Shown: positions 1 to 64,000 of the stretch, piece by piece
Numbering within the stretch: the stretch's first letter is position 1
Layout of the letters: the number at the start of each line of letters is the position of its first letter
DNA from: an uncultured Chroococcidiopsis sp.
GTDB lineage: Bacteria > Cyanobacteriota > Cyanobacteriia > Cyanobacteriales > Chroococcidiopsidaceae
Assembly (NCBI GenBank): GCA_964248365.1
Contig: CAXTYC010000001.1
Span: 1 to 64,000 of the forward strand
DNA length: 64,000 nucleotides
Direction: 5' to 3'
Translations under genes and position numbers: made by a program
The notes under the pieces: model-generated
Database searches by the model: none
What the model was told of the DNA's origin: nothing
What the model saw: the letters and a program-made list of their open reading frames with translations, nothing else

Positions 1-177
1 AGGGAAATTAACCAAATCTATCGTTGCATCAATTGCTGGGCGCAGGTATATACTTGATGCTTTATCTGTTGCCTGATTTTAGAGAATTGGTATAAATCTG
101 TGCTAAATTATGCTCGATTCTGAGTGCTGATGTCCATTTTTGCCCTTTCTTGTCTATGTATGTCCGCAGCAAGGAAA

Positions 178-211
178 AGCCCAAAACCTTGATTTATAAA
201 GGTTTTGGGCT
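178..211. other. Perfect 13-bp inverted repeat with 8-nt loop just outside the att repeat (terminator-like or att-associated site)
   Basis: AGCCCAAAACCTT-gatttata-AAGGTTTTGGGCT. Confidence 0.55.
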
Positions 212-242
212 GTAGTTTTTGATATATAAGGAGTTTGTGAGA

Positions 243-289
243 ATGGCTCAAGGCAGATTTGAACTGCCGACCTTGGGCTTATGAGTCCC
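243..289 (-). repeat. att site: displaced 3' half of tRNA-Met
   Basis: ATGGCTCAAGGCAGATTTGAACTGCCGACCTTGGGCTTATGAGTCCC is identical to 32698-32744 and diverges right after the anticodon arm. Confidence 0.95.
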
Positions 290-335
290 AAGAAGAGTCG
301 ATGTTTACCAGTAATTACAGACTTCGACAAATAAT

Positions 336-360
336 TTTACCCCAATCTTACCCCAATAAT
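336..360 (+). repeat. Putative integrase arm-type sites, left end (tandem TTACCCCAA)
   Basis: TTTACCCCAATCTTACCCCAATAAT is identical to 32594-32618. Confidence 0.75.
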
Positions 361-536
361 CTTGAGTAGTACCTCATTCACTTGTCAATCGCTGGTCAAC
401 TTTCTCGAAAAATATTTGCTCAAAAATATTATCTAGAGATTCAACGGTCAACTAGCCCCAACCGTCACAGCTATTGTCTGTAGCTACGGCACTTGCTAAT
501 TATCAATGTATTGCAAGTAATACAAGTACAACAACA

Positions 537-792
537 ATGCTAACTGTCAGATTAGACGAAGAAACAGAACGACAGCAGGCAGATATCCTGGCTCACGAAA
601 AAGATACTAATCGTAGTGAATTGATTAAACGCCTTATCCGCGATCGCGCTTCTGACATTGCAGGTAGGTAAAACTCTGGTGGAGAGACGGGGTGGACACC
701 CCCAGCATCTACTACAGGATGCTCCAACCGATTTATCAGAACGTCAAAACCGCTCATGCGCGATTGCTGAATATTTCAAGCACAGCTTTTGA
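537..792 (+). pseudogene. CopG/ribbon-helix-helix DNA-binding protein, frameshifted
   Basis: MLTVRLDEETERQ..NRSELIKRLI from ATG 537; a plausible C-terminus (LTLQVGKTLVERRGGHPQHLLQDAP...HSF*) continues in another frame after the HIP1 site at ~640-650. Confidence 0.65.
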
Positions 793-821
793 ATTCAAGA
801 GGATTGGTCAATCTGAGAAGG

Positions 822-1235
822 TCATAGATTATTAGACCAGATTGAAATCACTGGTATGCTTTTAGTACGGTGAATAGACTTTTCCGGCTTCTCGTTAGTA
901 ATAAATTCCTCTGTGCCAATTAGCACGGCTGCTGCTACGTGCAGGGCATCCATCGCCCCTAATCCCGATTCACTCACTTCTCGATAGGCATTTTGGATAA
1001 TTAGGTCAGTATCTTCTGCCCAGTAAGAGACTGCATCAAAGTATTCCTCATAAAACCGAATTTCACCAGTGCGATTGTTATAAATTGCTTTAGGCAGTAC
1101 CTCTAATTTCAGGAAGATGCTAGATGCGAAGTCACAATTAGGATCTCTAAGAATTGCTAAGGCTCTTTGGGCAATAGCTCCCTCACCCCGTGCGGCAGCA
1201 ATTAGCACGCCTGAATCAAGAAATGTGCAAGTCAC
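822..1235 (-). CDS. PIN-domain (VapC-like) toxin
   Basis: N-terminal FLDSGVLIAA, acidic MDALHVAAA and FITNE motifs; overlaps the upstream small gene by 4 bp. Confidence 0.88.
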   Translation of the reverse strand: MTCTFLDSGVLIAAARGEGAIAQRALAILRDPNCDFASSIFLKLEVLPKAIYNNRTGEIRFYEEYFDAVSYWAEDTDLIIQNAYREVSESGLGAMDALHVAAAVLIGTEEFITNEKPEKSIHRTKSIPVISIWSNNL

Positions 1236-1513
1236 TCAACGTCTTCCTGATCTCCGCCTCTACGCTCGGCTTTTTCACGCTCAACTCCCTCCCAATCCAG
1301 CAAAGGTTCGCCAGAGGCAACGATTTCCTCGCGAATCTGTTGTAACCTTTCGCCTAGCGTTGACTTAGACTTCGGTTCGGCTACTTGCCTGGTTGCAGTG
1401 GCTTTCTTTAATTCCAAAAACTCTACAAAATCAATCACTTCTTGTTGCCGATCAGGAGGTAGCGATCGCCATTTCTCCAGTAACAATTGTTCAGTGTCCA
1501 TATACCTCTCCAT
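1232..1513 (-). CDS. DUF2281-like antitoxin
   Basis: LLEKWRSLPPDRQQEVIDFVEFL signature; coupled to the PIN gene. Confidence 0.8.
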   Translation of the reverse strand: MERYMDTEQLLLEKWRSLPPDRQQEVIDFVEFLELKKATATRQVAEPKSKSTLGERLQQIREEIVASGEPLLDWEGVEREKAERRGGDQEDVE

Positions 1514-1861
1514 TTTCTAGTAACACTGTCTTGGTGGCTTTCTCTAACACCTGATGTTTTTTGTTTATAGTATCTTTATCTCTTGCAATAATTATTTTAC
1601 AGCTTTCTTATAAAAACAGGATTATTATTTAAATATAAATTTACCAAATTATTATTTGAAAATTTATTTTGAACCAAATATTTTAGATAGACATTTTCTT
1701 TAGTTCCAAGTCTTCAATTTTCTATATCTAGACTTGTACCTATCACATTGAGAGCGAAAATTTCAAAAATTATCACAAGGCGATTCGATTTTTTAGAAGC
1801 TTCAGACAAATCACTGTCAGTAAATATCCTACTAAATTACTAAAATTAGTAAGCATTCTTT

Positions 1862-4522
1862 ATGTTTGAAAAATATCTTTCACAATTTCAGTTGGCGCTT
1901 AATGATGAAGTTAGAGTCTTAAGAAAAAGCGGTGGGCAAAAAACATTCTTGAGCGATGGTTGCTATTTAGGCAAACGCTCAGTTCAGTAAGTCTATTCCT
2001 TCACGGCTGATACAGAACTACGCTTTCCAGATGATACACCAGTCGATTTAGAGTATCGTGGTAAAAAGTATAGAGGCACTATTATCTCTATTGAAGGATT
2101 TGAGCTAATTCTAGGATTAGAAAATCACATTGGGGACGCAATCGCTACAGCAATATTATTCACCGCTCCTTGGTTTCTGCTAGAGGAACTGAAAAAACGT
2201 TTGGAAGAAGTCAAAAACCTCAAGAGTGCTAACATTTCCCTGGCTGTAAAACTTCTAGGAAAAACCGCAGAATCTATTCTCGCTACTAATAATCAAGCCT
2301 ACATACTACTTAACAAGTTAGAGCAACAACTAGGAAAGCCAATTAAGTATAACGAAAATCAACTGCTAGCTGTTGATAAAATTCTCTCCCAAAATGCTAG
2401 CTTCATTTGGGGACCACCTGGTACTGGTAAAACCAAAACGCTTGGCATGGCGGTAGCTGCACTCGTACAGGCTGGCGAGTCCGTGCTAGTAGTTGCCCAC
2501 AGCAATGCGGCTGTAGATGTAGCAATGCTGAGTGTGGCTCAGTATTTACAAGCTTCACCTGTCTATAAAAATGGTTTGGTATTGCGTTATGGAGTGTCTA
2601 ATCTGTCGAGCCTCGATCATTTTCCTCAACTTCACGTCAGGGGTGTGCTGCATCAACACAACCCAGCTTTGTTATCGCAAATTGAGCAACTAGAAAAGCA
2701 GAAGAAAAGCTTGATTCAGCAGTCGCGGAATGAAAAATTAAATGATTTACAACGTCAACAGCTTAAAACTCAAATAGCTCAAGTTAAACAAAATTTACAG
2801 CCACTCAAAGAGCATCTGAAAGAAAAAGAAGCAGAGCTGATTCGGCAAGCCAATGTTGTCGGCTGCACTCTATCTAAAGCCGCGATCGCCCAAGAAGTTT
2901 ACCAACGTCGCTTTGATGCCGTAGTCATAGATGAAGCAAGCATGGCTTACATTCCCCACTGTGCTTTTATTAGTACTCTAGCGCATCGTCGAGTTGCTGT
3001 TTTTGGCGACTTTCGGCAGTTGGGACCAATTTCGCAGGCAGACACCGAAGCGACTAGGGAATGGTTACAGCGAGATATTTTTGATCAGGCTGGAATTACT
3101 GCTTCAGTTAAAAGAGGATGTACCGACCCAAGATTGGTGTTACTGAAAATCCAGTATCGTATGCATCCAGACATTGCTGCTATACCTAATCACCTTTTTT
3201 ACGACACTCAGCTAGTAGACGGCGCAGGAGTAAAGGAACAAACAACATCTATTGTCCAGAATCCACCCAGTTCTGGAAATGCGCTTATCCTTTACGATCT
3301 TACTAAATTGTCAGCTTTCTGCTTCAGCTACGAAGAATCTCACAGCCGCTTTAACGTTATATCAGCTTTAGTAGCAGTTAATCTGGCATATGCTAATGTT
3401 CAAGCAGGTAATTCCAATATAGGAATTATTACCCCTTATAATGCTCAGTCTCGCTTGATTCATCGCTTGTTAAAAGATTTATCGATTGCCCAAAAGCAGG
3501 TGAAGGTAGCAACAGTACATCGCTTTCAGGGGTCGGAACAAGATGTGATTATATTTGATACGGTTGAAGGTCCACCACGAGAAAAGCCAGGACTACTAGT
3601 AACTGGCGGAATGGATAGCACAGCTATGCGACTTGCCAACGTAGCGATTAGTAGAGCTAGAGGAAAATTTGTTGGAATTGTCAATTACTCTTATCTCCAA
3701 AATAAGCTCAATTCATTTAATATCTTTCGTAAACTGATCGATCGGGTGGCAGCGCGAGCAAGCGTTCATTCTATTACCTGGTCAAAAGAGGCATCTGCTA
3801 ATAACTGGAATTTAGATCTCCCAGGAGTAACCTGTTTCCCGAATAGTCACGCAGCGTCGAGGCAGATTGAATCGGAGATTGTCAAGGCTAAAGAAGAAAT
3901 CGCTATTAACTGGTCAACCTCGCTGGCTAAACACCATTTTTCTGCTTCTATTCTCAAACAATGTCATCCAGAGCGCGTTCGCTTTTTTATTACCGGACAA
4001 GGTTATCAAAGTTTTGCTATTGGGCTACAGAATACTCAAATTTGGCAGGCGGGATCGCAACTCAATATTAGTTTAGTTGGTATCGATCGCCAGTGCTTAT
4101 GGGTATACCTTAATCCAGCCTCCCCCGCTGGAGTTGTATTGCGCCTAGACTTACCACAAACAGTTAAGCTCCTCTATGCTTTTTGGCGGCTAGTACCTAG
4201 TGAGGAAGTTAAGCAAGATACCCTATTAGAAAAGATTCGTAAAGGTCAAAGTCCAGTAGGGATGCCTTGTCCTGTGTGCGGAGGTCTTTTGTATCCTACT
4301 GTCGGCAAGTATGGTGCTTATCTAGCTTGTACTAATAAGAATAAATGTCATTACACTAAATCAATGACCTGTACCGATGCTACTAACTGGGCGCGTCTAA
4401 ACAATACTAAGTGTACACAATGCAGTTTTCAAGTAAAAGGTTGTAAAGGCTATAAAGGTGTTTTTCTCAGATGTACAAACTCAAAATGTGATGGGTGGGC
4501 ATCATTAGAAAATTTCGTATAG
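1862..4522 (+). pseudogene. SF1B (Upf1/Dna2-like) helicase with degenerate PLD-like domain and C-terminal topoisomerase-type Zn fingers; in-frame stop at 1988-1990
   Basis: GPPGTGKT, VIDEASM, GDFRQLGP, QYRMHPDI, TVHRFQGSE, NVAISRAR; CPVCGG..YLACTN Zn ribbons; ATG 1862 is in frame with ORF 2201-4522 apart from one TAA. Confidence 0.8.
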
Positions 4523-4554
4523 ATCTTCCAAAATTTACTCCTTTTCACAAAACC

Positions 4555-5301
4555 TCACGACCGTGCAGCTTTTCGTTGTCCAGCAGGAATTACATATTCA
4601 AAACCAGGGCAGTTTCTCACAATTCCATCGCCGCTAGGATTCATTTTTTTGGGATTCTCCGTGTATTGCCGCTGGCAGTTTTTTCGCACCCGTAGCGCAA
4701 GACTTGCTAGTACGCGATTATTGACAGCATCGGCTGTGTTGTATTCATGAAGCTTGCCAGCAAAGAACGCTAGAGTCCCCCACGCCACTAATGCAGCAAT
4801 CGGCATCGCGTAGGCAAGTTTAACCGAATTTATGGCAATTTTCTTCGCTGCGTGGATTAAGAGCAGCACTTGCTTTTGTTCTTGAATCAGGCTAGAAGTC
4901 GCATCAACCAGACCAATTGAAATCGTCTGTAGATTTTGTCGCTCTGTATCCAGACTTTTGAGAGCGTCATCTAATTTTTGCTCTAAACTGCTGTGGCGAT
5001 CACCCAATGCTATCAGCCTGTCTTCAACTAGTTACGCCGACTGTTGGATCTCTTCTTTAGCTTGTACGATCCTGCCATCTGACCTGCCCAATTCTTCTAC
5101 TGCCGCAATATTTTGAGCCACGCAGAAATAGAAATCAAACAACTCGTTATCAAGAAAATATTGGTTGTCGCTCAACCACTCATATACGCGCTGTTGGGTA
5201 GTGGTAGGCTCACTCTTGAGTCTTTCGGTAAGCAAGGCTTGTAACTGGGCTTGTCGATCGCTCAGAGAAATTTTATTTCTACGACTGATTTGATTCATCA
5301 A
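4555..5301 (-). pseudogene. Mobilization-region coiled-coil/membrane protein split by an in-frame stop at 5032-5034
   Basis: ORFs 5032-5301 and 4555-5007 share a frame and are joined by ..SA*LVEDRLIALGDR..; C-terminal hydrophobic helix. Confidence 0.6.
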
Positions 5302-6065
5302 TTGTTTGCCCTGAGATTTTCTACGCTAAAGTCAGCCACAGCTAATACATCGTAGGCTCGGCGCAGGTATGCCCGTAACCCAGCTAGTTGAGCCGTACTA
5401 AATCCCTTGTAACGACGTGCCTCTGTAAAACTCAAGGTGTTTTTATAGATTTCCGTCGCCGTATCTTCTCTCAGCTTCGGTAAGTCTATGGCTCGGATAC
5501 CAAACTGCTGTATCAGTTCTGATGTGATGAAGCTATCGAAGCTATCCCACTCTTCGCACTTACCTAAATTTCTCACCAAAATATGCTTGACCTTATCCTG
5601 CATGAATTCTAGAGTCCGCAAAAAACCTTCATAACACTCCTGCGAATCATCGAGTAAATACCAGTTCTGAATTTCAACTCCTAGATCGATCGCGGCTGCT
5701 AGAATATCTCCAGCATTCAACCAGTGATTGAATCCTTCCTCTACATTTCCAGGTAAATCCAGCAAAACCAACTTTTCCAGCGCTAAATCCAGTATGCGAT
5801 CGGGAATCTTCAAATGGCGGTCTAGTTCGCTAAACTTCGTCGGCTGGACGAATTGGGGGTAAGCTTTAATAAAACTTTCCTGGCGGTCGGCATCCACTGC
5901 ATAGCAATCTAACCCTGCTTCCAAACAGTAAGCGGCTTTCAGCTTCGAGAGTAGAGTTTTGCCAACTCCACCCTTTTTACAATTTGATAGATGAATGGCG
6001 GGACGAGTGGGAACGATCGCATCCGTTTGCTCTGATACTACTTGGGATTGTTTAGCTCTAGCCAC
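5298..6065 (-). CDS. ParA/MinD-family ATPase (StbB/MobD-like)
   Basis: Deviant Walker A KGGVGKT, VDAD, LLDLPG; divergent from the relaxase. Confidence 0.8.
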   Translation of the reverse strand: MARAKQSQVVSEQTDAIVPTRPAIHLSNCKKGGVGKTLLSKLKAAYCLEAGLDCYAVDADRQESFIKAYPQFVQPTKFSELDRHLKIPDRILDLALEKLVLLDLPGNVEEGFNHWLNAGDILAAAIDLGVEIQNWYLLDDSQECYEGFLRTLEFMQDKVKHILVRNLGKCEEWDSFDSFITSELIQQFGIRAIDLPKLREDTATEIYKNTLSFTEARRYKGFSTAQLAGLRAYLRRAYDVLAVADFSVENLRANN

Positions 6066-6080
6066 AACTACCCACCTCTT

Positions 6081-6497
6081 TTATTTATTGGAGAACAATC
6101 GCTCGGCAGCTTCTTGCTTGATGTTTGGCAGAATGGCAGCAGGTTGAGTGTTGGCATCTTTAATCACTACCTCTGGTTTCCTAGTTGCTGGTGCAGGCAC
6201 GGCAGGAGGAAGAATAGAATCAGAGCGATCAAAGCTATCTCCTGCTTCTTTCTCCAGCTGGCGGCGATACTCCGTGTGGTATTGCTTCAAAGTAGCAGCA
6301 CTAATCTTGACTCCACTTTCGGCAATCGATCTTGCTAGATCGTCATATTCACAGCCCCTAGCCAAAGCCGCCTCAATTCTCAAATGCAATTTGGCTACTA
6401 ATTGCCTCAAATAACCAGGTTGGGCAGCTTTACTTTTCGTTTGATCAATTTTTTTGGCGATCGCCTTTTCTAAGAGGCTGAAGTCAGTTTCATTCAT
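6081..6497 (-). CDS. Putative oriT-accessory DNA-binding protein (StbA/TraK-like)
   Basis: IEAALARGCEYDDLARSIAESGVKISAATLKQY helix-turn-helix-like segment; first gene beside the putative oriT. Confidence 0.55.
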   Translation of the reverse strand: MNETDFSLLEKAIAKKIDQTKSKAAQPGYLRQLVAKLHLRIEAALARGCEYDDLARSIAESGVKISAATLKQYHTEYRRQLEKEAGDSFDRSDSILPPAVPAPATRKPEVVIKDANTQPAAILPNIKQEAAERLFSNK

Positions 6498-6864
6498 GTC
6501 GTACTCCCCAAGACTAATTAGCTATGGTAGTGTATCAACAGCCAGCCAGGACGCGGCAAGAACGGCGTTTTGGATGCACCCTGGCGGGTAAATCTTACTC
6601 GGACAAATTCAGCTATATACGCGGGGAATCCCACACCTGATGCACCCTTACAGAGTGCGAAATAAAGGTACTGCCATCCTCGGATAAAGCTACAAAATAT
6701 TGATTTTGGTAAAGAAATAGTAATAAAGCAATCTCGGATGAAAACTTCATTTGGGCAAGTGATCGCCAGTTAGCAACTACTGGTGTCCGAGAACGATGTT
6801 GATCGGTAATTAGCTAAGTCTTTCGCCGTAAATTTAGCAATCATTATTCCCCCCAGATTCTTAT
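6498..6864. other. Putative oriT / divergent promoter region
   Basis: Non-coding gap between the stb-like operon and the relaxase; direct repeat GATGCACCCT at 6573-6582 and 6639-6648. Confidence 0.5.
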
Positions 6865-9855
6865 ATGGTTTGTTCAATTGGTAGGCTCTATGCCAAAGTC
6901 GAGGACTACACCCAAAGCGACAGTTACTACATTAAAGGTGGAGGTCTTAATCAGTCAGAATGGTATGGCAAAGGTGCGGCTCGACTAGAATTGAGCGGCA
7001 CGGTAAAACCGGAAGACTATCACAAAGCGTACAAAGGGTTAGATCCAGAAGGCAAAGCTTTACGACAGCAGCAGGCAGGCAAGAAGCAAAACCCAGGTAG
7101 AGATATCACTCTATCCGCGCCTAAATCAGTTGCTCTGATTGGCTTAGTCAAAGGTGATCGGCAAGTACTGCTAGAACATAAAGCAGCAGTCCGCACCACA
7201 ATAGACTACGTAGAGCGCAACTGCATATTTACCAGAACTGGTAAGGGAGGAAAGGAGCGTTATCAAACTGACAATGCTTTATTTGCCATCTTCCACCACG
7301 ACGACAACCGCAACCAAGATCCGCTAGTCCATAGCCACTGCATCGCATTCAATCAGACAGCAGGAGCGGATGGAAAGTGGCGCTCGATGGATAACCGCGA
7401 ACTTTACCAGCAAAAGATGACTATCGGCATGGTCTATCATCACGAGCTGGGCAGAAGACTAAAAGCATTAGGGTACGAGCTAGAGTGGAATCGTGACGGC
7501 ACCTTCGAGGTTGCAGGCTATAGCCAACAACAGCTAGAAGTTTTTAGCACTCGCCGCTCGGAGATCGTTGCCGCTGTTGGCATGGATGCGAGTGCCGAAG
7601 TCAAAGCCCAAGCTTGCACGACAACTCGTAAAAACAAGACTTATAAAACAGTAGAGGAGAGAGAATCGCTAGAAGTAACTTGGCGGCAACGAGCAGAAGC
7701 AGCAGGAATCGAGCATCCGCAGCCAAAACTGCGGCAAAACCTCGAAGAATCTTATAACCACTCCTCACACCCAGGTAGTACAGCCGAGCTGTTACGCAGC
7801 GCGATTGAAGTCAAGTGCGATCGCTCTGTTGCTTTCCCCCGTCATAAACTATTAAAAGAAACTTTGAGACAGTCACAGGGTAACTACAGCCTAGAGGAAT
7901 TAGAGCAGGCAATTGATCGCGATCGCAATTTAGTAAAAACCAAAGATGGAAGATTAACTACCACCCAAGCACTAGGACGGGAGGTAGAAATCTTGCAAAA
8001 TGCTCAACTCCACAGAAACGGCTATACTCCTCTTGCCACTACTAAAGCTGCCAAAGAAAAAGCCCAACAGGTTAGTTTGAATGCAGCTCAAGAGAATGCT
8101 TTGGTGCATTTTGCCACCAATCGAGATGCAGTAATGCTATGTCAGGGAGATGCTGGAGTCGGCAAGACATATACGCTCAAAGCACTGCAAGAAATCGTTA
8201 AAACAGACCAACAAGTAAGAGGCTTAGCTCCCAGTGCCTCTGCCGCTGAAGTCCTACAACAAGAAGCAGGGATTGCCTGTCAAACGCTTGATGCCTATCT
8301 CACAACCCCATGTCAGTCTCTACCCCAGAACGAGTTAATTGTGGTGGATGAAGCTGGAATGGTTAGTAGCTCTCAGATGCAAGCTTTACTGGAGCGATTG
8401 CAACAGACTAACTCTAGAGTAATTCTGGTTGGCGACACCAAACAGCTTTGGGCAGTAAAAGCTGGCTCTCCCTTCAGATTGCTGCAAGAAAAAGCTCAAC
8501 TGCCTACCGTGCGGATCGATTTGAATGTCCGCCAGCAAAACCCGCAGCTTAAAGAAATTGTGGATTTGATCGCGGTTGATAAAATCGAGCAGGGCTATCA
8601 AAGACTGCAAGAACAGGGCAATATCAAGCAAATCCCTATCGATAGCAAGCGGATTCAAGCAGTCGTCAACGATTACCTAAGTCGGGAGCGGGAAAAACAA
8701 ACCAAAACTCTCATCCTAGCTGGCACTAATGCAGAAAAGCAGACTATTACTTCCCAGGTGCGCCAGGGATTGATTGATCGAGGTCGGCTTGGTAAGGAAG
8801 CGCGAGAAATTTACGTTCTCAAGCGCAAAGATTTAACTAAATTCAGCATTACTCAATCTAGCAGCTATGAGTTAGGCGAAGTTGTGAAGTTTCACAAGGA
8901 CTCATCCAAATTCAGCAAAGACTTGTACTACCGCATCGATGGTAAGGATGCTAAAACCCAAACACTGGCTCTTAGAGACAAATACGGTACTACCCAGACA
9001 CTAGAGCTGAATAAATATAAAGAACGCGAAGTTTATCAAGCTCAAACCAAGGAAATCCGTTCTGGTGAGCAGATGAAGTTTACCCGCAATCAGTATCAGC
9101 AGAATCAAATTAATGGGCAGCGCTTCACCGTCGTAGGATTCACAGATGCGGGGCAGGCAATCGTCCAGACAAGGGGTAAAACTCAAAATCTAAATTTTGA
9201 TGCCCTTTTGCACTCAGATTACAGCTACGTGGACACCGTACACGGCAGCCAAGGTAAAACTGCCGATTACTGTATTTACATCGCTAGTTCAAGTAATTCT
9301 CCAACAGTAGGGAAAGAGAGCTTTTACGTAGCTGCTTCGCGAGCTAGACAAGAATTTATCGTCTACACTGCTCATGCCGAGCATCTAGGGCTATCGGTGC
9401 AACAGTCCAGGGCGCAAGAGAATGCGTTGTTACTAATCCCAAGGCAGTCTGCTACCCAAAGCTACTCAAGCCCAGTAGCAATAACTAATCAGTCACCATC
9501 TCAGCTAATTGAACTACAGCCATCGATGCCAACACCCCCTCCTACACAGGAGCAGGAATTTAAGCTTTTGATGCAGTCAAAGTATCTAGTTGAGAAACAA
9601 GGGCAGCTAAATCCCCAAAATCCCAAGGAAAAGATTTACCAGTCAACCGACGGTACGGAAATTAAGCTCAGTGGCGATCGCCTCAAGGTTACACAGGGGA
9701 GGCTAGAACTAGCATTTAGCCCAGATAATGCGACTGTGAAAAACACCTTTTCTTGCGAGCAAATGCAGGCGCAAATTAAAGCCCGAACAGCCGAAGTACA
9801 AAATTACATTGCAATGGATCGAGCCAATCATCGTGGATGGGAGATAAGCATATGA
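6865..9855 (+). CDS. MOBF (TrwC/TraI-type) relaxase-helicase
   Basis: N-terminal Tyr motif (DY..SDSYY), DITLSAPKSV, HUH motif HDDNRNQDPLVHSH, RecD-like GDAGVGKT, VVDEAGM, TVHGSQGKT. Confidence 0.95.
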   Translation: MVCSIGRLYAKVEDYTQSDSYYIKGGGLNQSEWYGKGAARLELSGTVKPEDYHKAYKGLDPEGKALRQQQAGKKQNPGRDITLSAPKSVALIGLVKGDRQVLLEHKAAVRTTIDYVERNCIFTRTGKGGKERYQTDNALFAIFHHDDNRNQDPLVHSHCIAFNQTAGADGKWRSMDNRELYQQKMTIGMVYHHELGRRLKALGYELEWNRDGTFEVAGYSQQQLEVFSTRRSEIVAAVGMDASAEVKAQACTTTRKNKTYKTVEERESLEVTWRQRAEAAGIEHPQPKLRQNLEESYNHSSHPGSTAELLRSAIEVKCDRSVAFPRHKLLKETLRQSQGNYSLEELEQAIDRDRNLVKTKDGRLTTTQALGREVEILQNAQLHRNGYTPLATTKAAKEKAQQVSLNAAQENALVHFATNRDAVMLCQGDAGVGKTYTLKALQEIVKTDQQVRGLAPSASAAEVLQQEAGIACQTLDAYLTTPCQSLPQNELIVVDEAGMVSSSQMQALLERLQQTNSRVILVGDTKQLWAVKAGSPFRLLQEKAQLPTVRIDLNVRQQNPQLKEIVDLIAVDKIEQGYQRLQEQGNIKQIPIDSKRIQAVVNDYLSREREKQTKTLILAGTNAEKQTITSQVRQGLIDRGRLGKEAREIYVLKRKDLTKFSITQSSSYELGEVVKFHKDSSKFSKDLYYRIDGKDAKTQTLALRDKYGTTQTLELNKYKEREVYQAQTKEIRSGEQMKFTRNQYQQNQINGQRFTVVGFTDAGQAIVQTRGKTQNLNFDALLHSDYSYVDTVHGSQGKTADYCIYIASSSNSPTVGKESFYVAASRARQEFIVYTAHAEHLGLSVQQSRAQENALLLIPRQSATQSYSSPVAITNQSPSQLIELQPSMPTPPPTQEQEFKLLMQSKYLVEKQGQLNPQNPKEKIYQSTDGTEIKLSGDRLKVTQGRLELAFSPDNATVKNTFSCEQMQAQIKARTAEVQNYIAMDRANHRGWEISI

Positions 9856-11471
9856 CAAGAAGAAACCCTAGAAGCAACAGGTCGCCATTTGAAGCAGTAC
9901 TCTGTTTAACGGGGGTGTTTGCACTGTGGTGGGCTGTGGAAAACCAAACAATAGCATTACTTCTGATTCAGAAACCTCACCTGATTCTGCCCTACCTAAT
10001 TCAGGAACTAGGGTTTTTCTGGGTCATAACTGGAGCAGTGGGAATCTTAGCTTTGTTGTGGTTCTTACTTGTTATCTCTGTCCCCACTTCTAACATCCTA
10101 CGGGGAGCCAAGATAGTTCCGTCCAGCAAACTCAAGACAATTTTAAAGCAGCAGCCTCAGCCCCGAAACCAGCCCCAGATGGAACTGGCTGGAATGCCTA
10201 TTCCATCTACATATGAAAATCGAGGAATTTTTGCCCCTGGTTCCCCAGGCAGCGGCAAAACCCAGGCAATTAGCCAATTAGTAGCTACCTTAAAACAGCG
10301 AACTGATTTCCGCGCAATCATATTCGATCGCAATGGCGAGTTGTTGGAGAAGTTGTACGACCCAACCAAAGATATAATCTTTAATCCTCATGATGCTCGT
10401 AGTTGCTATTGGACGCATATTCACGAGAAAGCACAACCAGCCACGATCGCTGCTGGTCTAATTCCGATGGAATCAACGCGCGAGCCTTTTTTCTCTAATG
10501 CTGGTCGAGCTGTAATGACAGAATTGTTCCGTAAAACCAGAAGCAACGCTGAGCTACTAGAGTTACTTCAAGCCGGTGCAGAGCAGCTAAAAGCTTTTCT
10601 AGCAGGCACGCTAGCCTATCGGTATTTAGAGGAAGCCAAAGTAGCTACCTCCGTGCTTTCAACCGCAGCTAATTATTGTCAGTTTTACGAATCTTTAGTT
10701 GTACCTCAAGCAAAGGCACTCAGCTTCTACCAGTGGGGAGCCGGCAACAGCCCTAAATGGATTTTTGTGACTCTCAATGAAGACGATACAGAACTGTTTA
10801 AACCCTTATACAGTCTTGCTTTTGAATTAATGCTCAAAGGATTGCTTTCTAATGGGCAGCGCAGTCGTAAAACTGCGATCGTGATTGATGAGTTGGGTGC
10901 GCTCAACCAGTTACCAAGCCTGAACCGATTATTGAGTGAAAGCCGCAAGTTTCTGGGCTGCCCCATCCTGGGAACTCAGACAGAAGCTCAAATTACCAAG
11001 ATTTACGGGAAAGAAGATACTCGAATTCTACTCCAAGGGGCGAAAACAAAGTTAATTCTCAATTGCTCCGATCCCCAAACTGCTGAGACAATGGCACAGA
11101 TTATTGGCAAGCAAGAACGAGTAGATTTCACTAATAATCACAATCGCAGTCACAATTACTCAGGCAAAGGAGCAGGTCATGGGAGTAGCGAGGGAGAGAG
11201 CGAGCAAATTCGAGAAGTATATGCAGTTATGCCTTCCCAATTGCAGGATTTACCCGATCTCACAGGTTATTTAAAAATCTCAGGACTGCCAGCAGCCCAA
11301 GTCAGGTTAAAAGTTCAACACTTTCCAGTGCAAGCTGAACGCTTTATTCCTCGCTCTCAAGCATTAACACAGCCTACCCCAGACCAGGCACAATCTGTTC
11401 AGTCAGTAAGAAATACGCAGAGTATTCAGGAACAGTGGCAGCGATTGCGATCGCAAATTTCTGGGGATTAA
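9852..11471 (+). CDS. Type IV coupling protein (TrwB/TraD family)
   Basis: Two N-terminal TM helices, GSPGSGKT, IVIDELGAL, ESRKF..ILGTQ; ATGA overlap with the relaxase stop. Confidence 0.92.
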   Translation: MTRRNPRSNRSPFEAVLCLTGVFALWWAVENQTIALLLIQKPHLILPYLIQELGFFWVITGAVGILALLWFLLVISVPTSNILRGAKIVPSSKLKTILKQQPQPRNQPQMELAGMPIPSTYENRGIFAPGSPGSGKTQAISQLVATLKQRTDFRAIIFDRNGELLEKLYDPTKDIIFNPHDARSCYWTHIHEKAQPATIAAGLIPMESTREPFFSNAGRAVMTELFRKTRSNAELLELLQAGAEQLKAFLAGTLAYRYLEEAKVATSVLSTAANYCQFYESLVVPQAKALSFYQWGAGNSPKWIFVTLNEDDTELFKPLYSLAFELMLKGLLSNGQRSRKTAIVIDELGALNQLPSLNRLLSESRKFLGCPILGTQTEAQITKIYGKEDTRILLQGAKTKLILNCSDPQTAETMAQIIGKQERVDFTNNHNRSHNYSGKGAGHGSSEGESEQIREVYAVMPSQLQDLPDLTGYLKISGLPAAQVRLKVQHFPVQAERFIPRSQALTQPTPDQAQSVQSVRNTQSIQEQWQRLRSQISGD

Positions 11472-11490
11472 ACTAAGTTTGTTAACTTGA

Positions 11491-13153
11491 TTAAAGATAT
11501 CTCTTATAAAAATCAACAATTGCCTGAATATTCCCAGCAGATCCTTCTTCATATAAGATCTGAAGTATTTTAATCATTTCTGGCGAATAACCTGCTAGGC
11601 TGAATTCTCCATTACGGTAAGCGAGAGTCATGCTACGTAAACGCTCTACTTGTAATGGGTCTAGTCCCTTCTCCCTTAGCTGAGTTAGAATAGCCTCTAA
11701 CTCTTGTTTGTATTCCTCCTCTGGGATTGTTTCTTTTCCTTCTTTCGGATCTAGCCTAATATCAGCTAATTCCACGAGCAAAACAGACGAGTGATTGGAA
11801 GGAATAACTAGAAATTCTTTTTCTGGGTCGTACTCATCAACTAGAGCCAAAAGTTGATCTGGCATATCATCCCGACGTGGTAAGTATCGAGGTTTTTCAC
11901 CTTCAAACCAGACAACGCCTCGTCCTTGAAATTCATATATAGTCAGAGCCATGTATCCTGCTTCCCATATGAATTCTGCTTCATTTAATTGATTTAACGG
12001 TTTTTCTACTCCTAGCAGTGATTGGAATAAATTTTGTTCTTCAGCTGAAAGCTCTAGCAAAACACGCGGATCGCCTTTGTTTTCGCGATAGCAAACGGCA
12101 GTATTTAGAAGACGAAGGGGGGTTTGGAATTCAAATCGGTCATATGTCAGTTCTTGCCAAATATCTCTCCATCTTCCTGCCGCCGGAACGCTAATAAGGG
12201 GCGAGAATAATGTGCGAATACTACGTACCAGTTCCTGCCCTAGAAATGAGGTGAATTGATGTTTATCGTAAACTTCTATTAAAGTTTCGAGGCACGATCG
12301 CCATGTACCCGCTTCTTGCGTTCTACAAAGCAGGTTACGGATAATTCCTTCCGTGTCCCTGCTCTTAAGCTCATCTACATTGTCAAAGCGATTAAGTGCA
12401 TTATCTAAAGCTAAAATACCTTCGTCCCAATGGTTTAGCGCCAGCAGAGCTTTATCACGGTTCAAAAAAACAGTGGCAGCCTGATTCCCCAGTTCAATAG
12501 ACTTGTCGCAGGCTGATAGTGCCTCCTCATAGCTCTCTAATTCGCTTAATATGACGCTTCGACCAAACCAGGCTTTTGAGTTATCTGGGTGGGGCGAACT
12601 CAATGACTCGATCAAATGAAGTCAAAGCTTCGTTGTATTTTTCAAGGTTACTCAATGCCATACTTCGACCAAGCCAAGCTTCTACATCTTTTGGATTTAG
12701 CTCAATTACCCGATTGTAGGAGTTTAAAGCTTCATCGTATCGATTGAGATTTGCTAGTACCAAACCTCGACTGTGCAAAGCTATCTCATCGTTAGGATCA
12801 AGCATTAATGCTTTTTCAAAAGACTCTAATGCTTCTTCGTAATTTTTAAGATGACCTAAAGCCAGCCCTCGGTTTGTCCAAGCTGTCTGGATATACAGAT
12901 TTAGTTCAATTACTCTATTTAAAATTGTCAGTGCTTCACTAGGGTATCCAAGATTATTCAGAACTGTCCCTTTATTAAGTAAAATATGCGGATTGTTTGG
13001 GCTTAATTCAAGTGCCTTATCTAAAATTATTAAGGCATCATTATACATTGCTAAATCGCGCCCAAAGCCAGAAACTATCCGCTCCTGGTTTTTAGAACTG
13101 CAAGCTATGGGTAAAGGTGTTACGCGCGGTAGCGATCGCGCTTTGGAGTTCAA
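11491..13153 (-). pseudogene. Tetratricopeptide-repeat protein, frameshifted near 12590 and probably 5'-truncated
   Basis: Repeated AWxxRGxAL..YEEALxSFDKA units in both ORFs (12581-13153 and 11491-12615); the repeat register continues across the frameshift. Confidence 0.75.
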
Positions 13154-13160
13154 TGCTCAA

Positions 13161-13411
13161 GTTGTGGAATCTACGTCCACACAAAAGTCCACAAACGAAA
13201 CCATTACAGGACAAGGGTTTCAAGCTATTGTGGACTTTGTGGACTTTGTGGAATAAAACATTGATTTTTTTTATTTTGTCTGCCGATCCGTTTGGTAAAT
13301 TTTATCCCAAGTGAAACTAAGTCCACAAAGTCCACTTTGCCCATAAACTCCTAAAACGCGCTTGGTGTCAGCATTGTAGCAGTGGACTTTTTTGTGGACT
13401 TAGCTTCCACT
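13161..13411. repeat. Array of direct and inverted GTCCACAAA/TTTGTGGAC iterons (origin-like)
   Basis: GTCCAC x2 at 13175-13195; TTGTGGAC/TTGTGGAA x3 at 13228-13253; GTCCAC x2 at 13321-13335; GTGGAC x2 at 13382-13400. Confidence 0.7.
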
Positions 13412-13561
13412 GTCTCCCGTACTAATACCGAAATTTTTCGCAGGAAGTATAAAAACTTAATAAAAATTCTGTAGTAACACCCTTAGAAATCCGGTCACTG
13501 CCAAATTAGGCTCGAACCCAGCATACGTTTTGAGTCTATTTTAGTTTGGTTGGCGCAGTTC

Positions 13562-16429
13562 ATGTCCGAAATCTTCGCTTCTGTCGGGTCTATCGTCACT
13601 TGCCGCGATCGCCACTGGGTTGTTTTACCTTCCGAAAACCCAGACATCATTCGCTTGCGCCCATTAAGTGGAAGTGAAGACCAAATTTGCGGCATTTATC
13701 AATCGCTGGAAATAGACATAGAAGCGATCGCAAGAGCACAGTTTCCCCAACCACAACCAGAAGCAATCCAAGACCATGCTGCCATCCAACTGCTGATGGA
13801 TGCAGCCAGGTTGAGTTTACGCAGTGGTGCAGGACCGTTTCGCTGTCTGGGACGATTATCTGTTCGACCCCGCCCCTATCAACTCGTCCCCTTATTGATG
13901 GCACTGCGTCTAGATACAGTACGTTTACTAATTGCCGACGATGTAGGGATCGGGAAGACAATTGAAGCGGGATTAATTGCTCGCGAACTGCTCGATCGCG
14001 GTGAGGTCAAGCGCCTAGCAATTCTGTGTCCGCCCCAATTGTGCGACCAGTGGCAACGAGAATTGAGGGAAAAGTTTCAAATTGATGCGGTTGTCATTCG
14101 TTCTGGAACTGCGTCGAAACTAGAACGGGCAAAGCCGGAAGGCGCTGCTCACATCTTCGAGTATTACCGCCACATTATTGTCAGCCTCGACTACGCCAAA
14201 TCAGAGCGGCGGCGGGCAAGTTTCATCACCCACTGCCCCGATCTAGTCATTGTAGATGAAGCTCACACTTGCTCCCGTGCTAACTCTGAAGGCATTGCCG
14301 TACAACAGCGCCACCAGTTAGTACAGCAAATAGCAGCAAAACCAGACCGACACTTAGTTTTGCTCACAGCCACGCCTCACAGCGGAATTGAAGCTTCGTT
14401 CTTGTCGATCCTGGGCTTACTAAAACCAGAGTTTGAGCAACTTCACCTCGATACCCTCACCGAACAAGCGCGATGCCTGCGGCGGGCTTTGCCTACGCAA
14501 CTTGCCAATCATTTTGTGCAGCGCCGACGAGCAGACGTAAAACTGTGGCTGGGCAACGAAACGCCGTTTCCCGAACGAGAGGCATTAGAACTTCCCTATC
14601 GCCTTACTAAGGAATATCGCAGTTTATTTGAAGACGTATATAACCTGGCACGGGGGTTAGTCAAAACAGCAGATGACAGCCTCAGTTACGCTCAGAGGCG
14701 AGGACGGTACTGGTCAGCGCTAGCTTTGATTCGCTGCGTCATGTCTTCTCCGGCTGCCGCGATCGCCACCCTGACTCGACAGGCAAGTAAAGCAGGTAGC
14801 ACGAACGAGCTAGCTAGCGATTTAGATGAAGAGTTATTGGGTGCTTACGTATACGACCCTACCGAACAAGAGCAAGCTGTTGATGCCCCGCCAACCCTCG
14901 TGGTGGAACAAGGGCAGCAATCCTATGGCGATACAGAACGGCGTAAATTAAGAGCTTTCGTACAGGAAGCAGCAAAACTCCAAGGGGAGAAGGATAACAA
15001 ATTACAGGCAGCGATCGCAACTGTTGAATCTCTGCTCAAAGACGGGTTCAACCCCATCCTCTGGTGTCGCTACATTGCAACAGCTAACTATGTCGCCGCC
15101 GCACTGAAGCAGAAGTTGGAAAAGAAAGGCAGTAATATTCGCGTCCTGGCGATTACAGGAGAGCAATCGGAAGACGAACGGGAAAGCTATCTAGCCGATC
15201 TGCAATCTTCTCCACAACGGGTCATGGTGGCGACAGATTGCTTGAGCGAAGGGGTAAACCTGCAAGAGCATTTTAGTGGTGTGATTCATTACGATTTGCC
15301 TTGGAACCCGAATCGCTTAGAACAGAGAGAAGGGCGAGTTGACCGCTATGGGCAAACTGTCCCCGTTGTCAAGAGCTATTTGCTCTACGGTCAGGATAAT
15401 CCCGTTGATGGTGCAGTTTTAGACGTATTGATTCGCAAAGCAGTACGAATTCACAAGACTTTGGGCATTACCGTACCCGTACCGATGGATAGCGCCAGCG
15501 TCACAGAAGCAGTGTTTAAGTCTCTGTTCGATCGCGCCACCGACGCGCAGCAGTTATCTTTATTCGATTTATTGAACTCGGAAGAATCAAATCTGAACGA
15601 AGTGCATCAAAGCTGGGATCGGGCAGTAGAAAGGGAAAAACTCAGCCGCACTCGATTTGCTCAAAAGTCAATCAAACCGGAAGAAGTGCAGCAGGAGTTA
15701 TTGGAGTCCGATCGCATTTTAGGCAACGAAGAGGATGTAGAAAGGTTTGTCCTGTCGGCTGGCGATCGCCTGAATTGTTCCCTCATCAAGAAAAAGCAGG
15801 GCTGGTTGCTACCATCTCCACCTCAGTTTTTGAAAGCGGTGTTGGGAGATAAATCGCGCCTAATTTCTTTCACAACTCCCGCACCAGAAGGAGTAGAGTA
15901 CATCGGACGCAACCACCCATTAGTAGAAGGGTTAGCACGTCACTTACTGGAAGAGGCACTTAGCAACGTCTTAAATCCCACTGCTGCCCGTTGCGGCTTC
16001 ACTGTTACAGATGCAGTGGATAAGCGCACGACTATCTTATTATTGCGCCTGCGACACTTGCTAGAAAGTCCCAGCCATCAAAGCTTATTGGCAGAAGAGT
16101 GCCTTGTAGCAGGCTTTACCGGATCGCCCTCCAATCCCATTTGGTTGGAATCAGAAACATCAATCGCGCTGTTGCAAAAAACAGAACCAGTAGGCGACGT
16201 AGCGATCGCCATGAAGCGCCTAGAAGTAGCCGAATTGATCGCACGTATCGGGGAACTAGAAGACGAGTTACGGCAAATTGCCGAACGGCGATCGCATTCT
16301 CTATCTCAATCTCACCGCCGCGTTAGGGCAATGACTAAAGAAGGGCAGGTGCGAGTCAAGCCTCAACTGCCGATGGATATTTTAGGAATTTTAATTTTAC
16401 AGCCAGGGCAACGGAAGGTAAACAGATGA
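13562..16429 (+). CDS. SNF2-family helicase, DrmD-like
   Basis: LLIADDVGIGKTIEAG, VDEAH, LTATPH, SEGVNLQ, WNPNRLEQREGRVDRYGQ. Confidence 0.9.
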   Translation: MSEIFASVGSIVTCRDRHWVVLPSENPDIIRLRPLSGSEDQICGIYQSLEIDIEAIARAQFPQPQPEAIQDHAAIQLLMDAARLSLRSGAGPFRCLGRLSVRPRPYQLVPLLMALRLDTVRLLIADDVGIGKTIEAGLIARELLDRGEVKRLAILCPPQLCDQWQRELREKFQIDAVVIRSGTASKLERAKPEGAAHIFEYYRHIIVSLDYAKSERRRASFITHCPDLVIVDEAHTCSRANSEGIAVQQRHQLVQQIAAKPDRHLVLLTATPHSGIEASFLSILGLLKPEFEQLHLDTLTEQARCLRRALPTQLANHFVQRRRADVKLWLGNETPFPEREALELPYRLTKEYRSLFEDVYNLARGLVKTADDSLSYAQRRGRYWSALALIRCVMSSPAAAIATLTRQASKAGSTNELASDLDEELLGAYVYDPTEQEQAVDAPPTLVVEQGQQSYGDTERRKLRAFVQEAAKLQGEKDNKLQAAIATVESLLKDGFNPILWCRYIATANYVAAALKQKLEKKGSNIRVLAITGEQSEDERESYLADLQSSPQRVMVATDCLSEGVNLQEHFSGVIHYDLPWNPNRLEQREGRVDRYGQTVPVVKSYLLYGQDNPVDGAVLDVLIRKAVRIHKTLGITVPVPMDSASVTEAVFKSLFDRATDAQQLSLFDLLNSEESNLNEVHQSWDRAVEREKLSRTRFAQKSIKPEEVQQELLESDRILGNEEDVERFVLSAGDRLNCSLIKKKQGWLLPSPPQFLKAVLGDKSRLISFTTPAPEGVEYIGRNHPLVEGLARHLLEEALSNVLNPTAARCGFTVTDAVDKRTTILLLRLRHLLESPSHQSLLAEECLVAGFTGSPSNPIWLESETSIALLQKTEPVGDVAIAMKRLEVAELIARIGELEDELRQIAERRSHSLSQSHRRVRAMTKEGQVRVKPQLPMDILGILILQPGQRKVNR
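14475..14495 (+). repeat. 21-nt short dispersed repeat (SDR5-like) inserted in frame into a HIP1 site
   Basis: GCGAT[GCCTGCGGCGGGCTTTGCCTA]CGC; removing the 21 nt restores GCGATCGC and keeps the frame. Confidence 0.75.
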
Positions 16430-19400
16430 GTGTAGTTGCAAGCACGTTTGTAGGAATCCAAATCGAGGGCAACCTAATTGCCCCAGATATAACAGCAGAA
16501 ATGCTAGCTGGGACGATTAAAGGACAAGCACCGGAAGACTTTAACTTTACTAAAACTGACAAACTGGCTGATGAAATCGCGATCGCCTGGGGAGATGCCA
16601 AGGCATATTGGGCAGCATTTCAACGGGCATTGGCGAGACTACCTGAAAATGACTTAGCAACAACTGTCACCCGCGAACAGTGGGTCGTACCACTATTACG
16701 CAGTTTAGGTTATGACCCAGTTTATACAGCCAAAGCTGAAGTGATAGACGGACAAACTTTTGCCCTTTCCCACCGTACCGATCCTGGGGAAGATAAGCCG
16801 CCCATTCATGTTGTTGGCTGTCGCGTCAAGTTAGAACAGCGTCCGCCTAGCGGTACGCCGAGACTTTCTGCCCATGCCCTGATGCAAGAATACCTCAATC
16901 GCACCGAGCATCTGTGGGGGATTGTCACTAATGGGTTGCAGTGGCGGCTGTTGCGAGACTCTTCGTTAATGACTCGCCTCACCTACATCGAGTTTGACCT
17001 AGAACAAATTCTCAACAACGAGAACTTTGCAGAATTTGGTTTATTCTACCGCCTCTTCCACCGATCGCGACTACCACAGGGAGCAGACGATGCCGATGCG
17101 TGTTTGCTGGAATACTACCATCAAGAGGCGATTCAGCAGGGGGGACGGGTACGCGATCGCCTGCGCGATGGTGTAGAAAAAGCTTTGGTACTGCTGGGTA
17201 CTGGGTTTCTGCAACATCCAAACAACGGAAAGTTACGGCAATCCTTTGAGTCGGGAGAACTGGCTGACACCGTATACTATCGCCAGTTGTTACTGCTGAT
17301 TTACCGCTTGCTGTTCTTGATGGTGGCAGAAGCGCGAAATTTATTACTGACGGACGAAGATCCAGAGAAAGCCCGCATTTATTTGGAATACTACAGCGTC
17401 ACGCGCTTGCGAAATTTGGCAGAACGCCCCAGCTATCGGCGTGAAGGTTTCCAAGATTTATGGCAAGGGCTACGGGTAACGTTTCGGTTGTTTGATGAAA
17501 ACTGGCGCGGGAGAGAGTTAAAGCTTTCTCCTCTCAATGGTGACTTATTTGGATCGAAGACACTCAAGCATTTAGATGAGTATGCGATCGACAATCACGA
17601 ACTGTTGTTGGCAATTCGGCAGCTATCCTTATACGAACAAAAGGGACAATCACGGCGGGTGAATTATGCGGCGCTGGATGTGGAGGAACTGGGCAGCGTC
17701 TATGAAAGTTTGCTCGATTTTCATCCGCAGATTCAGCTACGGCAGGGAATTTATGAGTTTCAGTTAGTAACGGGAAGCGATCGCAAAACCACTGGTTCTT
17801 ACTACACGCCACCAGAACTAGTAGGGCAGTTGATTAAGAGTGCTTTGGAACCCGTCATTGAGGAGAAGTTGAAAGAGGCGAAAACTGTCTCAGAAAAAGA
17901 AGCGGCATTACTCAGCCTTAAGGTGTGCGATCCGGCTTGCGGTTCGGGACATTTCCTGTTGGCAGCAGCGCGGCGGATTGGCAAGGAGTTGGCGATCGCC
18001 AGAACGGGGGAAGCACAACCAGGGGTAGAACCGTTACGCAAAGCCATACGGGATGTGGTGCAAAACTGCATTTATGGAGTTGACTTGAACCCGTTAGCGG
18101 TCGATCTGTGCAAAGTCGCTTTATGGATTGAGGGCTTTAATCGTGGCTTTCCGCTGAATTTTCTCGATCACCGGATTAAGTGCGGTAATTCCTTGGTGGG
18201 GGTGCTGGATTTAGCTTGTTTAGATGAGGGTATCCCTGATGAGGCGTTTAAACCCGTAACTGGCGATGATAAACAATTAGCTAGCCGTTGGAAGAAAGAA
18301 AATAAAAAACAACGCGAGACAGATTTAGAAGGACAATTATCTTTAGATTTTGAGGGCAATTTAGAACAGGATAGATCGCATTATGCCCAAACTGCTAAAG
18401 AAGTGGGGGCGATCGCAGAAATTACAACTGGTGATGTCAGGCAAAAGCAAACCCAGTATCAACAAAGTCGTCAAGATAAAAGTTGGTGGCGAGACTATTC
18501 TGCTTGTAACCTGTGGACGGCTGCATTTTTCATGCCACTGACAGAACAAAATCTGCAATTATTGCCGACAACAGCAGCGTTAACACGATTATTACAGGAA
18601 TCAAAAATCGAGATTCAGGAGTCACACCAATCACTACTCCCCACTCCCCACTCACTACTCCCTCTCATCGAAGCAGCAAATAAGCTAGCGCAGGAGAAAC
18701 ACTTTTTCCATTGGTGTTTAGAGTTTCCTGAAGTATTTGAAGCTGATGGATTTGATTGCGTGTTAGGAAATCCGCCTTGGGAACGAATTAAGTTACAGGA
18801 AAAGGAGTTTTTCGCTTCTCGCAGTGCCGAGATTGCTAATGCTGCAAATAAGGCAGCGCGGGAGAAGTTGATTAAAGAATTGCCAAAAACTAATTCAATG
18901 TTAGCGCAAGCATTTGAAGAGGCGAAACATGATGCTGAAGCGCAAAGTAAATTTATCCGCGAATCAGTCAGATTTCCCCTAACTGCTGTGGGAGATATCA
19001 ATACTTATGCTGTATTTGCTGAAACTATGAGAAAGCTAATTTCTCCTAATGGCAGGCTTGGCGTTATTGTGCCTACGGGTATTGCTACTGATGATACTTG
19101 CAAAAAGTTTTTTGGAGATTTGATTCAAAATCAGGCTTTGGTAAGTTTGTATGATTTTGAGAATAGAGAAGCATTATTTACTGCTGTACATCGTAGTTAT
19201 AAATTTTCTCTACTTGCTATTAGTGGTAAAGCGATCGCTCAGGGAAATTTTGCCTTCTTCCTTACTCAGCAAAGGCAATTAGATAATCCAGCACGTCTAT
19301 TTAAGCTTTCTCCTCAAGATATTGCTTCACTAAATCCCAATACCCTCACTTGTCCAGTTTTTAGAACTCGCACTGATGCAGAAATCACCAAAAAAATCTA

Positions 19401-20829
19401 TCAGCGCGTACCTGTTTTAGAAAATGAACGCACTGAGGTAAACCCTTGGGGTATTTCATTTATGACTATGTTTCATATGTCAAATGATAGCGGGTTGTTT
19501 GTTATGGGAGTGGGGAGTAGTGAGTTGGGAGTAGGGAGTAGTAAGTTGGGAGTAGTAAATGAAAATTTAGTTCCTTTGTATGAAGCCAAGATGTTTCACC
19601 AGTTCGATCATCGTTGGGCGACGTATGAGGGAGTGGGGAGTAGTGAGTTGGGAGTAGAAACTAGGGATGTGACTTTGGAGGAAAAATGCGATTCAAATTA
19701 CCGAGTAAAACCGCGTTATTGGGTCAATCGTAATGAAGTAGAAAATAAGTTAAGTGATAAGTGGAAAAAAGGTTGGCTTTTGGCTTTTAGAGATATTTGT
19801 AGGGCAACTGATGAGCGTACTGCTATTTTTAGCTTAGTACCTAAAGTTGCTGTTAATCATAAAGCACCATTACTTTTTACAAGCCAAAATAAACCTGAGT
19901 TTTATTGTTTATTGATTGCTAATTTAAATAGTTTAGTTTTAGATTATGTGACAAGACAAAAAATTGGTGGAACATCACTAAGCTATTTCATCCTCAAACA
20001 ACTCCCTGTAATTCCTCCAGAAGCATACACCCAAGAAGATATCAAATTTATCAGCAGCCGCGTCCTCGAATTAGTCTACACCACTTGGGATATGCAACCC
20101 TTTGCCCAAGACGTTTGGCGGGAGTTGGGAGTTGGGAGTAGGGAAGTAGTTATTAAAGAGTGGGAAAGTAATTATGGACAATCGATCTATTCGTTCCTAT
20201 CAAGATTTAATGGTTTGGCAAGAGGGGATGAATCTAGCAGAAATGTGTTATGTCCTAACGAAAGAGTTTCCCAAAGAGGAAATTTACGGGATGATCTCAC
20301 AAATCCGCAGAGCAGCAGCTTCGATACCAGCGAACATAGCGGAGGGTTACGGAAGGGAGAATCGGGGCGAATACATTCAATTTCTGAAGATAGCTCAAGG
20401 CTCGCTCAAGGAACTGGAGACTCATCTAATCTTAGCAGAACGAGTGAAACTAACAACGAATCAAGCAGTAGATCCAATTCTGAAGCAATGCGAAACAGTG
20501 GGCAAAATGCTTCGTTCTTTAATTCGCTCACTCCAGAACAAAAACTAGAATTTTTTCTCACCACTCCCCACTCCCCACTCCCCATTCCCCCATTCATTTG
20601 GAATAGCGAAAGACGAGCATTATTAAGAGCAGAATTAGACGCATATTATGCCAAACTCTACGGACTTACCCGCGACGAACTCCGTTATATTCTCGATCCT
20701 GCTGATGTCTACGGTTCTGATTTTCCCAGCGAAACCTTTCGCGTATTGAAGAACAACGAAATCAAACAATTTGGCGAATATCGCACCCAAAGATTAGTGC
20801 TTGAAGCGTGGGATAGAATGTTTGGATAA
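16426..20829 (+). CDS. Large N6-adenine DNA methyltransferase (Eco57I/type IIG-like, DrmMI-like)
   Basis: GSYYTPP, DPACGSGHFL (motif I), GNPPW (motif IV), N-terminal WGIVTNG; C-terminal TRD and RAELDAYYAKLYGL; ATGA overlap with the SNF2 gene. Confidence 0.92.
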   Translation: MSVVASTFVGIQIEGNLIAPDITAEMLAGTIKGQAPEDFNFTKTDKLADEIAIAWGDAKAYWAAFQRALARLPENDLATTVTREQWVVPLLRSLGYDPVYTAKAEVIDGQTFALSHRTDPGEDKPPIHVVGCRVKLEQRPPSGTPRLSAHALMQEYLNRTEHLWGIVTNGLQWRLLRDSSLMTRLTYIEFDLEQILNNENFAEFGLFYRLFHRSRLPQGADDADACLLEYYHQEAIQQGGRVRDRLRDGVEKALVLLGTGFLQHPNNGKLRQSFESGELADTVYYRQLLLLIYRLLFLMVAEARNLLLTDEDPEKARIYLEYYSVTRLRNLAERPSYRREGFQDLWQGLRVTFRLFDENWRGRELKLSPLNGDLFGSKTLKHLDEYAIDNHELLLAIRQLSLYEQKGQSRRVNYAALDVEELGSVYESLLDFHPQIQLRQGIYEFQLVTGSDRKTTGSYYTPPELVGQLIKSALEPVIEEKLKEAKTVSEKEAALLSLKVCDPACGSGHFLLAAARRIGKELAIARTGEAQPGVEPLRKAIRDVVQNCIYGVDLNPLAVDLCKVALWIEGFNRGFPLNFLDHRIKCGNSLVGVLDLACLDEGIPDEAFKPVTGDDKQLASRWKKENKKQRETDLEGQLSLDFEGNLEQDRSHYAQTAKEVGAIAEITTGDVRQKQTQYQQSRQDKSWWRDYSACNLWTAAFFMPLTEQNLQLLPTTAALTRLLQESKIEIQESHQSLLPTPHSLLPLIEAANKLAQEKHFFHWCLEFPEVFEADGFDCVLGNPPWERIKLQEKEFFASRSAEIANAANKAAREKLIKELPKTNSMLAQAFEEAKHDAEAQSKFIRESVRFPLTAVGDINTYAVFAETMRKLISPNGRLGVIVPTGIATDDTCKKFFGDLIQNQALVSLYDFENREALFTAVHRSYKFSLLAISGKAIAQGNFAFFLTQQRQLDNPARLFKLSPQDIASLNPNTLTCPVFRTRTDAEITKKIYQRVPVLENERTEVNPWGISFMTMFHMSNDSGLFVMGVGSSELGVGSSKLGVVNENLVPLYEAKMFHQFDHRWATYEGVGSSELGVETRDVTLEEKCDSNYRVKPRYWVNRNEVENKLSDKWKKGWLLAFRDICRATDERTAIFSLVPKVAVNHKAPLLFTSQNKPEFYCLLIANLNSLVLDYVTRQKIGGTSLSYFILKQLPVIPPEAYTQEDIKFISSRVLELVYTTWDMQPFAQDVWRELGVGSREVVIKEWESNYGQSIYSFLSRFNGLARGDESSRNVLCPNERVSQRGNLRDDLTNPQSSSFDTSEHSGGLRKGESGRIHSISEDSSRLAQGTGDSSNLSRTSETNNESSSRSNSEAMRNSGQNASFFNSLTPEQKLEFFLTTPHSPLPIPPFIWNSERRALLRAELDAYYAKLYGLTRDELRYILDPADVYGSDFPSETFRVLKNNEIKQFGEYRTQRLVLEAWDRMFG
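20174..20548 (+). CDS. Four-helix-bundle protein (23S rRNA intervening-sequence protein family), nested in the +1 frame of the methyltransferase
   Basis: SYQDLMVWQ..FPKEEIYGMISQIRRAAASIPANIAEGYGR..FLKIAQGSLKELETHL is the full family signature; own ATG and stop. Confidence 0.92.
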   Translation: MDNRSIRSYQDLMVWQEGMNLAEMCYVLTKEFPKEEIYGMISQIRRAAASIPANIAEGYGRENRGEYIQFLKIAQGSLKELETHLILAERVKLTTNQAVDPILKQCETVGKMLRSLIRSLQNKN

Positions 20830-20860
20830 TTCGTAATTTGTAATTCGTAATTCGTAATTT
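20827..20860 (+). repeat. STRR-type heptamer array (TAATTCG)n
   Basis: taattcg taatttg taattcg taattcg taattt starting at the MTase stop codon. Confidence 0.8.
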
Positions 20861-20960
20861 AAGAGTTATTAATTATCGATTTTATTGACAGCAATATAAG
20901 TTTATTACTATATTTTATGGTAGTTTAATAATCAGTTAGAGTAGCTCGTGGTTGGACTTT

Positions 20961-21727
20961 GTGAAAACAGATGCTCTTTTTTACGAACTGATTAAAGAAT
21001 TGCCACAAATCTTTTTTGAATTGATTGATAAACCTGAAGTTAACTTAAATGCATATGAGTTTACTGCACCACAAATTAAACAACAAGCTTTTCGGCTGGA
21101 CGGTTTATTCTCTACTCTTACAGGATTTGAAGGCGAACCTTTGTATTTTGTAGAATTTCAAACTTATAAAGATGAGGAATTCTATGAACGGCTATTTGGA
21201 GAGATTTTTGTTTATTTTTGCTAGTATCAACCCTCCAATCCAAATTGGTATGCAATTGTAATCTACGATAGGCGCAGTCACGAAGTTCCGCCACACCCCC
21301 GCTATCAGAATTTGATGGAAAATCATGTGCGCCGCGTCTACATTAATGAACTTTCTACAGATACAGAGCAGATTTGCGAATTGGAGTGGCAAAATTATTT
21401 GTAGAAACTCCAACAAAAACTCTTTCCTTAGCGCAGCAACTTATTAATCAGACAACAGAAGAATTACTAGATGAACGCCTTCAGCAAAAAGTGATAGCAT
21501 TTATCCAAGCCATCGTTTTCTACAAGTTTCCAAATCTGACTCTAGAGGAAATTGAAACCATGCTGGACTTAAGTGAATTTAAGAAAAGTCGATTATATGA
21601 AAGCGTTTTAACAAAAACCAAGTTAGAACTTGTGCCAAAGCTGTTAGAAAAAGGACTTAGCGTTCAGGAAGTTGCAGACTTATTAGAGTTAGATGTAGAA
21701 GAAGTAAGGAAGGCAGCACGAGAGTAG
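20961..21727 (+). pseudogene. Rpn/DUF2887-family (putative transposase/nuclease) pseudogene
   Basis: MKTDALFYEL..QAFRLDGLF..YFVEFQ; stop at 21222-21224 and frameshift near 21370; C-terminus KLELVPKLLEKGLSVQEVADLLEL. Confidence 0.8.
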
Positions 21728-21789
21728 TAAGGAAAGTCATAGATGCTCATCATCATATATGCTTTCGCGGCTGACAGCATAATCAGACA

Positions 21790-22032
21790 GAAGTGGCGAC
21801 AATCGTTGTCTACAAGTTTCCTAATATGAGTAGAGAGTAAATTGAAGCCGTGTTAAATATAAACTTATTGAAAGAAACTAGAGTTTATCAAGAAGCCGCA
21901 GAAGAAGGAGAGTTGAAGGCTAAAGTTAAATTAGTACCGAAACTCCTGCAAAAAGGACTGAGCATTCAAGAAGTTGCAGACATACTAGAGTTAGATATAG
22001 AAGAAGTAAGAAAAGCTGCACAAAAACAGTAA
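21790..22032 (+). pseudogene. Second Rpn/DUF2887 C-terminal fragment
   Basis: TIVVYKFPNMSRE*IEA.. LKETRVYQEAAEEG..KGLSIQEVADILEL is paralogous to the preceding C-terminus. Confidence 0.7.
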
Positions 22033-22346
22033 AACTCTATTGTTTCTACCGATACGTAAAGCTGCTACCTGTCTTGCAGCAATCTGAAACTGGCTAGCGG
22101 CGATTACACGCGAAAATGAGTCAATTGCTCAAAAACGCCACCATTGAGGATATATTGGCTCAAATCAAGGGGCGGCAGGATCAGAAAATTACGGTAAAAT
22201 GAGTTACTTAGAATAGGCGGATCGTCTGTCGTAAGTTATATATATAACATCAAACGATATAGCAAATATTTTCCAACCAAAGATAAGTCTTGGAAGTGTG
22301 AGATAAGATATTTGGATGAGTATCTTTATACTTATCTGAATAACAA

Positions 22347-23246
22347 ATGTACAACATTGAACGAATCAGGGAGCTTTTCGACGATCAGGTTGTTCAATAT
22401 CTGTCTAATAAGAATCTTGGCGGAACTAGTAATGCAAAAGGTAACACGTATGAAAACTTCTTTGCTGTTTATCAGCTAGCTCTTTTGTCAAAAATTGTAA
22501 TTGAAGATAACAAAGAAGTAATATTATCAAGCCAAATTATTGCATTTGTTGACGATCTCATCATTGACTGTAAAAATGGCACTACTCTTCGTCACTACCA
22601 GTTGAAAAATGGTTCAAGTGTCACTTGGGGTGAGGGGTTAAAGTCAATATCTGATGACTTTACAAAGCAATACGAGCTAAATCATATAATCTTATCAAGA
22701 GAATCAGAGATTAACTTAGTAGTTTCCAGCACAAACCTTAGAGCTAATTTAGAGGCTAGCCTACCCGCAGCCATTAAGAATTACACTCAAGTAGTTTATT
22801 TTCCTTATGAGACTAGCCTAGTCAAAGTGATTGAAAAAGATGCTACCTTCCGACAAGCCATAGAATATCTGTGCGCTTTTGACAATCCCGCTCCAGACAA
22901 AATTGAATGTGTAGCAGCCGTACTACTAGGCGCATGGGTTTCCAGCCATAAGTCCAATATTTCTCTTATGGAAATATTAAAGAAAGCTCAAGAATCAACG
23001 CCTTCCTTTATCCGTTCCTTTAACAAGGAGTGGCAGTTAGATCCTGAAGTTGAAGAGATTTTGAGTAAAATATCAGATTTCCAATATAATCTGACAAAGG
23101 GCTTTTTACATTGGGAGTTTAAAAACGGACTTGAAGATGGTACATTGCCTTATAGCGTTGACACAGAGCAGTTTAAGAAATTTCAGGAAGTTGTTAAGAG
23201 AACTAAACCTACAAGATTTGAGGAACTTGAGGGTTTCTTGATATGA
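22347..23246 (+). CDS. Putative PD-(D/E)xK endonuclease (Cap4/DUF4297-like N-terminal domain)
   Basis: GGTSNAKGNTYE..FVDDLII..HYQLKN matches the G..G..Y / DD / QxK pattern of this nuclease class. Confidence 0.65.
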   Translation: MYNIERIRELFDDQVVQYLSNKNLGGTSNAKGNTYENFFAVYQLALLSKIVIEDNKEVILSSQIIAFVDDLIIDCKNGTTLRHYQLKNGSSVTWGEGLKSISDDFTKQYELNHIILSRESEINLVVSSTNLRANLEASLPAAIKNYTQVVYFPYETSLVKVIEKDATFRQAIEYLCAFDNPAPDKIECVAAVLLGAWVSSHKSNISLMEILKKAQESTPSFIRSFNKEWQLDPEVEEILSKISDFQYNLTKGFLHWEFKNGLEDGTLPYSVDTEQFKKFQEVVKRTKPTRFEELEGFLI

Positions 23247-23941
23247 CAAGAATCTACTCAGAGCTTGCTAATGAAAGCATCCAGGTTTTGCTAGATACTT
23301 TAGCAGATAAGAATAGTGCGCCAAATCTCTACAGAGACACTATGACTAAACTCGGTATAGCTCTGGGCGATGCAATTCTATCTCAAATCAGTGACGAGCA
23401 GTGTAATGTTTACCTTGCCTGCACAGTTGAAGATGCTGATTTTCTAGCAAGGGGTATGCTCATCCGTTTAGAAGAACAGCTTAAAAGTGTTGCATTTGCG
23501 TGTTTTTGGAACCAACGTTTTTCTCCTTTTGAAGTTGAAGATATTCAAATTGCTCCAATTTTAAGAAAGTATCAGGAACCTGTAAGCCAATCCGTCAACT
23601 ATCTAATTGTTGTAAAATCTATTATTTCTGGGGCTTGTGTAGTCAGGACAAATCTTGTTCACTTAATTCAAAAAATTGAACCTGAGAAGATATTTATAGT
23701 AGCTCCAGTTATGTATGTTCAGGCAGAAGAGAAACTTAGAAGTAGCTTTGAAAAAGAAATTTATGATAAGTTTCAATTCTTCTACTTTGCCAAAGATGAT
23801 AAGCGCACTCGTGAAGGCGAAGTAATTCCAGGAATTGGTGGTAACGTCTATTATAGGCTCGGATTTGATGGACAAGAGGCAAAGAATCAATATATTCCTG
23901 AAATTGTGAAAGATAGACGCTCAAAACTCACAAAGGTCTAG
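23243..23941 (+). CDS. Uracil phosphoribosyltransferase-fold protein with divergent PRPP loop
   Basis: LLDTLADKNSAPNLYRDTMTKLG (UPRTase N-terminal helices), IVVKSIISGACVV (PRPP-loop position), GEVIPGIGG..RLGF (UPRTase C-terminal motif); ATGA overlap. Confidence 0.7.
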   Translation: MTRIYSELANESIQVLLDTLADKNSAPNLYRDTMTKLGIALGDAILSQISDEQCNVYLACTVEDADFLARGMLIRLEEQLKSVAFACFWNQRFSPFEVEDIQIAPILRKYQEPVSQSVNYLIVVKSIISGACVVRTNLVHLIQKIEPEKIFIVAPVMYVQAEEKLRSSFEKEIYDKFQFFYFAKDDKRTREGEVIPGIGGNVYYRLGFDGQEAKNQYIPEIVKDRRSKLTKV

Positions 23942-24149
23942 AGTTTGTGAAAGTATATTAATGAAATTATTATAAGTATTAATACTAATCATTTAGCCAA
24001 AAATACAAAAATTTCAGCTATAGCTGTGATAGATATATCGATTTGAGTGAGATCGCACTCATCATGTGATATGTAAAACTAAATTGGGCATCTTAAGACA
24101 AGAACACAGGCGATCGCCTGGGAAAAATACTTCCGTGCAGCAGTTGTTT

Positions 24150-27100
24150 ATGTCAGATGCCCCCAGCCTCACAACTACCCTAGATATCTTTAATTTACGG
24201 GATGAAGTCATTGCCGACTACCGCCGCTACATTGAAAGCTTCCTGAAAATCCGCGATCCACGAGTAGAGGCATTTGTCGATCGCGAACTGGAACGGGGCG
24301 AACTGTGGCGCGATCCGCTCGTACAACTCAATCCGTCCTACAAAGGGGGTGCTACTGTCACCGAACTAGTACAGCAGGGGGTTCTCTATCCCGACTGCCA
24401 GCAATACTTTTCTAGAAACGGCAAACCCTACATCTTCCACTACCACCAAGAACAAGCATTTCTCGCCGCCCAGCGCCAGGAATCCTACGTTCTCACCACA
24501 GGCACGGGTTCGGGGAAAAGTATGACCTATGTAGTGCCAATTTTTGACGACTTGCTCCGCCATCGGGAGATTAAAGGCGTGAGGGCAATCCTGGTTTACC
24601 CGATGAATGCCTTAATTAACTCTCAAAAAGAAGAGTTTGACAAATTTCTAAGCCAAGTTCCCAATAGCCATATCCGCGTCGAGAAATACACTGGACAAGA
24701 AAGCCTAAAGCAAAAGACAGAAATTCAGAACAATCCGCCCCAAATTCTGCTGACCAACTACGTGATGCTAGAGCTAATGCTCTCTCGCACTCATGAAGAT
24801 CAGTTAGTTGCTTCCCCTGACCTAAAATTTCTAGTACTTGATGAATTACATACCTATCGCGGTCGTCAAGGTGCAGATGTTGCCATCCTGATCCGTAAAC
24901 TCCGCCAACGCTGCGGTAAAAACCTGCTTTATATCGGCACTAGCGCCACCATGTCCACCGAAGGCACTAGAGACAACCGCCGCCAAACTGTGGCTGGAGT
25001 AGCCAGTAAGTTATTTGGCGTGGCAGTCAAGCCAGAAAACGTCATTGATGAAACTTTGGAGCGTTCCATCCAACTTCCTGCTCCCAGTCCTGAAGAACTC
25101 CAGCGCAGCATTACAGTAAGCTTACCTCCAGAGTCAGAGCGATCGCTCACAGGTTTTAAATCCCATCCCCTAAGCGCCTGGATCGAGATGAACTTTGGTC
25201 TAGCCCAGGAGCAAGGGCATTTGATCCGCCGGACTCCGATTTCCTTAGCAGCAGGAGCCGAGCAGCTCTCTGAGCAAACCCAAATTCCAGTTGATACCTG
25301 CCGAGAAACCCTGAAACAAATGTTTCTCTGGGGTAGCAAAACGAAAGGATTGGCATTTCGCCTGCATCAATTTATCTCTCAAGGGGGCAGCGTCTACGCC
25401 ACGATTGAGTCGAGAGATAACCGCTTTCTCACCTTAGAAGGGCAGTATGCTACTACGAACGATCGCCTACTCTATCCCCTCGTCTTTTGCCGTGAATGCG
25501 GACAAGACTACTACGTGGTGCGCTACGACAAGGATAACTATACCGTCAGTCCCCAACTGGCGATCGCTCTCGATAGCAATGACGATGACGTGGATGAAGG
25601 CTACCTAACCTTAGACGAACCTGGGCTTTGGAATACTGGCGATGAAGATCGTCTCCCCGATAGCTGGTTTAATGACACCAAAAGGCAAGGTCGGGTTGCT
25701 AAAAAGGAATACGTTCCTCACATTCCCCAAAAGCTGCAAGTCCTTCCTAACGGGAAAGTTACCAACTCCTTACTAGAAGGAAAGGCTTGTTGGTTTGTCC
25801 CCAAACCGTTTCTGTTCTGTCCTAACTGTGGTGTCGTGCATGACAAGAAAAAGAACGAGTTTACTAAACTGTCTCGACTTAGTAGCGAAGGTCGTAGCAC
25901 TGCCACAACTCTTTTATGCCTTTCCACAGTTAACCGCTTAAAATCCAGTTCTGCCGTCAAACCCGAAGCAGCCAAAATCCTCAGCTTCACCGATAATCGC
26001 CAGGATGCGTCCTTACAAGCTGGACATTTCAACGATTTCGTTCAAACCAGCTTTCTGCGGGCAGTTTTGAATAAAGCACTCCAAGCGAATCAACGATTGA
26101 CGCACAGTATATTAGCAAGCGAAGTTGTCAAGCATATGGGTTTATCCCAAACTGACTATGCAATTGGGCCTGCTGAGTTTGGTCCTGGTAAGAAGCGCAA
26201 CGAGAGAATTTTTCAAGATTTAATTGAATACCGCCTCTACGAAGACTTGCGCCGAGGCTGGCGCATCGTGCAACCTAATTTAGAACAATGCGGTCTGCTG
26301 GCAATCGAGTATGACGGACTTGAGGAAATCTGCGAAGACACTCAAATTTGGCAGCAGTCTCTCCATCCCCTATTATTACAAGCTACGCCAGCACAAAGAT
26401 TATTTGTCGCTAAAGCTTTGCTCGATCAGCTACGTAAAGAACTGGCGATTGATGCGGCGCTACTACAAAGCGATCGCCTGGAGCAACTCAAACGTGAAGT
26501 AACGCAGGCAATTAAAGATCCTTGGGCATTCGACATTAACGAACGCCTGCACGAAGCTACTTGGACTTCCAGCGCCAGTAGTAACTCGGACAGAGTGAAA
26601 GTTAAACTCACCTCTCGTAGTAAAATTGGTCGCTTCCTCCGTTCCCCTGCTACCTGGTCGGGGCTACAACAACCATTAGCGGAATCAGAGTATAGCCAAC
26701 TGATCGGGGCATTAATCGAGATCTTGGGTGCGTCAGGATATCTCAAGATTGAAGGGCAGTTCGTGCAGCTACGCATTGACTGCATGATTTGGCAAGCTCA
26801 AACTGCTGACACAATTCCCGCCGATCCGCTGACATCCAAGCGTCTCCAAGGTAGCGAAGAAGTACAAATTGAAGTCAATCGATTTTTCCAAAACTTTTAT
26901 CAAGACAATGCTCAGCAACTTCACAGTTTGGAAGGACGAGAACATACAGGTCAAGTCAGCAACGAAGCCCGTCAAGCAAGGGAAGATAGGTTTCGTCAGG
27001 GACAACTATCATCCTTATTCTGCTCCCCGACAATGGAACTGGGCATCGATATTTCAGATTTAAATGCCGTCCACCTGCGGAATGTGCCGCCAACTCCTGC

Positions 27101-29201
27101 CAACTACGCTCAACGCAGTGGTCGGGCAGGACGTAGCGGACAGGAAGCACTGGTAATTACCTATGCCTCAGCTGGTAGCGGACACGACCAGTATTTCTTT
27201 CAACGCCAGGAACAGATGGTAGCAGGGGCAGTAGCGCCACCGAAGTTGGAGTTGGGCAATGAAGATTTGATGAAATCTCACATTTACTCGCTCTGGCTAG
27301 CCCATACAGGTGTTTATCTAGGGGAATCGATGAATCAAATTCTTGATTTAGATTTAGAAGCATACCCCCTAAAAGATTCGGCGCGATCGCAACTTACTCT
27401 TACCCCTACTAGCGTTGAAACTTGTATTCGAGCCGCACAAACCATTCTTGCCGATACCTTCTGTCAAGCCGACCTCAACCGGACATCCTGGTATTCAACA
27501 GATTGGCTGCGCTACACGCTCGAAAATGCTTTACTTGGGTTTGACCGAGCCTGCGATCGCTGGCGCAAACTTTACAGCGATGCCGTATTCCAATTGCAAG
27601 CAGCTCGAAAAATTGTAGACCGTTCTGCCAAAGGTAGCGTTACCCAAGAGGAACGCAAGCTAGCCCAAACGCAAGAGCGAGAAGCCCAGAGGCAAATCGA
27701 CTTGCTGGTAGGGCAAGTCAGCCCGAATCAAAGTCAAACCGAGTTAGAGTTTTACCCTTACTGTTACTTTGCTGCCGAAGGCTTTCTACCAGGATATAAC
27801 TTTCCCCGTCTCCCAGTCCGCGCTTATATCCCTGCTGGCGACGCGGGTAGATTTGTCTCTCGTCCCCGCGTGGTGGCAATTCGCGAGTTTGCCCCTAGCA
27901 ATGTCGTTTACTACGAAGGGTCTAAATTTCAAATTGCCAAAATGCGAGTTTCCGTAGGTGGGATTGAGGGTAGATACCTCCGCGTCAGCGTTTGTCCTAG
28001 CTGCGGCTACTTCCATGAGGGGGATGATTCCCTGCGCGACACTTGTGAAAACTGTGGTGCGAGAATTGTAGCCGATCGCGATGGCAACCCCGCCAAACTC
28101 AACCGCGTGCTGGAAGTCGAGACAATGATCACTCGCAGACGAGAACGAATTACTTGTGACGAGGAAGAACGGCTCAAGTACGGTTACAACGTCACGACAC
28201 ATTTTCGCTACGCGCCCCAAAAGCAAGAGCTAGCAACAGTTATAGCAGCGGATGGAACGCACCTATTACGGTTAATCTATGGTGAAACGGCAAAAATTCG
28301 GCGGATTAATCGGGGTTTAAGGCGCGATCGCACTGAACGCGGATTTAAGCTCGATGCAGCAACAGGAGTCTGGGGCGATCGCTCGACGAACGACACACCC
28401 CAGGAGAATTTACAAACAGAAGTCAACTTGATGGTTGACGATACTTGTAATATTCTGCTTGTCGAACCAGTCAACATTCCAACTGGGAATTCTGAAGCAT
28501 TTCTCGCCACTGTTCAGTTTGCTCTTGAACGAGCTATTCAAGCAGTATATAAACTTGAAGCGGACGAACTAGCATCCGTTCGCTTGGGTCAAGGGCAACA
28601 CTTACTATTTTGGGAAGCCGCCCAAGGAGGAGCAGGCGTTCTTTCCCAAATCCTTGAAGATCCTCAAGCCTTCAGACAGCTTGCTAATGCTGCGTTAGAT
28701 ATTTGCCACTTCCAACAAGAGAAGCAAAGCTGTACCAAAGTTTGCTACCAATGCCTATTATCCTACCGCAATCAGTTCGATCATCCACTATTGGATCGCC
28801 ACCTAATTCGCCCTTGGTTGAATCGACTAGGTAGCAGTACCATAACCCGTCAAGCTGCAAGTGGTTCCCGCGAAGCTCAATACCAGCAATTGTTCCAGCA
28901 GACAGATCCCAACTCTAATTTTGAGCGAATTGTTTTAGCAGAGATCGATCGCCGAGGGTTAAAACTACCGGATGCTGCCCAAGAGTTAATTCCTGAAGCT
29001 AACTGCAAACCAGACTTTATCTACAGGAATGCCAAAATTGCTGTCTTCTGCGATGGTTCGATTCACGATCGCCCAGAACAACAACAGCAAGACAAAGTTG
29101 AGCGCGATAATCTCAGATATGCGGCTGGGTATTATGTTTTAACTCTGCGACATGATGGGGATTGGCAACGGCAGCTAGAAGTTTTGGTTTCTTTGTTGTA
29201 A
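24150..29201 (+). CDS. Large DEAD/DEAH helicase with DUF1998 and C-terminal Vsr/DUF559-like nuclease
   Basis: TGTGSGKS, LDELHTYRGRQGAD, TSAT, SFTDNRQDAS, TMELGIDI, QRSGRAGR; DUF1998 WEAAQGGAG..CTKVCYQCLLSYRNQ; tail PDFIY..IAVFCDGSIHD. Confidence 0.9.
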   Translation: MSDAPSLTTTLDIFNLRDEVIADYRRYIESFLKIRDPRVEAFVDRELERGELWRDPLVQLNPSYKGGATVTELVQQGVLYPDCQQYFSRNGKPYIFHYHQEQAFLAAQRQESYVLTTGTGSGKSMTYVVPIFDDLLRHREIKGVRAILVYPMNALINSQKEEFDKFLSQVPNSHIRVEKYTGQESLKQKTEIQNNPPQILLTNYVMLELMLSRTHEDQLVASPDLKFLVLDELHTYRGRQGADVAILIRKLRQRCGKNLLYIGTSATMSTEGTRDNRRQTVAGVASKLFGVAVKPENVIDETLERSIQLPAPSPEELQRSITVSLPPESERSLTGFKSHPLSAWIEMNFGLAQEQGHLIRRTPISLAAGAEQLSEQTQIPVDTCRETLKQMFLWGSKTKGLAFRLHQFISQGGSVYATIESRDNRFLTLEGQYATTNDRLLYPLVFCRECGQDYYVVRYDKDNYTVSPQLAIALDSNDDDVDEGYLTLDEPGLWNTGDEDRLPDSWFNDTKRQGRVAKKEYVPHIPQKLQVLPNGKVTNSLLEGKACWFVPKPFLFCPNCGVVHDKKKNEFTKLSRLSSEGRSTATTLLCLSTVNRLKSSSAVKPEAAKILSFTDNRQDASLQAGHFNDFVQTSFLRAVLNKALQANQRLTHSILASEVVKHMGLSQTDYAIGPAEFGPGKKRNERIFQDLIEYRLYEDLRRGWRIVQPNLEQCGLLAIEYDGLEEICEDTQIWQQSLHPLLLQATPAQRLFVAKALLDQLRKELAIDAALLQSDRLEQLKREVTQAIKDPWAFDINERLHEATWTSSASSNSDRVKVKLTSRSKIGRFLRSPATWSGLQQPLAESEYSQLIGALIEILGASGYLKIEGQFVQLRIDCMIWQAQTADTIPADPLTSKRLQGSEEVQIEVNRFFQNFYQDNAQQLHSLEGREHTGQVSNEARQAREDRFRQGQLSSLFCSPTMELGIDISDLNAVHLRNVPPTPANYAQRSGRAGRSGQEALVITYASAGSGHDQYFFQRQEQMVAGAVAPPKLELGNEDLMKSHIYSLWLAHTGVYLGESMNQILDLDLEAYPLKDSARSQLTLTPTSVETCIRAAQTILADTFCQADLNRTSWYSTDWLRYTLENALLGFDRACDRWRKLYSDAVFQLQAARKIVDRSAKGSVTQEERKLAQTQEREAQRQIDLLVGQVSPNQSQTELEFYPYCYFAAEGFLPGYNFPRLPVRAYIPAGDAGRFVSRPRVVAIREFAPSNVVYYEGSKFQIAKMRVSVGGIEGRYLRVSVCPSCGYFHEGDDSLRDTCENCGARIVADRDGNPAKLNRVLEVETMITRRRERITCDEEERLKYGYNVTTHFRYAPQKQELATVIAADGTHLLRLIYGETAKIRRINRGLRRDRTERGFKLDAATGVWGDRSTNDTPQENLQTEVNLMVDDTCNILLVEPVNIPTGNSEAFLATVQFALERAIQAVYKLEADELASVRLGQGQHLLFWEAAQGGAGVLSQILEDPQAFRQLANAALDICHFQQEKQSCTKVCYQCLLSYRNQFDHPLLDRHLIRPWLNRLGSSTITRQAASGSREAQYQQLFQQTDPNSNFERIVLAEIDRRGLKLPDAAQELIPEANCKPDFIYRNAKIAVFCDGSIHDRPEQQQQDKVERDNLRYAAGYYVLTLRHDGDWQRQLEVLVSLL

Positions 29202-29268
29202 AAACTCAGCTAAAACTTTAAATGTAGATTGGCATCTTCCAAAGCAGATTTCAGGAAACAGAAATTTT

Positions 29269-31306
29269 ATGCCCCTACCTGGTGGAGAGACTGACAAAAT
29301 TGGCAACCGCTACCAAGGTCGCTGGACTGTATTTTGCATGATAGACGTATGGAAGAGAAAGCAGATTCTATACGTCTTGAAGAACCAGGAGAGGATGCTT
29401 TCGAGTTTTTTGTTCGTCGCGATGGGAGGTTGGAGTACCACCAAGTTAAGCGGCAAAAAGGTGGGCGCGGGCGCTGGACACTAAATGCTTTGCAGGATAA
29501 GCAAGTCCAAGTTCTATCAGATACCTCTGTGATGTGCCAGCAAGACTGAAGACAGGCTATTCAATTTGTGCTGGTAACGCCAACGCTGGTACTTTTTGGG
29601 CTACCAGGCAACTGTTAGAGGCAGCTACTCCCTATTGTTCTAACGATCGCCTAGAGCTACTAGAAAAGACAATTCTAAACTACTATCCCGCATGGGAGAA
29701 AAATTATCAATTCCGTTATTCTTATGGCTATGCTCAACTTGTCTTACTGGATGTGATCGTTCCTTCTCGCCACACAAAAGCAATTACTCGTCGGTTGCAA
29801 GAATTAAAACGCAAATTTACAAGCCTTCAATGCCTGGAAGCGCCAGGAAGAATTGAGCCACCAGAAGCTATAGAGGCTCGATTTATTGGTTCTCCAATTC
29901 CTGAAGCCGCAGCAGACAAAATGACTGATGAGCAATGGTTAAGTGCGATTGCTCGTTATGATTACAATGATGCAGGGTCTCGATTTGAGCGCAAAGGGGA
30001 GCTTATAGGTGGAGCGTCGCAACTCTCCCATCTTTTAGAAAGCCAGGTTAAAAAAGATCCAGATCGCTTCGCTTCATTGGTTTGGCAATTTCCAGATAAT
30101 GCTAACCCATGCTATTTCAATGCAATTCTACGCGGTATTGCTGAAGTCGGCACAGATATGCAAACTGCATTCAGTCTATGCCAACGCTGCCACCAACTTC
30201 CACAACGCCCTTGCGGTCGCTCCATTGCATGGTTGTTTCAGAAACTAGCTGACCTTCCTTGGACAGTATCAGCTTTGAATATTTTGCTTTGCTACGCCCT
30301 CTATGACTCCAATCCAGAGCAGGAGTTGTGGCAAGCTCAAACTCCCAATGGAAATGTTTACTATGGTGGCGATGTTCTTACGGCTGGAATTAACTCTACA
30401 CGAGGCAGTGCAGTCAGCGCGATCGCTAGGCTGATTTTTGCTGATAAAAATCGCGCTGCTTATTTTCAACTGCCTTTGCAGCAGATCGTTCGAGATCGTT
30501 CTATTGCTGTTAGGTCTTGTGCCGCTGAATCACTGACAGCAATGTTGTTGAACTACGACAGGGAATTAGCTGTAAACCTTTTCTTAGAACTTTGTGAAAC
30601 AGAGGATGCGCTGCTAGGAACCGATACTGTTGAACATTTTCTGTACTACGCACTACCAACCCATTTTCAAACACTAGCACCCATTCTTGAGCGTGCGATC
30701 GCTTCCGATCTACCAGATGTAGTAAAGGTTGGTGCTAGGCAAGCTTGCTTGTCATCCTTATCGAGAGAAGAGGCGCGATCGCTGGCACAACGTTGTCTTG
30801 CTGGCACTCAATCGCATCGAATTGCTGCGGCTGAAGTATACGTTGCTAATCTTCAATCAGCATACTTACGTCAATTTTGCGAGAGCGGATTAATTCAACT
30901 TTTCAACGATCCTGATGAGAAAGTTCGAGATCGAGCAGCTAAATGTTTTTTCCGATTTGAGGGGGAGCAACTAGGTGAATATATTGGCTTGGTCGAAGCA
31001 TTTGTTGCCAGCCCTGCATTTGAAACTGACTGCTATGATTTAATCTATGCCCTGGAAAAGACAACGGCTAAATTACCAGAGGTGACTTGTCTTGTCTGTG
31101 AAAAATTTATTGACTCTTATGGTTCGGTAGCTGATATTCGCACTAGAAGTGCAGCCAAGGCAGATGAAGTTAGCGAATTATTAATTAGAATATACAGTCA
31201 AAGCCAGGTACGAGCATTGCGATCGCGCTGCCTTGATTTAGTCGATCGCTTGACTCAAATAGGAGCCTATGGGTTGGATAGAGCCTTACAGCAGTTTGAA
31301 AGATAA
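29269..31306 (+). pseudogene. Remnant of a STAND/Avs-like defence protein: N-terminal nuclease fragment fused out of frame to a C-terminal helical-repeat domain
   Basis: MPLPGGETDKIGNRY.. and (after a frameshift near 29349) ..AFEFFV..EYHQVKRQ nuclease motifs, then HEAT-like ORF 29534-31306; no P-loop between them. Confidence 0.6.
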
Positions 31307-31363
31307 TTGAGCGCCTGAAGAATCCAACAAGTGATTTCAATATAGACTAAAAGCTTAAAATTG

Positions 31364-32473
31364 CTAAAACTCAGGCACGGACAACTCCCGTTTTATGCCT
31401 GCATAGTGACGATAGATGATTTCAGGTGAGTTGCCCACTAATCGCGCTACATCCTTTGCATCTAGACCATTTTCTACAGCTAGAGTGATAAATGTATGGC
31501 GGATGTTGTACTGAGGCAGATACTTTTCAACCTTGCCTGCCTTTACCAAACCTTCTACTACAGGCTTCCAGACCCGATTCAAGAAGTTATGAGAGTCAAT
31601 GACCTGTCCGCGTGAACCTGGAAAAACTAAATCATTAGGTAATGGGCTTTCGGGTTTAATGCTCCTAAGAAATTCTTGAAGCTTAGGGTTGCAGGGGAAA
31701 GTTCTTGTCTTTCCAGTTTTGGTTTGTCCGCGAATACCCGTATCGCTGGGTATGGCTTCTTTAAATTGAATCCTCGAACAATCTGCTGAAATATGCTTCC
31801 ATTGGAGTGCGATCGCTTCTTCAGGACGACAACCAGTGATGAAAAGAAACTTTACATAGGGGGCGTAGTAAGAGTGGGATATGGGAGCAAATTTTGAACA
31901 TAAGCTATTATTCTCAAATGCTGCGACGATTGCATCCCTTTCTTCCCGACTAAATGGTTCTCTACTCGTATTCCTTATTGTTTTCTTAATATCGGTAGCC
32001 ATACCGTTGAAAGGATTCTCTGAGGCTAAACCTGATTTGACTGCCCAGTTGCAACAGGCATTTATTTGGATTAGAGTGCGACGTGCCACTTCACTGCTGT
32101 ATTTGCCAAGTAGCCAGTCTCTAACTCCTACAGCATCCTCAACGTTTTTAGGGAGAGCTTGTAGCCGCTTGGCAATCTTGCCGTAATCCCTTACTAGCGT
32201 GCTAGCAGCAACTTGAGAAGACTTATACTGCGTATACTTTTCCCACAGCTCGGCAAAAGCAATTTTTGGGGTAACAATTGGGGTAATTGGGGTAACGGTG
32301 CTAAGTACTGACTGGGGCTTGTATTTGGCTAGGGTATGGTCAAACCGCTCATTAGTAATATCAGACTCAATGAGCTTAGCCTTAGCCTCTGCTGCTTTTC
32401 GATTTAATTTATTGTCCGATAGCCCAAGCGAGAGATAGTGCCGCTTGCCAGCGTGAGTGAATGCTAGCTGCAA
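31364..32473 (-). CDS. Tyrosine integrase with N-terminal arm-binding domain (true start probably upstream)
   Basis: TGCRPEEAIAL, KTGK, YNIRHTFIT, VGNSPEIIYRHY; the frame stays open upstream through KAVKGSVQIKVSNGRLQL. Confidence 0.93.
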   Translation of the reverse strand: MQLAFTHAGKRHYLSLGLSDNKLNRKAAEAKAKLIESDITNERFDHTLAKYKPQSVLSTVTPITPIVTPKIAFAELWEKYTQYKSSQVAASTLVRDYGKIAKRLQALPKNVEDAVGVRDWLLGKYSSEVARRTLIQINACCNWAVKSGLASENPFNGMATDIKKTIRNTSREPFSREERDAIVAAFENNSLCSKFAPISHSYYAPYVKFLFITGCRPEEAIALQWKHISADCSRIQFKEAIPSDTGIRGQTKTGKTRTFPCNPKLQEFLRSIKPESPLPNDLVFPGSRGQVIDSHNFLNRVWKPVVEGLVKAGKVEKYLPQYNIRHTFITLAVENGLDAKDVARLVGNSPEIIYRHYAGIKRELSVPEF

Positions 32474-32593
32474 CCGACCATTGGATACTTTAATCTGTAC
32501 TGAACCCTTAACAGCTTTATGCTGCCTGCTTTCTAATGGAATTAGGTTAAGCTGGATAATCTTTTGGGGTAAGCGCCTATAGTCTAACCTAGC

Positions 32594-32618
32594 TTTACCC
32601 CAATCTTACCCCAATAAT
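32594..32618 (+). repeat. Putative integrase arm-type sites, right end
   Basis: Identical to 336-360; further TACCCCAA at ~32640 and an inverted copy at ~32564. Confidence 0.75.
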
Positions 32619-32698
32619 TGCTCGAAACTACTCTAAAAATACCCCAACTTTTCTGCCTAAAAACGGCGTAGAAAGGCTTACAAGTCTTGAAATTCCGA

Positions 32699-32772
32699 TG
32701 GCTCAAGGCAGATTTGAACTGCCGACCTTGGGCTTATGAGTCCCCTGCTCTGACCAACTGAGCTACTGAGCC
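32699..32772 (-). tRNA. tRNA with CAT anticodon (most likely elongator tRNA-Met)
   Basis: GGCTCAGTAGCTCAGTTGGTCAGAGCAGGGGACTCATAAGCCCAAGGTCGGCAGTTCAAATCTGCCTTGAGCCA folds as a cloverleaf; CCA not encoded. Confidence 0.93.
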
Positions 32773-33012
32773 GTGTTTTTGCAGCATTATAATAATAACA
32801 TATATTTGGGGCGATCGCGCCCCCTGTCGAAAAATTTTGACAGTAAAGATGAAATATTGCTGATTGCTAGTTTAAAACCAAAGGAAAAATCAAAACTGCT
32901 TTATGCTGCTGATAGCAAAAGCTACAAAACAGATGTAGCACTTTAGCAAATTGAGTCATATACTGTTGCTGCTGATGTTCATCCGCAGGCAGAAAGGATT
33001 GGATTAGTACAG

Positions 33013-34089
33013 ATGTTCTACCACTTTCTCCAGTCCATTGGTATTGCTAGCCCCTACAGTTGGGGGTGGTTGTCAGTCATATTTACCTTTGTCTTAGCAT
33101 GGGTAGTAACGTGGCGCTTAATGCCAGCAGTGCGATCGTATGCCTTAAAGGTAGGTTGGGCTGACCAACCCAACGAGCGGCGGCTCAACCGTGAACCCTT
33201 ACCTAACGCGGGAGGCTTGGTAATCTACACGGGAGTGCTAGCCGCTTTGGTACTAGCAACTCTGTTGCGACCGATTGTAATTGAAGCTGTATTGGCTGAG
33301 ATACTGACGATTTTGCTCGGAGGCTCCATTCTGGTTCTTGTGGGTTTTATCGACGACCAATTCGGCTTACCGCCTTGGGTTCGCTTGTTAATCCAGATTC
33401 TGACTGCGCTTTTACTCATTGCTAACGGCATTCGCATCGAAGTTCACCTAATTCCTCCCATCGACCCGATGCTGTCAATGTTTCTGACTTTATTTTGGGT
33501 AGTAGGAATTACCAATGCTATCAACCTGATGGATGGAATAGATGGGTTGGTAGGAGGAGTCAGCTTTATTGCTGCTATGAGCCTGTTAGCGGTTTCGGCT
33601 CAGTTTGCCACACGAGCAGCAGCAACCTTACTCCTAGCAGCGCTGGGAGGTTCTGCACTGGGCTTTTTGCGGCACAACTTCCACCCCTCGCGGATCATTA
33701 TGGGGGATGCCGGAGCTTACTTTTTTGGCTATGTACTTGCCGCCACAGCCATTTTGGGCAATTTGAAAGTCAAAACCTTGTTTGTGTTAGTTCCTACCGT
33801 CCTGTTTTTACTCTTACCAGTGCTGGATACTACACAAGTGTTTGTGCTGCGGCTAATGGCAGGTAAAAACCCTCTGAGTAACCCAGGTAAGGATCACCTA
33901 CACCATCGCTTATTAGCTAGAGGACTATCTCAACGCAGCACAGCAGTGTTACTTTGGGCAATTACCTTGCTTACTAATGGTTTAGCAATGAAACTGCAAG
34001 GTATGAATTTACTGTCAACATTAGTCACGATTGGCAGCATTATCATACTTTTAAGCTTTACCGTCTGGCAAAGAATACGAGCAAACTAG
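33013..34089 (+). CDS. MraY/WecA-family undecaprenyl-phosphate sugar-phosphotransferase
   Basis: Polytopic membrane protein; GFIDD, NAINLMDGIDGL, IMGDAG, HLHHRL. Confidence 0.92.
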   Translation: MFYHFLQSIGIASPYSWGWLSVIFTFVLAWVVTWRLMPAVRSYALKVGWADQPNERRLNREPLPNAGGLVIYTGVLAALVLATLLRPIVIEAVLAEILTILLGGSILVLVGFIDDQFGLPPWVRLLIQILTALLLIANGIRIEVHLIPPIDPMLSMFLTLFWVVGITNAINLMDGIDGLVGGVSFIAAMSLLAVSAQFATRAAATLLLAALGGSALGFLRHNFHPSRIIMGDAGAYFFGYVLAATAILGNLKVKTLFVLVPTVLFLLLPVLDTTQVFVLRLMAGKNPLSNPGKDHLHHRLLARGLSQRSTAVLLWAITLLTNGLAMKLQGMNLLSTLVTIGSIIILLSFTVWQRIRAN

Positions 34090-34210
34090 GGGCTGGGGGT
34101 TAGAAGAGAGCAAAAGGGAGCAAAAGGGAGCAAAAGGGGCTGAGGGGGCAAGAGGCTTTTCTCCCCCTGCTCCCCAGCTTCCTTTTGCTCCCCCATCTCT
34201 CTCCTAGCCA

Positions 34211-36334
34211 CTAGCGTGGTAGATAAGCGATCGGATTGACTGCTTTCTTGCCCATTGGATGCACTTCAAAGTGAAGATGGGGACCGGTGCTGAAACCTGT
34301 GCTACCCATTTCAGAAATTTGCTGCCCTTGCTGAACCGCTTCACCTGTATGTACTAGTAGCCGCTTATTGTGGGCATAACGAGTCAGAGTGCCATCAGGG
34401 TGCTGGATATCTATCATGTTGCCATAGCCACCATTATTCCAACCTGCTTTAACCACAACCCCAGGAGCGGCTGCCATAACCGGAGTACCAATGGGAGCAG
34501 CAATATCAACTCCTTTGTGCATACGTCCCCAGCGCCAACCATAACCGGAAGTTAACTTACCTCTGGCAGGCCAAATCAGACCCTGGGCGGAAATTGAGGT
34601 AGGCTTGGGCAAATAATTATCTACTCCTCCCAATGGCGGCAGTGCAGGAGAAACATTTTGTTCCTGAAAAGACCGCAGTGATGCAGCATCTGTACCTAAA
34701 GGTGCTGTTGCTACTCCATTCTTAATTACTGTTTGAGTAGATCTAACTCGAATGTCTTGCTGCTTTTGCCCATCCAATTGTAAAGACTTAGCCGCTTGAT
34801 TGGCGCTAAATTCAGGATTAATTGGTTGACTTGTTGGTGTTTGCGAACGTATTTTGAGCAGAAGCTTTTCTTCAGTTCTTGCTGCTGTTATAGGCGTAGT
34901 ATTAGTTCCATCCCTACTTGGCAAGGCTTGAGTAATGAGTACGCCTTGATGGTACTTCTGCCGTAATTTCTGGATATCAGTTTCCAAGTTTTGGACAGGC
35001 TGATTAGATAGCAGTGCTTGTGCTGCTGCTGACTGCGCTTGTTGAATTTGTTCAACATTCGCAGGTGGAGTTGCTTCGACTGAGTCGTCATCTGAAATAT
35101 CGCCGCCCATTGCCCGATAGGATACATTTACAGATGGAGCGACAGCTATAGATTCTTGCTGTTTGGGATTTTTAAGCCAACCTATATTTTGACCGACAGT
35201 GTTGCCCGTCGAGGCAGGAATTGTAATTTGTTGTCTATTTGGATTGTCTAAATGATTGGCTTTGAGCGATGCGGCGAGTGGTAGCCCGTGCAATAGAGCG
35301 GCTTTTAATGCTCCCCTTCGATATTCCGACACCACAGGGGAAACTACCACATTTGCCCCGTTGTTAGCAGGTGTTATTGCTGGTATGACAAATACAGTTG
35401 CTGGCTGTGGTGATTGCTGTGAATTAATTTGTTCACTTGTTTCTGGAGTTCCCCCAGGTAGTAAACCCAAACTAGCTACTGTTTTTGACTGTGTTTCCTC
35501 CTTTTGATGGTTAGAAATAGGTTCCGTCTTCTCTATGACGGCTACAGATGATTTCGACTCCTCAAACCTCCACTTTGCCAGACTATCTTGTAAGCGATTC
35601 TCTTTTTGCTTTAAACGGCTGATCAGCAACTTTTGCTTCGCACTCCAAGTACTCTTATCTTCCCTAATAGCTGGTAATGATTTCTCGGTTCCTATCTGGG
35701 AGGATGCTACGACTGCGGATGATGCAATATATCGGCGATTAACTGCCTCAAACCGTGAGTTAGTAGCAACAGTCTGACTATGCTTTAGCTGACGAATTAG
35801 TCTATTGACTCGCAGAACTTGTAGCAACTTTTTATTTTGCGGCTCAGTTTGGCGAGGTAGGTTTTGCTCTAAGACAGCAACAGTGCTGGACAAAGATTTC
35901 TGTGGCTGAGGAAGAGTTAACTTAGAGCGGGTAGCTACTCGAAGGAGTTGAGCTTGTTGATTAGGCTTTTGCCTTGTTTGCTCTGTGTGTTCAATTGCAG
36001 GCAGTGCTGTTTCCACTGTTTCTTGCTGTTGAGTCGGTGGAGTGGGGGTTAAATTAGTAGAGAAGGCAGCTACACTAACTTGCTTGTCCGTTTTTGGTTC
36101 CACTAGGTTTATATTACTACCTGCAAGTCCCGCTTCAGTTTTAGCTGAAACGTTGCCTATTGGTTCTTGAACTGGCGGTTGATTTGCCGGAGCGCTATCA
36201 CCAAGTCTGGTCAGTATCAGATGGGACGCTCCTGTCGAGATAATCAAGCCAATCATCGCGGCTGTCCGAGCTTGCCGCTTGACTTTACAGGCGGGATTTG
36301 CCTTAACCTTTTTCGCCCATTTTCGTTTCAACAA
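34211..36334 (-). CDS. M23 family peptidase (NlpD-like)
   Basis: C-terminal HKGVDIA, YAHN, STGPHLHFE; long low-complexity N-terminus. Confidence 0.9.
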   Translation of the reverse strand: MLKRKWAKKVKANPACKVKRQARTAAMIGLIISTGASHLILTRLGDSAPANQPPVQEPIGNVSAKTEAGLAGSNINLVEPKTDKQVSVAAFSTNLTPTPPTQQQETVETALPAIEHTEQTRQKPNQQAQLLRVATRSKLTLPQPQKSLSSTVAVLEQNLPRQTEPQNKKLLQVLRVNRLIRQLKHSQTVATNSRFEAVNRRYIASSAVVASSQIGTEKSLPAIREDKSTWSAKQKLLISRLKQKENRLQDSLAKWRFEESKSSVAVIEKTEPISNHQKEETQSKTVASLGLLPGGTPETSEQINSQQSPQPATVFVIPAITPANNGANVVVSPVVSEYRRGALKAALLHGLPLAASLKANHLDNPNRQQITIPASTGNTVGQNIGWLKNPKQQESIAVAPSVNVSYRAMGGDISDDDSVEATPPANVEQIQQAQSAAAQALLSNQPVQNLETDIQKLRQKYHQGVLITQALPSRDGTNTTPITAARTEEKLLLKIRSQTPTSQPINPEFSANQAAKSLQLDGQKQQDIRVRSTQTVIKNGVATAPLGTDAASLRSFQEQNVSPALPPLGGVDNYLPKPTSISAQGLIWPARGKLTSGYGWRWGRMHKGVDIAAPIGTPVMAAAPGVVVKAGWNNGGYGNMIDIQHPDGTLTRYAHNKRLLVHTGEAVQQGQQISEMGSTGFSTGPHLHFEVHPMGKKAVNPIAYLPR

Positions 36335-37028
36335 TGACCTCCTATAGGGATTAGCACTTAACTGGCATTAAATCAATCGCTTTATTATTGCTGATCGAGT
36401 GTATTACCAGTTGATAATTTAAAGCACATTAAAACTGAATTAGCATCATACCTGGTATTGATGCTGAGGCAAGCTTACTAGGCATTGTTGATTTAGACAA
36501 GCTTACAAGCAATTAGTAAAAAAAATTAACGTTGGAGACAAAAGGCAAATACTACATGATTGTAGTTAGTGGAATCAGTAATGCATCAAAAGCTTGGTTT
36601 TTGGTGCGTTGCGGCATCCATGAGCTTACTACACATTTGTAAAAGGAATGACGATTAGCTTAGTACCCAGCTAGAGACAAAGGTACAAGGGTAGGGAAGG
36701 TTCGCTACTCCCCTCGGTGCAAGATGTGAACCTACTCGCTGCTATACGCACTTGAATAGGATCTCGATCGCCCCTAACCCCCCTTAAAAAGGGGGGAACA
36801 CAGTAGCCCCTTTTTTAACTCTCTTGGGGACTGGCTGCCTTGATCCTGTTAAGTTTGCCTCTTGTTCCTAAGCAGCAGCCTTTGGAACGAGGGTTAAATC
36901 ATTAGTGGTATCTATCAAGGAAAAAGTGAAAGATAAAAGGGGTGAGGGGCGAGGAAAAAAATTATCAATTATCAATTGTTCATTATTTATTGATAATTGT
37001 TTCCCCTTTCCCCTTTCCCCTTTCCCCT

Positions 37029-37517
37029 TTACCCTTCTGGCTGTCTATGGCAGTGTGAATCTAAATAACCTAGCTGGCGACGGGCTTCAAATAAACTTAC
37101 TGCTACACTAACTGAAAGATTCAAGCTACGCACACCTGGTTGCGTCATAGGAATGTAAAGGCTGGCTGTACAAGCTGAGATTACTGCGGGAGGTAAGCCA
37201 ACCGTTTCGCTACCAAATAATAGCCAATCATCAGCTTGAAATTGGTATTGGATGTAGTTATATTCTCCCTTGACGCTGAAGCCAAGCCATCTGCCCCCAC
37301 GTTGTTGATGGTAAGTTTTGAAAATATCTAACGATTCATGATAGTGCAAGTTAACATAGCGCCAATAGTCTAACCCTGCTCGTTTCAGGTAGCGATCGCT
37401 AATTTCAAATCCCAATGGTCCGACTAGATGCAGCCCAGTACCTGTTGCAGCACAGGTACGGGCAATATTACCTGTATTTGGGGGAATTTGCGGTTCAATT
37501 AATACGATCTGAGGCAT
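37029..37517 (-). CDS. trmL: tRNA (cytidine(34)-2'-O)-methyltransferase
   Basis: PQIPPNTGNIARTC, KRAGLDYW, FGSET, RSLNLS SPOUT motifs. Confidence 0.93.
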   Translation of the reverse strand: MPQIVLIEPQIPPNTGNIARTCAATGTGLHLVGPLGFEISDRYLKRAGLDYWRYVNLHYHESLDIFKTYHQQRGGRWLGFSVKGEYNYIQYQFQADDWLLFGSETVGLPPAVISACTASLYIPMTQPGVRSLNLSVSVAVSLFEARRQLGYLDSHCHRQPEG

Positions 37518-37541
37518 TATCTAGTTAGTAGTGAGTAGGTG

Positions 37542-37622
37542 GCGGTTGGTAATTGGTAATTGGTGGTTGGTAGTTGGTGGTTGGTAGTTGGTAACGCCCA
37601 TTACCCATTACCCATTACCCAT
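37542..37622. repeat. STRR heptamer hairpin (GGTAATT/GGTAGTT)n followed by (TTACCCA)n
   Basis: Tandem heptamers followed by complementary heptamers between gshA and trmL. Confidence 0.8.
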
Positions 37623-37662
37623 TTTCTCGCTACTAGCCCAACAAAATAGTCACTACCTAATT

Positions 37663-38814
37663 TTAAGCAACCAAGGATGGACAAATTTTTTCTTCCAGTT
37701 CTAATTCTCGTTCTTGCATGGCATGGGTAGCTTGGGTGATAATCTGCCTAGCCTCAATACCACAAGAGTGTAAGCCTAACCACTGCTGGGAAGTATTGCC
37801 GTCTCGGAGAATTTTTTGCACTGGGGAGAGGAAACAGTTAAAGCCCCGTTGTTTTGCGATCGCCCAGACTTCCTGATAAACGTACTCAATCCAATCTCTT
37901 GCTAAAATCTTTCTACCGTCTTGCCAATGGGTTAATTCGGCATCTAGACTCTGACGAGCGGCTGCTGTTTCATTTGCGGCGGTAATTGCAATCAAGTCTT
38001 GGGCGCGGGTTGTGGCTGGTAATGTGCTTAATTGCAGTGGATCGAGTTTTGGATCTTCAAGTAGTTGTAAAATCCGAGCTTCTAATAAGGCGGTGATTGC
38101 TAAAAGAGAAATTGGATCAGTTACAAGATCGCAAATTCTTAATTCTAACCGATTTAAATCATAAGGGCGGCGATCGCCATTTGGTCTCACAGACACCCAC
38201 AAATGACGGACATTTTGCATTGTCCCAGCTGCCAGTTGCTCTTCTACCCACCGAATATGATGGGCGTGGCTTTCAAACAGGGGAACATGAGCCGGAGTTT
38301 GAGGGAAAACTCCCCAGCGGGTAGAGTGATACCCTGTTACTTTGCCATCCAAAAATGGAGACGAAGCACTAAGAGCAAGGTACAGCGGTGCTTCCACACG
38401 GATGAGACGACACGCTTGCATTAATAATTCTGGATCACTTATGCCAACGTTGATATGAACGCTAGCAGTGACGACTTTAGTACCGTAAGTCTTTTCAATA
38501 TAATCGTGATAGGGATTTTTGGGGTCAGAGCGGTAAAAGCGATCGCTTCTACCCAAAGACAAGGTGCTACCTGGAATTAGGGTATAATCGCCCAACTGCT
38601 TTAAGAATTTTCGTAACCGCAGCCGAGGACGTACTAACTCGCACAACTGCTTTTCATATTGCTGGGAGGGCGATGTCACATATTCTACATTGCGACTATC
38701 TGGCTCCCACACAAATCCATCTAGAGATGCAACAATTTGGTCGGAAAGCCCAACAATATCGCCCGATGGCGTTCCGGTGTACATCTCAATCTCGAAGCCT
38801 TTTGATAGCAGCAC
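37663..38814 (-). CDS. gshA: Glutamate--cysteine ligase, cyanobacterial type
   Basis: KGFEIEMYTG, EPDSRNVEY, ASVHINVG, NRLELRICDL. Confidence 0.9.
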   Translation of the reverse strand: MLLSKGFEIEMYTGTPSGDIVGLSDQIVASLDGFVWEPDSRNVEYVTSPSQQYEKQLCELVRPRLRLRKFLKQLGDYTLIPGSTLSLGRSDRFYRSDPKNPYHDYIEKTYGTKVVTASVHINVGISDPELLMQACRLIRVEAPLYLALSASSPFLDGKVTGYHSTRWGVFPQTPAHVPLFESHAHHIRWVEEQLAAGTMQNVRHLWVSVRPNGDRRPYDLNRLELRICDLVTDPISLLAITALLEARILQLLEDPKLDPLQLSTLPATTRAQDLIAITAANETAAARQSLDAELTHWQDGRKILARDWIEYVYQEVWAIAKQRGFNCFLSPVQKILRDGNTSQQWLGLHSCGIEARQIITQATHAMQERELELEEKICPSLVA

Positions 38815-38994
38815 GATTTTTTCTCCTCGGCTTTTGTTGAGTGATTAATGGTTACGCCTTCAAGTGTATCGAAACACACTGAATCTTTTATCTATCTTAA
38901 AGCGCACCAAGCAGAACTCAAATCTTGCACTACGCTATGACCCGCCTTAATGATTTTGGGAACCATAGATTTTAGAATTATCTTTAGAACAGTC

Positions 38995-39044
38995 TGCCAC
39001 CCATGCCCACCAAATATGATAATGGTGGGCATTGCCCACCCTAC
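38995..39044. repeat. GTAG-type REP/SDR doublet; related copies at 42387-42406, 44351-44403, 47976-47997, 55282-55303, 55894-55913, 59060-59108
   Basis: GTAGGGTGGGCATTGCCCACC and GTATGCCACCCATGCCCACC motifs recur in intergenic regions. Confidence 0.8.
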
Positions 39045-39272
39045 AAATTTCTGAAATAATTCGTAATTGTGTTGTTTGTCTCCTTGTCGGGTTGTCCTTT
39101 AGATGTCCTCTAGCAAAGGATTGGTTGTCTATCTTTATATAAGTTAATAATTTTTCATTTATTATTGTAATTTTCATACATTAATACTATTGAATACTGT
39201 TGCTGCCGAGTAGCATGGGGTAGCCTTAGACTTAAGTCTAAGGCTAATAGCAAACTAAAAAAAGCAATCTGC

Positions 39273-42259
39273 GTGATTTATATGCAATGGTTGGTTAATA
39301 AAAAAATTTCTCTAGGGTTTGCAGCAGCTTTAACAAGTTTGGCATTTACTGGAGTGGTTATAGGGCGAATTCCCTTTCAGCAGAGGGAGGCGAACCGCTG
39401 GGTAGAACACACTCATCAGGTATTGGCAGAACTCGAAACGACACTTTCTACGATCAAAGATGCGGAAACTGGGCAGCGCGGCTACCTACTCGTAGGTGAC
39501 GAACGTTATTTAGAACCTTATAAAACAGCTATTTCTCAGATTGATGGGCAAATCGAAAATCTCAAAAAACTGACGGCGGATAACCCCAACCAACAGCGCC
39601 AGATGGCAACTCTTGAGCGTGAGATTAATGCAAAATTGAGAGAACTTAAGGAAACTATCAACTTACGGCAAACAAAAGGTTTTGAGGCGGCTTGGCAGGT
39701 TGTCGTCTCTGATCAAGGCAAGCAGCAAATGGATAATATCCGTCGCCACATTGCCCAGATGAAGCAGGAGGAGAATCAGTTATTAGAACAGCGGACTAGG
39801 GAGGCTGAAGCTAGGGCGGCTGCAACGATACAGATATTTTTTATTTTAATGCTGCTGATTTTGGCGCTGACGTGTATAATATATTATCTGGTTAATAGTG
39901 ATATTACTAAACGCCACCTCGCTGAGGCAGCATTGCGAGAAAGTGAACAGCGGTTCTCCCGCGCTGTCTTGAATGCTCCTTTTCCAATGATGATTCATGC
40001 AGAAGATGGCGAAGTTGTACAAATCAACTCTGCATGGAAGGAAATGACAGGTTATTACCATGCCGATATTCCTACAATCGCTGATTGGACTCAAAAAGCC
40101 TATGGGCAAAAAAAGGAATTAGTCAAGGCACATATAGATAACTTGTACAGCCTGGATGGAAGTCTCAACGAAGGCGAGTACATTATCACCACCAACAAAG
40201 GTGAGAAAAGAACTTGGGATTTTAGTTCGGCTGCTTTGGGCAAGCTACCGGATGGCAGACGGTTAGTGCTGAGTATGGCAGCGGATGTCACTAAGCGCAA
40301 GCAGGCACAAGCAGCTCTACAAGATAGTGAAGAGCTATTTCGTCAGGTGGTGGAGAATATACATGAGATTTTCTGGATGACCCCTCCAAACCAGGAGGGT
40401 ATAATTTACGTTAGTCCTGCCTATGAAAAGATTTGGGGCAGAACTTGCGCTTCGTTGTACGAAGAACCGCAATCTTTTTTAGAGGCGATTCACCCAGAAG
40501 ATCGCCAGCGCGTAATCACAGGCTTTCCACAGCAAAAGCAAGGAGGGTACAAGATAGAGTATCGAATTTTGCAGCCTGATGGATCAGAACGTTGGATTAG
40601 CGATCGCGCTTTTCCGGTGCAAAATGAAAATGGAGAAATTTACCGCATCGTCGGTATTGCCGAAGATATCACCTCGCGCAAGCAGTTAGAAAATAAATTG
40701 CGGCAACAAGCCGAAGAATTAGTAACAGCAAACCGCATGAAAGATGAGTTCCTGGCGATCGTTTCCCACGAACTGCGTACACCCTTAAATGCCATGCTGG
40801 GATGGTCTGATCTAATTCGCAAAAAGAAGATGGACGAGGCTAGTGTACAACGGGCAATAGAGACAATTAACCGTAACGCTAAGGCACAGGCACAATTAAT
40901 TGATGATTTGTTGGATGTTTCGCGCATGATCCGAGGCAAGCTGAGCTTAGATGTTTGCCCTGTGGATTTAGTATCAGTGATTTCAGATGCGCTCAATACA
41001 GTGCGTCCAGCAACTGAAGTAAAAAATATTTCCCTTGAGTTTTTAGTTGATTCTGATTTGGAAGTCAGGAGTCAGGAGTCAGGTAGGGGCGGGTTTAACC
41101 AGGATATTAGTGGGACGACAAGCAGGCTAACAAACCCGCCCGTACTCAGGAGTCAGGAGTCAGGTAGGGGCGGGTTTAACCAGGATATTAGTGGGACGAC
41201 AAGCAGGCTAACAAACCCGTCCGTACAGGGAGAATTACAAACTGGCAATTCTTCTCCAGCCTCCCTTGGCTCCCCTGTTTCCATCATGGGCGATCGCAAC
41301 CGTTTACAGCAAATTGTTTGGAATCTGCTTTCTAATGCGGTCAAGTTTACACCCAAGCGGGGACGAGTTGAAGTGCGGCTATCGGTAGTAACAGGTAATA
41401 GTCAACTAATGGGTAATAAAGAACAGCCAAGCCAATCACCAATTACCAATTACCAATCACCAACTACCAATTACCAACTACCAATTACTTTTTACGCCCA
41501 AATCCAGGTAAGCGATACTGGCTGTGGAATAAGTGCAGAATTTTTGCCATATGTATTTGATCGCTTTCGTCAAGCTGATAGTTCGATCACGCGATCGCAC
41601 GGTGGACTAGGATTGGGACTTGCGATCGTGCGTCATCTGGTAGAACTGCATGGAGGAACCGTCTATGTAGACAGCCAGGGCGAAGGAAAGGGGACGACGT
41701 TTACTGTAAAACTTCCACTGTTGAAGATGAGCAGGGGAGATGGGGGAGATGGGGAAGCTGAGGGACAAGGGGACAAGGGGACAAAAAGACAAGGGGAAGA
41801 ATCAACAGTCGTCTTCTCCTTGTCCCCCCATCTCCTTGTCTCCCCCTCCTCTTCTAGCCCCTAGCCCCCAACCCCAAGCCCCTCACTTGCAAGGCTTGCG
41901 GGTACTAGTTGTAGATGATCAAGCTGACACCCGCGAGTTACTGGCTGTAGTGTTAGAAGAGTATGGAGTGATAGTACAAACTGTTGCCTCAAGCGCCTCG
42001 GCGCTTGAGGCGCTCAAAAATTTTAAGTTTGATCTACTGCTAAGTGATATTGGTATGCCCGATGAAGACGGCTACACTTTAATTCGCAATGTGAGAGCGC
42101 TGGAGGCACAAACAGGAGAAAAAATTCCCTCTGTAGCCCTGAGGTGCTTATGCTGGGGAGGAGCATCGCAGACAAGCTTTGTTAGCAGGCTTTCAACAAC
42201 ACCTACCCAAGCCAATTGATCGGGCTGCGTTGGTGGCAGTGGTGGAAAGTCTGAGTTAA
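39273..42259 (+). pseudogene. Hybrid sensor histidine kinase (CHASE3-PAS-PAS-HisKA-HATPase-REC) with repeat insertions; REC disconnected and frameshifted
   Basis: [11 protein letters not shown], two [30 protein letters not shown]; stop at 41864 inside an STRR; REC (VLVVDD, LSDIGMP) in another frame with a further shift at ~42143 before AYAGEEHRRQALLAGFQQHLPKP. Confidence 0.85.
41065..41226 (+). repeat. Two tandem 81-bp STRR+GTAG-REP units inserted in frame
   Basis: TCAGGAGTCAGGAGTCAG-GTAGGGGCGGGTTT...AAACCCGCCCGTAC at 41065-41145 and 41146-41226 (1 mismatch). Confidence 0.9.
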
Positions 42260-43379
42260 CGTGGGCTAAAGATTGGAAAAGATTTGGATGCGATCGCATT
42301 GCGTTGCCGCAGGCATCGCGCTGCCAACACAAAGCCCGCATCTGCGTATATGTCGTTGGGCTAACACCATTTTCCTCACCCTCAAAGTATGCCACCCATG
42401 CCCACCTTACTGGTGCAAGATCTAAGTAAAACCCATACTCTTGGGTTAAAACCTATACACAGTCTACAAATGCAGCCTCGTGCTATCAGCTAGCGAACTA
42501 ATTCCCTTGCAGGCGGATGGTGCTTTGAGGTGGGAAAAGGGAGTTTCAAGCAGTTATTGCAACAGATGCAATATTTCAGGATTGCATGACATTTTCTGCC
42601 AGCTTGTCTAATGTCTTTGACAAATATAGCAGGGAGTCGGGAGTAGGTTAAAAAGTCTTGCAACAATTGACTAATAGTAAATTGGCTTGTCTTAATCTAG
42701 CTACCCCCGCTATACAAGGCAATTAGTCAGAAAGGCACTGGTTAAACCAAATAATTAGCCAAATTGACAATTTTGACTAAATGTAATTAAAAATTCAGGT
42801 GTTTACAAGACCTCTTGCCTTAGTGCAGGAAGTCTCATAGTGTCGCTCATGTTAAAGGTTAAAGAGGCAAGGAAAATTCAATTCCTTTTACCGCAATCCC
42901 ATTTCCCTTTTTCCTACGAGGCAAGAAGTCCACACAGCTTTTGGTGGGTTATTTCTACTTTAGATGGTGGGTTATTTCTACTTTATTTGCAGGTTAATTT
43001 TTAGTTATTAGAGTTAATCAAACTAGAAAAAATTACTTTTAACCCTATAGGTTAAAGCGTAAATAATGTCAACAATTGATGTTAAGAAATACTAAATAAA
43101 TTTAAACTGAAATTACAACTAAAGACTGAGCAAATGTTCGGTAATCTACACCTTTAGTCCAGTGAATATTCTGATCGGTGATTGTTAAATTACTAATAAG
43201 TAGCAGGACATAAAAAACAGCCAATCCTATTAACTAATCAATTAATCTCAACGCCTTTACGGGAAGGGCTATGCAGCCCGTTTGAGGTTGCACCAGGGTT
43301 GGCTGTTTTTTACACTCGTCCAGATTAGATAGCAATCACCCTAAAAACAAATCGTTTAAAAACAACGGAGACGATTATT

Positions 43380-44273
43380 ATGAATCCAGATTCACAAGCT
43401 TGGAATCAGCAAGACGAAACTGTAGGCGCTGTTCCATCGGGGCAATTCTATGTTCGTGTAGCAGGCACAGGTATAGGTGCTGATTTGCCTCCAAACGAGA
43501 ATGTTGGCGTTCCGAGTGGTCAATTTTACGTTCGTCCAGCAGGTACAAACACTAACATTGGTAACACAAATATGGGTAACATGGGTAACACCAACATGGG
43601 TTCTGATTTATCCAGTGAAGACAACAGCCCTGCCAGTAAGCCTCAAGCTAATGGGCAGCCTGCAAGCAAAGGTAAAAATAATGCTTTAAATAAAGCACTG
43701 CTTGGAGGACTCCTAGGTGCAACATTGGGTACATTAGCTGCCGCTTTAGCTAATAAGAGAACAGCCCAGGGTGCTAACCACGCTGCCAAAGGTGTAGGAA
43801 AAGCAGTAAAGAGTGTATCTGAAGGTGTCAACCACGCTGCCAAAGGTGTAGGAGAAGCGGTAAAATCAGTAACTGAGGGTGTCAACTACGCTGTAGTAGG
43901 TACGGTAGTAGATACATTAAAAGATACAGCTGAGAGTGCCAAGCAATCTGTAGAAAGCGCAAAAGACCAACTGGGGCAAACAGCTAATTATGTCAACCCC
44001 GCAGACCAGCAATCTGGAGCGCAGACAACCTACGTTTTAATCCCAGTGGAGAAAGAGCGCGTTATTGAGCGAACCATCATTGTAGAAGAGCCTACAATGC
44101 CAGAAGCGAATGGTGGGGCAGACTTCAGGTCAGAAGATTTTGCCCAGCAGATGCCAGGTGATGATCGGACACCTCAATTTAACGATCAGACATCTCAATT
44201 TAACGATCAGACATCTCAATTTAACGATCAATCATCTCAATTTAACGATCAAAGACCTGACTTTCAGGGATAA
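43380..44273 (+). CDS. Glycine-zipper / LEA-like repeat protein
   Basis: GGLLGATLGTLAA segment, amphipathic AKGVGxAVKSV repeats, C-terminal (QFNDQTS)n encoded by 21-bp repeats; GGAG RBS. Confidence 0.7.
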   Translation: MNPDSQAWNQQDETVGAVPSGQFYVRVAGTGIGADLPPNENVGVPSGQFYVRPAGTNTNIGNTNMGNMGNTNMGSDLSSEDNSPASKPQANGQPASKGKNNALNKALLGGLLGATLGTLAAALANKRTAQGANHAAKGVGKAVKSVSEGVNHAAKGVGEAVKSVTEGVNYAVVGTVVDTLKDTAESAKQSVESAKDQLGQTANYVNPADQQSGAQTTYVLIPVEKERVIERTIIVEEPTMPEANGGADFRSEDFAQQMPGDDRTPQFNDQTSQFNDQTSQFNDQSSQFNDQRPDFQG

Positions 44274-44901
44274 GCCTTGAACAATTAGCTATTAGTGATT
44301 AGCTTTTAGTTCTTAGCTGGCGCGCTTTTTGTCCGTTGTCATTTGTACGAGTAGGGTGGGCATTGCCCACCAAATCTAATAATGGTGGGCATGGGTGGCA
44401 TACTAATGAAATCTAAAAGCTAATCGCTAACCGCGCGCCAGCTAATAGCTAATTGATGACGGGTTGCTGCAAATGCGTGGATTTAGAGATCGCTTTTAGT
44501 GAGTATGTCAAAGTCCACGCATCCAAAGTAGTTGATTGTCAAGGAAGAATTGATGGGTTAGTGAAAGCTCCATTAAATCAACCTTGAAGGAATAGTAGTT
44601 TTAAGCTTGGGATAAATGCAAAAAGATATTCCTAAATCGCTTCGGTTAACCTCCGTGCCTTACACATTTAGGAATTGCAAACATAACAATCAGTAAGTAA
44701 CAAAACACAATTTGTCGAGAGAAGGGAACAAAAATAATGGCAGGCTTCATGAGTGATTTGTGGTGCATAACAGATAATTGGTTTTGTTAAAAGCCTGCCA
44801 TTATTTTTAGACTTCATTGTAGTCCAGCTTAGATCTGTCAAAAGAAAAAACTTATAACTCTTTGAGCGTTCATCAGTTTTTGTACAAAGGAGAATACTAT
44901 T

Positions 44902-46131
44902 ATGGTAGAGAACGAGTATGTTTCGGATCAACATGACAATAATGTTGATCCGCTTGTAGATCAAACCAATGCTCAAACGATAGACACACAAACAAGCAAT
45001 GGGTTGGCTAGAGCAGCGATTGGAGGAGTCGTTGGTGCTGTATTAGGTACAGTGGCTGTAAGTTTGGCTAATAAAAGAACGGCTGAGGGTATTAACCGCA
45101 CTGTAAAAGGTGTAGGAAATGCAGTTAAGGATGTAGCCTCTGGTGTAAATGCCTCCGTCAAAAACGCAGTAGAAGCAGTCAAGGGTGTATCGAAGGGTGT
45201 TAGTGAAACTGTAGAAAGTGCAGCGAACACAGTTGGGGCTACAACTGAAGATATTAATAAAACTGTGAAAAATGCAGTCAATACAGTTACCGCCCCCGCC
45301 TCTAATTCCCAGCCCGTTGTAAACACTACAAAGGGTGTATCCAAGGGTGTTAGTGAAACTGTAGAAAGTGTAGCCAATACAGTTAGGGCTACAACTGAAG
45401 ATATTAATAAAACTGTGAAAAGTGCAGTCAATACAGTTACCGCCCCCGCCTCTAATTCCCAGCCCGTTGTAAACACTACAAAGGGTGTATCCAAGGGTGT
45501 TAGTGAAACTGTAGAAAGTGTAGCCAATACAGTTAGGGCTACAACTGAAGATATTAATAAAACTGTGAAAAGTGCACTCAATACAGTTACTGCCCCCGCT
45601 TCTGATTCCCAGCCCGTTGTAAACACTGCAACTGAAATTCAGGAACCCGCTTCTGATTCCCAACTCGTTGTAAACACTGCAACTGAAATTCAGGAACCCG
45701 CTTCTGATTCCCAACTCGTTGGTGAGCAGGGTGTGAGGGGATCTGATTATCAGGTGTTTCACTTATATGAAGAGCGGCTGGTTGCTAGCAAGAAACAGAT
45801 CAAGACTGGTGAAGTGGCGATCGCAAAGCACGTTGAAACGGACAAAGCCCGCATTTCAATACCACTGGACAAAGAGCGACTGGTTATTGAAAAGATACCT
45901 GTAAACGGTGGATCGCCAGCTGCTCCTGGTGAGGCAGACTTTTATCAAAGGGAATTGGTGCGGCTGGAAATTTACGAGGAGACACCTGACATTCAAAAAC
46001 AACTCTTCGTGCGTGAACAAATCAGCGTTCGTAAGGAAATCGAACACGATACTGTTGAAGTCGAAGATAACATTCGTCGGGAAGAGTTAGATCTAGATGT
46101 GCAAGACCGTAACATTCAAAGATCAAACTAA
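44902..46131 (+). CDS. YsnF/AvaK (DUF2382) domain protein with glycine zipper and LEA-like repeats
   Basis: C-terminal LYEERLVASK..GEVAIAKHVET..VREQISVRKE..IRREEL; AGGAG RBS. Confidence 0.85.
   Translation: MVENEYVSDQHDNNVDPLVDQTNAQTIDTQTSNGLARAAIGGVVGAVLGTVAVSLANKRTAEGINRTVKGVGNAVKDVASGVNASVKNAVEAVKGVSKGVSETVESAANTVGATTEDINKTVKNAVNTVTAPASNSQPVVNTTKGVSKGVSETVESVANTVRATTEDINKTVKSAVNTVTAPASNSQPVVNTTKGVSKGVSETVESVANTVRATTEDINKTVKSALNTVTAPASDSQPVVNTATEIQEPASDSQLVVNTATEIQEPASDSQLVGEQGVRGSDYQVFHLYEERLVASKKQIKTGEVAIAKHVETDKARISIPLDKERLVIEKIPVNGGSPAAPGEADFYQRELVRLEIYEETPDIQKQLFVREQISVRKEIEHDTVEVEDNIRREELDLDVQDRNIQRSN
45181..45720 (+). repeat. Intragenic tandem repeats: 3 x 150 bp, then ~2.5 x 51 bp
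   Basis: AAGGGTGTATC..GTTAGTGAAACT at 45181, 45331 and 45481; CCCGCTTCTGATTCCCA units spaced 51 bp. Confidence 0.9.
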
Positions 46132-46261
46132 CACACTATAAAACCCCTACATTGCACAAATAGCACTTAGCAATTTATCCGATTTCAACGGGAAAAAAAG
46201 GTATAGTCGCCGTCGTTTAACCAAATTGGAATTAATTAGTTTTGGTACAAAGGAGAAAATT

Positions 46262-46945
46262 ATGACCAGTGAGAACGAGCAGCTTTTGGTACGTGACGAA
46301 AATATTGATCCGATTACGGAACAACCACCTACTACGGCTGAAGATAATGCAGCTCCTGCAAACACAGGTAAAGATAATAGCTTACTTACAATAGGGATTG
46401 GTGCGCTTGTTGGTGCTTTCGTCGGAGCTGCTGCTACTGCTTTAGCTACTAAAGTTACAGTTGAAAGTGTTAACAAGGCGGTAACAGGTGTTGGAGAAAC
46501 CGTCAAGGGTGCAGCCTCTGGTGTTAACAAGACTGTAAAAGGTGTAGGAGATGCCGTCAAGAATGTAGCTGAGAATGTTAACTACACTCTCAAAGATGTA
46601 GGAACGACGGTTCAGGGTACAGCCTCTGATGTTAACCAAAATGTAAAAGGTACAGTAAACGTAGTCAAGGGTACTGCCCAAAATGTTAACTACACTGTCA
46701 AAGGTACAGCGGACGTACTCAAGAGTGCAGCTGAAGATGTTAGCCAGAATGTCAAAAGTACAGTGGACGCTGTAGCTCAAAGTGAGCCAGTTGCAGAAAA
46801 CAACGATACTAGCGCCCAACAGCCCAGCCAAACACAGACAGCTTACATTTTAGTCCCTGTAGACAAGGATAAATTTGTTCTGCAAAACGTCCCCATCGAT
46901 GGTGGAAAGCCAGTAATTCCTAAAGGAGTAATCGAGCAAGGGTAA
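46262..46945 (+). CDS. Glycine-zipper / LEA-like repeat protein
   Basis: GIGALVGAFVGAAA, 11-mer VNxTVKG repeats, QTAYILVPVDK shared with the 43380 paralogue; AGGAG RBS. Confidence 0.75.
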   Translation: MTSENEQLLVRDENIDPITEQPPTTAEDNAAPANTGKDNSLLTIGIGALVGAFVGAAATALATKVTVESVNKAVTGVGETVKGAASGVNKTVKGVGDAVKNVAENVNYTLKDVGTTVQGTASDVNQNVKGTVNVVKGTAQNVNYTVKGTADVLKSAAEDVSQNVKSTVDAVAQSEPVAENNDTSAQQPSQTQTAYILVPVDKDKFVLQNVPIDGGKPVIPKGVIEQG

Positions 46946-47031
46946 GCATATACACGTAAATGCGTAGGGTGCGTTACGGCATCGCCGTAACGCACCTCAA
47001 ACCAAGCTATAGATGGTGGCGCGGGCGATCG

Positions 47032-47949
47032 CTAAAGCCGATAAAGCCGATAAACTTCACTTGCAGCGCGGTGTAGCAACGAGTGCCGATAAACCAGTGA
47101 TTTCAAGTCATCTGCATAACCGCCACCGATTACACAAGCCACAGGATATCCGCTAGCAATGCAAGTACTCAAAACCTGCATCTCACGTCGGAAGATACCA
47201 GTGTCGGTGAGAGCTAATTTGCCCAAGCGATCGCCTCCATGAGGATCAACCCCAGCATCATATAAAACTAAATCTGGCTTGACATCTGATAATAAATATG
47301 GTAAATATTCTGCTAGAGTTTGCAGATATGCATCATCCTCCATCCCCACTGGTAGAGCAACGTCTAAATCACTCTTTTGTTTAGTGCTGGGAAAGTTGCG
47401 ATCGCAGTGCATCGAGAAAGTGAAAACACTTTCGTCGTCTTGGAAAATAAAAGCTGTACCGTCTCCTTGATGCACATCCAAATCGACAATCAAAACTTTG
47501 CCCACAAGATTTTGATGCAAAAGTAGACGAGAAGCGATCGCCAGATCATTAAAAATACAAAAACCAGAACCATAACTAGGAAACGCATGATGCGTTCCAC
47601 CAGCAGTATTGCAAGCCAAACCCTGACTTAGTGCCAGCTGTGCCGTCAAAATTGTACCACCTACCGCCACACAAGTACGATTCACTAGCGCTGGACTCCA
47701 AGGCAACCCAATTCTTCGCTGTGCCTTAGCATCTAGTGTGCCATCACAGTAAGCTTGAACATATTCATGAGTGTGAACTAGCTCAATCCACTCAAGGGGC
47801 GATCGCTCTGGCGTGTAAAATTGTTCTGGATCTGCCACTTTATCAGCCAAAAGTAGCTCATAGAGTTGCCCAAACTTCGCCATCGGGAAGCGATGACCAA
47901 CAGGAAGAGGCGCAACGTAATCTGAGTGATAAACCAGCGGTAAATCCAC
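47032..47949 (-). CDS. Histone deacetylase family protein
   Basis: HRFPMAKF, GGTHHA, GFCIFND, DLDVHQGDGT, GVDPH, IGGGY. Confidence 0.93.
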   Translation of the reverse strand: MDLPLVYHSDYVAPLPVGHRFPMAKFGQLYELLLADKVADPEQFYTPERSPLEWIELVHTHEYVQAYCDGTLDAKAQRRIGLPWSPALVNRTCVAVGGTILTAQLALSQGLACNTAGGTHHAFPSYGSGFCIFNDLAIASRLLLHQNLVGKVLIVDLDVHQGDGTAFIFQDDESVFTFSMHCDRNFPSTKQKSDLDVALPVGMEDDAYLQTLAEYLPYLLSDVKPDLVLYDAGVDPHGGDRLGKLALTDTGIFRREMQVLSTCIASGYPVACVIGGGYADDLKSLVYRHSLLHRAASEVYRLYRL

Positions 47950-48175
47950 GTATAGCAGGGATTTGGGAGTAGGGAGTAGGGTGGGCATTGCCCACCTCTA
48001 ACATAAATATGATAGTGTCACGCAAAGACGCAAAGACGCTAAGAAAGGTGCAAAGAGAAAGTCGCATAGAGTTTAGTATCTTCAAGTAAGGGTTAAAATT
48101 AATCATCTGTTGATTGTGCAAAAACAGCATTTTTCCTATTGCAATGCACACAGAAAATAGATAGAAGGAACGGAT

Positions 48176-48691
48176 ATGCAAGGAAAGATAATTTGGCAGC
48201 AGGGTAGCAACAAGCTTGAAAATCCTAATAATTTCGCCTACATCAGTCAATGGTGGAGTAATTTAGCTAATAAAGATGTTACTTTGGCGCAGCGAATGAT
48301 TCCTCAAACAGGAGAGGTAGATGAGCTTAATTGGGAACCGCAGCGGTTTGATGAAGTTTTTGAGCTCCAAAACCCAGAAATTCGAGGTATTACTCTTTAT
48401 TGGCGTAAACCTAATTCTACCCAGGAGCGTAACACTACACCTTATCAGTTAGTATTGGATACCCGTCATCAGCAGTTGTATATTTTCCCCCAGTCTCAGA
48501 AGCAATTAGTTATGCGTGTGGCGTTACCACAAATTATTTATGAGACGATTGAAATAAAAGATCCTCAGATCGAATATTACAAAGCTTGTGAAAATCATAT
48601 ACTTACTCTACGAGACGCACAGCAAAAAATGGAAGTGAAAGTTACCCTTAGTCCAGATAATTTCAATCAACTAAAGGAACAACTACCCTAG
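48176..48691 (+). CDS. Conserved hypothetical protein
   Basis: 171-aa ORF with AAGGA RBS; no motif recognised. Confidence 0.7.
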   Translation: MQGKIIWQQGSNKLENPNNFAYISQWWSNLANKDVTLAQRMIPQTGEVDELNWEPQRFDEVFELQNPEIRGITLYWRKPNSTQERNTTPYQLVLDTRHQQLYIFPQSQKQLVMRVALPQIIYETIEIKDPQIEYYKACENHILTLRDAQQKMEVKVTLSPDNFNQLKEQLP

Positions 48692-49129
48692 CCTAACAGT
48701 TATCAGTTATCAGTTATCAGTTATCAGTTACCAACTACCAATCACCAACTACCAACTACTAATCACCAACTACCTGTACAGACGTAGCGGGACTCGTCTC
48801 TACCAACTACCGTACGGGCGCACTTTAAACGAGTTATCTGCTCTGTTGAAAAGTTGGGGGAGAGGGGGAAACAGAGTCTCTGTCTTGACTCGCTTGGGGG
48901 GGGCATGGGGTTTTCTCTGGGGATGGGGGGCAGGCGGGGAGACCCCTTGCTAAAAACCCCCCAACTTTTCGCGCCCCTCACCCCCACTTTCCGCTTGTTT
49001 ACAAGTATGTTTGATCAGCCCGCCCCTACCAATTACCAAAAAAATATCTCTCCAACCCACGAGAGAGGGAGACTATAGCTAAATCCTGTTATTATAATCA
49101 ACAAACTTTACGAAACTTAATAAAGTACT

Positions 49130-50032
49130 GTGACAACTGGGCAGATAACACCGACAACATCCTTTGAAAAACTGACTTGGAACTGGAAAGGCTACAAAAT
49201 TCAGTACACAGTTATGGGCAAGGGATGTCCTTTGGTACTAGTGCATGGCTTTGGTGCTTCGATTGGACACTGGCGCAAAAATATCCCAATTCTTGCAGCT
49301 GGTGGCTATCGAGTGTTTGCCATAGATTTACTTGGCTTTGGCGGTTCTGATAAACCACCATTGAATTACACAATGGAATTGTGGGAAGAACTGCTTAAGG
49401 ATTTCTGGACAGCACACATTCAAGAACCTGCTGTATTTATTGGTAACTCAATCGGTGCGCTGTTAAGCCTAATGGTAATGGCAAATCATCCCGAAGTTGC
49501 CGCAGGTGGAGTTTTAATTAGCTGTGCAGGTGGATTAAGTCACCGTCCCCATGAACTCAATCCACCGCTACGCATAGCAATGGGAGCATTTAATCGGCTG
49601 GTGCGTTCTAAGTTGACCGGACGAGTAATATTTAACCGTGTTCGCCAAAAACCACAAATTCGGCGCACTCTACTCCAAGTTTACCGTAACCGTGAAGCTG
49701 TGACTGATGAATTAGTAGATCTGCTATATGCTCCTTCGTGTGACCCTGGAGCGCAGCACGTATTTGCTTCAATTCTAAGTGCCGATCCAGGTCCTACACC
49801 TGCAGATCTGTTGCCTCTTGTCAAGCATCCTCTACTGGTGATTTGGGGTACTGACGATCCCTGGACACCAATTACAGGAGCCTCGCTTTTCCAACAAGCG
49901 AGTGAAAATGGTAAACAAATCCAGATTAAGCCGATACCAAATGCTGGTCACTGTCCCCATGATGAAGTACCAGATGTTGTCAACTCACTAATTTTGCAAT
50001 GGCTGAGTGAGAGGCTAGGGGCTAGGGGCTAG
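49130..50032 (+). CDS. Alpha/beta-fold hydrolase
   Basis: HGFGAS, DLLGFG, GNSIG nucleophile elbow, GHCPHDE. Confidence 0.92.
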   Translation: MTTGQITPTTSFEKLTWNWKGYKIQYTVMGKGCPLVLVHGFGASIGHWRKNIPILAAGGYRVFAIDLLGFGGSDKPPLNYTMELWEELLKDFWTAHIQEPAVFIGNSIGALLSLMVMANHPEVAAGGVLISCAGGLSHRPHELNPPLRIAMGAFNRLVRSKLTGRVIFNRVRQKPQIRRTLLQVYRNREAVTDELVDLLYAPSCDPGAQHVFASILSADPGPTPADLLPLVKHPLLVIWGTDDPWTPITGASLFQQASENGKQIQIKPIPNAGHCPHDEVPDVVNSLILQWLSERLGARG

Positions 50033-50457
50033 GGAGCAGGGGGGCTTGGGGGGAGTTCTTTCAATCCAAAATCCTCTCGCACGAGCGCCTCTTGCCTTTT
50101 ATAAAGGCTCCTAGCCGCTTCTACTTCCCGAATGTGATTTTCTGCCCACTCACAGAGTTTGCATAGTGGCTCAATTAATGTTTCTCCCAGCGGTGTGAGG
50201 GAATACTCAACCATTGGTGGTACGACGGCATATACTTGACGTGCGACAATGCCATCCCTTTCTAAATTACGTAGGGTTTGCGTGAGCATTTTCTGTGATA
50301 TGCCGCTAATTTCCCGCTGTAGCTCACTGTAGCGCTTTTTGCCTTGCGAGAGGCAGTAGATAATGATTGCCGTCCACTTGTTGGCGATTAGATCCAAAAC
50401 CTGCCGTGAAGAGCAGTTAGCGTCTGTGACGCTATTTTTTTGAGTGTTACGCACCAT
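50029..50457 (-). CDS. HxlR-family winged-helix regulator
   Basis: LIANKW, ISQKMLTQTLRNLERDG, PPMVEYSLT. Confidence 0.92.
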   Translation of the reverse strand: MVRNTQKNSVTDANCSSRQVLDLIANKWTAIIIYCLSQGKKRYSELQREISGISQKMLTQTLRNLERDGIVARQVYAVVPPMVEYSLTPLGETLIEPLCKLCEWAENHIREVEAARSLYKRQEALVREDFGLKELPPSPPAP

Positions 50458-50657
50458 AAGGTAAGTATAGCACTTTTAAGTGCCTTCTTGTCAAAAAGAG
50501 AGAATAATTGACATAATCATATAACTACCACGACTTACAAAAATTACCTCGATAATTGGGTAGTTGGTTATTGGTAATTGGTAGTTAGTAACTGCTTTTA
50601 ATTCCGCGCTTTTTGAATTTATCATCTCCCTTTATATACAGAAATACAGGAGCAGTT

Positions 50658-51719
50658 ATGAAACGAGATCTGCAACTGGTATCAAACAGTAATTTTGCTT
50701 CTTCGTGGATGGGATCTGGTGAAGCCAGTTCGCCCCCGAACATCGCTAATGCTGATGAAAAGCTGCTTGATGCCTATTCCCAAGCGGTGATTAATGTAGT
50801 CGAGAAGGTTAGTCCTGCTGTTGTCAATATCGATGTGCAAAGGCAACTGGGAGGTGTAAGGAGGAATAATCAAGCCTCGCAAGAAGTACAAGGTAATGGT
50901 TCTGGTTTTATTTTCACTCCAGACGGTTACATTTTGACTAATAGCCACGTTGTCCATGATGCTACCAAAATTGAGGTTACACTCTCTGATGGTCGCAGTT
51001 ATGCTGCCCAGATGATTGGTGATGATCCTGATACAGATTTGGCGGTGATTAGAATTAATGCGCCGTCCTTGGTAGCGGCGCGTTTGGGTGATTCCGAATC
51101 TTTACAAGTCGGTCAATTAGCGATCGCCATTGGTAATCCCTACGGCTTCCAATGTACAGTTACAACGGGAGTTGTCAGCGCCAAAGGACGTTCATTTCGA
51201 TCTCGGTCAGGTCGGCTAATTGATAATGTTATCCAAACTGATGCTGCCCTCAATCCAGGCAATTCTGGAGGACCACTGGTGACATCTCACGGAGAAGTCA
51301 TGGGCATCAACACAGCTGTAATTATGTCTGCTCAGGGAATCTGTTTTGCTGTACCAATTAATACAGCAAAAACGATTTTGACTTCCCTGATCAAAGATGG
51401 TAAAGTTCAACGTGGGTACGTGGGAATCGGAGGGCAAAACGTGCCTTTACCCCGTCGCGTTGTGCTATTCCATGAATTATCAGTCGAAAGTGGAATTTTG
51501 GTCATCTCAATTGAGAATAATAGCCCAGCTCAAAAAGCAGGGCTGCGAGAAGGAGATGTAATTGTTGGTTTAAGTAATCAACCCATCGCCAGTATTGATG
51601 ACTTGCATAAAGTGTTGACTCATGACAGGGTAGGAGTGCGATCGCCCTTGACAATCATCCGGCGCACTGAAAAACTAGTCCTTGATATTGTCCCGTCACA
51701 CTCGCCTACTAGGGGCTAG
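50658..51719 (+). CDS. HtrA/DegP-family serine protease with PDZ domain
   Basis: GSGFI, LTNSHVV, DLAV, QTDAALNPGNSGGPL; AGGAG RBS before ATG 50658. Confidence 0.93.
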   Translation: MKRDLQLVSNSNFASSWMGSGEASSPPNIANADEKLLDAYSQAVINVVEKVSPAVVNIDVQRQLGGVRRNNQASQEVQGNGSGFIFTPDGYILTNSHVVHDATKIEVTLSDGRSYAAQMIGDDPDTDLAVIRINAPSLVAARLGDSESLQVGQLAIAIGNPYGFQCTVTTGVVSAKGRSFRSRSGRLIDNVIQTDAALNPGNSGGPLVTSHGEVMGINTAVIMSAQGICFAVPINTAKTILTSLIKDGKVQRGYVGIGGQNVPLPRRVVLFHELSVESGILVISIENNSPAQKAGLREGDVIVGLSNQPIASIDDLHKVLTHDRVGVRSPLTIIRRTEKLVLDIVPSHSPTRG

Positions 51720-51987
51720 GGAAATCAATTACCAGTTACCAGTTACCAGTTAAAAGAAAAGGGTAAAGGGAAAGGGGAAAAGGGTAAAGGGAAAACAATT
51801 ATCAATTATCAATTGTTCATTACTCATTGATAATTGTTTATTGTTGATTGATAATTGCTCCCCCTCTCCCCAAATGGCGGATACGTCGGGCAATAATTGG
51901 AGTAGAGCAAAAGTGCATTAGCTAATCAAAAGTCGCAACACTTAAGGCAAGTTGCTCTAGAACTCATATATCGCAAACAAAGTCAAT

Positions 51988-53001
51988 ATGAGGAATTTTA
52001 GCACTGCGATCGCCTCTGTCTGCTTGTTCGTTACATTAGCGATCGCGCAAGCTCGTAACGCAATAAAGTTAGAAAAGGGAATGGAATCTAAATTTCTGGT
52101 TCAATTACCCAACCGCAAGGAAAATAAAGAAATTAGAGCGATCGCACCTGTCTCAATCCTCCCTACTAGGGGGGACACAAGGGGGGTTGAAAGGTTAGCT
52201 ACAGGCTTAAAGTTTACCGAAGGACCACTGTGGAACGTGGGTTTTTTACTCTTTAGTGATATACCAGCAGACACTCTATATAAATTAACTGCAAACGGTA
52301 AGTTGGAAGTATTCCGCCATCCAGCCGGAAAACCCAACGGTAACACCCTCGACCAAGCAGGACGACTCGTTACAGCCCAGCACGATCGCCGCGTTACCCG
52401 TACTGAGAGAAATGGTAAAATCGTTACCCTAGCAAGCCAGTACAAAGGCAAGAAACTCAATAGCCCTAACGATATTGTTGTTAAATCGGATGGTAGCATT
52501 TATTTCACTGACCCACCCTACGGCGTTAGTAAAGAAGCAGAGGAGCTAGGCTTCTATGGAGTTTATCAAATAAATCGGAATGGAAAGTTAATCTTACTTG
52601 TCAAAGACATTGAACGCCCTAACGGACTTGCCTTCTCACCAGATGAGAAAAAGCTGTACATAAATGATTCCCAAGAAGGTAACATCCGCGTCTTTGATGT
52701 AAAAGCAGATGGCACTCTAGAAAACGGACGTGTCTTTGCAGACATGAAAGTCCCAGGTCAAGAACCTTTAGCCGATGGCATGAAGGTAGACTTGCAAGGC
52801 AACGTCTATTCTACAGGGCCAGAAGGTATCTGGATCTTCTCACCACAAGGTAAATTGCTAGGCAAGATTTTCTTACCGGAAAATCCCACTAATATAGCTT
52901 GGGGCGATAAAGACTACAAGACTCTCTACATTACCACATATACAAGCATTTATCGCATTCGTCTGAAAATTCCAGGTATTAGACCAGGCACAAGGGAGTA
53001 G
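51988..53001 (+). CDS. SMP-30/gluconolactonase family protein
   Basis: FTEGPLW, LNSPND, PNGLAFSPD, DGMKVD. Confidence 0.92.
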   Translation: MRNFSTAIASVCLFVTLAIAQARNAIKLEKGMESKFLVQLPNRKENKEIRAIAPVSILPTRGDTRGVERLATGLKFTEGPLWNVGFLLFSDIPADTLYKLTANGKLEVFRHPAGKPNGNTLDQAGRLVTAQHDRRVTRTERNGKIVTLASQYKGKKLNSPNDIVVKSDGSIYFTDPPYGVSKEAEELGFYGVYQINRNGKLILLVKDIERPNGLAFSPDEKKLYINDSQEGNIRVFDVKADGTLENGRVFADMKVPGQEPLADGMKVDLQGNVYSTGPEGIWIFSPQGKLLGKIFLPENPTNIAWGDKDYKTLYITTYTSIYRIRLKIPGIRPGTRE

Positions 53002-53172
53002 GGAGCAGGGGGAGCAGGGGAATCAGGGGAGAAAACAACCATTTGCGCCTCTAGCTATAGCGCCTCTAGCCACTGATTAAGGAGTAATCACCCTTGTGGA
53101 GGAGTGATGAAAAGTCAGTGGCAACAAGGATCAAAATAGGAACACACTTTTTAGCACACTGACACGCTTCTA

Positions 53173-54609
53173 ATGCACACAACTAGCAAACTGTCAACAA
53201 AAAAAGCTTGGGCAAAAGCGATCGCCTCTCCCGCCGCCGAATTTCCCCCTACTTCGCTACCAATCCTTGCTGGTGAAATTCCTCCTCGCTTGCGTGGCAC
53301 TCTCTATCGTAATGGTCCGGCACGATTAGAACGCGGCGGGATACGGATGGGACATTGGTTTGATGGTGATGGTGCAATTCTCGCAGTGCATTTCACGGGG
53401 GGATCGGCAGCCACTGGACTATACCGCTACGTGCAAACAACTGGATACCAAAAGGAAGCAGCGCATGATCAACTTTTATACGGCAACTATGGCATGACCG
53501 CCCCAGGATTGTTTTGGAATAAATGGTTCAAAGCAATCAAGAATGTAGCTAATACCTCAGTTTTGGCTCTACCAGATAAACTTTTAGCATTGTGGGAAGG
53601 TGGTAAACCCTATGCCCTAGATCTACAATCTTTGGAAACTAGAGGAGAAGATGACTTATCTGGGTTGGATAACATCTTACCTTATTCCGCTCACTACAAA
53701 CGCGATCCCCATACTGGCGAAATATTTAACTTTGGCATTACCCCTGGAATCAATGCCCAGTTGAATTTGTATAAGAGCGATCCCACAGGTAAAATTATCC
53801 AAAAAGCCTCATTCTCCCTTGAAGGTATTCCCGTCGTGCATGATTTTGTCATGGCTGGGCAGTACCTGATATTTTTCGTTCCTCCAGTGCGGTTAAATGC
53901 GCTACCAGTACTCATGGGTTTGAGCAGCTATAGTGACTCTTTAGAATGGCAACCTCAGTTAGGTACTCAGTTTCTCGTTTTTGACCGCGAAACCTTCTCT
54001 CTTGTTAGTCGTGGTGAAACCCAACCTTGGTATCAATGGCATTTCGCCAATGGTTATGTAGATACCAGTGGTTCAGTAATTGTCGATTTGGTGCGCTATG
54101 AAGACTTTCAGACCAATCAGCATCTCAAGGAAGTGGCAACAGGTCAAACCCATACTCCTGCTAATAGCACATTATCGCGGATAACCTTGGAGCCTCAATC
54201 TGGGAAAGTAAAAGCAATTGAGCAAGTTTTAGACAGAGATTGTGAGTTTCCTATTATACCACAACATTTGACAGGACAAGCATCGCGTTATACCTATCTT
54301 TCAGTACATCGGCAAGGCGCGGACACTAGCGAGGAAATGTATGGAGCGATCGCACGATATGATCGTCAAACTGAAAATCTCACAATCGCTGATATGGGCG
54401 CTCATCGCTATCCGATGGAACCAATATATGCCCCAGATCCTCAAAATCCAGACAAAGGTTGGATTGTAACTGTTGTTTATGATGGCAATATAGATCAAAG
54501 TGAGGTGGTGGTGTTAGATAGCGATCGCCTCGATGAATCTCCTGTTTGTCGGTTGGGATTACCTAGTGTTGTACCGATGGGTTTTCATGGTACTTGGCGA
54601 CAAGCGTAA
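53173..54609 (+). CDS. Carotenoid oxygenase family protein
   Basis: GTLYRNGP, HWFDGDG, SAH, HDF, EFP, GFHG. Confidence 0.92.
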   Translation: MHTTSKLSTKKAWAKAIASPAAEFPPTSLPILAGEIPPRLRGTLYRNGPARLERGGIRMGHWFDGDGAILAVHFTGGSAATGLYRYVQTTGYQKEAAHDQLLYGNYGMTAPGLFWNKWFKAIKNVANTSVLALPDKLLALWEGGKPYALDLQSLETRGEDDLSGLDNILPYSAHYKRDPHTGEIFNFGITPGINAQLNLYKSDPTGKIIQKASFSLEGIPVVHDFVMAGQYLIFFVPPVRLNALPVLMGLSSYSDSLEWQPQLGTQFLVFDRETFSLVSRGETQPWYQWHFANGYVDTSGSVIVDLVRYEDFQTNQHLKEVATGQTHTPANSTLSRITLEPQSGKVKAIEQVLDRDCEFPIIPQHLTGQASRYTYLSVHRQGADTSEEMYGAIARYDRQTENLTIADMGAHRYPMEPIYAPDPQNPDKGWIVTVVYDGNIDQSEVVVLDSDRLDESPVCRLGLPSVVPMGFHGTWRQA

Positions 54610-54709
54610 AGTTTATTGGATTTAGTGTCACGCAAAGACGCAAAGGCGCAAAGATTTTGTTAGTGTCTTTGCGTGAGACATTAATTTCCCAGAAGGAAGT
54701 ATAAGATTC

Positions 54710-55279
54710 ATGGCTTATTACTGGTTTAAAGCGTTTCATTTAGTTGGGATTGTTGTTTGGTTTGCTGGGTTGTTTTACCTGGTGCGTCTGTTTATCTATC
54801 ATGTTGAAGCTAATGAACAGCCCGAACCAGCTCGTTCGATTCTCAAAAATCAGTATCAGCTGATGGAACAACGGTTATACAGTATCATTACTACGCCTGG
54901 AATGTTGGTGACGATAGCGATGGCGATTGGTTTAATCACTACTGAGCCTGATGTTCTAAAGCAGGGTTGGTTACATTTCAAGCTGGCGTTTGTCCTGGCT
55001 TTGATTGGTTATCATCATTACTGTAAGCGACTGATGAAGCAGCTGGCAAAAGATGAGTGTGGTTGGAGTAGTCAGCAGCTAAGAGCTTTGAATGAAGCGC
55101 CTACCTTAATGCTAGTGGCGATCGTTTTGTTAGCTGTATTTAAGAATAATTTACCTACAGATATCACTGCTTGGGTGATTGTAGGCATGATAGTTGCAAT
55201 GGCAGCAAGTATTCAGTTATACGCCAGAAAACGCAGATTGGACAAAGAAAGGCTCTTGACAGAAGTACCACAGGAATAA
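54710..55279 (+). CDS. hemJ: Protoporphyrinogen oxidase HemJ
   Basis: WFKAFH..WFAGLFYLVRLFIYH, WLHFKL, RALNEAPT. Confidence 0.92.
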   Translation: MAYYWFKAFHLVGIVVWFAGLFYLVRLFIYHVEANEQPEPARSILKNQYQLMEQRLYSIITTPGMLVTIAMAIGLITTEPDVLKQGWLHFKLAFVLALIGYHHYCKRLMKQLAKDECGWSSQQLRALNEAPTLMLVAIVLLAVFKNNLPTDITAWVIVGMIVAMAASIQLYARKRRLDKERLLTEVPQE

Positions 55280-55307
55280 CCGTAGGGTGGGCATTGCCCA
55301 CCTTATT

Positions 55308-55699
55308 TTATATTTGCTGTATATGCTGCTTTAAAAGCAAAGAAAGTTCTTCCTTACTCATCTCCCCTTGCGCTACTTGGATCACCGTGTTGTAAGATTC
55401 CTCGTTAGAAAGAGCTAGGTTATACCCATTCAGACGCAAAAACGCTTCCATCGCACCATAGGCTGTACGTTTGTTGCCATCCAAAAACGGATGGTTTTTT
55501 GCCAGGTGATAAAGGTAAGCAGCTGCTTGCTGATGAATTGTAGGATGCAGTAGCTCACCAAAGAATGACGCTTTGGGCTGGGAAACAGCAGATTCTAGCA
55601 ATCCCTGTCTCTCACGCCAGACATTCCACCCAACAGTTCAATCAGAATTTGATGAATGTCAAGCACGTCAGCTATTTCTAAAAATTTAGGAGTCTGCAA
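55308..55699 (-). pseudogene. Doc/Fic-family toxin with a 1-bp frameshift near 55604
   Basis: HPFLDGNKRT motif; the N-terminus (TTG 55699, QTPKFLEIADVLDIHQ..GGMSGVRD) is out of frame with LLESAVSQP. Confidence 0.8.
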
Positions 55700-55874
55700 G
55701 GCGCTGGTAAACCTCCTTGCGTTCTTCTAGAGAAGCTAAAAAAGCTTGAACTGCTTTAGTATGGGTTTTTTCTTGTGGCTTCACCTTCAAAGAGCGTACC
55801 AATGCTAGCACCTCTTCTAACAAGGGTTCTGGTACTTGCTCAATTTCTTTAATAATTTGTTCTTTAGTATTCAT
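55686..55874 (-). CDS. Small antitoxin (DUF2281-like)
   Basis: KEQIIKEIEQVPEPLLEEVL..EVYQRLADS; overlaps the Doc start. Confidence 0.7.
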   Translation of the reverse strand: MNTKEQIIKEIEQVPEPLLEEVLALVRSLKVKPQEKTHTKAVQAFLASLEERKEVYQRLADS

Positions 55875-56014
55875 AGTCCCCCATCCAATGTTGGTATGCC
55901 ACCCATGCCCACCTATACAATCTATCTATACCTATTATCCCCCTCCCCTCCACACGACTTCAATCACAAAAATCTATAATTAAAAGTTGGAAAGCTCTTT
56001 GTCCGTAAATCCTG

Positions 56015-57361
56015 ATGACCACTTCTAACCGCCGCTACCACATCACCACCTTCGGATGCCAGATGAACAAAGCCGACTCGGAGCGGATGGCTGGTATCAT
56101 AGAAGATCTGGGCTTTGAGTGGTCGGAAGACCCGAATAATGCAGATTTAATCCTCTACAACACCTGTACGATTCGGGATAATGCCGAGCAAAAGGTTTAT
56201 TCCTACCTGGGACGACAAGCAAAGCGCAAGCAAGAACAGCCTGGTTTAACTTTAGTGGTTGCTGGTTGTGTTGCTCAGCAAGAAGGAGAAGCGCTGCTGC
56301 GACGAATACCAGAATTAGATTTGGTAATGGGACCACAACACGCAAACCGTCTGCAAGATTTGCTCGAACAGGTGTTTGACGGTAATCAGGTGGTAGCAAC
56401 AGAACCAATTCATATTGTCGAAGATATCACTAAACCCCGTCGTGACAGCAAGGTAACGGCTTGGGTAAATGTGATTTATGGTTGCAATGAGCGCTGTACC
56501 TACTGCGTTGTTCCCAGTGTACGCGGCGTGGAACAATCTCGCACACCAGAAGCAATTCGTGCAGAGATGGAAGAATTGGGACGACAGGGATATAAAGAAG
56601 TAACCTTACTCGGTCAGAATATTGATGCTTATGGTCGGGATTTGCCAGGAGTGACACCAGAGGGACGGCATCAGCACACACTGACAGATTTACTGTACTA
56701 TGTGCATGATGTGCCAGGAATTGAGCGAATTCGGTTTGCTACGAGTCACCCGCGTTATTTTACCGAACGTCTAATTCGAGCTTGTGCCGAGTTACCAAAG
56801 GTGTGCGAGTATTTTCATATTCCCTTTCAGTCAGGGGATAACGAGGTGCTAAAGCGCATGGCGCGGGGATACACTCATGAGAAATATCGCCGGATTATTG
56901 ATACAATTCGTCGATATATGCCGGATGCGTCAATTAGTGCTGATGCCATTGTTGCTTTTCCTGGGGAAACCGACGAGCAATTTGAAAATACATTGCGGTT
57001 AGTTGACGATATTGGTTTTGATCATCTCAATACTGCTGCTTATTCACCTCGTCCAGGCACACCAGCAGCCCTATGGGAGAATCAATTGAGTGAGGAAGTT
57101 AAGAGCGATCGCCTACAACAATTAAATCACCTGGTTGCAACAAAAGCAGCTAAAGCGTCGCAGCGTTATCTCGGACGCATCGAACAAGTTTTGGTAGAAG
57201 ACCAAAATCCCAAAGATCCCCATCAAGTAATGGGAAGAACACGCGGCAATCGTCTCACTTTTTTTAACGGTAATATAGACGGGCTAAAGGGTCAATTAGT
57301 AACAGTTAAAATTACTTCTGTTCGGGCTTTTAGCTTGACAGGTGAGCAGTCACCAAGGTAG
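56015..57361 (+). CDS. miaB: tRNA-2-methylthio-N6-dimethylallyladenosine synthase
   Basis: [22 protein letters not shown], radical [16 protein letters not shown] domain. Confidence 0.96.
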
Positions 57362-57395
57362 TGTTAGACCCATTACCTAAAGGAGACTTAATCCT

Positions 57396-58250
57396 ATGCC
57401 TCTTAACAAGAAATATTTGGGAATAGTAGGAATATTAACCCTACTATTCCTGGCAATATCTACAATTGGCTGGTTTGCGATCGGTCAGATTACTCTGATT
57501 TTTTCTCTAGTATTAATGCTTGGAATATTAACGGCAATCCAACTTACAATTTATCAAAAAAACCAGGAAAGCTTGCAAAAGTTGAGTCAAAACTTGAGTC
57601 AACATTTTAGTCAAGAAAGCAATAATAATTATAAACAAATAGAAGCACTGTTTTCAGTATATTCCGTATTAAACAACTCTCAACCATTACCGCCTATGAG
57701 GGGTTGGGCAATTTCCCCAGATTTTGCCAATATAGTTATTAATTTAATATCCGAGAAAAAACCCCAGGTAATTGTAGAACTAGGAAGTGGTGTATCAACT
57801 ATAATTTCTGCCTACTGCCTTAAAAGTATTGGTGGGGGTAAAGTCATATCAATCGATCAGGATAAAGAATATGCCGAAATTACAAATCAAAATTTAGCTA
57901 AACATGGATTACAAGATGTTGCCCAGGTACATTATGCACCACTTAAAGAAGTAGAAATAAACAACAAAAAGTGGTTTTGGTATGATACTGCAACACTTAA
58001 GGAAATTAACAATATTGATATACTAATCGTTGATGGACCCAAGCAAGCAGGACAGCAAGAAAAATTAGTACGATATCCAGCACTGCCAATTCTATTTGAA
58101 TACTTAAGCAATAATCCAGTCATTATTCTTGATGACGCTGACAGAGAAGATGAAAGAAAGATTGCACAATTGTGGATAAAAGAGTTTAATAGTTTTAAAA
58201 TGGAAAATATTAGTACTGAGAAAGGTACAACTATATTAAGTAAAAGTTAG
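57396..58250 (+). CDS. Membrane-anchored class I SAM-dependent methyltransferase
   Basis: Two N-terminal TM helices; IVELGSGVST, LIVDGP, IILDD. Confidence 0.8.
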   Translation: MPLNKKYLGIVGILTLLFLAISTIGWFAIGQITLIFSLVLMLGILTAIQLTIYQKNQESLQKLSQNLSQHFSQESNNNYKQIEALFSVYSVLNNSQPLPPMRGWAISPDFANIVINLISEKKPQVIVELGSGVSTIISAYCLKSIGGGKVISIDQDKEYAEITNQNLAKHGLQDVAQVHYAPLKEVEINNKKWFWYDTATLKEINNIDILIVDGPKQAGQQEKLVRYPALPILFEYLSNNPVIILDDADREDERKIAQLWIKEFNSFKMENISTEKGTTILSKS

Positions 58251-58439
58251 ATTCGGCATTTTAACCAACTTGAGCGCTAGAATTGGTTTGAGATGTTTAG
58301 TATTCTGCCGCCCCTTCAGGCAGAGCATTATATGATTTTTGTTCACAAGTTGGGCAAATTGTCAACGACAATTACGACAAATTTAACAAGTGAACTGCAA
58401 AGCAATGCGATAAAACTATAGTCCCCAAGTCCTTTGTAT

Positions 58440-58890
58440 TACCAATCTTTTTCAATGACACTGCCGTAATATATTAAAAGGTCAAAAATATCAGTATGAA
58501 AATCGGCATATTTTCTTTCACCATCTTTTTTAATTTGAAAGTCAATTATGTCAGCTTCTATTTCATTAACCCTTTCAGAATCAATCATAAACTATTTGAT
58601 TTCATCACACTTAGAAAAAACTATACGATAGCTTAATTTATCTATTGGATGATAAAGGAAGTATATTATTACAGTTTCTCCCCATTGTGTAAAGTTGATA
58701 TCAGTAATTAAAGATGTAAAGCTCTCTAATCCGAGAAAGTTAAACCCATCAACTATTTTCTTCTTTCCTTCTGAAAAATTTACATATTCAGCTATAACTT
58801 TACTCCTTTTAAAAATGATGAATTTATCTAAATCTTGAACACCAGGTATTGGATTACTACTTGCATATTGTGTTGCTATTTCTCCTGTTC
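58440..58890 (-). pseudogene. AT-rich degraded ORF of unknown function
   Basis: Long minus-strand frame (..FTQWGETVIIYFLY..SKCDEIK*FMIDSE..EKDW*) with one internal TAG and no clear start. Confidence 0.35.
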
Positions 58891-59179
58891 ATAGCACGTA
58901 GCGAAAACCTTTATTTATTCTCTGGCTACCTTTTTTCGTTGTTCCAAATGTTTTTATATAATTAACTAAGCTAGTGGTTGAATTGAATTTTATTTTTCCT
59001 GTTGCTTATCTTTTGCACTTTTTCTTTACTTTAATCTTGCCCCAATCCCTTCTAAAGTAGGCCACCCACGCCCACCGAATTTTGTAATGGTGGGCGTGGG
59101 TGGCATACGCTATTAGCTCGAAATTTATTTCCAAGGCTGCTGATAAAAAACTCAAAAATAGAAACAGCAAAGAAACCAA

Positions 59180-60457
59180 ATGAAAAAATTTAAAACACCT
59201 CGGTTCAACATTGTTATAACAACCCTGGTTAGTATCTCGGTTTTATTCTTGCTTTGGTTTACGACGGGGCTACCGACGCTTTCCCAACCGCAAGCTAAAG
59301 TTTTTGATCAAGTTTGGCAAACTGTCAACAACAACTTTTACGACCCCAAATTTAACCAAGTGGACTGGAAAGCAATGCGGGAAAAGTATAAACCCCAAGC
59401 AGAACGAGCTAAGTCTAGCCAAGAATTTGCGAGTGTCATCAATCAGATGCTCTCCGAGTTGCGGGCTTCTCACACTCGCTTTTACACCCAAAATGAACCA
59501 GCCTATTACCAACTTTTAGGAATTTTTCAGCCCAGGAGCGAAGAATTACAGCAGCAGTTAAAGAAGTTTTTTCCAAAAGGCAAGATTGAATACACTGGCA
59601 TTGGTGTGTTTACAAAAGATATCAAGGGCAAAACTTTTGTCAGTGCTATTCTAGACGGAAGTCCGGCTGCAAAAGCTAGGTTGAAGGTAGGAGATCAATT
59701 GCTGAGTGTGGACGATCGCCCATTTGAACCAATTGGGTCTTTTATAGCAAAAGCAGGTCAAAAAGTCAAGGTATTAATTCAGCGATCGCCTCTTCTTAAA
59801 AGCCAGCAAGAAATCATCGTCACGCCGCAGCTAACGGACGCAACTACAATGTTTTTGAACGCTCAAGCATCCAGTAGCCAAGTAATTGAACGTGGGGGCA
59901 AAAAAATTGGCTATATTCATATCTGGTCTTATGCCGGAGATCAATATCAGCAGCAGCTAGAGGATGAACTATTCTACGGTCGCCTTAAAGATGCAGACGG
60001 GTTAGTTTTGGATTTAAGAGAAGGATGGGGGGGCGCATATCCGAATTATCTCAACATCTACACTGCTAATGGTCCTAGCATAACCAGTATTGGGCGCGAT
60101 GGTAAGCGAAATAAGTCGAACTATCAATGGAAAAAACCCGTAGTTATGGTAGTAAATCAAGGCAGCAGGAGCGGTAAGGAAATTCTAGCCTTTGGCTTTA
60201 AGCAATACAAAATTGGGCAAGTGGTTGGCTCCAAAACAGCGGGAGCAGTGCTTGCTGGTCGTCCTTTTGTCATGCGCGACGGCAGCGTACTATACTTAGC
60301 AGTTGCAGATGTATATATCGACGACACACACAGGTTAGAAGGCTTGGGTATCACACCTGATATCAATGTTCCCTTTTCCATAGAATATGCTCAAGGCGCA
60401 GATCCCCAAAAAGAACGAGCAATAGAAACTGTACTAGCAGCACTTACTAGCCCCTAG
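59180..60457 (+). CDS. S41-family peptidase with PDZ domain
   Basis: Signal/TM, SHT, PDZ (GSPAAKA.LKVGD), VLDLR, SGKE, EGLGITPD. Confidence 0.9.
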   Translation: MKKFKTPRFNIVITTLVSISVLFLLWFTTGLPTLSQPQAKVFDQVWQTVNNNFYDPKFNQVDWKAMREKYKPQAERAKSSQEFASVINQMLSELRASHTRFYTQNEPAYYQLLGIFQPRSEELQQQLKKFFPKGKIEYTGIGVFTKDIKGKTFVSAILDGSPAAKARLKVGDQLLSVDDRPFEPIGSFIAKAGQKVKVLIQRSPLLKSQQEIIVTPQLTDATTMFLNAQASSSQVIERGGKKIGYIHIWSYAGDQYQQQLEDELFYGRLKDADGLVLDLREGWGGAYPNYLNIYTANGPSITSIGRDGKRNKSNYQWKKPVVMVVNQGSRSGKEILAFGFKQYKIGQVVGSKTAGAVLAGRPFVMRDGSVLYLAVADVYIDDTHRLEGLGITPDINVPFSIEYAQGADPQKERAIETVLAALTSP

Positions 60458-60517
60458 CCTCCAGCCCCTAGTAAGTGCTAGGCTATAGCCCATTAATTAG
60501 TGTCAGAGGTGCGGAGG

Positions 60518-61594
60518 ATGACGAAGCTGAGGGTAGGGTTGCTATTTGGCGGACGTTCTGGGGAACATGAAGTGTCGATTAGTTCAGCCAGAGCAATATT
60601 GAACGCTCTGAATGCCGATCCCAACAAAGATAAATACCAAGTGCTACCATTTTATATCCAAAAAGATGGATGCTGGCTAGCGCTCCAAACACCCCAAAAT
60701 ATATTAGATTCCGGCATCCCCTCGCTACCATCCCCAGACCAAACATCTAATCAATCCCTAAATTGCTGGGAATTTCCCTCGCAAGCAGCACAAGTCGATG
60801 TCTGGTTTCCCATTCTGCACGGTCCTAACGGTGAAGATGGGACAGTGCAGGGACTACTGAAATTAATGCAAGTTCCCTTTGTCGGTTCTGGGGTTTTAGG
60901 TTCCGCCTTGGGTATGGATAAAATTGCCATGAAAATGGCATTTGCTCAAGCCGGACTACCACAAGTAAAGTATATTGCCGTCAAGCGATCGCAAGTGTGG
61001 TCAAATCCTTGTATATTTCCCAAGCTTTGTGATGAAATAGAAGCAACTTTGGGCTATCCTTGTTTTGTTAAGCCTGCGAATTTAGGTTCATCCGTAGGTA
61101 TTGCAAAAGCGCGATCCCGTAGCGAGTTAGAAACAGCTTTAGATAATGCTGCAAGCTACGATCGCCGCATCATCGTAGAAGAATCTGTCGTTGCACGGGA
61201 AATCGAATGTGCAGTCTTGGGTAACGACAACCCTAAAGCTTCCGTTGTAGGAGAGATTACCTTTCAAAGTGATTTCTATGATTATGAAACCAAGTACACC
61301 GTAGGTAAGGCAGAGTGGTTAATACCTGCTAACATACCAGAGAAAGTTGCTACCTCTATCCAACAAATGGCACTGCAAGCTTTTGGGGCAATTGATGCCG
61401 CAGGTTTGGCACGAGTAGACTTTTTCTACATTGCAAATACTGGACAAGTTCTAATAAATGAAATCAACACCTTACCAGGCTTCACAGCAACTAGTATGTA
61501 TCCCCAAATGTGGGAAAAAAGCGGTATCCCCTTCCCAGAATTGGTAGATCAATTAATTCAATTAGCTTTAGAACGTCATACGACGGGTAAATAA
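60518..61594 (+). CDS. ddl: D-alanine--D-alanine ligase
   Basis: [40 protein letters not shown]. Confidence 0.96.
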
Positions 61595-61679
61595 AGAAGG
61601 GAGTAGGGAGTAGGGAGTAGGGAGTAGGGGAAATAGCTTTTTTCCAATTACCAACTACTCACTCTTCTAAAATTTGCTT

Positions 61680-62471
61680 ATGGAAAATCAGAATACACAG
61701 CCAGAGCCATCTGAAACTTCTAGCTGTTCTAAAATGGAGCAGTCAAGGCGTGATAGGAGAAAACTAGCTAACTCAAATTTTCTGCTTAATTTGATTAAGC
61801 ATCGTCCTTGGTTACTTTGGATCGGTGTAGGAGCATTCCTTTTCACTACTATTTATATCTCTCTTGTAAGCATTACCCAAACGAGTTTTGTCAAAGAGGA
61901 AACCAAACCAATATCAGTAACCGCAAATCGAGAAACGACACAAAAAGACAGTTCTCTACCTTTGTGGTTGCTAGGGGCGGGGATTGTTGGTGGTTGCGCT
62001 GGTGCATTTGCGATCGCCTTACGGCATCCAAGTTCATCCTACAGGCATTGGGGGCGTTTCGGGACAACTCCAAAAGCGCTATCTCGTCGCCAAAAGCGAA
62101 TGCAAGCAGGACATTTGCCTTCTTTTCCACCTGTAGCATCCCAGGAAGTAGCCCCCTCAGTACCAACAGTATCAGTACCACTGCCTGAAAATCAGCTACC
62201 ATCGCCAGAACAAATCCCGCTTGAAGAAACAATAGTCATAGTATTAGATAGCCATTCACTTGATTTAGAAGAATCAACAGAACAATTACTGCCAGATGAG
62301 GAAATATTCACATTTACACAAGAGCGATCCCCCGTTTTAGTGCAAGATACAGAAGAAAATAACCCCTTGGCTACTAACACCCAATCATTAGTAGAAATGC
62401 TAGATCTCCGTCGCAAAATACCTCTATCTACCATATTGAGCGAAAGCTTTCAGCTTGGAGGTAAAAACTAG
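61680..62471 (+). CDS. Hypothetical membrane protein
   Basis: Two hydrophobic helices; acidic, proline-rich C-terminus. Confidence 0.7.
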   Translation: MENQNTQPEPSETSSCSKMEQSRRDRRKLANSNFLLNLIKHRPWLLWIGVGAFLFTTIYISLVSITQTSFVKEETKPISVTANRETTQKDSSLPLWLLGAGIVGGCAGAFAIALRHPSSSYRHWGRFGTTPKALSRRQKRMQAGHLPSFPPVASQEVAPSVPTVSVPLPENQLPSPEQIPLEETIVIVLDSHSLDLEESTEQLLPDEEIFTFTQERSPVLVQDTEENNPLATNTQSLVEMLDLRRKIPLSTILSESFQLGGKN

Positions 62472-62799
62472 GAGTTAGAAGCATCTAAATTAAACCCCGA
62501 CAGTCTTGACTGCCCAAACTTGATATGAATGAACCATTGGGGTTGATTTATCAACTTCTTTCATGCTTTTCATTTAGTAACAAATATCACAGGGTTATTT
62601 TGTTAAATAAAGCTTGATTTTTTTCATTAAAACTACATAAATATTTAATTGCTTCTTTATATTTTATTTATACTAGCTTTATTTAAGCTACGAGAATTCA
62701 CCATACTCATTCAAGTTTACTGTCAAGTAAATTGAGAGATAAGTCTACCTGAAAACATCAGGACAATCTAAATCTCAATAAATATCAGTAATAGTGTAA

Positions 62800-63174
62800 A
62801 TGAAAACCACTATAAAATACTTAGCTTCTATTGTATCATCCCTTGGTTTATTTACAGTGACGTTAAGTTTTTCTTCGCCTGTTCAAGCATCAATACCATG
62901 TGAATATGGCACTATTAATCGTTATCAAAATGGTTCAATAGAAAGCTGTGTGATTAATAATATTGTTGGTATAACGCAAGGAAGTTTTGCTTTTTCATGT
63001 AAGCAAGGACAGTATATATATTTTGATGATAAGGCTCATTTCAAAAGCTGCGTTATTTCTATCCCTGTGGTAATTAGAACAGGTAATGATGTAAAAACTT
63101 GTCCTGAAGAATCTAGAGTGTATGTTTGGGTTTCAGAAGGTGGAAATCAATCTGTAAGTTGTCAACACTTGTAA
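62800..63174 (+). CDS. Secreted Cys-rich hypothetical protein
   Basis: Signal peptide ending VQA; six Cys; AT-rich. Confidence 0.65.
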   Translation: MKTTIKYLASIVSSLGLFTVTLSFSSPVQASIPCEYGTINRYQNGSIESCVINNIVGITQGSFAFSCKQGQYIYFDDKAHFKSCVISIPVVIRTGNDVKTCPEESRVYVWVSEGGNQSVSCQHL

Positions 63175-63277
63175 TAGAAAGTCGAAGCGTAGAAACTGGC
63201 GGTGGTTTTGGAGAACAGTACCTTCCACCTGACGGGTGCGACACATCCGGCGTAGAAACCCCAACCCACGTCGTTAC
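63165..63277 (+). ncRNA. ssrS: Probable 3' half of a cyanobacterial 6S RNA (partial)
   Basis: AAACTGGCGGTGG..GAGAACAGTACCTTCCACCTGA..CACATCCGGCG..AAACCCCAACCCACGTCGTTAC resembles the 3' strand of cyanobacterial 6S RNA as I recall it; the complementary 5' strand is absent upstream. Confidence 0.55.
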
Positions 63278-63368
63278 ACAAAAAAGCAATCTGACGAAAG
63301 CTAGAGGATATTTCAAATTTTGTTGAACAAACTTATAAAGTAAGACAACATTTTCAAAAGCGAATAGC

Positions 63369-64000
63369 ATGACTAAAACGGTAATTATTACAGGTGCTTC
63401 TCAAGGTATTGGCAAAGCAACCGCATTGTTATTTGCCCGTCAAGGATATGATATTGTATTGGCAGCGCGTGAACCTGAACGCTTAGAAGCTGCTGCAACC
63501 CAAGTGCGATCGCTCGGTCGAGAAGCTCTTGCCATCCCTACAGATGTGAGAGATCCAGAACAAGTAAATAATCTAGTTCAGAAGGCACTTGCTCATTTTG
63601 GTCATATAGATGTGCTAATCAACGATGCTGGTATTTTCTGCTTGGGACCTGTTGAGGAGTTCTCGCAGGGCGATTGGCAACAAGTAATCGATACAAATCT
63701 TTGGGGTTATATCCACACCATTCATGCAATATTACCCCATTTTTTAGAACGAGGCAATGGCACGATTGTAAATATTAGTTCTATCGGTGGTATTGTGCCG
63801 ATTCCCTACCAAATACCCTACACAACTAGCAAGTATGCTGTGACTGGGTTAACTAAAGCGCTGGAAGCAGAATTATCACCCAAAGGCATCCAAGTTTGTG
63901 GTATTTATCCCAATTTCATCAGAACCAGTATAAATGAGCGGACAATCTTTCGCGGCAACGATGAGCAGACAAAGCAGGCTCGTCATGAACTAATAGACAA
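63369..64000 (+). CDS. Short-chain dehydrogenase/reductase (runs off the window)
   Basis: ITGASQGIG, LINDAG, NISS, YTTSK. Confidence 0.92.
   Translation, partial: MTKTVIITGASQGIGKATALLFARQGYDIVLAAREPERLEAAATQVRSLGREALAIPTDVRDPEQVNNLVQKALAHFGHIDVLINDAGIFCLGPVEEFSQGDWQQVIDTNLWGYIHTIHAILPHFLERGNGTIVNISSIGGIVPIPYQIPYTTSKYAVTGLTKALEAELSPKGIQVCGIYPNFIRTSINERTIFRGNDEQTKQARHELID

Follow-up and report, generated by a model that had tools for sequence, protein, structure and literature searches.

REP/REPIN elements include RAYT transposase genes that are flanked by inverted REPs, while Rickettsia palindromic elements (RPEs) are reportedly selfish, palindromic stretches of DNA that have been inserted in frame in protein-coding genes. 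Coxiella burnetii's 23S rRNA intervening sequence (IVS) with the S23p ORF is 428 nt in length, and this ORF is, as far as the published account describes it, decaying and apparently unexpressed (PMC4990558). Avd, the accessory protein of diversity-generating retroelements, belongs to a related four-helix-bundle fold family according to what its description sets out (PMC10053308). At the locus described here, a gene of the same family as the ORF of such intervening sequences (PF05635) was identified within the uninterrupted ORF of a DNA methyltransferase, in another reading frame. A literature search found no published description of this nested arrangement.

The window analysed (the whole stretch of DNA, 64,000 nucleotides) was found to contain the host methyltransferase gene, an upstream helicase gene and a number of in-frame insertions (Table 1). 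The host gene product possesses Eco57I/N6_Mtase domains (PF07669, E 1.1e-21), was matched by the PADLOC DrmMI model PDLC02643 (E 5.5e-87) and has retained both motif I (DPACGSGHF) and motif IV (NPPW). Its identity to two orthologues without the cassette was 81.0% over 1272 aligned aa (G170) and 83.6% over 1278 aligned aa (G186). The SNF2-type helicase and the methyltransferase probably form one operon. With respect to a DISARM set (DrmA, DrmB, DrmC) beside the methyltransferase, only the DpdE/DrmD-like SNF2 helicase was found to adjoin it, with the large downstream helicase giving DruE as its best match. Scanning of the other neighbouring ORFs revealed, among others, a TrwC relaxase and a coupling protein.

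Table 1. Positions in the window of the features of the methyltransferase locus
Feature	Position	Strand	Basis or remark
SNF2-type helicase (DpdE/DrmD-like), upstream of the methyltransferase	13550..16429	+	Stop overlaps methyltransferase start
Host gene, 1467-aa Eco57I/N6-adenine DNA methyltransferase (DrmMI-like, type IIG-like)	16426..20829	+	Domains, HMMs, orthologue identity
In-frame 45-nt insertion with ACTCCCC-type array	18607..18651	+	Missing in both orthologues compared
In-frame 45-nt GGGAGT-type array insertion	19504..19548	+	Missing in both orthologues compared
In-frame 18-nt GGGAGT-type insertion	19639..19656	+	Missing in both orthologues compared
Inserted cassette, 474 nt = 158 host-frame codons	20116..20589	+	Protein and DNA comparison with orthologues
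5' arm, GGGAGTT GGGAGTT GGGAGTA GGGAAGTAG	20120..20149	+	Host-frame reading ELGVGSREV
Leader with purine-rich Shine-Dalgarno-like GGGAAAG, 6-12 nt before ATG	20160..20173	+	Putative
Nested gene, 124-aa PF05635 four-helix-bundle protein	20174..20548	+	+1 relative to host frame
3' arm, (CACTCCC)3 CATTCCC	about 20561..20591	+	Host-frame reading TPHSPLPIP

Alignment of orthologues had been put forward as a means of defining the cassette junctions, and it did so, with orthologues of 81-84% identity possessing 15 nt (GYDGE) at the site where 474 nt are present here. Methyltransferase orthologues from 72 other genomes with a match nearly all have about four codons at this position. Shortened inserts were identified at the same site in orthologues G269 and G188; that of G269 retains the cassette leader motif, and the leader peptide (I/L)xExWxxN is conserved in both this remnant and the nested relative L073. 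The original prediction had described a four-helix-bundle ORF in the +1 frame, a methyltransferase frame free of stops across it and a conserved methyltransferase C-terminus resuming behind it, all of which was borne out. The nested protein was matched by PF05635 (23S_rRNA_IVP) with a score of 132.6 bits, the cut-off being 33.8 (E 7.6e-39, profile positions 1-105 of 106), as well as by the solved structures 2GSC_A (E 4e-24 over residues 6-122) and 2RLD_A (7.5e-6). Across the nested ORF, the host frame contains no stops as compared to 15 in the third frame, and the methyltransferase resumes after the cassette at PFIWNSERRALLRAELDAYYAKLYGL, with its last 79 aa being 98.7% identical to same-genus orthologues. 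In 19900-20800, no promoter resembling the sigma-70 type was detected. A Pfam scan of the 158-aa read-through returned no significant family (the best being HemX with E 0.0029, below its cut-off), and the host-frame insert was therefore judged to hold no intein/Hint domain; with Rfam families (rRNA and introns included) giving no match in 19400-21000, identity of the cassette as an intein or as a self-splicing group I or II intron was rejected.

In the RNA fold predicted for 20100-20620, the arms pair as three 6-bp blocks with further pairs, in the minimum free energy (MFE) and centroid structures alike, which agrees with the complementary heptamer arms in stacked 6-bp helices that had been proposed for this cassette. 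The duplex of the arm flanks gave z = -4.1 against 200 shuffles, but the arms of only seven among 12 nested cassettes paired clearly better than their shuffles when examined by a crude duplex test (z <= -2.2, with at most 5/200 shuffles as low). An exact complementary arm of at least 10 nt was identified for 80/107 relatives, as opposed to 83/2992 random segments of this genome. It had also been suggested that the nested protein may bind the heptamer repeats. A census of the genome revealed 3210 period-7 heptamer arrays in 526 unit classes, against only 7 PF05635 loci, and a one-to-one tie of heptamer classes to these loci is for this reason unsupported. In a separate, strict count of inverted array pairs (12-nt exact match), which caught only one of the seven PF05635 loci, inverted arrays were also seen to flank other genes.

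The probability of an open host frame, given the nested protein and the codon usage of the genome, was calculated to be 4.6e-5, while synonymous-codon permutation of the nested ORF left this frame open in 23 of 20,000 trials; an open second frame is thus hard to explain without selection, as had originally been argued. Codons starting with AA, AG or GA were defined as risk codons. Within the nested ORF, T precedes 0/32 of these in comparison to 27/92 of the other codons, and when 13 nested cassettes were pooled the counts were 0/346 and 253/1218, respectively. The closest relatives in the order all possess 4-16 stops in the host-equivalent frame (29/29), and 99 of the 106 matches from a profile search of 401 genomes have stops in the host-like frame. 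Among non-nested relatives this frame was open in 0/53 of those with less than 47% GC and in 5/11 of those with at least 58% GC, whereas it was open in every one of the 14 cassettes found inside genes. These counts speak against two grounds for doubting the original prediction, namely that such cassettes usually disrupt the host frame and that the frame is open by chance. The open host frame observed here is not due to chance.

Comparison of two nested relatives, L075 and L076, showed 5, 1 and 32 differences at codon positions 1, 2 and 3 of the nested gene, corresponding to 6 amino-acid changes in the nested-gene frame and 33 in the host frame. The remaining six pairs of nested relatives displayed the same third-position pattern. 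With substitutions lying mainly at the third codon position of the nested gene, it is the nested gene that represents the constrained frame. Purifying selection was shown statistically for both frames, acting on the nested frame for amino acids and on the host frame only against stops.

The 14 nested cases studied at the DNA level reside in 13 methyltransferases and one histidine kinase, at several sites and in both cyanobacteria and Chloroflexota, though they are not independent, as L075/L076 and L182/L185 are close pairs. Of the 80 closest relatives retrieved from genome contigs, seven are located within stop-free spans of 817-1501 aa that show homology to this methyltransferase, two of them at the same site and the rest at two further sites. 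The order sample yielded five further nested cases, each of them within a DNA methyltransferase. The case in the histidine kinase (L186) was confirmed on DNA, and in a tblastn search (77 loci) the nested gene was found only there; L187 is a histidine-kinase orthologue of 74% identity. When a profile of the read-through was compared with 1.84 billion proteins, 24 of 47 long hosts were methyltransferases, a preference which may partly be profile bias, as the profile was built from methyltransferase-hosted copies. The remaining long hosts include histidine kinases, Ser/Thr kinases and STAND NTPases, and the insertion points in the histidine and Ser/Thr kinases are taken to be beta-hairpin turns. 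Similar nested cases span several bacterial phyla. A tree of 110 four-helix-bundle proteins, in which 50/103 inner branches are open and 5 of the 13 nested rows had been chosen for being nested, cannot say whether nesting had a single or multiple origin. The cassettes of L075 and L076 were found to be near-identical, with similarity extending only from arm to arm and with different host sites, which identifies the arm-gene-arm structure as the mobile unit.

On the basis of these sequence comparisons, we consider it likely that the insert is a mobile cassette of the IVS type, which is passed through in translation to give a disordered loop, with its own protein being started internally. A discrete cassette of approximately 470 nt, consisting of inverted heptamer arms around a PF05635 gene with the anatomy of ORF-bearing 23S rRNA intervening sequences, would occupy a short linker of variable length, close to the C-terminus of a mobile-element-borne methyltransferase. 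Exactly one alternative frame of such a cassette, set one base ahead of the nested-gene codons, can be stop-free, and the host reading phase coincides with it, so that host ribosomes would read straight through. The resulting methyltransferase would bear an additional hydrophilic loop, about 153 residues long, that is probably disordered, while the four-helix-bundle protein would be made from the same mRNA via internal initiation at 20174. Selection maintains the nested frame for its protein sequence and the host frame only in its freedom from stops. The cassette is a member of a recurrent class favouring DNA methyltransferases, and the GC trend among non-nested relatives suggests that GC-rich DNA readily gives rise to an open second frame, which is then held by selection in AT-rich genomes like the present one. 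An AlphaFold2 model of the C-terminal region (mean pLDDT 51.5, insert 26-38) is too poor to place the junctions as spatial neighbours and weakly supports a disordered loop. A further point against this reading is that the methyltransferase is much more similar to cassette-less cyanobacterial orthologues (81-84% identity) than to those bearing a cassette at the same site (45%). We infer that the methyltransferase with its cassette is active and read through, and that the nested start is used. Taken together, the codon statistics, the absence of the insert from orthologues and the further nested cases favour the notion, already contained in the original prediction, of an IVS-like, hairpin-armed cassette in an mRNA that is tolerated as a loop under dual-coding selection.

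Processing at the RNA level, as in rRNA, is considered unlikely. RNase III would here cut the arm stem, freeing the cassette RNA and splitting the mRNA; the cassette would then serve chiefly as a switch or throttle of methyltransferase expression or would give split products, with read-through being incidental. The pairing of the arms in both predicted folds is consistent with this, as is the anatomy of the cassette, which is the same as in intervening sequences of 23S rRNA, for which excision by RNase III is described in Coxiella in that part of the account which concerns it (PMC4990558). However, cleavage needs no open frame, yet the host frame is open in all of the in-gene cassettes, and T is absent from every risk junction of the 13 cassettes tested. 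Furthermore, we know of no route by which the products of RNase III are ligated in bacteria. The data lend no weight to the suggestion that the cassette is removed or bypassed, be it in the RNA or during translation, as neither requires an open frame. RNA processing could, though, take place alongside read-through, as a modulator.

It is also very unlikely that the read-through segment has been exapted, in which case it would now serve the methyltransferase as a functional element (for example a flexible tether or a regulatory loop) and be retained on its own account. Nesting does persist at the same site in distant hosts (L073, L084 and P0078). Against exaptation, the host-frame sequence of nested cassettes changes at 2-5 times the rate of the nested protein, only 5 of 119 columns of the host-frame read-through alignment are invariant, and orthologues manage without the segment or, in the case of G269 and G188, with a shortened one. 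A contingency switch, in which heptamer arrays within the ORF shift by 7-nt steps and toggle the methyltransferase as in phase-variable mod genes, appears highly improbable. Phase variation of methyltransferases by repeat tracts is an established precedent, and the gene possesses five tracts of one heptamer family; these tracts are nevertheless short, with 3-4 imperfect units, and the insertions observed are all multiples of 3 nt (45, 45, 18 and 474). Chance or decay, whereby a disrupted methyltransferase has an accidentally open frame or the nested ORF survives as a defunct remnant, can practically be dismissed, for although PF05635 copies do decay, with three of the seven loci in this genome frameshifted and one containing a stop, the probability of the open frame is minute, the host is full length with catalytic motifs intact and high orthologue identity, the nested ORF combines a strong family match with a substitution pattern of purifying selection, and the arrangement recurs.

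If the read-through cassette is accepted, it would represent insertion of a gene into a gene without splicing, in which guest and host use different frames and selection at synonymous sites maintains both. It would also tie a very large family of proteins whose function is unknown, along with unexplained bacterial heptamer repeats, to defence methyltransferases. Nature would moreover offer clean cases in which to test dual-coding selection and the tolerance of enzymes to large loop insertions, in methyltransferase linkers and at the presumed beta-hairpin turns of histidine and Ser/Thr kinases. For annotation it would serve as a warning, as gene callers would report just one of the two genes or label the read-through segment a new domain. 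A broader and speculative proposal, which we regard as rather doubtful, is that PF05635 cassettes are one family of transcript-dwelling mobile elements of rRNA, operon spacers and coding frames, whose Avd-like protein may bind its own arm hairpin and control both mobility (possibly through an RNA or single-strand intermediate) and host expression; within defence methyltransferases the nested gene would accordingly be an integral regulator or partner of the enzyme, coupled to it in translation, and not a passenger.

Among known systems, ORF-bearing 23S rRNA intervening sequences share with the cassette the PF05635 family, a similar size (428 nt in that of Coxiella, by its published account, versus 474 nt), complementary stem-forming ends around the ORF and a location inside the transcript of another gene. 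The cassette differs from them in that its host is a protein-coding methyltransferase ORF, without an rRNA match in Rfam and not helix 25 or 45 of 23S rRNA, and in that its second frame is kept open by selection, with a model of probable host read-through that needs no excision. Unlike the ORF in Coxiella, as that source portrays it, the nested ORF is under purifying selection. Identity of the nested protein as Avd was rejected, as bAvd (PF22296) gave 27.3 bits, below the cut-off of 40, and a scan of 14 ORFs from 2201 to 31306 found no reverse transcriptase. As with REP/REPIN elements and RAYTs, a gene is bracketed by inverted copies of a genome-dispersed repeat, although the nested 124-aa helical bundle differs from RAYT in having no recognisable nuclease or transposase domain, and the heptamer classes do not correspond one-to-one with PF05635 loci. 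Homing-endonuclease genes in inteins and group I introns are similarly mobile genes inside a host gene that is not destroyed; in contrast to these, the cassette has no splicing element, and the insert would stay in the mature mRNA and presumably in the protein. RPEs resemble it in being hairpin-ended mobile DNA inserted in frame, with the host frame kept open and translated, as would be the case here, as a tolerated extra surface segment, and the three bare heptamer-array insertions of this methyltransferase behave in the same manner. RPEs differ in having no gene, whereas the cassette carries a conserved PF05635 gene in another frame, making it dual-coding DNA.

The original prediction described an intact four-helix-bundle ORF lying out of frame in an uninterrupted methyltransferase gene between complementary heptamer arms, and the ORF, its PF05635 match and the predicted fold all agree with that description (table). 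The nested ORF occupies the +1 frame of the single 1467-aa methyltransferase ORF; across it the host frame contains no stop codon and the third frame contains fifteen. The 124-aa product also matched the solved protein 2GSC (E 4e-24). The 5' arm was found to pair with the 3' arm in both the minimum-energy and centroid folds of 20100-20620 (MFE -144.8 kcal/mol, z -1.98). A purine-rich GGGAAAG is situated 6-12 nt upstream of the nested ATG, and no sigma-70-like promoter or terminator-like site was identified in the cassette or just upstream of it. A search of 19400-21000 against Rfam gave no family match.

Features of the methyltransferase gene, its cassette and its neighbourhood (forward-strand positions)
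Feature	Position	Strand	Evidence or remark
TrwC relaxase and TrwB-type coupling protein	6865-11471		upstream of methyltransferase
SNF2 helicase			overlaps methyltransferase start
Host methyltransferase ORF, 1467 aa	16426-20829	+	Eco57I/N6_Mtase domains; PADLOC DrmMI 5.5e-87
In-frame insertion, 45 nt	18607-18651		heptamer family; absent from G170 and G186 orthologues
In-frame insertion, 45 nt	19504-19548		heptamer family; absent from G170 and G186 orthologues
In-frame insertion, 18 nt	19639-19656		heptamer family; absent from G170 and G186 orthologues
Cassette insertion	20116-20589		absent from G170 and G186 orthologues
5' arm, (GGGAGTT)2 GGGAGTA GGGAAGTAG	20120-20149	+	read from sequence
Nested ORF, 124 aa	20174-20548	+	PF05635 (23S_rRNA_IVP), E 7.6e-39
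3' arm, (CACTCCC)3 CATTCCC	about 20561-20591	+	read from sequence
Different heptamer array, (AATTCGT)n	20830-20860		starts directly after methyltransferase stop codon
DUF2887 gene split in two ORFs	20952-21727		profile positions 1-84 and 138-200; probably a pseudogene
DruE-like helicase, 1711 aa	24066-29201		downstream of methyltransferase; MZB and DUF559-like ends

Of 400 other genomes of the order, 72 contain an orthologue of the methyltransferase, and in nearly all of the orthologues matched, about four codons separate the two blocks that flank the cassette. Full-length comparison with the orthologues of genome G170 (81.0% identity over 1272 aligned residues) and the same-genus genome G186 (83.6% over 1278) revealed four insertions in the window gene, the three shorter of which contain or consist of the heptamer family of the cassette arms, GGGAGT/ACTCCC. 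The gene as a whole holds five tracts of one heptamer repeat family, in both orientations. Alignment of orthologues, which had been proposed as a means of defining the junctions, settled them at the DNA level: the cassette comprises 474 nt here in place of 15 nt (GYDGE) in G170 and G186, with the downstream flank almost unchanged and no target-site duplication seen in this comparison. Exactly at the cassette site, the orthologue in genome G269 has an insert of 77 residues and that in genome G188 one of about 30. The P(I/L)PPF junction of cassette-bearing genes is retained in both, and the G269 insert also retains a leader-like LRRLILEQWQSN; the four-helix-bundle gene is absent from both inserts. 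From their sequences these would be decayed cassettes, resembling in-frame deletion scars. Given its relaxase, coupling protein and helicase neighbours, the methyltransferase lies on, or adjacent to, a conjugative element bearing defence genes.

Whether the open host frame could be due to chance was assessed from codon usage. Each nested codon that begins with AA, AG or GA creates a risk junction, since a host-frame stop results there if the preceding codon ends in T. Given the nested protein and genome codon usage (estimated from 494 long ORFs, 267,054 codons), the probability of no such stop is 4.6e-5, and of 20000 permutations of the ORF's own synonymous codons, 23 kept the frame open. A preceding T occurs at none of the 32 risk junctions of the window cassette and at 27 of 92 other junctions. 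These values uphold the earlier contention that a stop-free second frame is hard to explain without selection. All 29 of the closest relatives in the 400 genomes carry 4-16 stops in the corresponding frame, and a profile of the read-through (the host-frame translation of the cassette), searched against 401 genomes, gave 106 matches, 99 of them with stops. Pooled over thirteen nested cassettes, T was found at 0 of 346 risk junctions and at 253 of 1218 others; permutation of single cassettes gave open frames in 10 to 6481 per 20000 trials, the frequency rising with GC content. Among non-nested cassettes the host-like frame was open in none of 53 below 47% GC, 1 of 12 at 47-53%, 2 of 21 at 53-58% and 5 of 11 at 58% or more. 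An open second frame would thus be cheap in GC-rich DNA and would need selective defence in a 43% GC context such as that of the window. Eight GC-rich alphaproteobacterial cassettes (L100, L114, L116, L124, L125, L128, L129 and L137) have a host-like frame open over the cassette and arms only, with spans of 150-174 aa closed beyond the arms; these may reflect GC-rich chance or the trace of a nested past.

Selection against stops acts in the host frame, and the nested protein is under purifying selection. The cassettes of loci L075 and L076 differ at 5, 1 and 32 sites in nested codon positions 1, 2 and 3, which change 6 amino acids of the nested protein and 33 in the host frame; the window cassette and that of L073 differ at 19, 16 and 60 sites, with 29 and 63 changes. 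Because substitutions in such comparisons concentrate at nested codon position 3, the four-helix-bundle protein is the constrained product, and the host frame mainly has to avoid stops. No significant Pfam family was matched by the 158-aa read-through. For the C-terminal 371 host residues the AlphaFold2 model was poor (mean pLDDT 51.5; insert 26-38, compared to flanking helices of up to 73-89), and the insert lacks predicted secondary structure between about residues 169 and 248 of the model; a disordered loop would fit such a model, which shows little.

The nested state was found to recur. From 185,579 species genomes the 80 closest relatives (75-79% identical) were retrieved, and in seven of them the host-like frame is free of stops, in spans of 817-1501 aa homologous to the window methyltransferase. 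Herpetosiphon (L073) and Chloroflexus islandicus (L084) share the insertion site of the window, with host proteins 45% identical to its own; in Phormidium (L076), an Ardenticatenaceae MAG (L078), Kovacikia (L081) and a Chloroflexi MAG (L094) the cassette lies just upstream of motif I (DPACGSGHF), and in Nodosilinea (L075) it lies in the N-terminal region. Within the order, six of the 106 read-through matches lie in long open frames (371-1670 aa), all with intact nested frames: besides the window gene, the hosts comprise an Eco57I-like enzyme, a pair of DUF1156 methyltransferases that share one insertion site, a putative methyltransferase C-terminal fragment (judged by eye) and a gene whose cassette precedes motif I.

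When 1.84 billion representative proteins were searched with a profile built on eight read-through segments, 397 matched at an E value of 1e-3 or better, 160 of them at 1e-10 or better. Forty-seven of the best 150 matches are at least 300 aa long, and Pfam assigned these to Eco57I/MmeI/N6_Mtase (19), DUF1156 (3), N6_N4_Mtase (2), hybrid histidine kinase (5), Ser/Thr kinase (2), nSTAND1 (2), DUF3516 (1), Big_5 (1) and no family (12), a distribution in which the methyltransferase share may be inflated since the profile was built from methyltransferase-hosted copies. Both kinase families show one fixed insertion point each. In the histidine kinases (P0049, P0058, P0069, P0107, P0129) the insert always precedes HATPase_c profile position 37-38, with the N-box strand before it and the G1 box after it. 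The Ser/Thr kinases (P0043, P0081) carry it after profile position 132-133, past the catalytic loop, and in the complete P0081 it lies between HRDLKPANILL and DFG. From the motifs, we take these points to be beta-hairpin turns. One histidine kinase, from a Caldilineaceae MAG (L186), was checked on DNA and has a host span of 1576 aa with an intact nested gene in the same relative frame.

In the source genome every one of the seven PF05635 loci has a tandem array of ~7-nt units on one side and the reverse complement of that array on the other, and the unit differs from locus to locus. Frameshifts interrupt three of the loci and a stop one; the window locus is the sole one within a gene. The broken loci (C16:69653-69970, C7:115779-116092, C5:3679-3995 and C3:33356-33671) still lie between complementary arrays. 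This genome has 3210 period-7 arrays of at least 21 nt, roughly one every 1.7 kb, which fall into 526 unit classes (most commonly AGGGGCT, with 298 arrays); heptamer arrays thus far outnumber PF05635 genes. Exact complementary arms within 160 nt of the ORF reach at least 10 nt in 80 of 107 relatives and at least 14 nt in 60, compared to 83 and 1, respectively, of 2992 random 375-nt segments of the source genome. The proposed survey of nested ORFs bore out the open host frame in the nested cases found and arm pairing only in part: the flank duplex clearly surpassed 200 shuffles in strength (z -2.2 or lower, at most 5 shuffles as low) in seven of twelve nested cassettes, the exceptions being L073, L081, L084, L094 and L185.

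Between the outermost units of their 5' and 3' arms, the cassettes of L075 and L076 share about 91% identity; they are unrelated outside and occupy different sites in different methyltransferases, which identifies arm-gene-arm as the moving unit. In genome G293, all seven copies examined (L265-L271; at least 11 in the genome) share a 100% identical, sharply ended unit of ~558 bp, in which the arms and gene lie within an outer terminal inverted repeat of ~22 bp; its sequence suggests a MITE-like vehicle that carried the cassette and multiplied. On a tree of 110 proteins, poorly resolved and including five nested rows picked for being nested, the nested label was clustered (6 changes, shuffled mean 12.6; 0 of 500 shuffles as low). 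The arm-gene-arm unit is a recurrent and mobile cassette, discrete and absent from close orthologues.

RNase III may cut the arm stem, although such cutting leaves the open host frame unexplained. We favour a model in which host ribosomes would read through the cassette, giving an enzyme with a ~153-residue extra loop at a permissive linker, and the nested protein would initiate internally on the host mRNA; the arm stem, to be opened by the translating ribosome, may couple or modulate both products. The PF05635 family is related to Avd (PMC10053308). Because of this kinship and the five chains on record for each of two solved relatives, a ring-forming oligomer that binds structured nucleic acid is a lead for the nested protein.

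No description of PF05635 genes nested in coding frames was found in the literature searched, which covered few subscription journals. Two kinds of element come closest to the cassette, in-frame selfish palindromic DNA, exemplified by Rickettsia palindromic elements, and the ORF-bearing intervening sequences of 23S rRNA. Like the palindromic elements the cassette is in-frame and, unlike them, it carries a conserved gene in another frame. G-rich heptamer repeats, with 70-75 convergent pairs in Xanthomonas, were described by Rehm et al. (PMC4692102), the text of which does not contain the words 23S, intervening, S23 or four helix. The ORF-bearing intervening sequences of 23S rRNA (PMC4990558) have protein family, size and stem in common with the cassette, which differs from them by residing in a coding frame.

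What the first reader, a model, noticed from the sequence alone, without database searches (positions are those of the whole stretch)
22347..23941. Candidate undescribed two-gene defence system: Cap4-like nuclease plus UPRTase-fold partner
Seen: two intact, translationally coupled genes (ATGA overlap), AT-rich and without any HIP1 site I could find, sit between the MTase and helicase of the HIP1-rich DISARM-like operon. Gene 1 has a PD-(D/E)xK-type pattern (GNTYE..VDD..QLK). Gene 2 keeps the UPRTase N- and C-terminal motifs but has KS in place of the acidic PRPP-binding residues. Known: Cap4-type nucleases are anti-phage effectors, and PRTase folds occur in defence (e.g. ShosTA), but I do not recognise this pairing. 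Inference: the PRTase may sense or make a nucleotide (UMP, PRPP or a modified base) that controls the nuclease.
Basis: partly seen in the sequence, partly recalled or inferred. Interest (0 to 1): 0.78.

Follow-up and report, generated by a model that had tools for sequence, protein, structure and literature searches.

The report
Cap4-like nuclease with UPRTase-fold partner
Two overlapping genes, a defence-type DNA-cutting enzyme and a remodelled copy of a nucleotide-salvage enzyme that probably binds it, form a widespread unnamed gene pair found mostly inside or beside bacterial anti-phage systems and on small plasmids, so it is a good candidate for a new immune or toxin-antitoxin-like module.

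Summary
G1 (22347-23246, 299 aa) and G2 (23243-23941, 232 aa) are intact and overlap by ATGA. They lie in a HIP1-free, low-GC tract of 4.9 kb that is wider than the pair.

G1 has the fold of the Cap4/LmuA/HamA/DUF4297 defence nucleases (Z 10.4-11.5), with invariant E36, D69, D70 and Q85. G2 has a uracil-phosphoribosyltransferase fold (Z up to 19.5), but K125-S126 replace the acidic PRPP motif. The genome has two true UPRTases elsewhere.

The pairing is strict: G2 follows G1 in 46 of 50 cyanobacterial loci and in 13 of 17 distant metagenomic loci. The G1 family has 617 clusters at 50% identity. A complex model scores 0.88 against 0.00 for controls.

The pair is rare and patchy (G1 in 9 of 401 sampled genomes). 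It occurs on roughly 9-10 kb plasmids, and inside or beside ARMADA-like, Hma, BREX and type I R-M loci.

Here it is cargo in the variable methylase-helicase gap of an ARMADA-type-I-like operon, not classical DISARM. In other genomes that gap holds toxin-antitoxin pairs.

No named system matched in PADLOC v2, Pfam, NCBIfam or the papers searched. Function is inferred: a nuclease effector held or switched by a nucleotide-binding partner. No experiment exists.

The parts
22347..23246 (+). G1: 299-aa Cap4/LmuA/HamA-type PD-(D/E)xK nuclease. The nuclease fold spans about residues 24-225. A C-terminal extension (226-299), together with helix 182-199, forms the predicted G2-binding surface.
   Evidence: ORF and translation. 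AF2 model pLDDT 91.3. Foldseek top hits are LmuA, HamA, Cap4 and Avs3. VIA-align: Cap4 6vm6_F Z 11.5, rmsd 3.9, 172 aligned; HerA-DUF4297 Z 11.3; LmuA Z 11.2; HamA Z 10.7; Avs3 Z 10.4. Invariant G25 G26 E36 D69 D70 Q85 W94 P140 in 45 relatives. Interface residues.
23243..23941 (+). G2: 232-aa UPRTase-fold protein with a remodelled active site. K125-S126 replace the acidic PRPP motif and V62-E63-D64-A65-D66 sit at the PPi-loop position. It is the predicted binding partner of G1.
   Evidence: ORF and translation. AF2 model pLDDT 78.3. UPRTases score Z 14.5-19.5 against 10.6 or less for other PRTases; Foldseek 2e55_A E 4.1e-9. Alignment to the genome's own UPRTase. Not found by PF14681 in the own-genome search, which found two true UPRTases on other contigs. 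Complex model.
23243..23246 (+). ATGA start/stop overlap of G1 and G2, suggesting translational coupling.
   Evidence: Read directly. In 34 of 46 related loci the G2 match begins at the base where the G1 match ends. The same 4-base overlap is seen in distant loci, for example L114 at 6891-6894.
20830..22346 (+). Remainder of the variable cargo between methylase and G1: decayed DUF2887/Rpn-family gene fragments (20952-21224, 21374-21727, 21850-22032) and non-coding DNA.
   Evidence: Pfam DUF2887 E 2.4e-29 (profile positions 1-84 of 200) and 1.2e-12 (positions 138-200). An intact Rpn-family gene occupies the same place in plasmid NZ_CP097481. DNA homology to an empty-slot operon ends at 20825 and resumes at 24178.
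19239..24109 (.). HIP1-free, low-GC tract that contains the pair.
   Evidence: 63 HIP1 sites in the window, none in this interval. GC is 0.32-0.45 from about 18250 to 24000.
13550..16429 (+). Context: SNF2/BrxHII-like helicase of the host ARMADA-type-I-like operon.
   Evidence: Pfam SNF2-rel_dom and Helicase_C. PADLOC DpdE 1.5e-203, DrmD 5.4e-98, BrxHI|BrxHII 3.2e-57.
16426..20829 (+). Context: PglX/DrmMI-like N6-adenine methyltransferase (1467 aa).
   Evidence: Pfam Eco57I and N6_Mtase. PADLOC DrmMI 5.5e-87.
24066..29201 (+). Context: YprA-family (DEAD + Helicase_C + MZB/DUF1998) helicase, 1711 aa. In one lineage G2 is fused in frame to its N-terminus.
   Evidence: Pfam DEAD, Helicase_C and MZB. 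PADLOC best hit DruE 2.7e-93. Fusion P0391 of 1925 aa, read in L027 at 10897-16659.

Best explanation
G1-G2 is a self-contained, horizontally mobile two-gene conflict module. It may act in phage defence by abortive infection, as a toxin-antitoxin-like addiction module, or as both.

G1 is the effector: a DNA endonuclease of the Cap4/LmuA/HamA type with catalytic core E36...D69-D70...Q85-x-K87. G2 descends from uracil phosphoribosyltransferase and has lost the PRPP-binding chemistry, but it keeps the nucleotide-shaped pocket. It binds G1 through its PRTase 'flexible loop' (residues 89-113) and its C-terminal helix.

The proposed working: at rest G2 holds G1 inactive in a heterocomplex. A change in what occupies the G2 pocket moves the loop and releases or activates the nuclease. 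The trigger could be a pyrimidine nucleotide, a phage-altered nucleotide pool, or nucleic acid.

In this window the pair is acquired cargo. It sits in the variable gap between the methylase and the YprA helicase of an ARMADA-type-I-like operon on an integrative or conjugative element.

Shown: the folds, motif conservation, strict pairing, patchy distribution, contexts, and a complex model that passes its controls. Inferred: nuclease activity, inhibition by G2, ligand sensing, and any phenotype.
For: Folds:
- G1 matches defence nucleases: Cap4 Z 11.5, HerA-DUF4297 11.3, LmuA 11.2, HamA 10.7, Avs3 10.4. Ordinary restriction enzymes score 8.1 or less (Foldseek).
- G2 matches UPRTases at Z 14.5-19.5, against 10.6 or less for other PRTases.

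Catalytic core: E36, D69, D70 and Q85 are invariant and K87 is at least 90% conserved in 45 relatives of 27-56% identity.

G2 is not the housekeeping enzyme:
- PF14681 finds two true UPRTases on contigs C3 and C20 and does not find G2.
- K125-S126 replace the acidic motif.

Pairing:
- G2 lies directly downstream in 46 of 50 genome loci. Three of the other four are cut by contig ends and one is degenerate.
- The same holds in 13 of 17 distant metagenomic loci of GC 0.44-0.64. The other four hold only G1 fragments or have no room downstream.
- One natural G1-G2 fusion exists: P0394, 532 aa, hhalign probability 100 to the G1 profile.

Binding: the complex model scores 0.88, against 0.00 for the best of 3 controls. 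That mark was reached by 116 of 157 solved complexes and 2 of 215 mismatched pairs. These counts hold only roughly because my own alignments were used. The three runs agree in at least 98% of contacts and partner pLDDT is at least 90.

Accessory and mobile behaviour:
- G1 occurs in 9 of 401 sampled genomes of the phylum (7 full length) and G2 in 11 of 401.
- The pair lies on a 10.4-kb plasmid next to the replication gene, on a circular contig of about 9 kb with a 141-nt terminal overlap, and on a conjugative plasmid.
- Tyrosine integrases lie nearby in 6 loci.

Defence contexts:
- 13 of 50 loci lie in the same SNF2-methylase-helicase operon.
- Others lie in Hma (L021, L042), BREX (L008, L011) or next to a type I S subunit (L035). 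Neighbours also include CapH/CapP, RmrA-like and HEC-02A genes.
- Distant loci lie next to HsdR, SIR2-NACHT and HmaA-like genes.

The slot itself: in 14 related operons without the pair, the same methylase-helicase gap is 0.4-5.2 kb. It holds VapBC/PIN, MNT-HepT, RelE and UPF0175+DUF3368 modules, Uma2 genes, and an AAA_21 ATPase + HNH + ParE-UvrD group. The pair therefore occupies a niche typical of toxin-antitoxin and small defence modules.

Modularity of G2: it is fused to an M78 metallopeptidase domain (P0392, P0393; in genome G166 this fusion follows G1), and it is paired with an unrelated 318-aa protein in G073.
Against: - There is no experimental datum. Nuclease activity, toxicity, protection and ligand binding are all untested.
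- The defence-context count has no formal background control.
- Many loci have only housekeeping or unannotated neighbours. One example is the seven related loci L024-L026, L030, L036, L043 and L050, which share a conserved context (PsbQ, FAD oxidoreductase, ALAD).
- G2 can stand without an intact G1: alone in G200, and beside a G1 remnant of about 78 residues in G370 and G071. It may therefore have a role of its own.
- The strong link to SF2-helicase/methylase systems and the G2-helicase fusion suggest the pair is not fully autonomous.
- The residue equivalences with UPRTase rest on a weak alignment.
- The G2 model is only moderately confident (pLDDT 78, below 50 for residues 102-109). That loop is the centre of the predicted interface.
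Confidence: 0.6

Rival explanations
1. The pair is a functional accessory of SF2-helicase/methylase restriction systems (ARMADA, Hma, BREX, type I R-M) and not an independent system. G2 docks on the helicase complex, and G1 is a second-line nuclease released when that complex stalls or is inhibited. This would be a guard arrangement like PrrC inside the EcoprrI type I locus (recalled from memory, not from a call).
For: - 13 of 50 loci, the window and plasmid NZ_CP097481 all have the pair in the same operon. G2 is usually immediately upstream of the YprA helicase and co-directional with it.
- G2 is fused in frame to the helicase in L027 (protein P0391, 1925 aa, a cluster of 38 member sequences).
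- The pair lies between HmaB and HmaA (L042, L021), inside BREX before BrxHI (L011), directly before HsdR (L130) and after an HsdS gene (L035).
- In G370 and G071 an intact G2 with a remnant of the G1 C-terminus sits right after the helicase.
Against: - Only 2 (G000, G035) of about 21 close homologues (at least 59% identity) of this helicase in the 401 sampled genomes have G1 next to them.
- 14 related operons lack the pair.
- The pair stands alone on roughly 9-10 kb plasmids and in many loci with no such system.
- The same gap collects unrelated toxin-antitoxin modules, so co-location may only reflect a permissive insertion site.
- The fusion could be a lost stop codon in one lineage.
- According to PMC12458937 (passages read), the ARMADA helicase already carries its own C-terminal Vsr-type nuclease. 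This was not tested here.
Confidence: 0.2
2. It is purely a plasmid or island addiction (post-segregational killing) module with no role against phages. G1 is the toxin and G2 the antitoxin.
For: - The pair lies next to the replication gene on a 10.4-kb non-mobilizable plasmid and on a circular element of about 9 kb.
- It shares its slot with classical toxin-antitoxin pairs.
- The complex model supports tight binding.
- The genes are translationally coupled.
Against: - The gene order (toxin first) and a 232-aa enzyme-fold antitoxin are unusual for type II systems.
- G2 is more conserved than G1 (63% against 67% mean column identity within cyanobacteria, but 45-96% against 43-92% identity to the query) and shows no DNA-binding domain.
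- Swapping of effectors around G2 (M78 fusion, other partner) is more typical of immune sensors.
- The two roles are not mutually exclusive.
Confidence: 0.1
3. It is a housekeeping or repair function: a pyrimidine-salvage enzyme variant with a repair nuclease.
For: - G2 has the UPRTase fold.
- Some loci have only metabolic neighbours.
Against: - G1 is present in only 9 of 401 sampled genomes and G2 in 11 of 401.
- The genome has two canonical UPRTases.
- The PRPP motif is lost.
- The window copy has foreign base composition.
- The pair is carried on plasmids.
- The nuclease is closest to immune effectors.
Confidence: 0.04

Closest known systems
Hachiman (HamA nuclease + HamB helicase)
   Same: A two-gene layout with the PD-(D/E)xK nuclease effector first and a partner that holds it in a complex. 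HamA (8zue_A) is among the best structural matches of G1 (Z 10.7, rmsd 3.3, 166 aligned).
   Different: The partner here is a 232-aa UPRTase-fold protein and not an SF2 helicase. PADLOC gave no Ham hit for G1 or G2.
Lamassu (LmuA effector with Cap4-type nuclease + LmuB SMC, with or without LmuC)
   Same: The only PADLOC hit of G1 is LmuA/DUF4297 (E 1.5e-3, residues 7-94). LmuA structures match at Z 11.2 (9nxx_B) and Z 10.5 (9hr5_A).
   Different: No SMC-type LmuB lies next to the pair in the window or emerged among the neighbour families. The sequence hit is below any usable threshold.
CBASS Cap4 effector (DUF4297 nuclease + SAVED sensor)
   Same: It is the best fold match (6vm6_F, Z 11.5). 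The logic is the same: a nuclease controlled by a nucleotide-binding module.
   Different: In Cap4 the sensor is a fused SAVED domain that reads a cyclic oligonucleotide made by a CD-NTase. Here the candidate sensor is a separate UPRTase-fold protein, G1 has no SAVED domain, and no cyclase gene was seen next to the pair.
DUF4297-HerA
   Same: A nuclease of the same fold (9c1m_G, Z 11.3) that works in complex with a partner encoded by the neighbouring gene.
   Different: The partner there is a HerA hexameric ATPase and not a PRTase-fold protein.
PRTase-containing defence systems (retron type III effector, ShosTA, PsyrTA, Ophion OpnC)
   Same: A PRTase-fold protein in a defence setting. The weak PADLOC hit of G2 is PRTase_III-A (E 1.2e-3). 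PsyrT shows that PRTase-helicase fusions exist (PMC5512222 and 10.1101/2025.09.30.679545, passages read).
   Different: By those papers these PRTases form one clade with a catalytic DD motif, and they act as the toxin or effector. ShosT is reported to disturb purine metabolism. G2 is of the UPRTase clade, lacks the acidic motif, and is paired with a nuclease and not with DprA or a reverse transcriptase.
PrrC anticodon nuclease embedded in the EcoprrI type I R-M locus (recalled from memory, not from a call)
   Same: A suicide effector encoded inside a helicase/methylase restriction operon.
   Different: PrrC is an RNase with an ABC-type ATPase domain, and its coupling to the R-M complex is proven. 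For G1-G2 the coupling is only suggested by position and one fusion.

Membership tests
Cap4-type nuclease domain (DUF4297, PF14130) - G1 | PD-(D/E)xK fold of the Cap4/LmuA/HamA type | tested here: met
   Residues about 24-225 align to Cap4 (Z 11.5, rmsd 3.9, 172 aligned), HerA-DUF4297 (11.3), LmuA (11.2), HamA (10.7) and Avs3 (10.4). The top 12 rows are all of this type.
Cap4-type nuclease domain (DUF4297, PF14130) - G1 | Conserved acidic and lysine catalytic residues (E ... D ... (E/Q)xK) | tested here: met
   E36, D69, D70 and Q85 are invariant and K87 is at least 90% conserved in 45 relatives. That these are the catalytic residues is inferred from the general PD-(D/E)xK pattern.
Cap4-type nuclease domain (DUF4297, PF14130) - G1 | Match to the family's sequence profile | tested here: not met
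   There is no Pfam hit to PF14130 at E up to 1. The only hit is PADLOC LmuA at E 1.5e-3, 16 bits. An Atlas lead exists: clusters in which 27% of members carry PF14130.
Uracil phosphoribosyltransferase (PF14681) - G2 | UPRTase fold | tested here: met
   3g6w_C Z 19.5, rmsd 2.7, 174 aligned. Fourteen UPRTase entries score Z 14.5-19.5, and the next PRTases score 10.6 or less.
Uracil phosphoribosyltransferase (PF14681) - G2 | Match to the family's sequence profile | tested here: not met
   There is no PF14681 hit. The own-genome search with PF14681 lists C3, C20 and a weak C4 site, but not G2. The G2 profile against PDB gives 1o5o_A at E 0.66.
Uracil phosphoribosyltransferase (PF14681) - G2 | Acidic residue(s) at the start of the PRPP-binding loop | tested here: not met
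   K125-S126 align with E-P of the genome's own UPRTase (a weak alignment). K125 is at least 90% conserved and S126 is invariant in 38 relatives.
Uracil phosphoribosyltransferase (PF14681) - G2 | Arg-containing PPi-binding loop (ILRAG) | tested here: inconclusive
   hhalign places the invariant T61-V62-E63-D64-A65-D66 near this loop, but with low column confidence.
CBASS | CD-NTase cyclase gene plus an effector with a SAVED or other cyclic-nucleotide receptor | tested here: not met
   No cyclase or SAVED hit appears in PADLOC or Pfam scans of G1, G2 and the window neighbours.
Lamassu | LmuB SMC-like ATPase encoded next to LmuA | tested here: not met
   No SMC/LmuB hit appears among the window neighbours. 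No recurrent SMC family appears among the neighbours of 50 loci.
ShosTA / PsyrTA / retron type III | PRTase of the ComF-like clade with a DD motif, partnered with a DprA-like antitoxin or a reverse transcriptase | tested here: not met
   G2 is of the UPRTase type and lacks the acidic motif. The PADLOC PRTase_III-A hit has E 1.2e-3 only. The partner is G1 in 46 of 50 loci. The definition of the clade is taken from passages of 10.1101/2025.09.30.679545 and PMC5512222.
Type II-like toxin-antitoxin module | Two co-transcribed genes whose products bind each other; toxin neutralised by its partner; found on plasmids and islands | tested here: inconclusive
   Coupling, predicted binding and plasmid or island location fit. 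Toxicity and neutralisation cannot be tested with these tools.
ARMADA type I (host operon, not the pair) | YprA-family helicase + BrxHII-like SNF2 helicase + PglX-like methylase; in cyanobacteria the order is BrxHII-PglX-YprA; the YprA is closest to Druantia DruE | tested here: met
   The gene order is SNF2 (13550-16429), methylase (16426-20829), YprA-like (24066-29201). Pfam MZB/DUF1998 E 4.7e-6. PADLOC BrxHI|BrxHII 3.2e-57, DrmMI 5.5e-87, DruE 2.7e-93 against DrmA 2.9e-14. The definition comes from passages of PMC12458937. The C-terminal Vsr nuclease described there was not tested.

The most novel reading that the evidence does not exclude
The pair is a portable 'guard' that plugs into different SF2-helicase restriction machines (ARMADA, Hma, BREX, type I R-M). 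In this reading the UPRTase-derived G2 docks on the helicase, as it is covalently joined to it in one lineage. When a phage disables or stalls that machine, or when the nucleotide in the G2 pocket changes, G2 lets go of the Cap4-like nuclease G1, which then destroys DNA. This would be the first PRTase-fold sensor in immunity, and a general second-line module shared by unrelated restriction systems.
Probability: 0.15. Interest if true: 0.85.

Novelty: new variant of a known kind. Interest (0 to 1): 0.65.

Why it matters
If the pair protects against phages, it adds a new sensor type to bacterial immunity: a salvage enzyme turned into the regulatory subunit of a Cap4-like nuclease. It would also define a large unannotated family. 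The G1 family has 617 clusters at 50% identity, and their members are labelled 'hypothetical' wherever a name was seen.

The pair's repeated lodging inside ARMADA, Hma, BREX and type I R-M operons makes one open question testable: are small modules embedded in restriction operons passengers, or back-up layers wired to the host system? The methylase-helicase gap of the cyanobacterial ARMADA-like operon, which holds toxin-antitoxin pairs in other genomes, would be a natural place to look for further such modules.

Tried and rejected
- Pfam and NCBIfam scans of G1 and G2 gave nothing significant.
- Profile searches of both families against PDB sequences gave only chance-level hits (CurF E 0.63; 1o5o_A E 0.66).
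- P0099 (486 aa) and P0106 (513 aa) were suspected to be G1-G2 fusions. BLASTP to G2 shows nothing, so they are G1 with N-terminal extensions.
- tblastn of G1 against 50,697 phage records gave no match. Against 72,556 plasmids, G1 and G2 each hit only the same two cyanobacterial plasmids.
- The listing of cluster members for 10 distant G1 relatives gave no organism names.
- The first metagenome scan with alignment A3 failed because it had no conserved stretch. It was repeated with the narrower alignment A4.
- The search of earlier findings by place and by sequence returned nothing.
- The look-up of sequencing runs found no run holding half or more of the stretch's sampled words, and only one small-share run on record as RNA. 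Expression was therefore not examined and read laying was not used.
- The PRTase system in the DefensePredictor paper is a single 343-aa retron-III-like protein ('NADR') and not this pair (main-text passage and supplements).
- I considered that G1 replaces the missing DISARM nuclease DrmC, and judged it unlikely. Most related operons lack the pair. By PMC12458937 the ARMADA helicase has its own nuclease domain (not tested here).
- I considered that the DUF2887/Rpn gene mobilises the pair. It is seen next to the pair only in the window and in NZ_CP097481, so this was not pursued.
- DefenseFinder, HHpred against Pfam, and a ligand-bound complex model could not be run.
Full report
**1. What is in the sequence**

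ORF listing and translation give G1 at 22347-23246 (+, 299 aa) and G2 at 23243-23941 (+, 232 aa). The G2 ATG overlaps the G1 TGA in ATGA.

GC is 0.33-0.39 over the pair, against 0.47-0.52 in the flanking helicase genes. The low-GC tract starts near 18250, inside the methylase gene. The window holds 63 HIP1 sites (GCGATCGC; 0.49 expected by chance), and none lies between 19239 and 24109.

Between the methylase stop (20829) and G1 lie fragments of a decayed DUF2887/Rpn-family gene.

**2. What the two proteins are**

Sequence libraries are nearly silent.
- Pfam and NCBIfam give nothing significant.
- PADLOC gives only LmuA/DUF4297 for G1 residues 7-94 (E 1.5e-3) and retron-III PRTase for G2 residues 99-187 (E 1.2e-3).

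Structure prediction with family alignments gave confident models: G1 pLDDT 91.3 and G2 pLDDT 78.3.

G1:
- Its best matches are all nucleases of anti-phage systems: Cap4 (Z 11.5, rmsd 3.9, 172 aligned), HerA-DUF4297 (11.3), LmuA (11.2), HamA (10.7) and Avs3 (10.4).
- These stand above ordinary restriction enzymes, which score 8.1 or less (Foldseek).
- The aligned part is residues about 24-225. Residues 226-299 are an extension.
- In 45 relatives of only 27-56% identity, G25, G26, E36, D69, D70, Q85, W94 and P140 are invariant and K87 is at least 90% conserved. This is the E...D...QxK pattern of an active PD-(D/E)xK nuclease. That reading of the pattern is established knowledge of the superfamily. 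Activity itself is not shown.

G2:
- It is specifically UPRTase-like. Fourteen UPRTase entries score Z 14.5-19.5 (for example 3g6w_C: 19.5, rmsd 2.7, 174 aligned), and other PRTases score 10.6 or less (Foldseek).
- It is not the cell's UPRTase. A PF14681 search of the whole genome finds two canonical genes on other contigs and does not find G2.
- A weak profile alignment to one of them (hhalign E 0.002) puts K125-S126 opposite the acidic E-P that begins the PRPP loop, S129-G130-A131-C132 opposite TGGS, and IPGIGGNVY opposite VPGLGDAGD. It puts the invariant VEDAD near the Arg-bearing PPi loop (conservation).
- The pocket shape and the phosphate-loop glycine are kept, but the charged residues that hold PRPP-Mg are replaced. 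I read this as a binding protein and not a PRPP-using enzyme. This is inference.

**3. The pair is a conserved unit**

- The word-indexed search found 206 (G1) and 946 (G2) relatives. All named ones were cyanobacterial 'hypothetical protein', often with adjacent locus tags.
- In one-genome-per-species contigs, 50 loci encode G1, and in 46 of them G2 follows directly. In 34 of those 46 the G2 match begins at the base where the G1 match ends. Three of the other four loci are cut by contig ends and one (L040) is degenerate.
- An exhaustive profile search found 617 G1 clusters at 50% identity (220 at E 1e-30 or better), nearly all about 300 aa long.
- I sampled one distant branch in metagenomes (17 loci, GC 0.44-0.64, so mostly not cyanobacterial). 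In 13 of these 17 loci a G2 homologue again follows G1, with the same 4-base overlap where it could be read. The other 4 hold only G1 fragments or have no room downstream.
- One 532-aa protein is a G1-G2 fusion.
- A complex model supports direct binding. The score is 0.88, against 0.00 for the best of 3 controls. That mark was reached by 116 of 157 solved complexes and 2 of 215 mismatched pairs, and these counts hold only roughly with my own alignments. The runs agree in at least 98% of contacts and partner pLDDT is at least 90.
- The interface joins G1 residues 182-199, 217-221, 259-268 and 292-299 to G2 residues 89-113, 136-143 and 215-230. The G2 segment 89-113 is the PRTase flexible loop, which is of low confidence in the monomer model. 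I know of no solved complex of this kind (recalled), so the pass is unlikely to come from memory of a solved structure.

**4. Where it lives**

The pair is rare and patchy. G1 occurs in 9 of 401 sampled genomes of the phylum (7 full length) and G2 in 11 of 401.

It is found on mobile replicons:
- a 10.4-kb non-mobilizable plasmid, right after the replication gene;
- a circular contig of about 9 kb with a 141-nt terminal overlap, which also carries a DUF3854 replication-type protein and an integrase;
- a 319-kb conjugative plasmid.

The window itself carries a TrwC relaxase, a coupling protein and an integrase.

Among the 50 loci:
- 13 place the pair in the same SNF2-methylase-...-YprA-helicase operon as in the window. 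Plasmid NZ_CP097481 does the same, with an intact Rpn-family gene where the window has fragments.
- Other loci lie inside Hma (L021, L042) or inside BREX (L008, L011; in L011 before BrxHI-PglZ-BrxA).
- Others lie after a type I S subunit (L035), or next to CapH/CapP, RmrA-like, HEC-02A, PDC-S45 and PDC-S28 genes.

Distant loci lie before HsdR (L130), beside a SIR2-NACHT gene on a conjugative element (L115), and near an HmaA-like helicase (L114).

Many other loci show only housekeeping or unannotated neighbours. I have no background control for these counts.

**5. The host operon and its slot**

The host operon fits 'ARMADA type I' as described in PMC12458937 (passages read):
- a YprA-family helicase closest to Druantia DruE, a BrxHII-like helicase and a PglX-like methylase;
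- in cyanobacteria the order is BrxHII-PglX-YprA.

My scans agree with this. That preprint reports direct, non-abortive defence by ARMADA type II in E. coli. In the passages and four held supplement files I searched, nothing resembling G1 or G2 is mentioned (one file was cut when stored).

Homologues of the helicase occur in 34 of 401 sampled genomes. Of about 21 close ones (at least 59% identity), only G000 and G035 have G1 beside them.

I fetched the upstream DNA of 20 such helicases.
- 14 stretches contained both methylase and helicase without the pair. The gap between them ranged from 363 to 5193 nt.
- The gaps hold VapBC/PIN modules (3), MNT-HepT (2), RelE+DUF2281, UPF0175+DUF3368 and Uma2 (3).
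- They also hold an AAA_21 ATPase + HNH + ParE-UvrD group, a radical-SAM/AAA_17 pair and a transposase.
- DNA homology between the window and an empty-slot operon stops at the methylase stop and resumes inside the helicase gene.

The pair thus sits in a cargo slot that elsewhere collects toxin-antitoxin and small defence modules.

**6. Variants that bear on mechanism**

- G2 is fused in frame to the YprA helicase in L027 (P0391, 1925 aa, a cluster of 38 member sequences).
- G2 is fused to a C-terminal M78 (HExxH) peptidase domain in P0392 and P0393. In genome G166 this fusion follows G1.
- In G073 a G2 homologue follows an unrelated 318-aa protein. In G200 it stands without G1.
- In G370 and G071 an intact G2 and a G1 C-terminal remnant of about 78 residues lie just after the helicase.

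G2 is thus the constant part, and its partners vary. That is the usual behaviour of a sensor or regulator module in immune systems.

**7. Most likely working, and rivals**

Best reading (0.6): an autonomous nuclease-plus-regulator conflict module. G2 binds and restrains G1, and a ligand-driven or partner-driven movement of the G2 loop frees or activates the nuclease. The outcome would be abortive infection and/or post-segregational killing. Only fold, motifs, pairing, predicted binding and context are shown. Every functional step is inferred.

Rivals:
- An accessory or guard wired to SF2-helicase restriction systems (0.2). It is supported by position and the helicase fusion, and opposed by the many operons without the pair and the many pairs without an operon.
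- Pure plasmid addiction (0.1).
- Housekeeping salvage or repair (0.04). It is contradicted by rarity, foreign composition, the two real UPRTases and the lost PRPP motif.

**8. Comparison with the known**

The pair works most like Hachiman, Lamassu, DUF4297-HerA or Cap4: a Cap4-type nuclease governed by a partner. It is not a member of any of them. The defining partners (HamB, LmuB, HerA, SAVED with a cyclase) are absent.

PRTases already known in defence (retron III, ShosT, PsyrT, OpnC) are, by the papers read in passages, a ComF-like clade with a catalytic DD motif that acts as the toxin. G2 is of the UPRTase clade, lacks that motif, and is paired with a nuclease.

I found no paper that describes this pairing:
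- 'phosphoribosyltransferase + Cap4 + anti-phage': 0 papers;
- 'PRTase + nuclease + defense system + phage': 11 papers, none fitting by listing or by the passages read;
- further searches.

DefenseFinder was not available, and bioRxiv supplements are closed, so a recent naming cannot be excluded.

**9. Verdict**

It is a new variant of a known kind: a two-gene system of nuclease effector plus regulatory partner, with an unprecedented UPRTase-derived partner. Interest is 0.65. The family is large, clean and unannotated, it has a testable mechanism, and it has an intriguing tie to restriction-type helicase systems. There is no functional evidence yet.

Noticed in passing
window 13550-29201: The host operon (SNF2/BrxHII-like, PglX/DrmMI-like methylase, YprA/DruE-like helicase with MZB/DUF1998) matches the ARMADA type I description of PMC12458937, in its cyanobacterial gene order, better than classical DISARM. 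No PLD DrmC gene is present. Helicase homologues occur in 34 of 401 sampled genomes of the phylum.
   Followed up: partly
loci L094-L110 (upstream of helicase homologues): The methylase-helicase gap of this operon family is a variable cargo slot of 0.4-5.2 kb. It holds VapBC/PIN, MNT-HepT, RelE and UPF0175+DUF3368 modules, Uma2 genes, an HNH gene, an AAA_21+HNH+ParE-UvrD group, a radical-SAM pair or a transposase. The SNF2-methylase gap also varies in length.
   Followed up: partly
window 20952-22032: There are three fragments of DUF2887/Rpn-family genes: an N-terminal part at 20952-21224, a C-terminal part at 21374-21727, and a second C-terminal-like copy at 21850-22032. An intact copy lies at the same place in plasmid NZ_CP097481.
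   Followed up: partly
window 18250-20829: The 3' 2.6 kb of the methylase gene is low in GC (0.37-0.45). Methylase residues about 1233-1389 have no counterpart in 14 homologous methylases. This may be a swapped or inserted specificity region.
   Followed up: no
window 2201-12615 and 31364-32473: Mobile-element genes surround the island: an MkoA-like SF1 helicase (2201-4522), a TrwC relaxase (6865-9855), a TrwB/TraG coupling protein (9837-11471) and a tyrosine integrase (31364-32473, minus strand). The region looks like an integrative conjugative or mobilizable element.
   Followed up: no
window 29534-31306: A 590-aa HEAT-repeat protein lies directly after the YprA helicase. It has no PADLOC hit, and its relation to the operon is unknown.
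   Followed up: no
L143 7624-9327 (minus strand); proteins P0392, P0393: G2 is fused to a C-terminal M78 (HExxH) metallopeptidase-like domain, following G1 in genome G166. Stand-alone relatives of that peptidase part occur in 12 other sampled genomes, next to a gene of about 220-240 aa that is not G2.
   Followed up: partly
L150 399-1363; L151 (reverse complement) 399-2507: In two related genomes an intact G2 and only the last 78 or so residues of G1 lie immediately downstream of the YprA helicase. In one of them the remnant is further split by an inserted 306-aa ORF.
   Followed up: partly
L153 5267-6947: A G2 homologue (45% identity) follows an unrelated 318-aa protein after a 29-nt gap, where G1 would otherwise be. 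This may be an alternative partner.
   Followed up: no
L045 (whole contig) and L048: These contigs of about 9 kb have G1 split across their ends. L045 has a 141-nt terminal overlap, so it is circular. They carry a DUF3854 replication-type protein and an integrase. L048 is binned with a Beijerinckiaceae MAG but resembles the Microcystis contig.
   Followed up: partly
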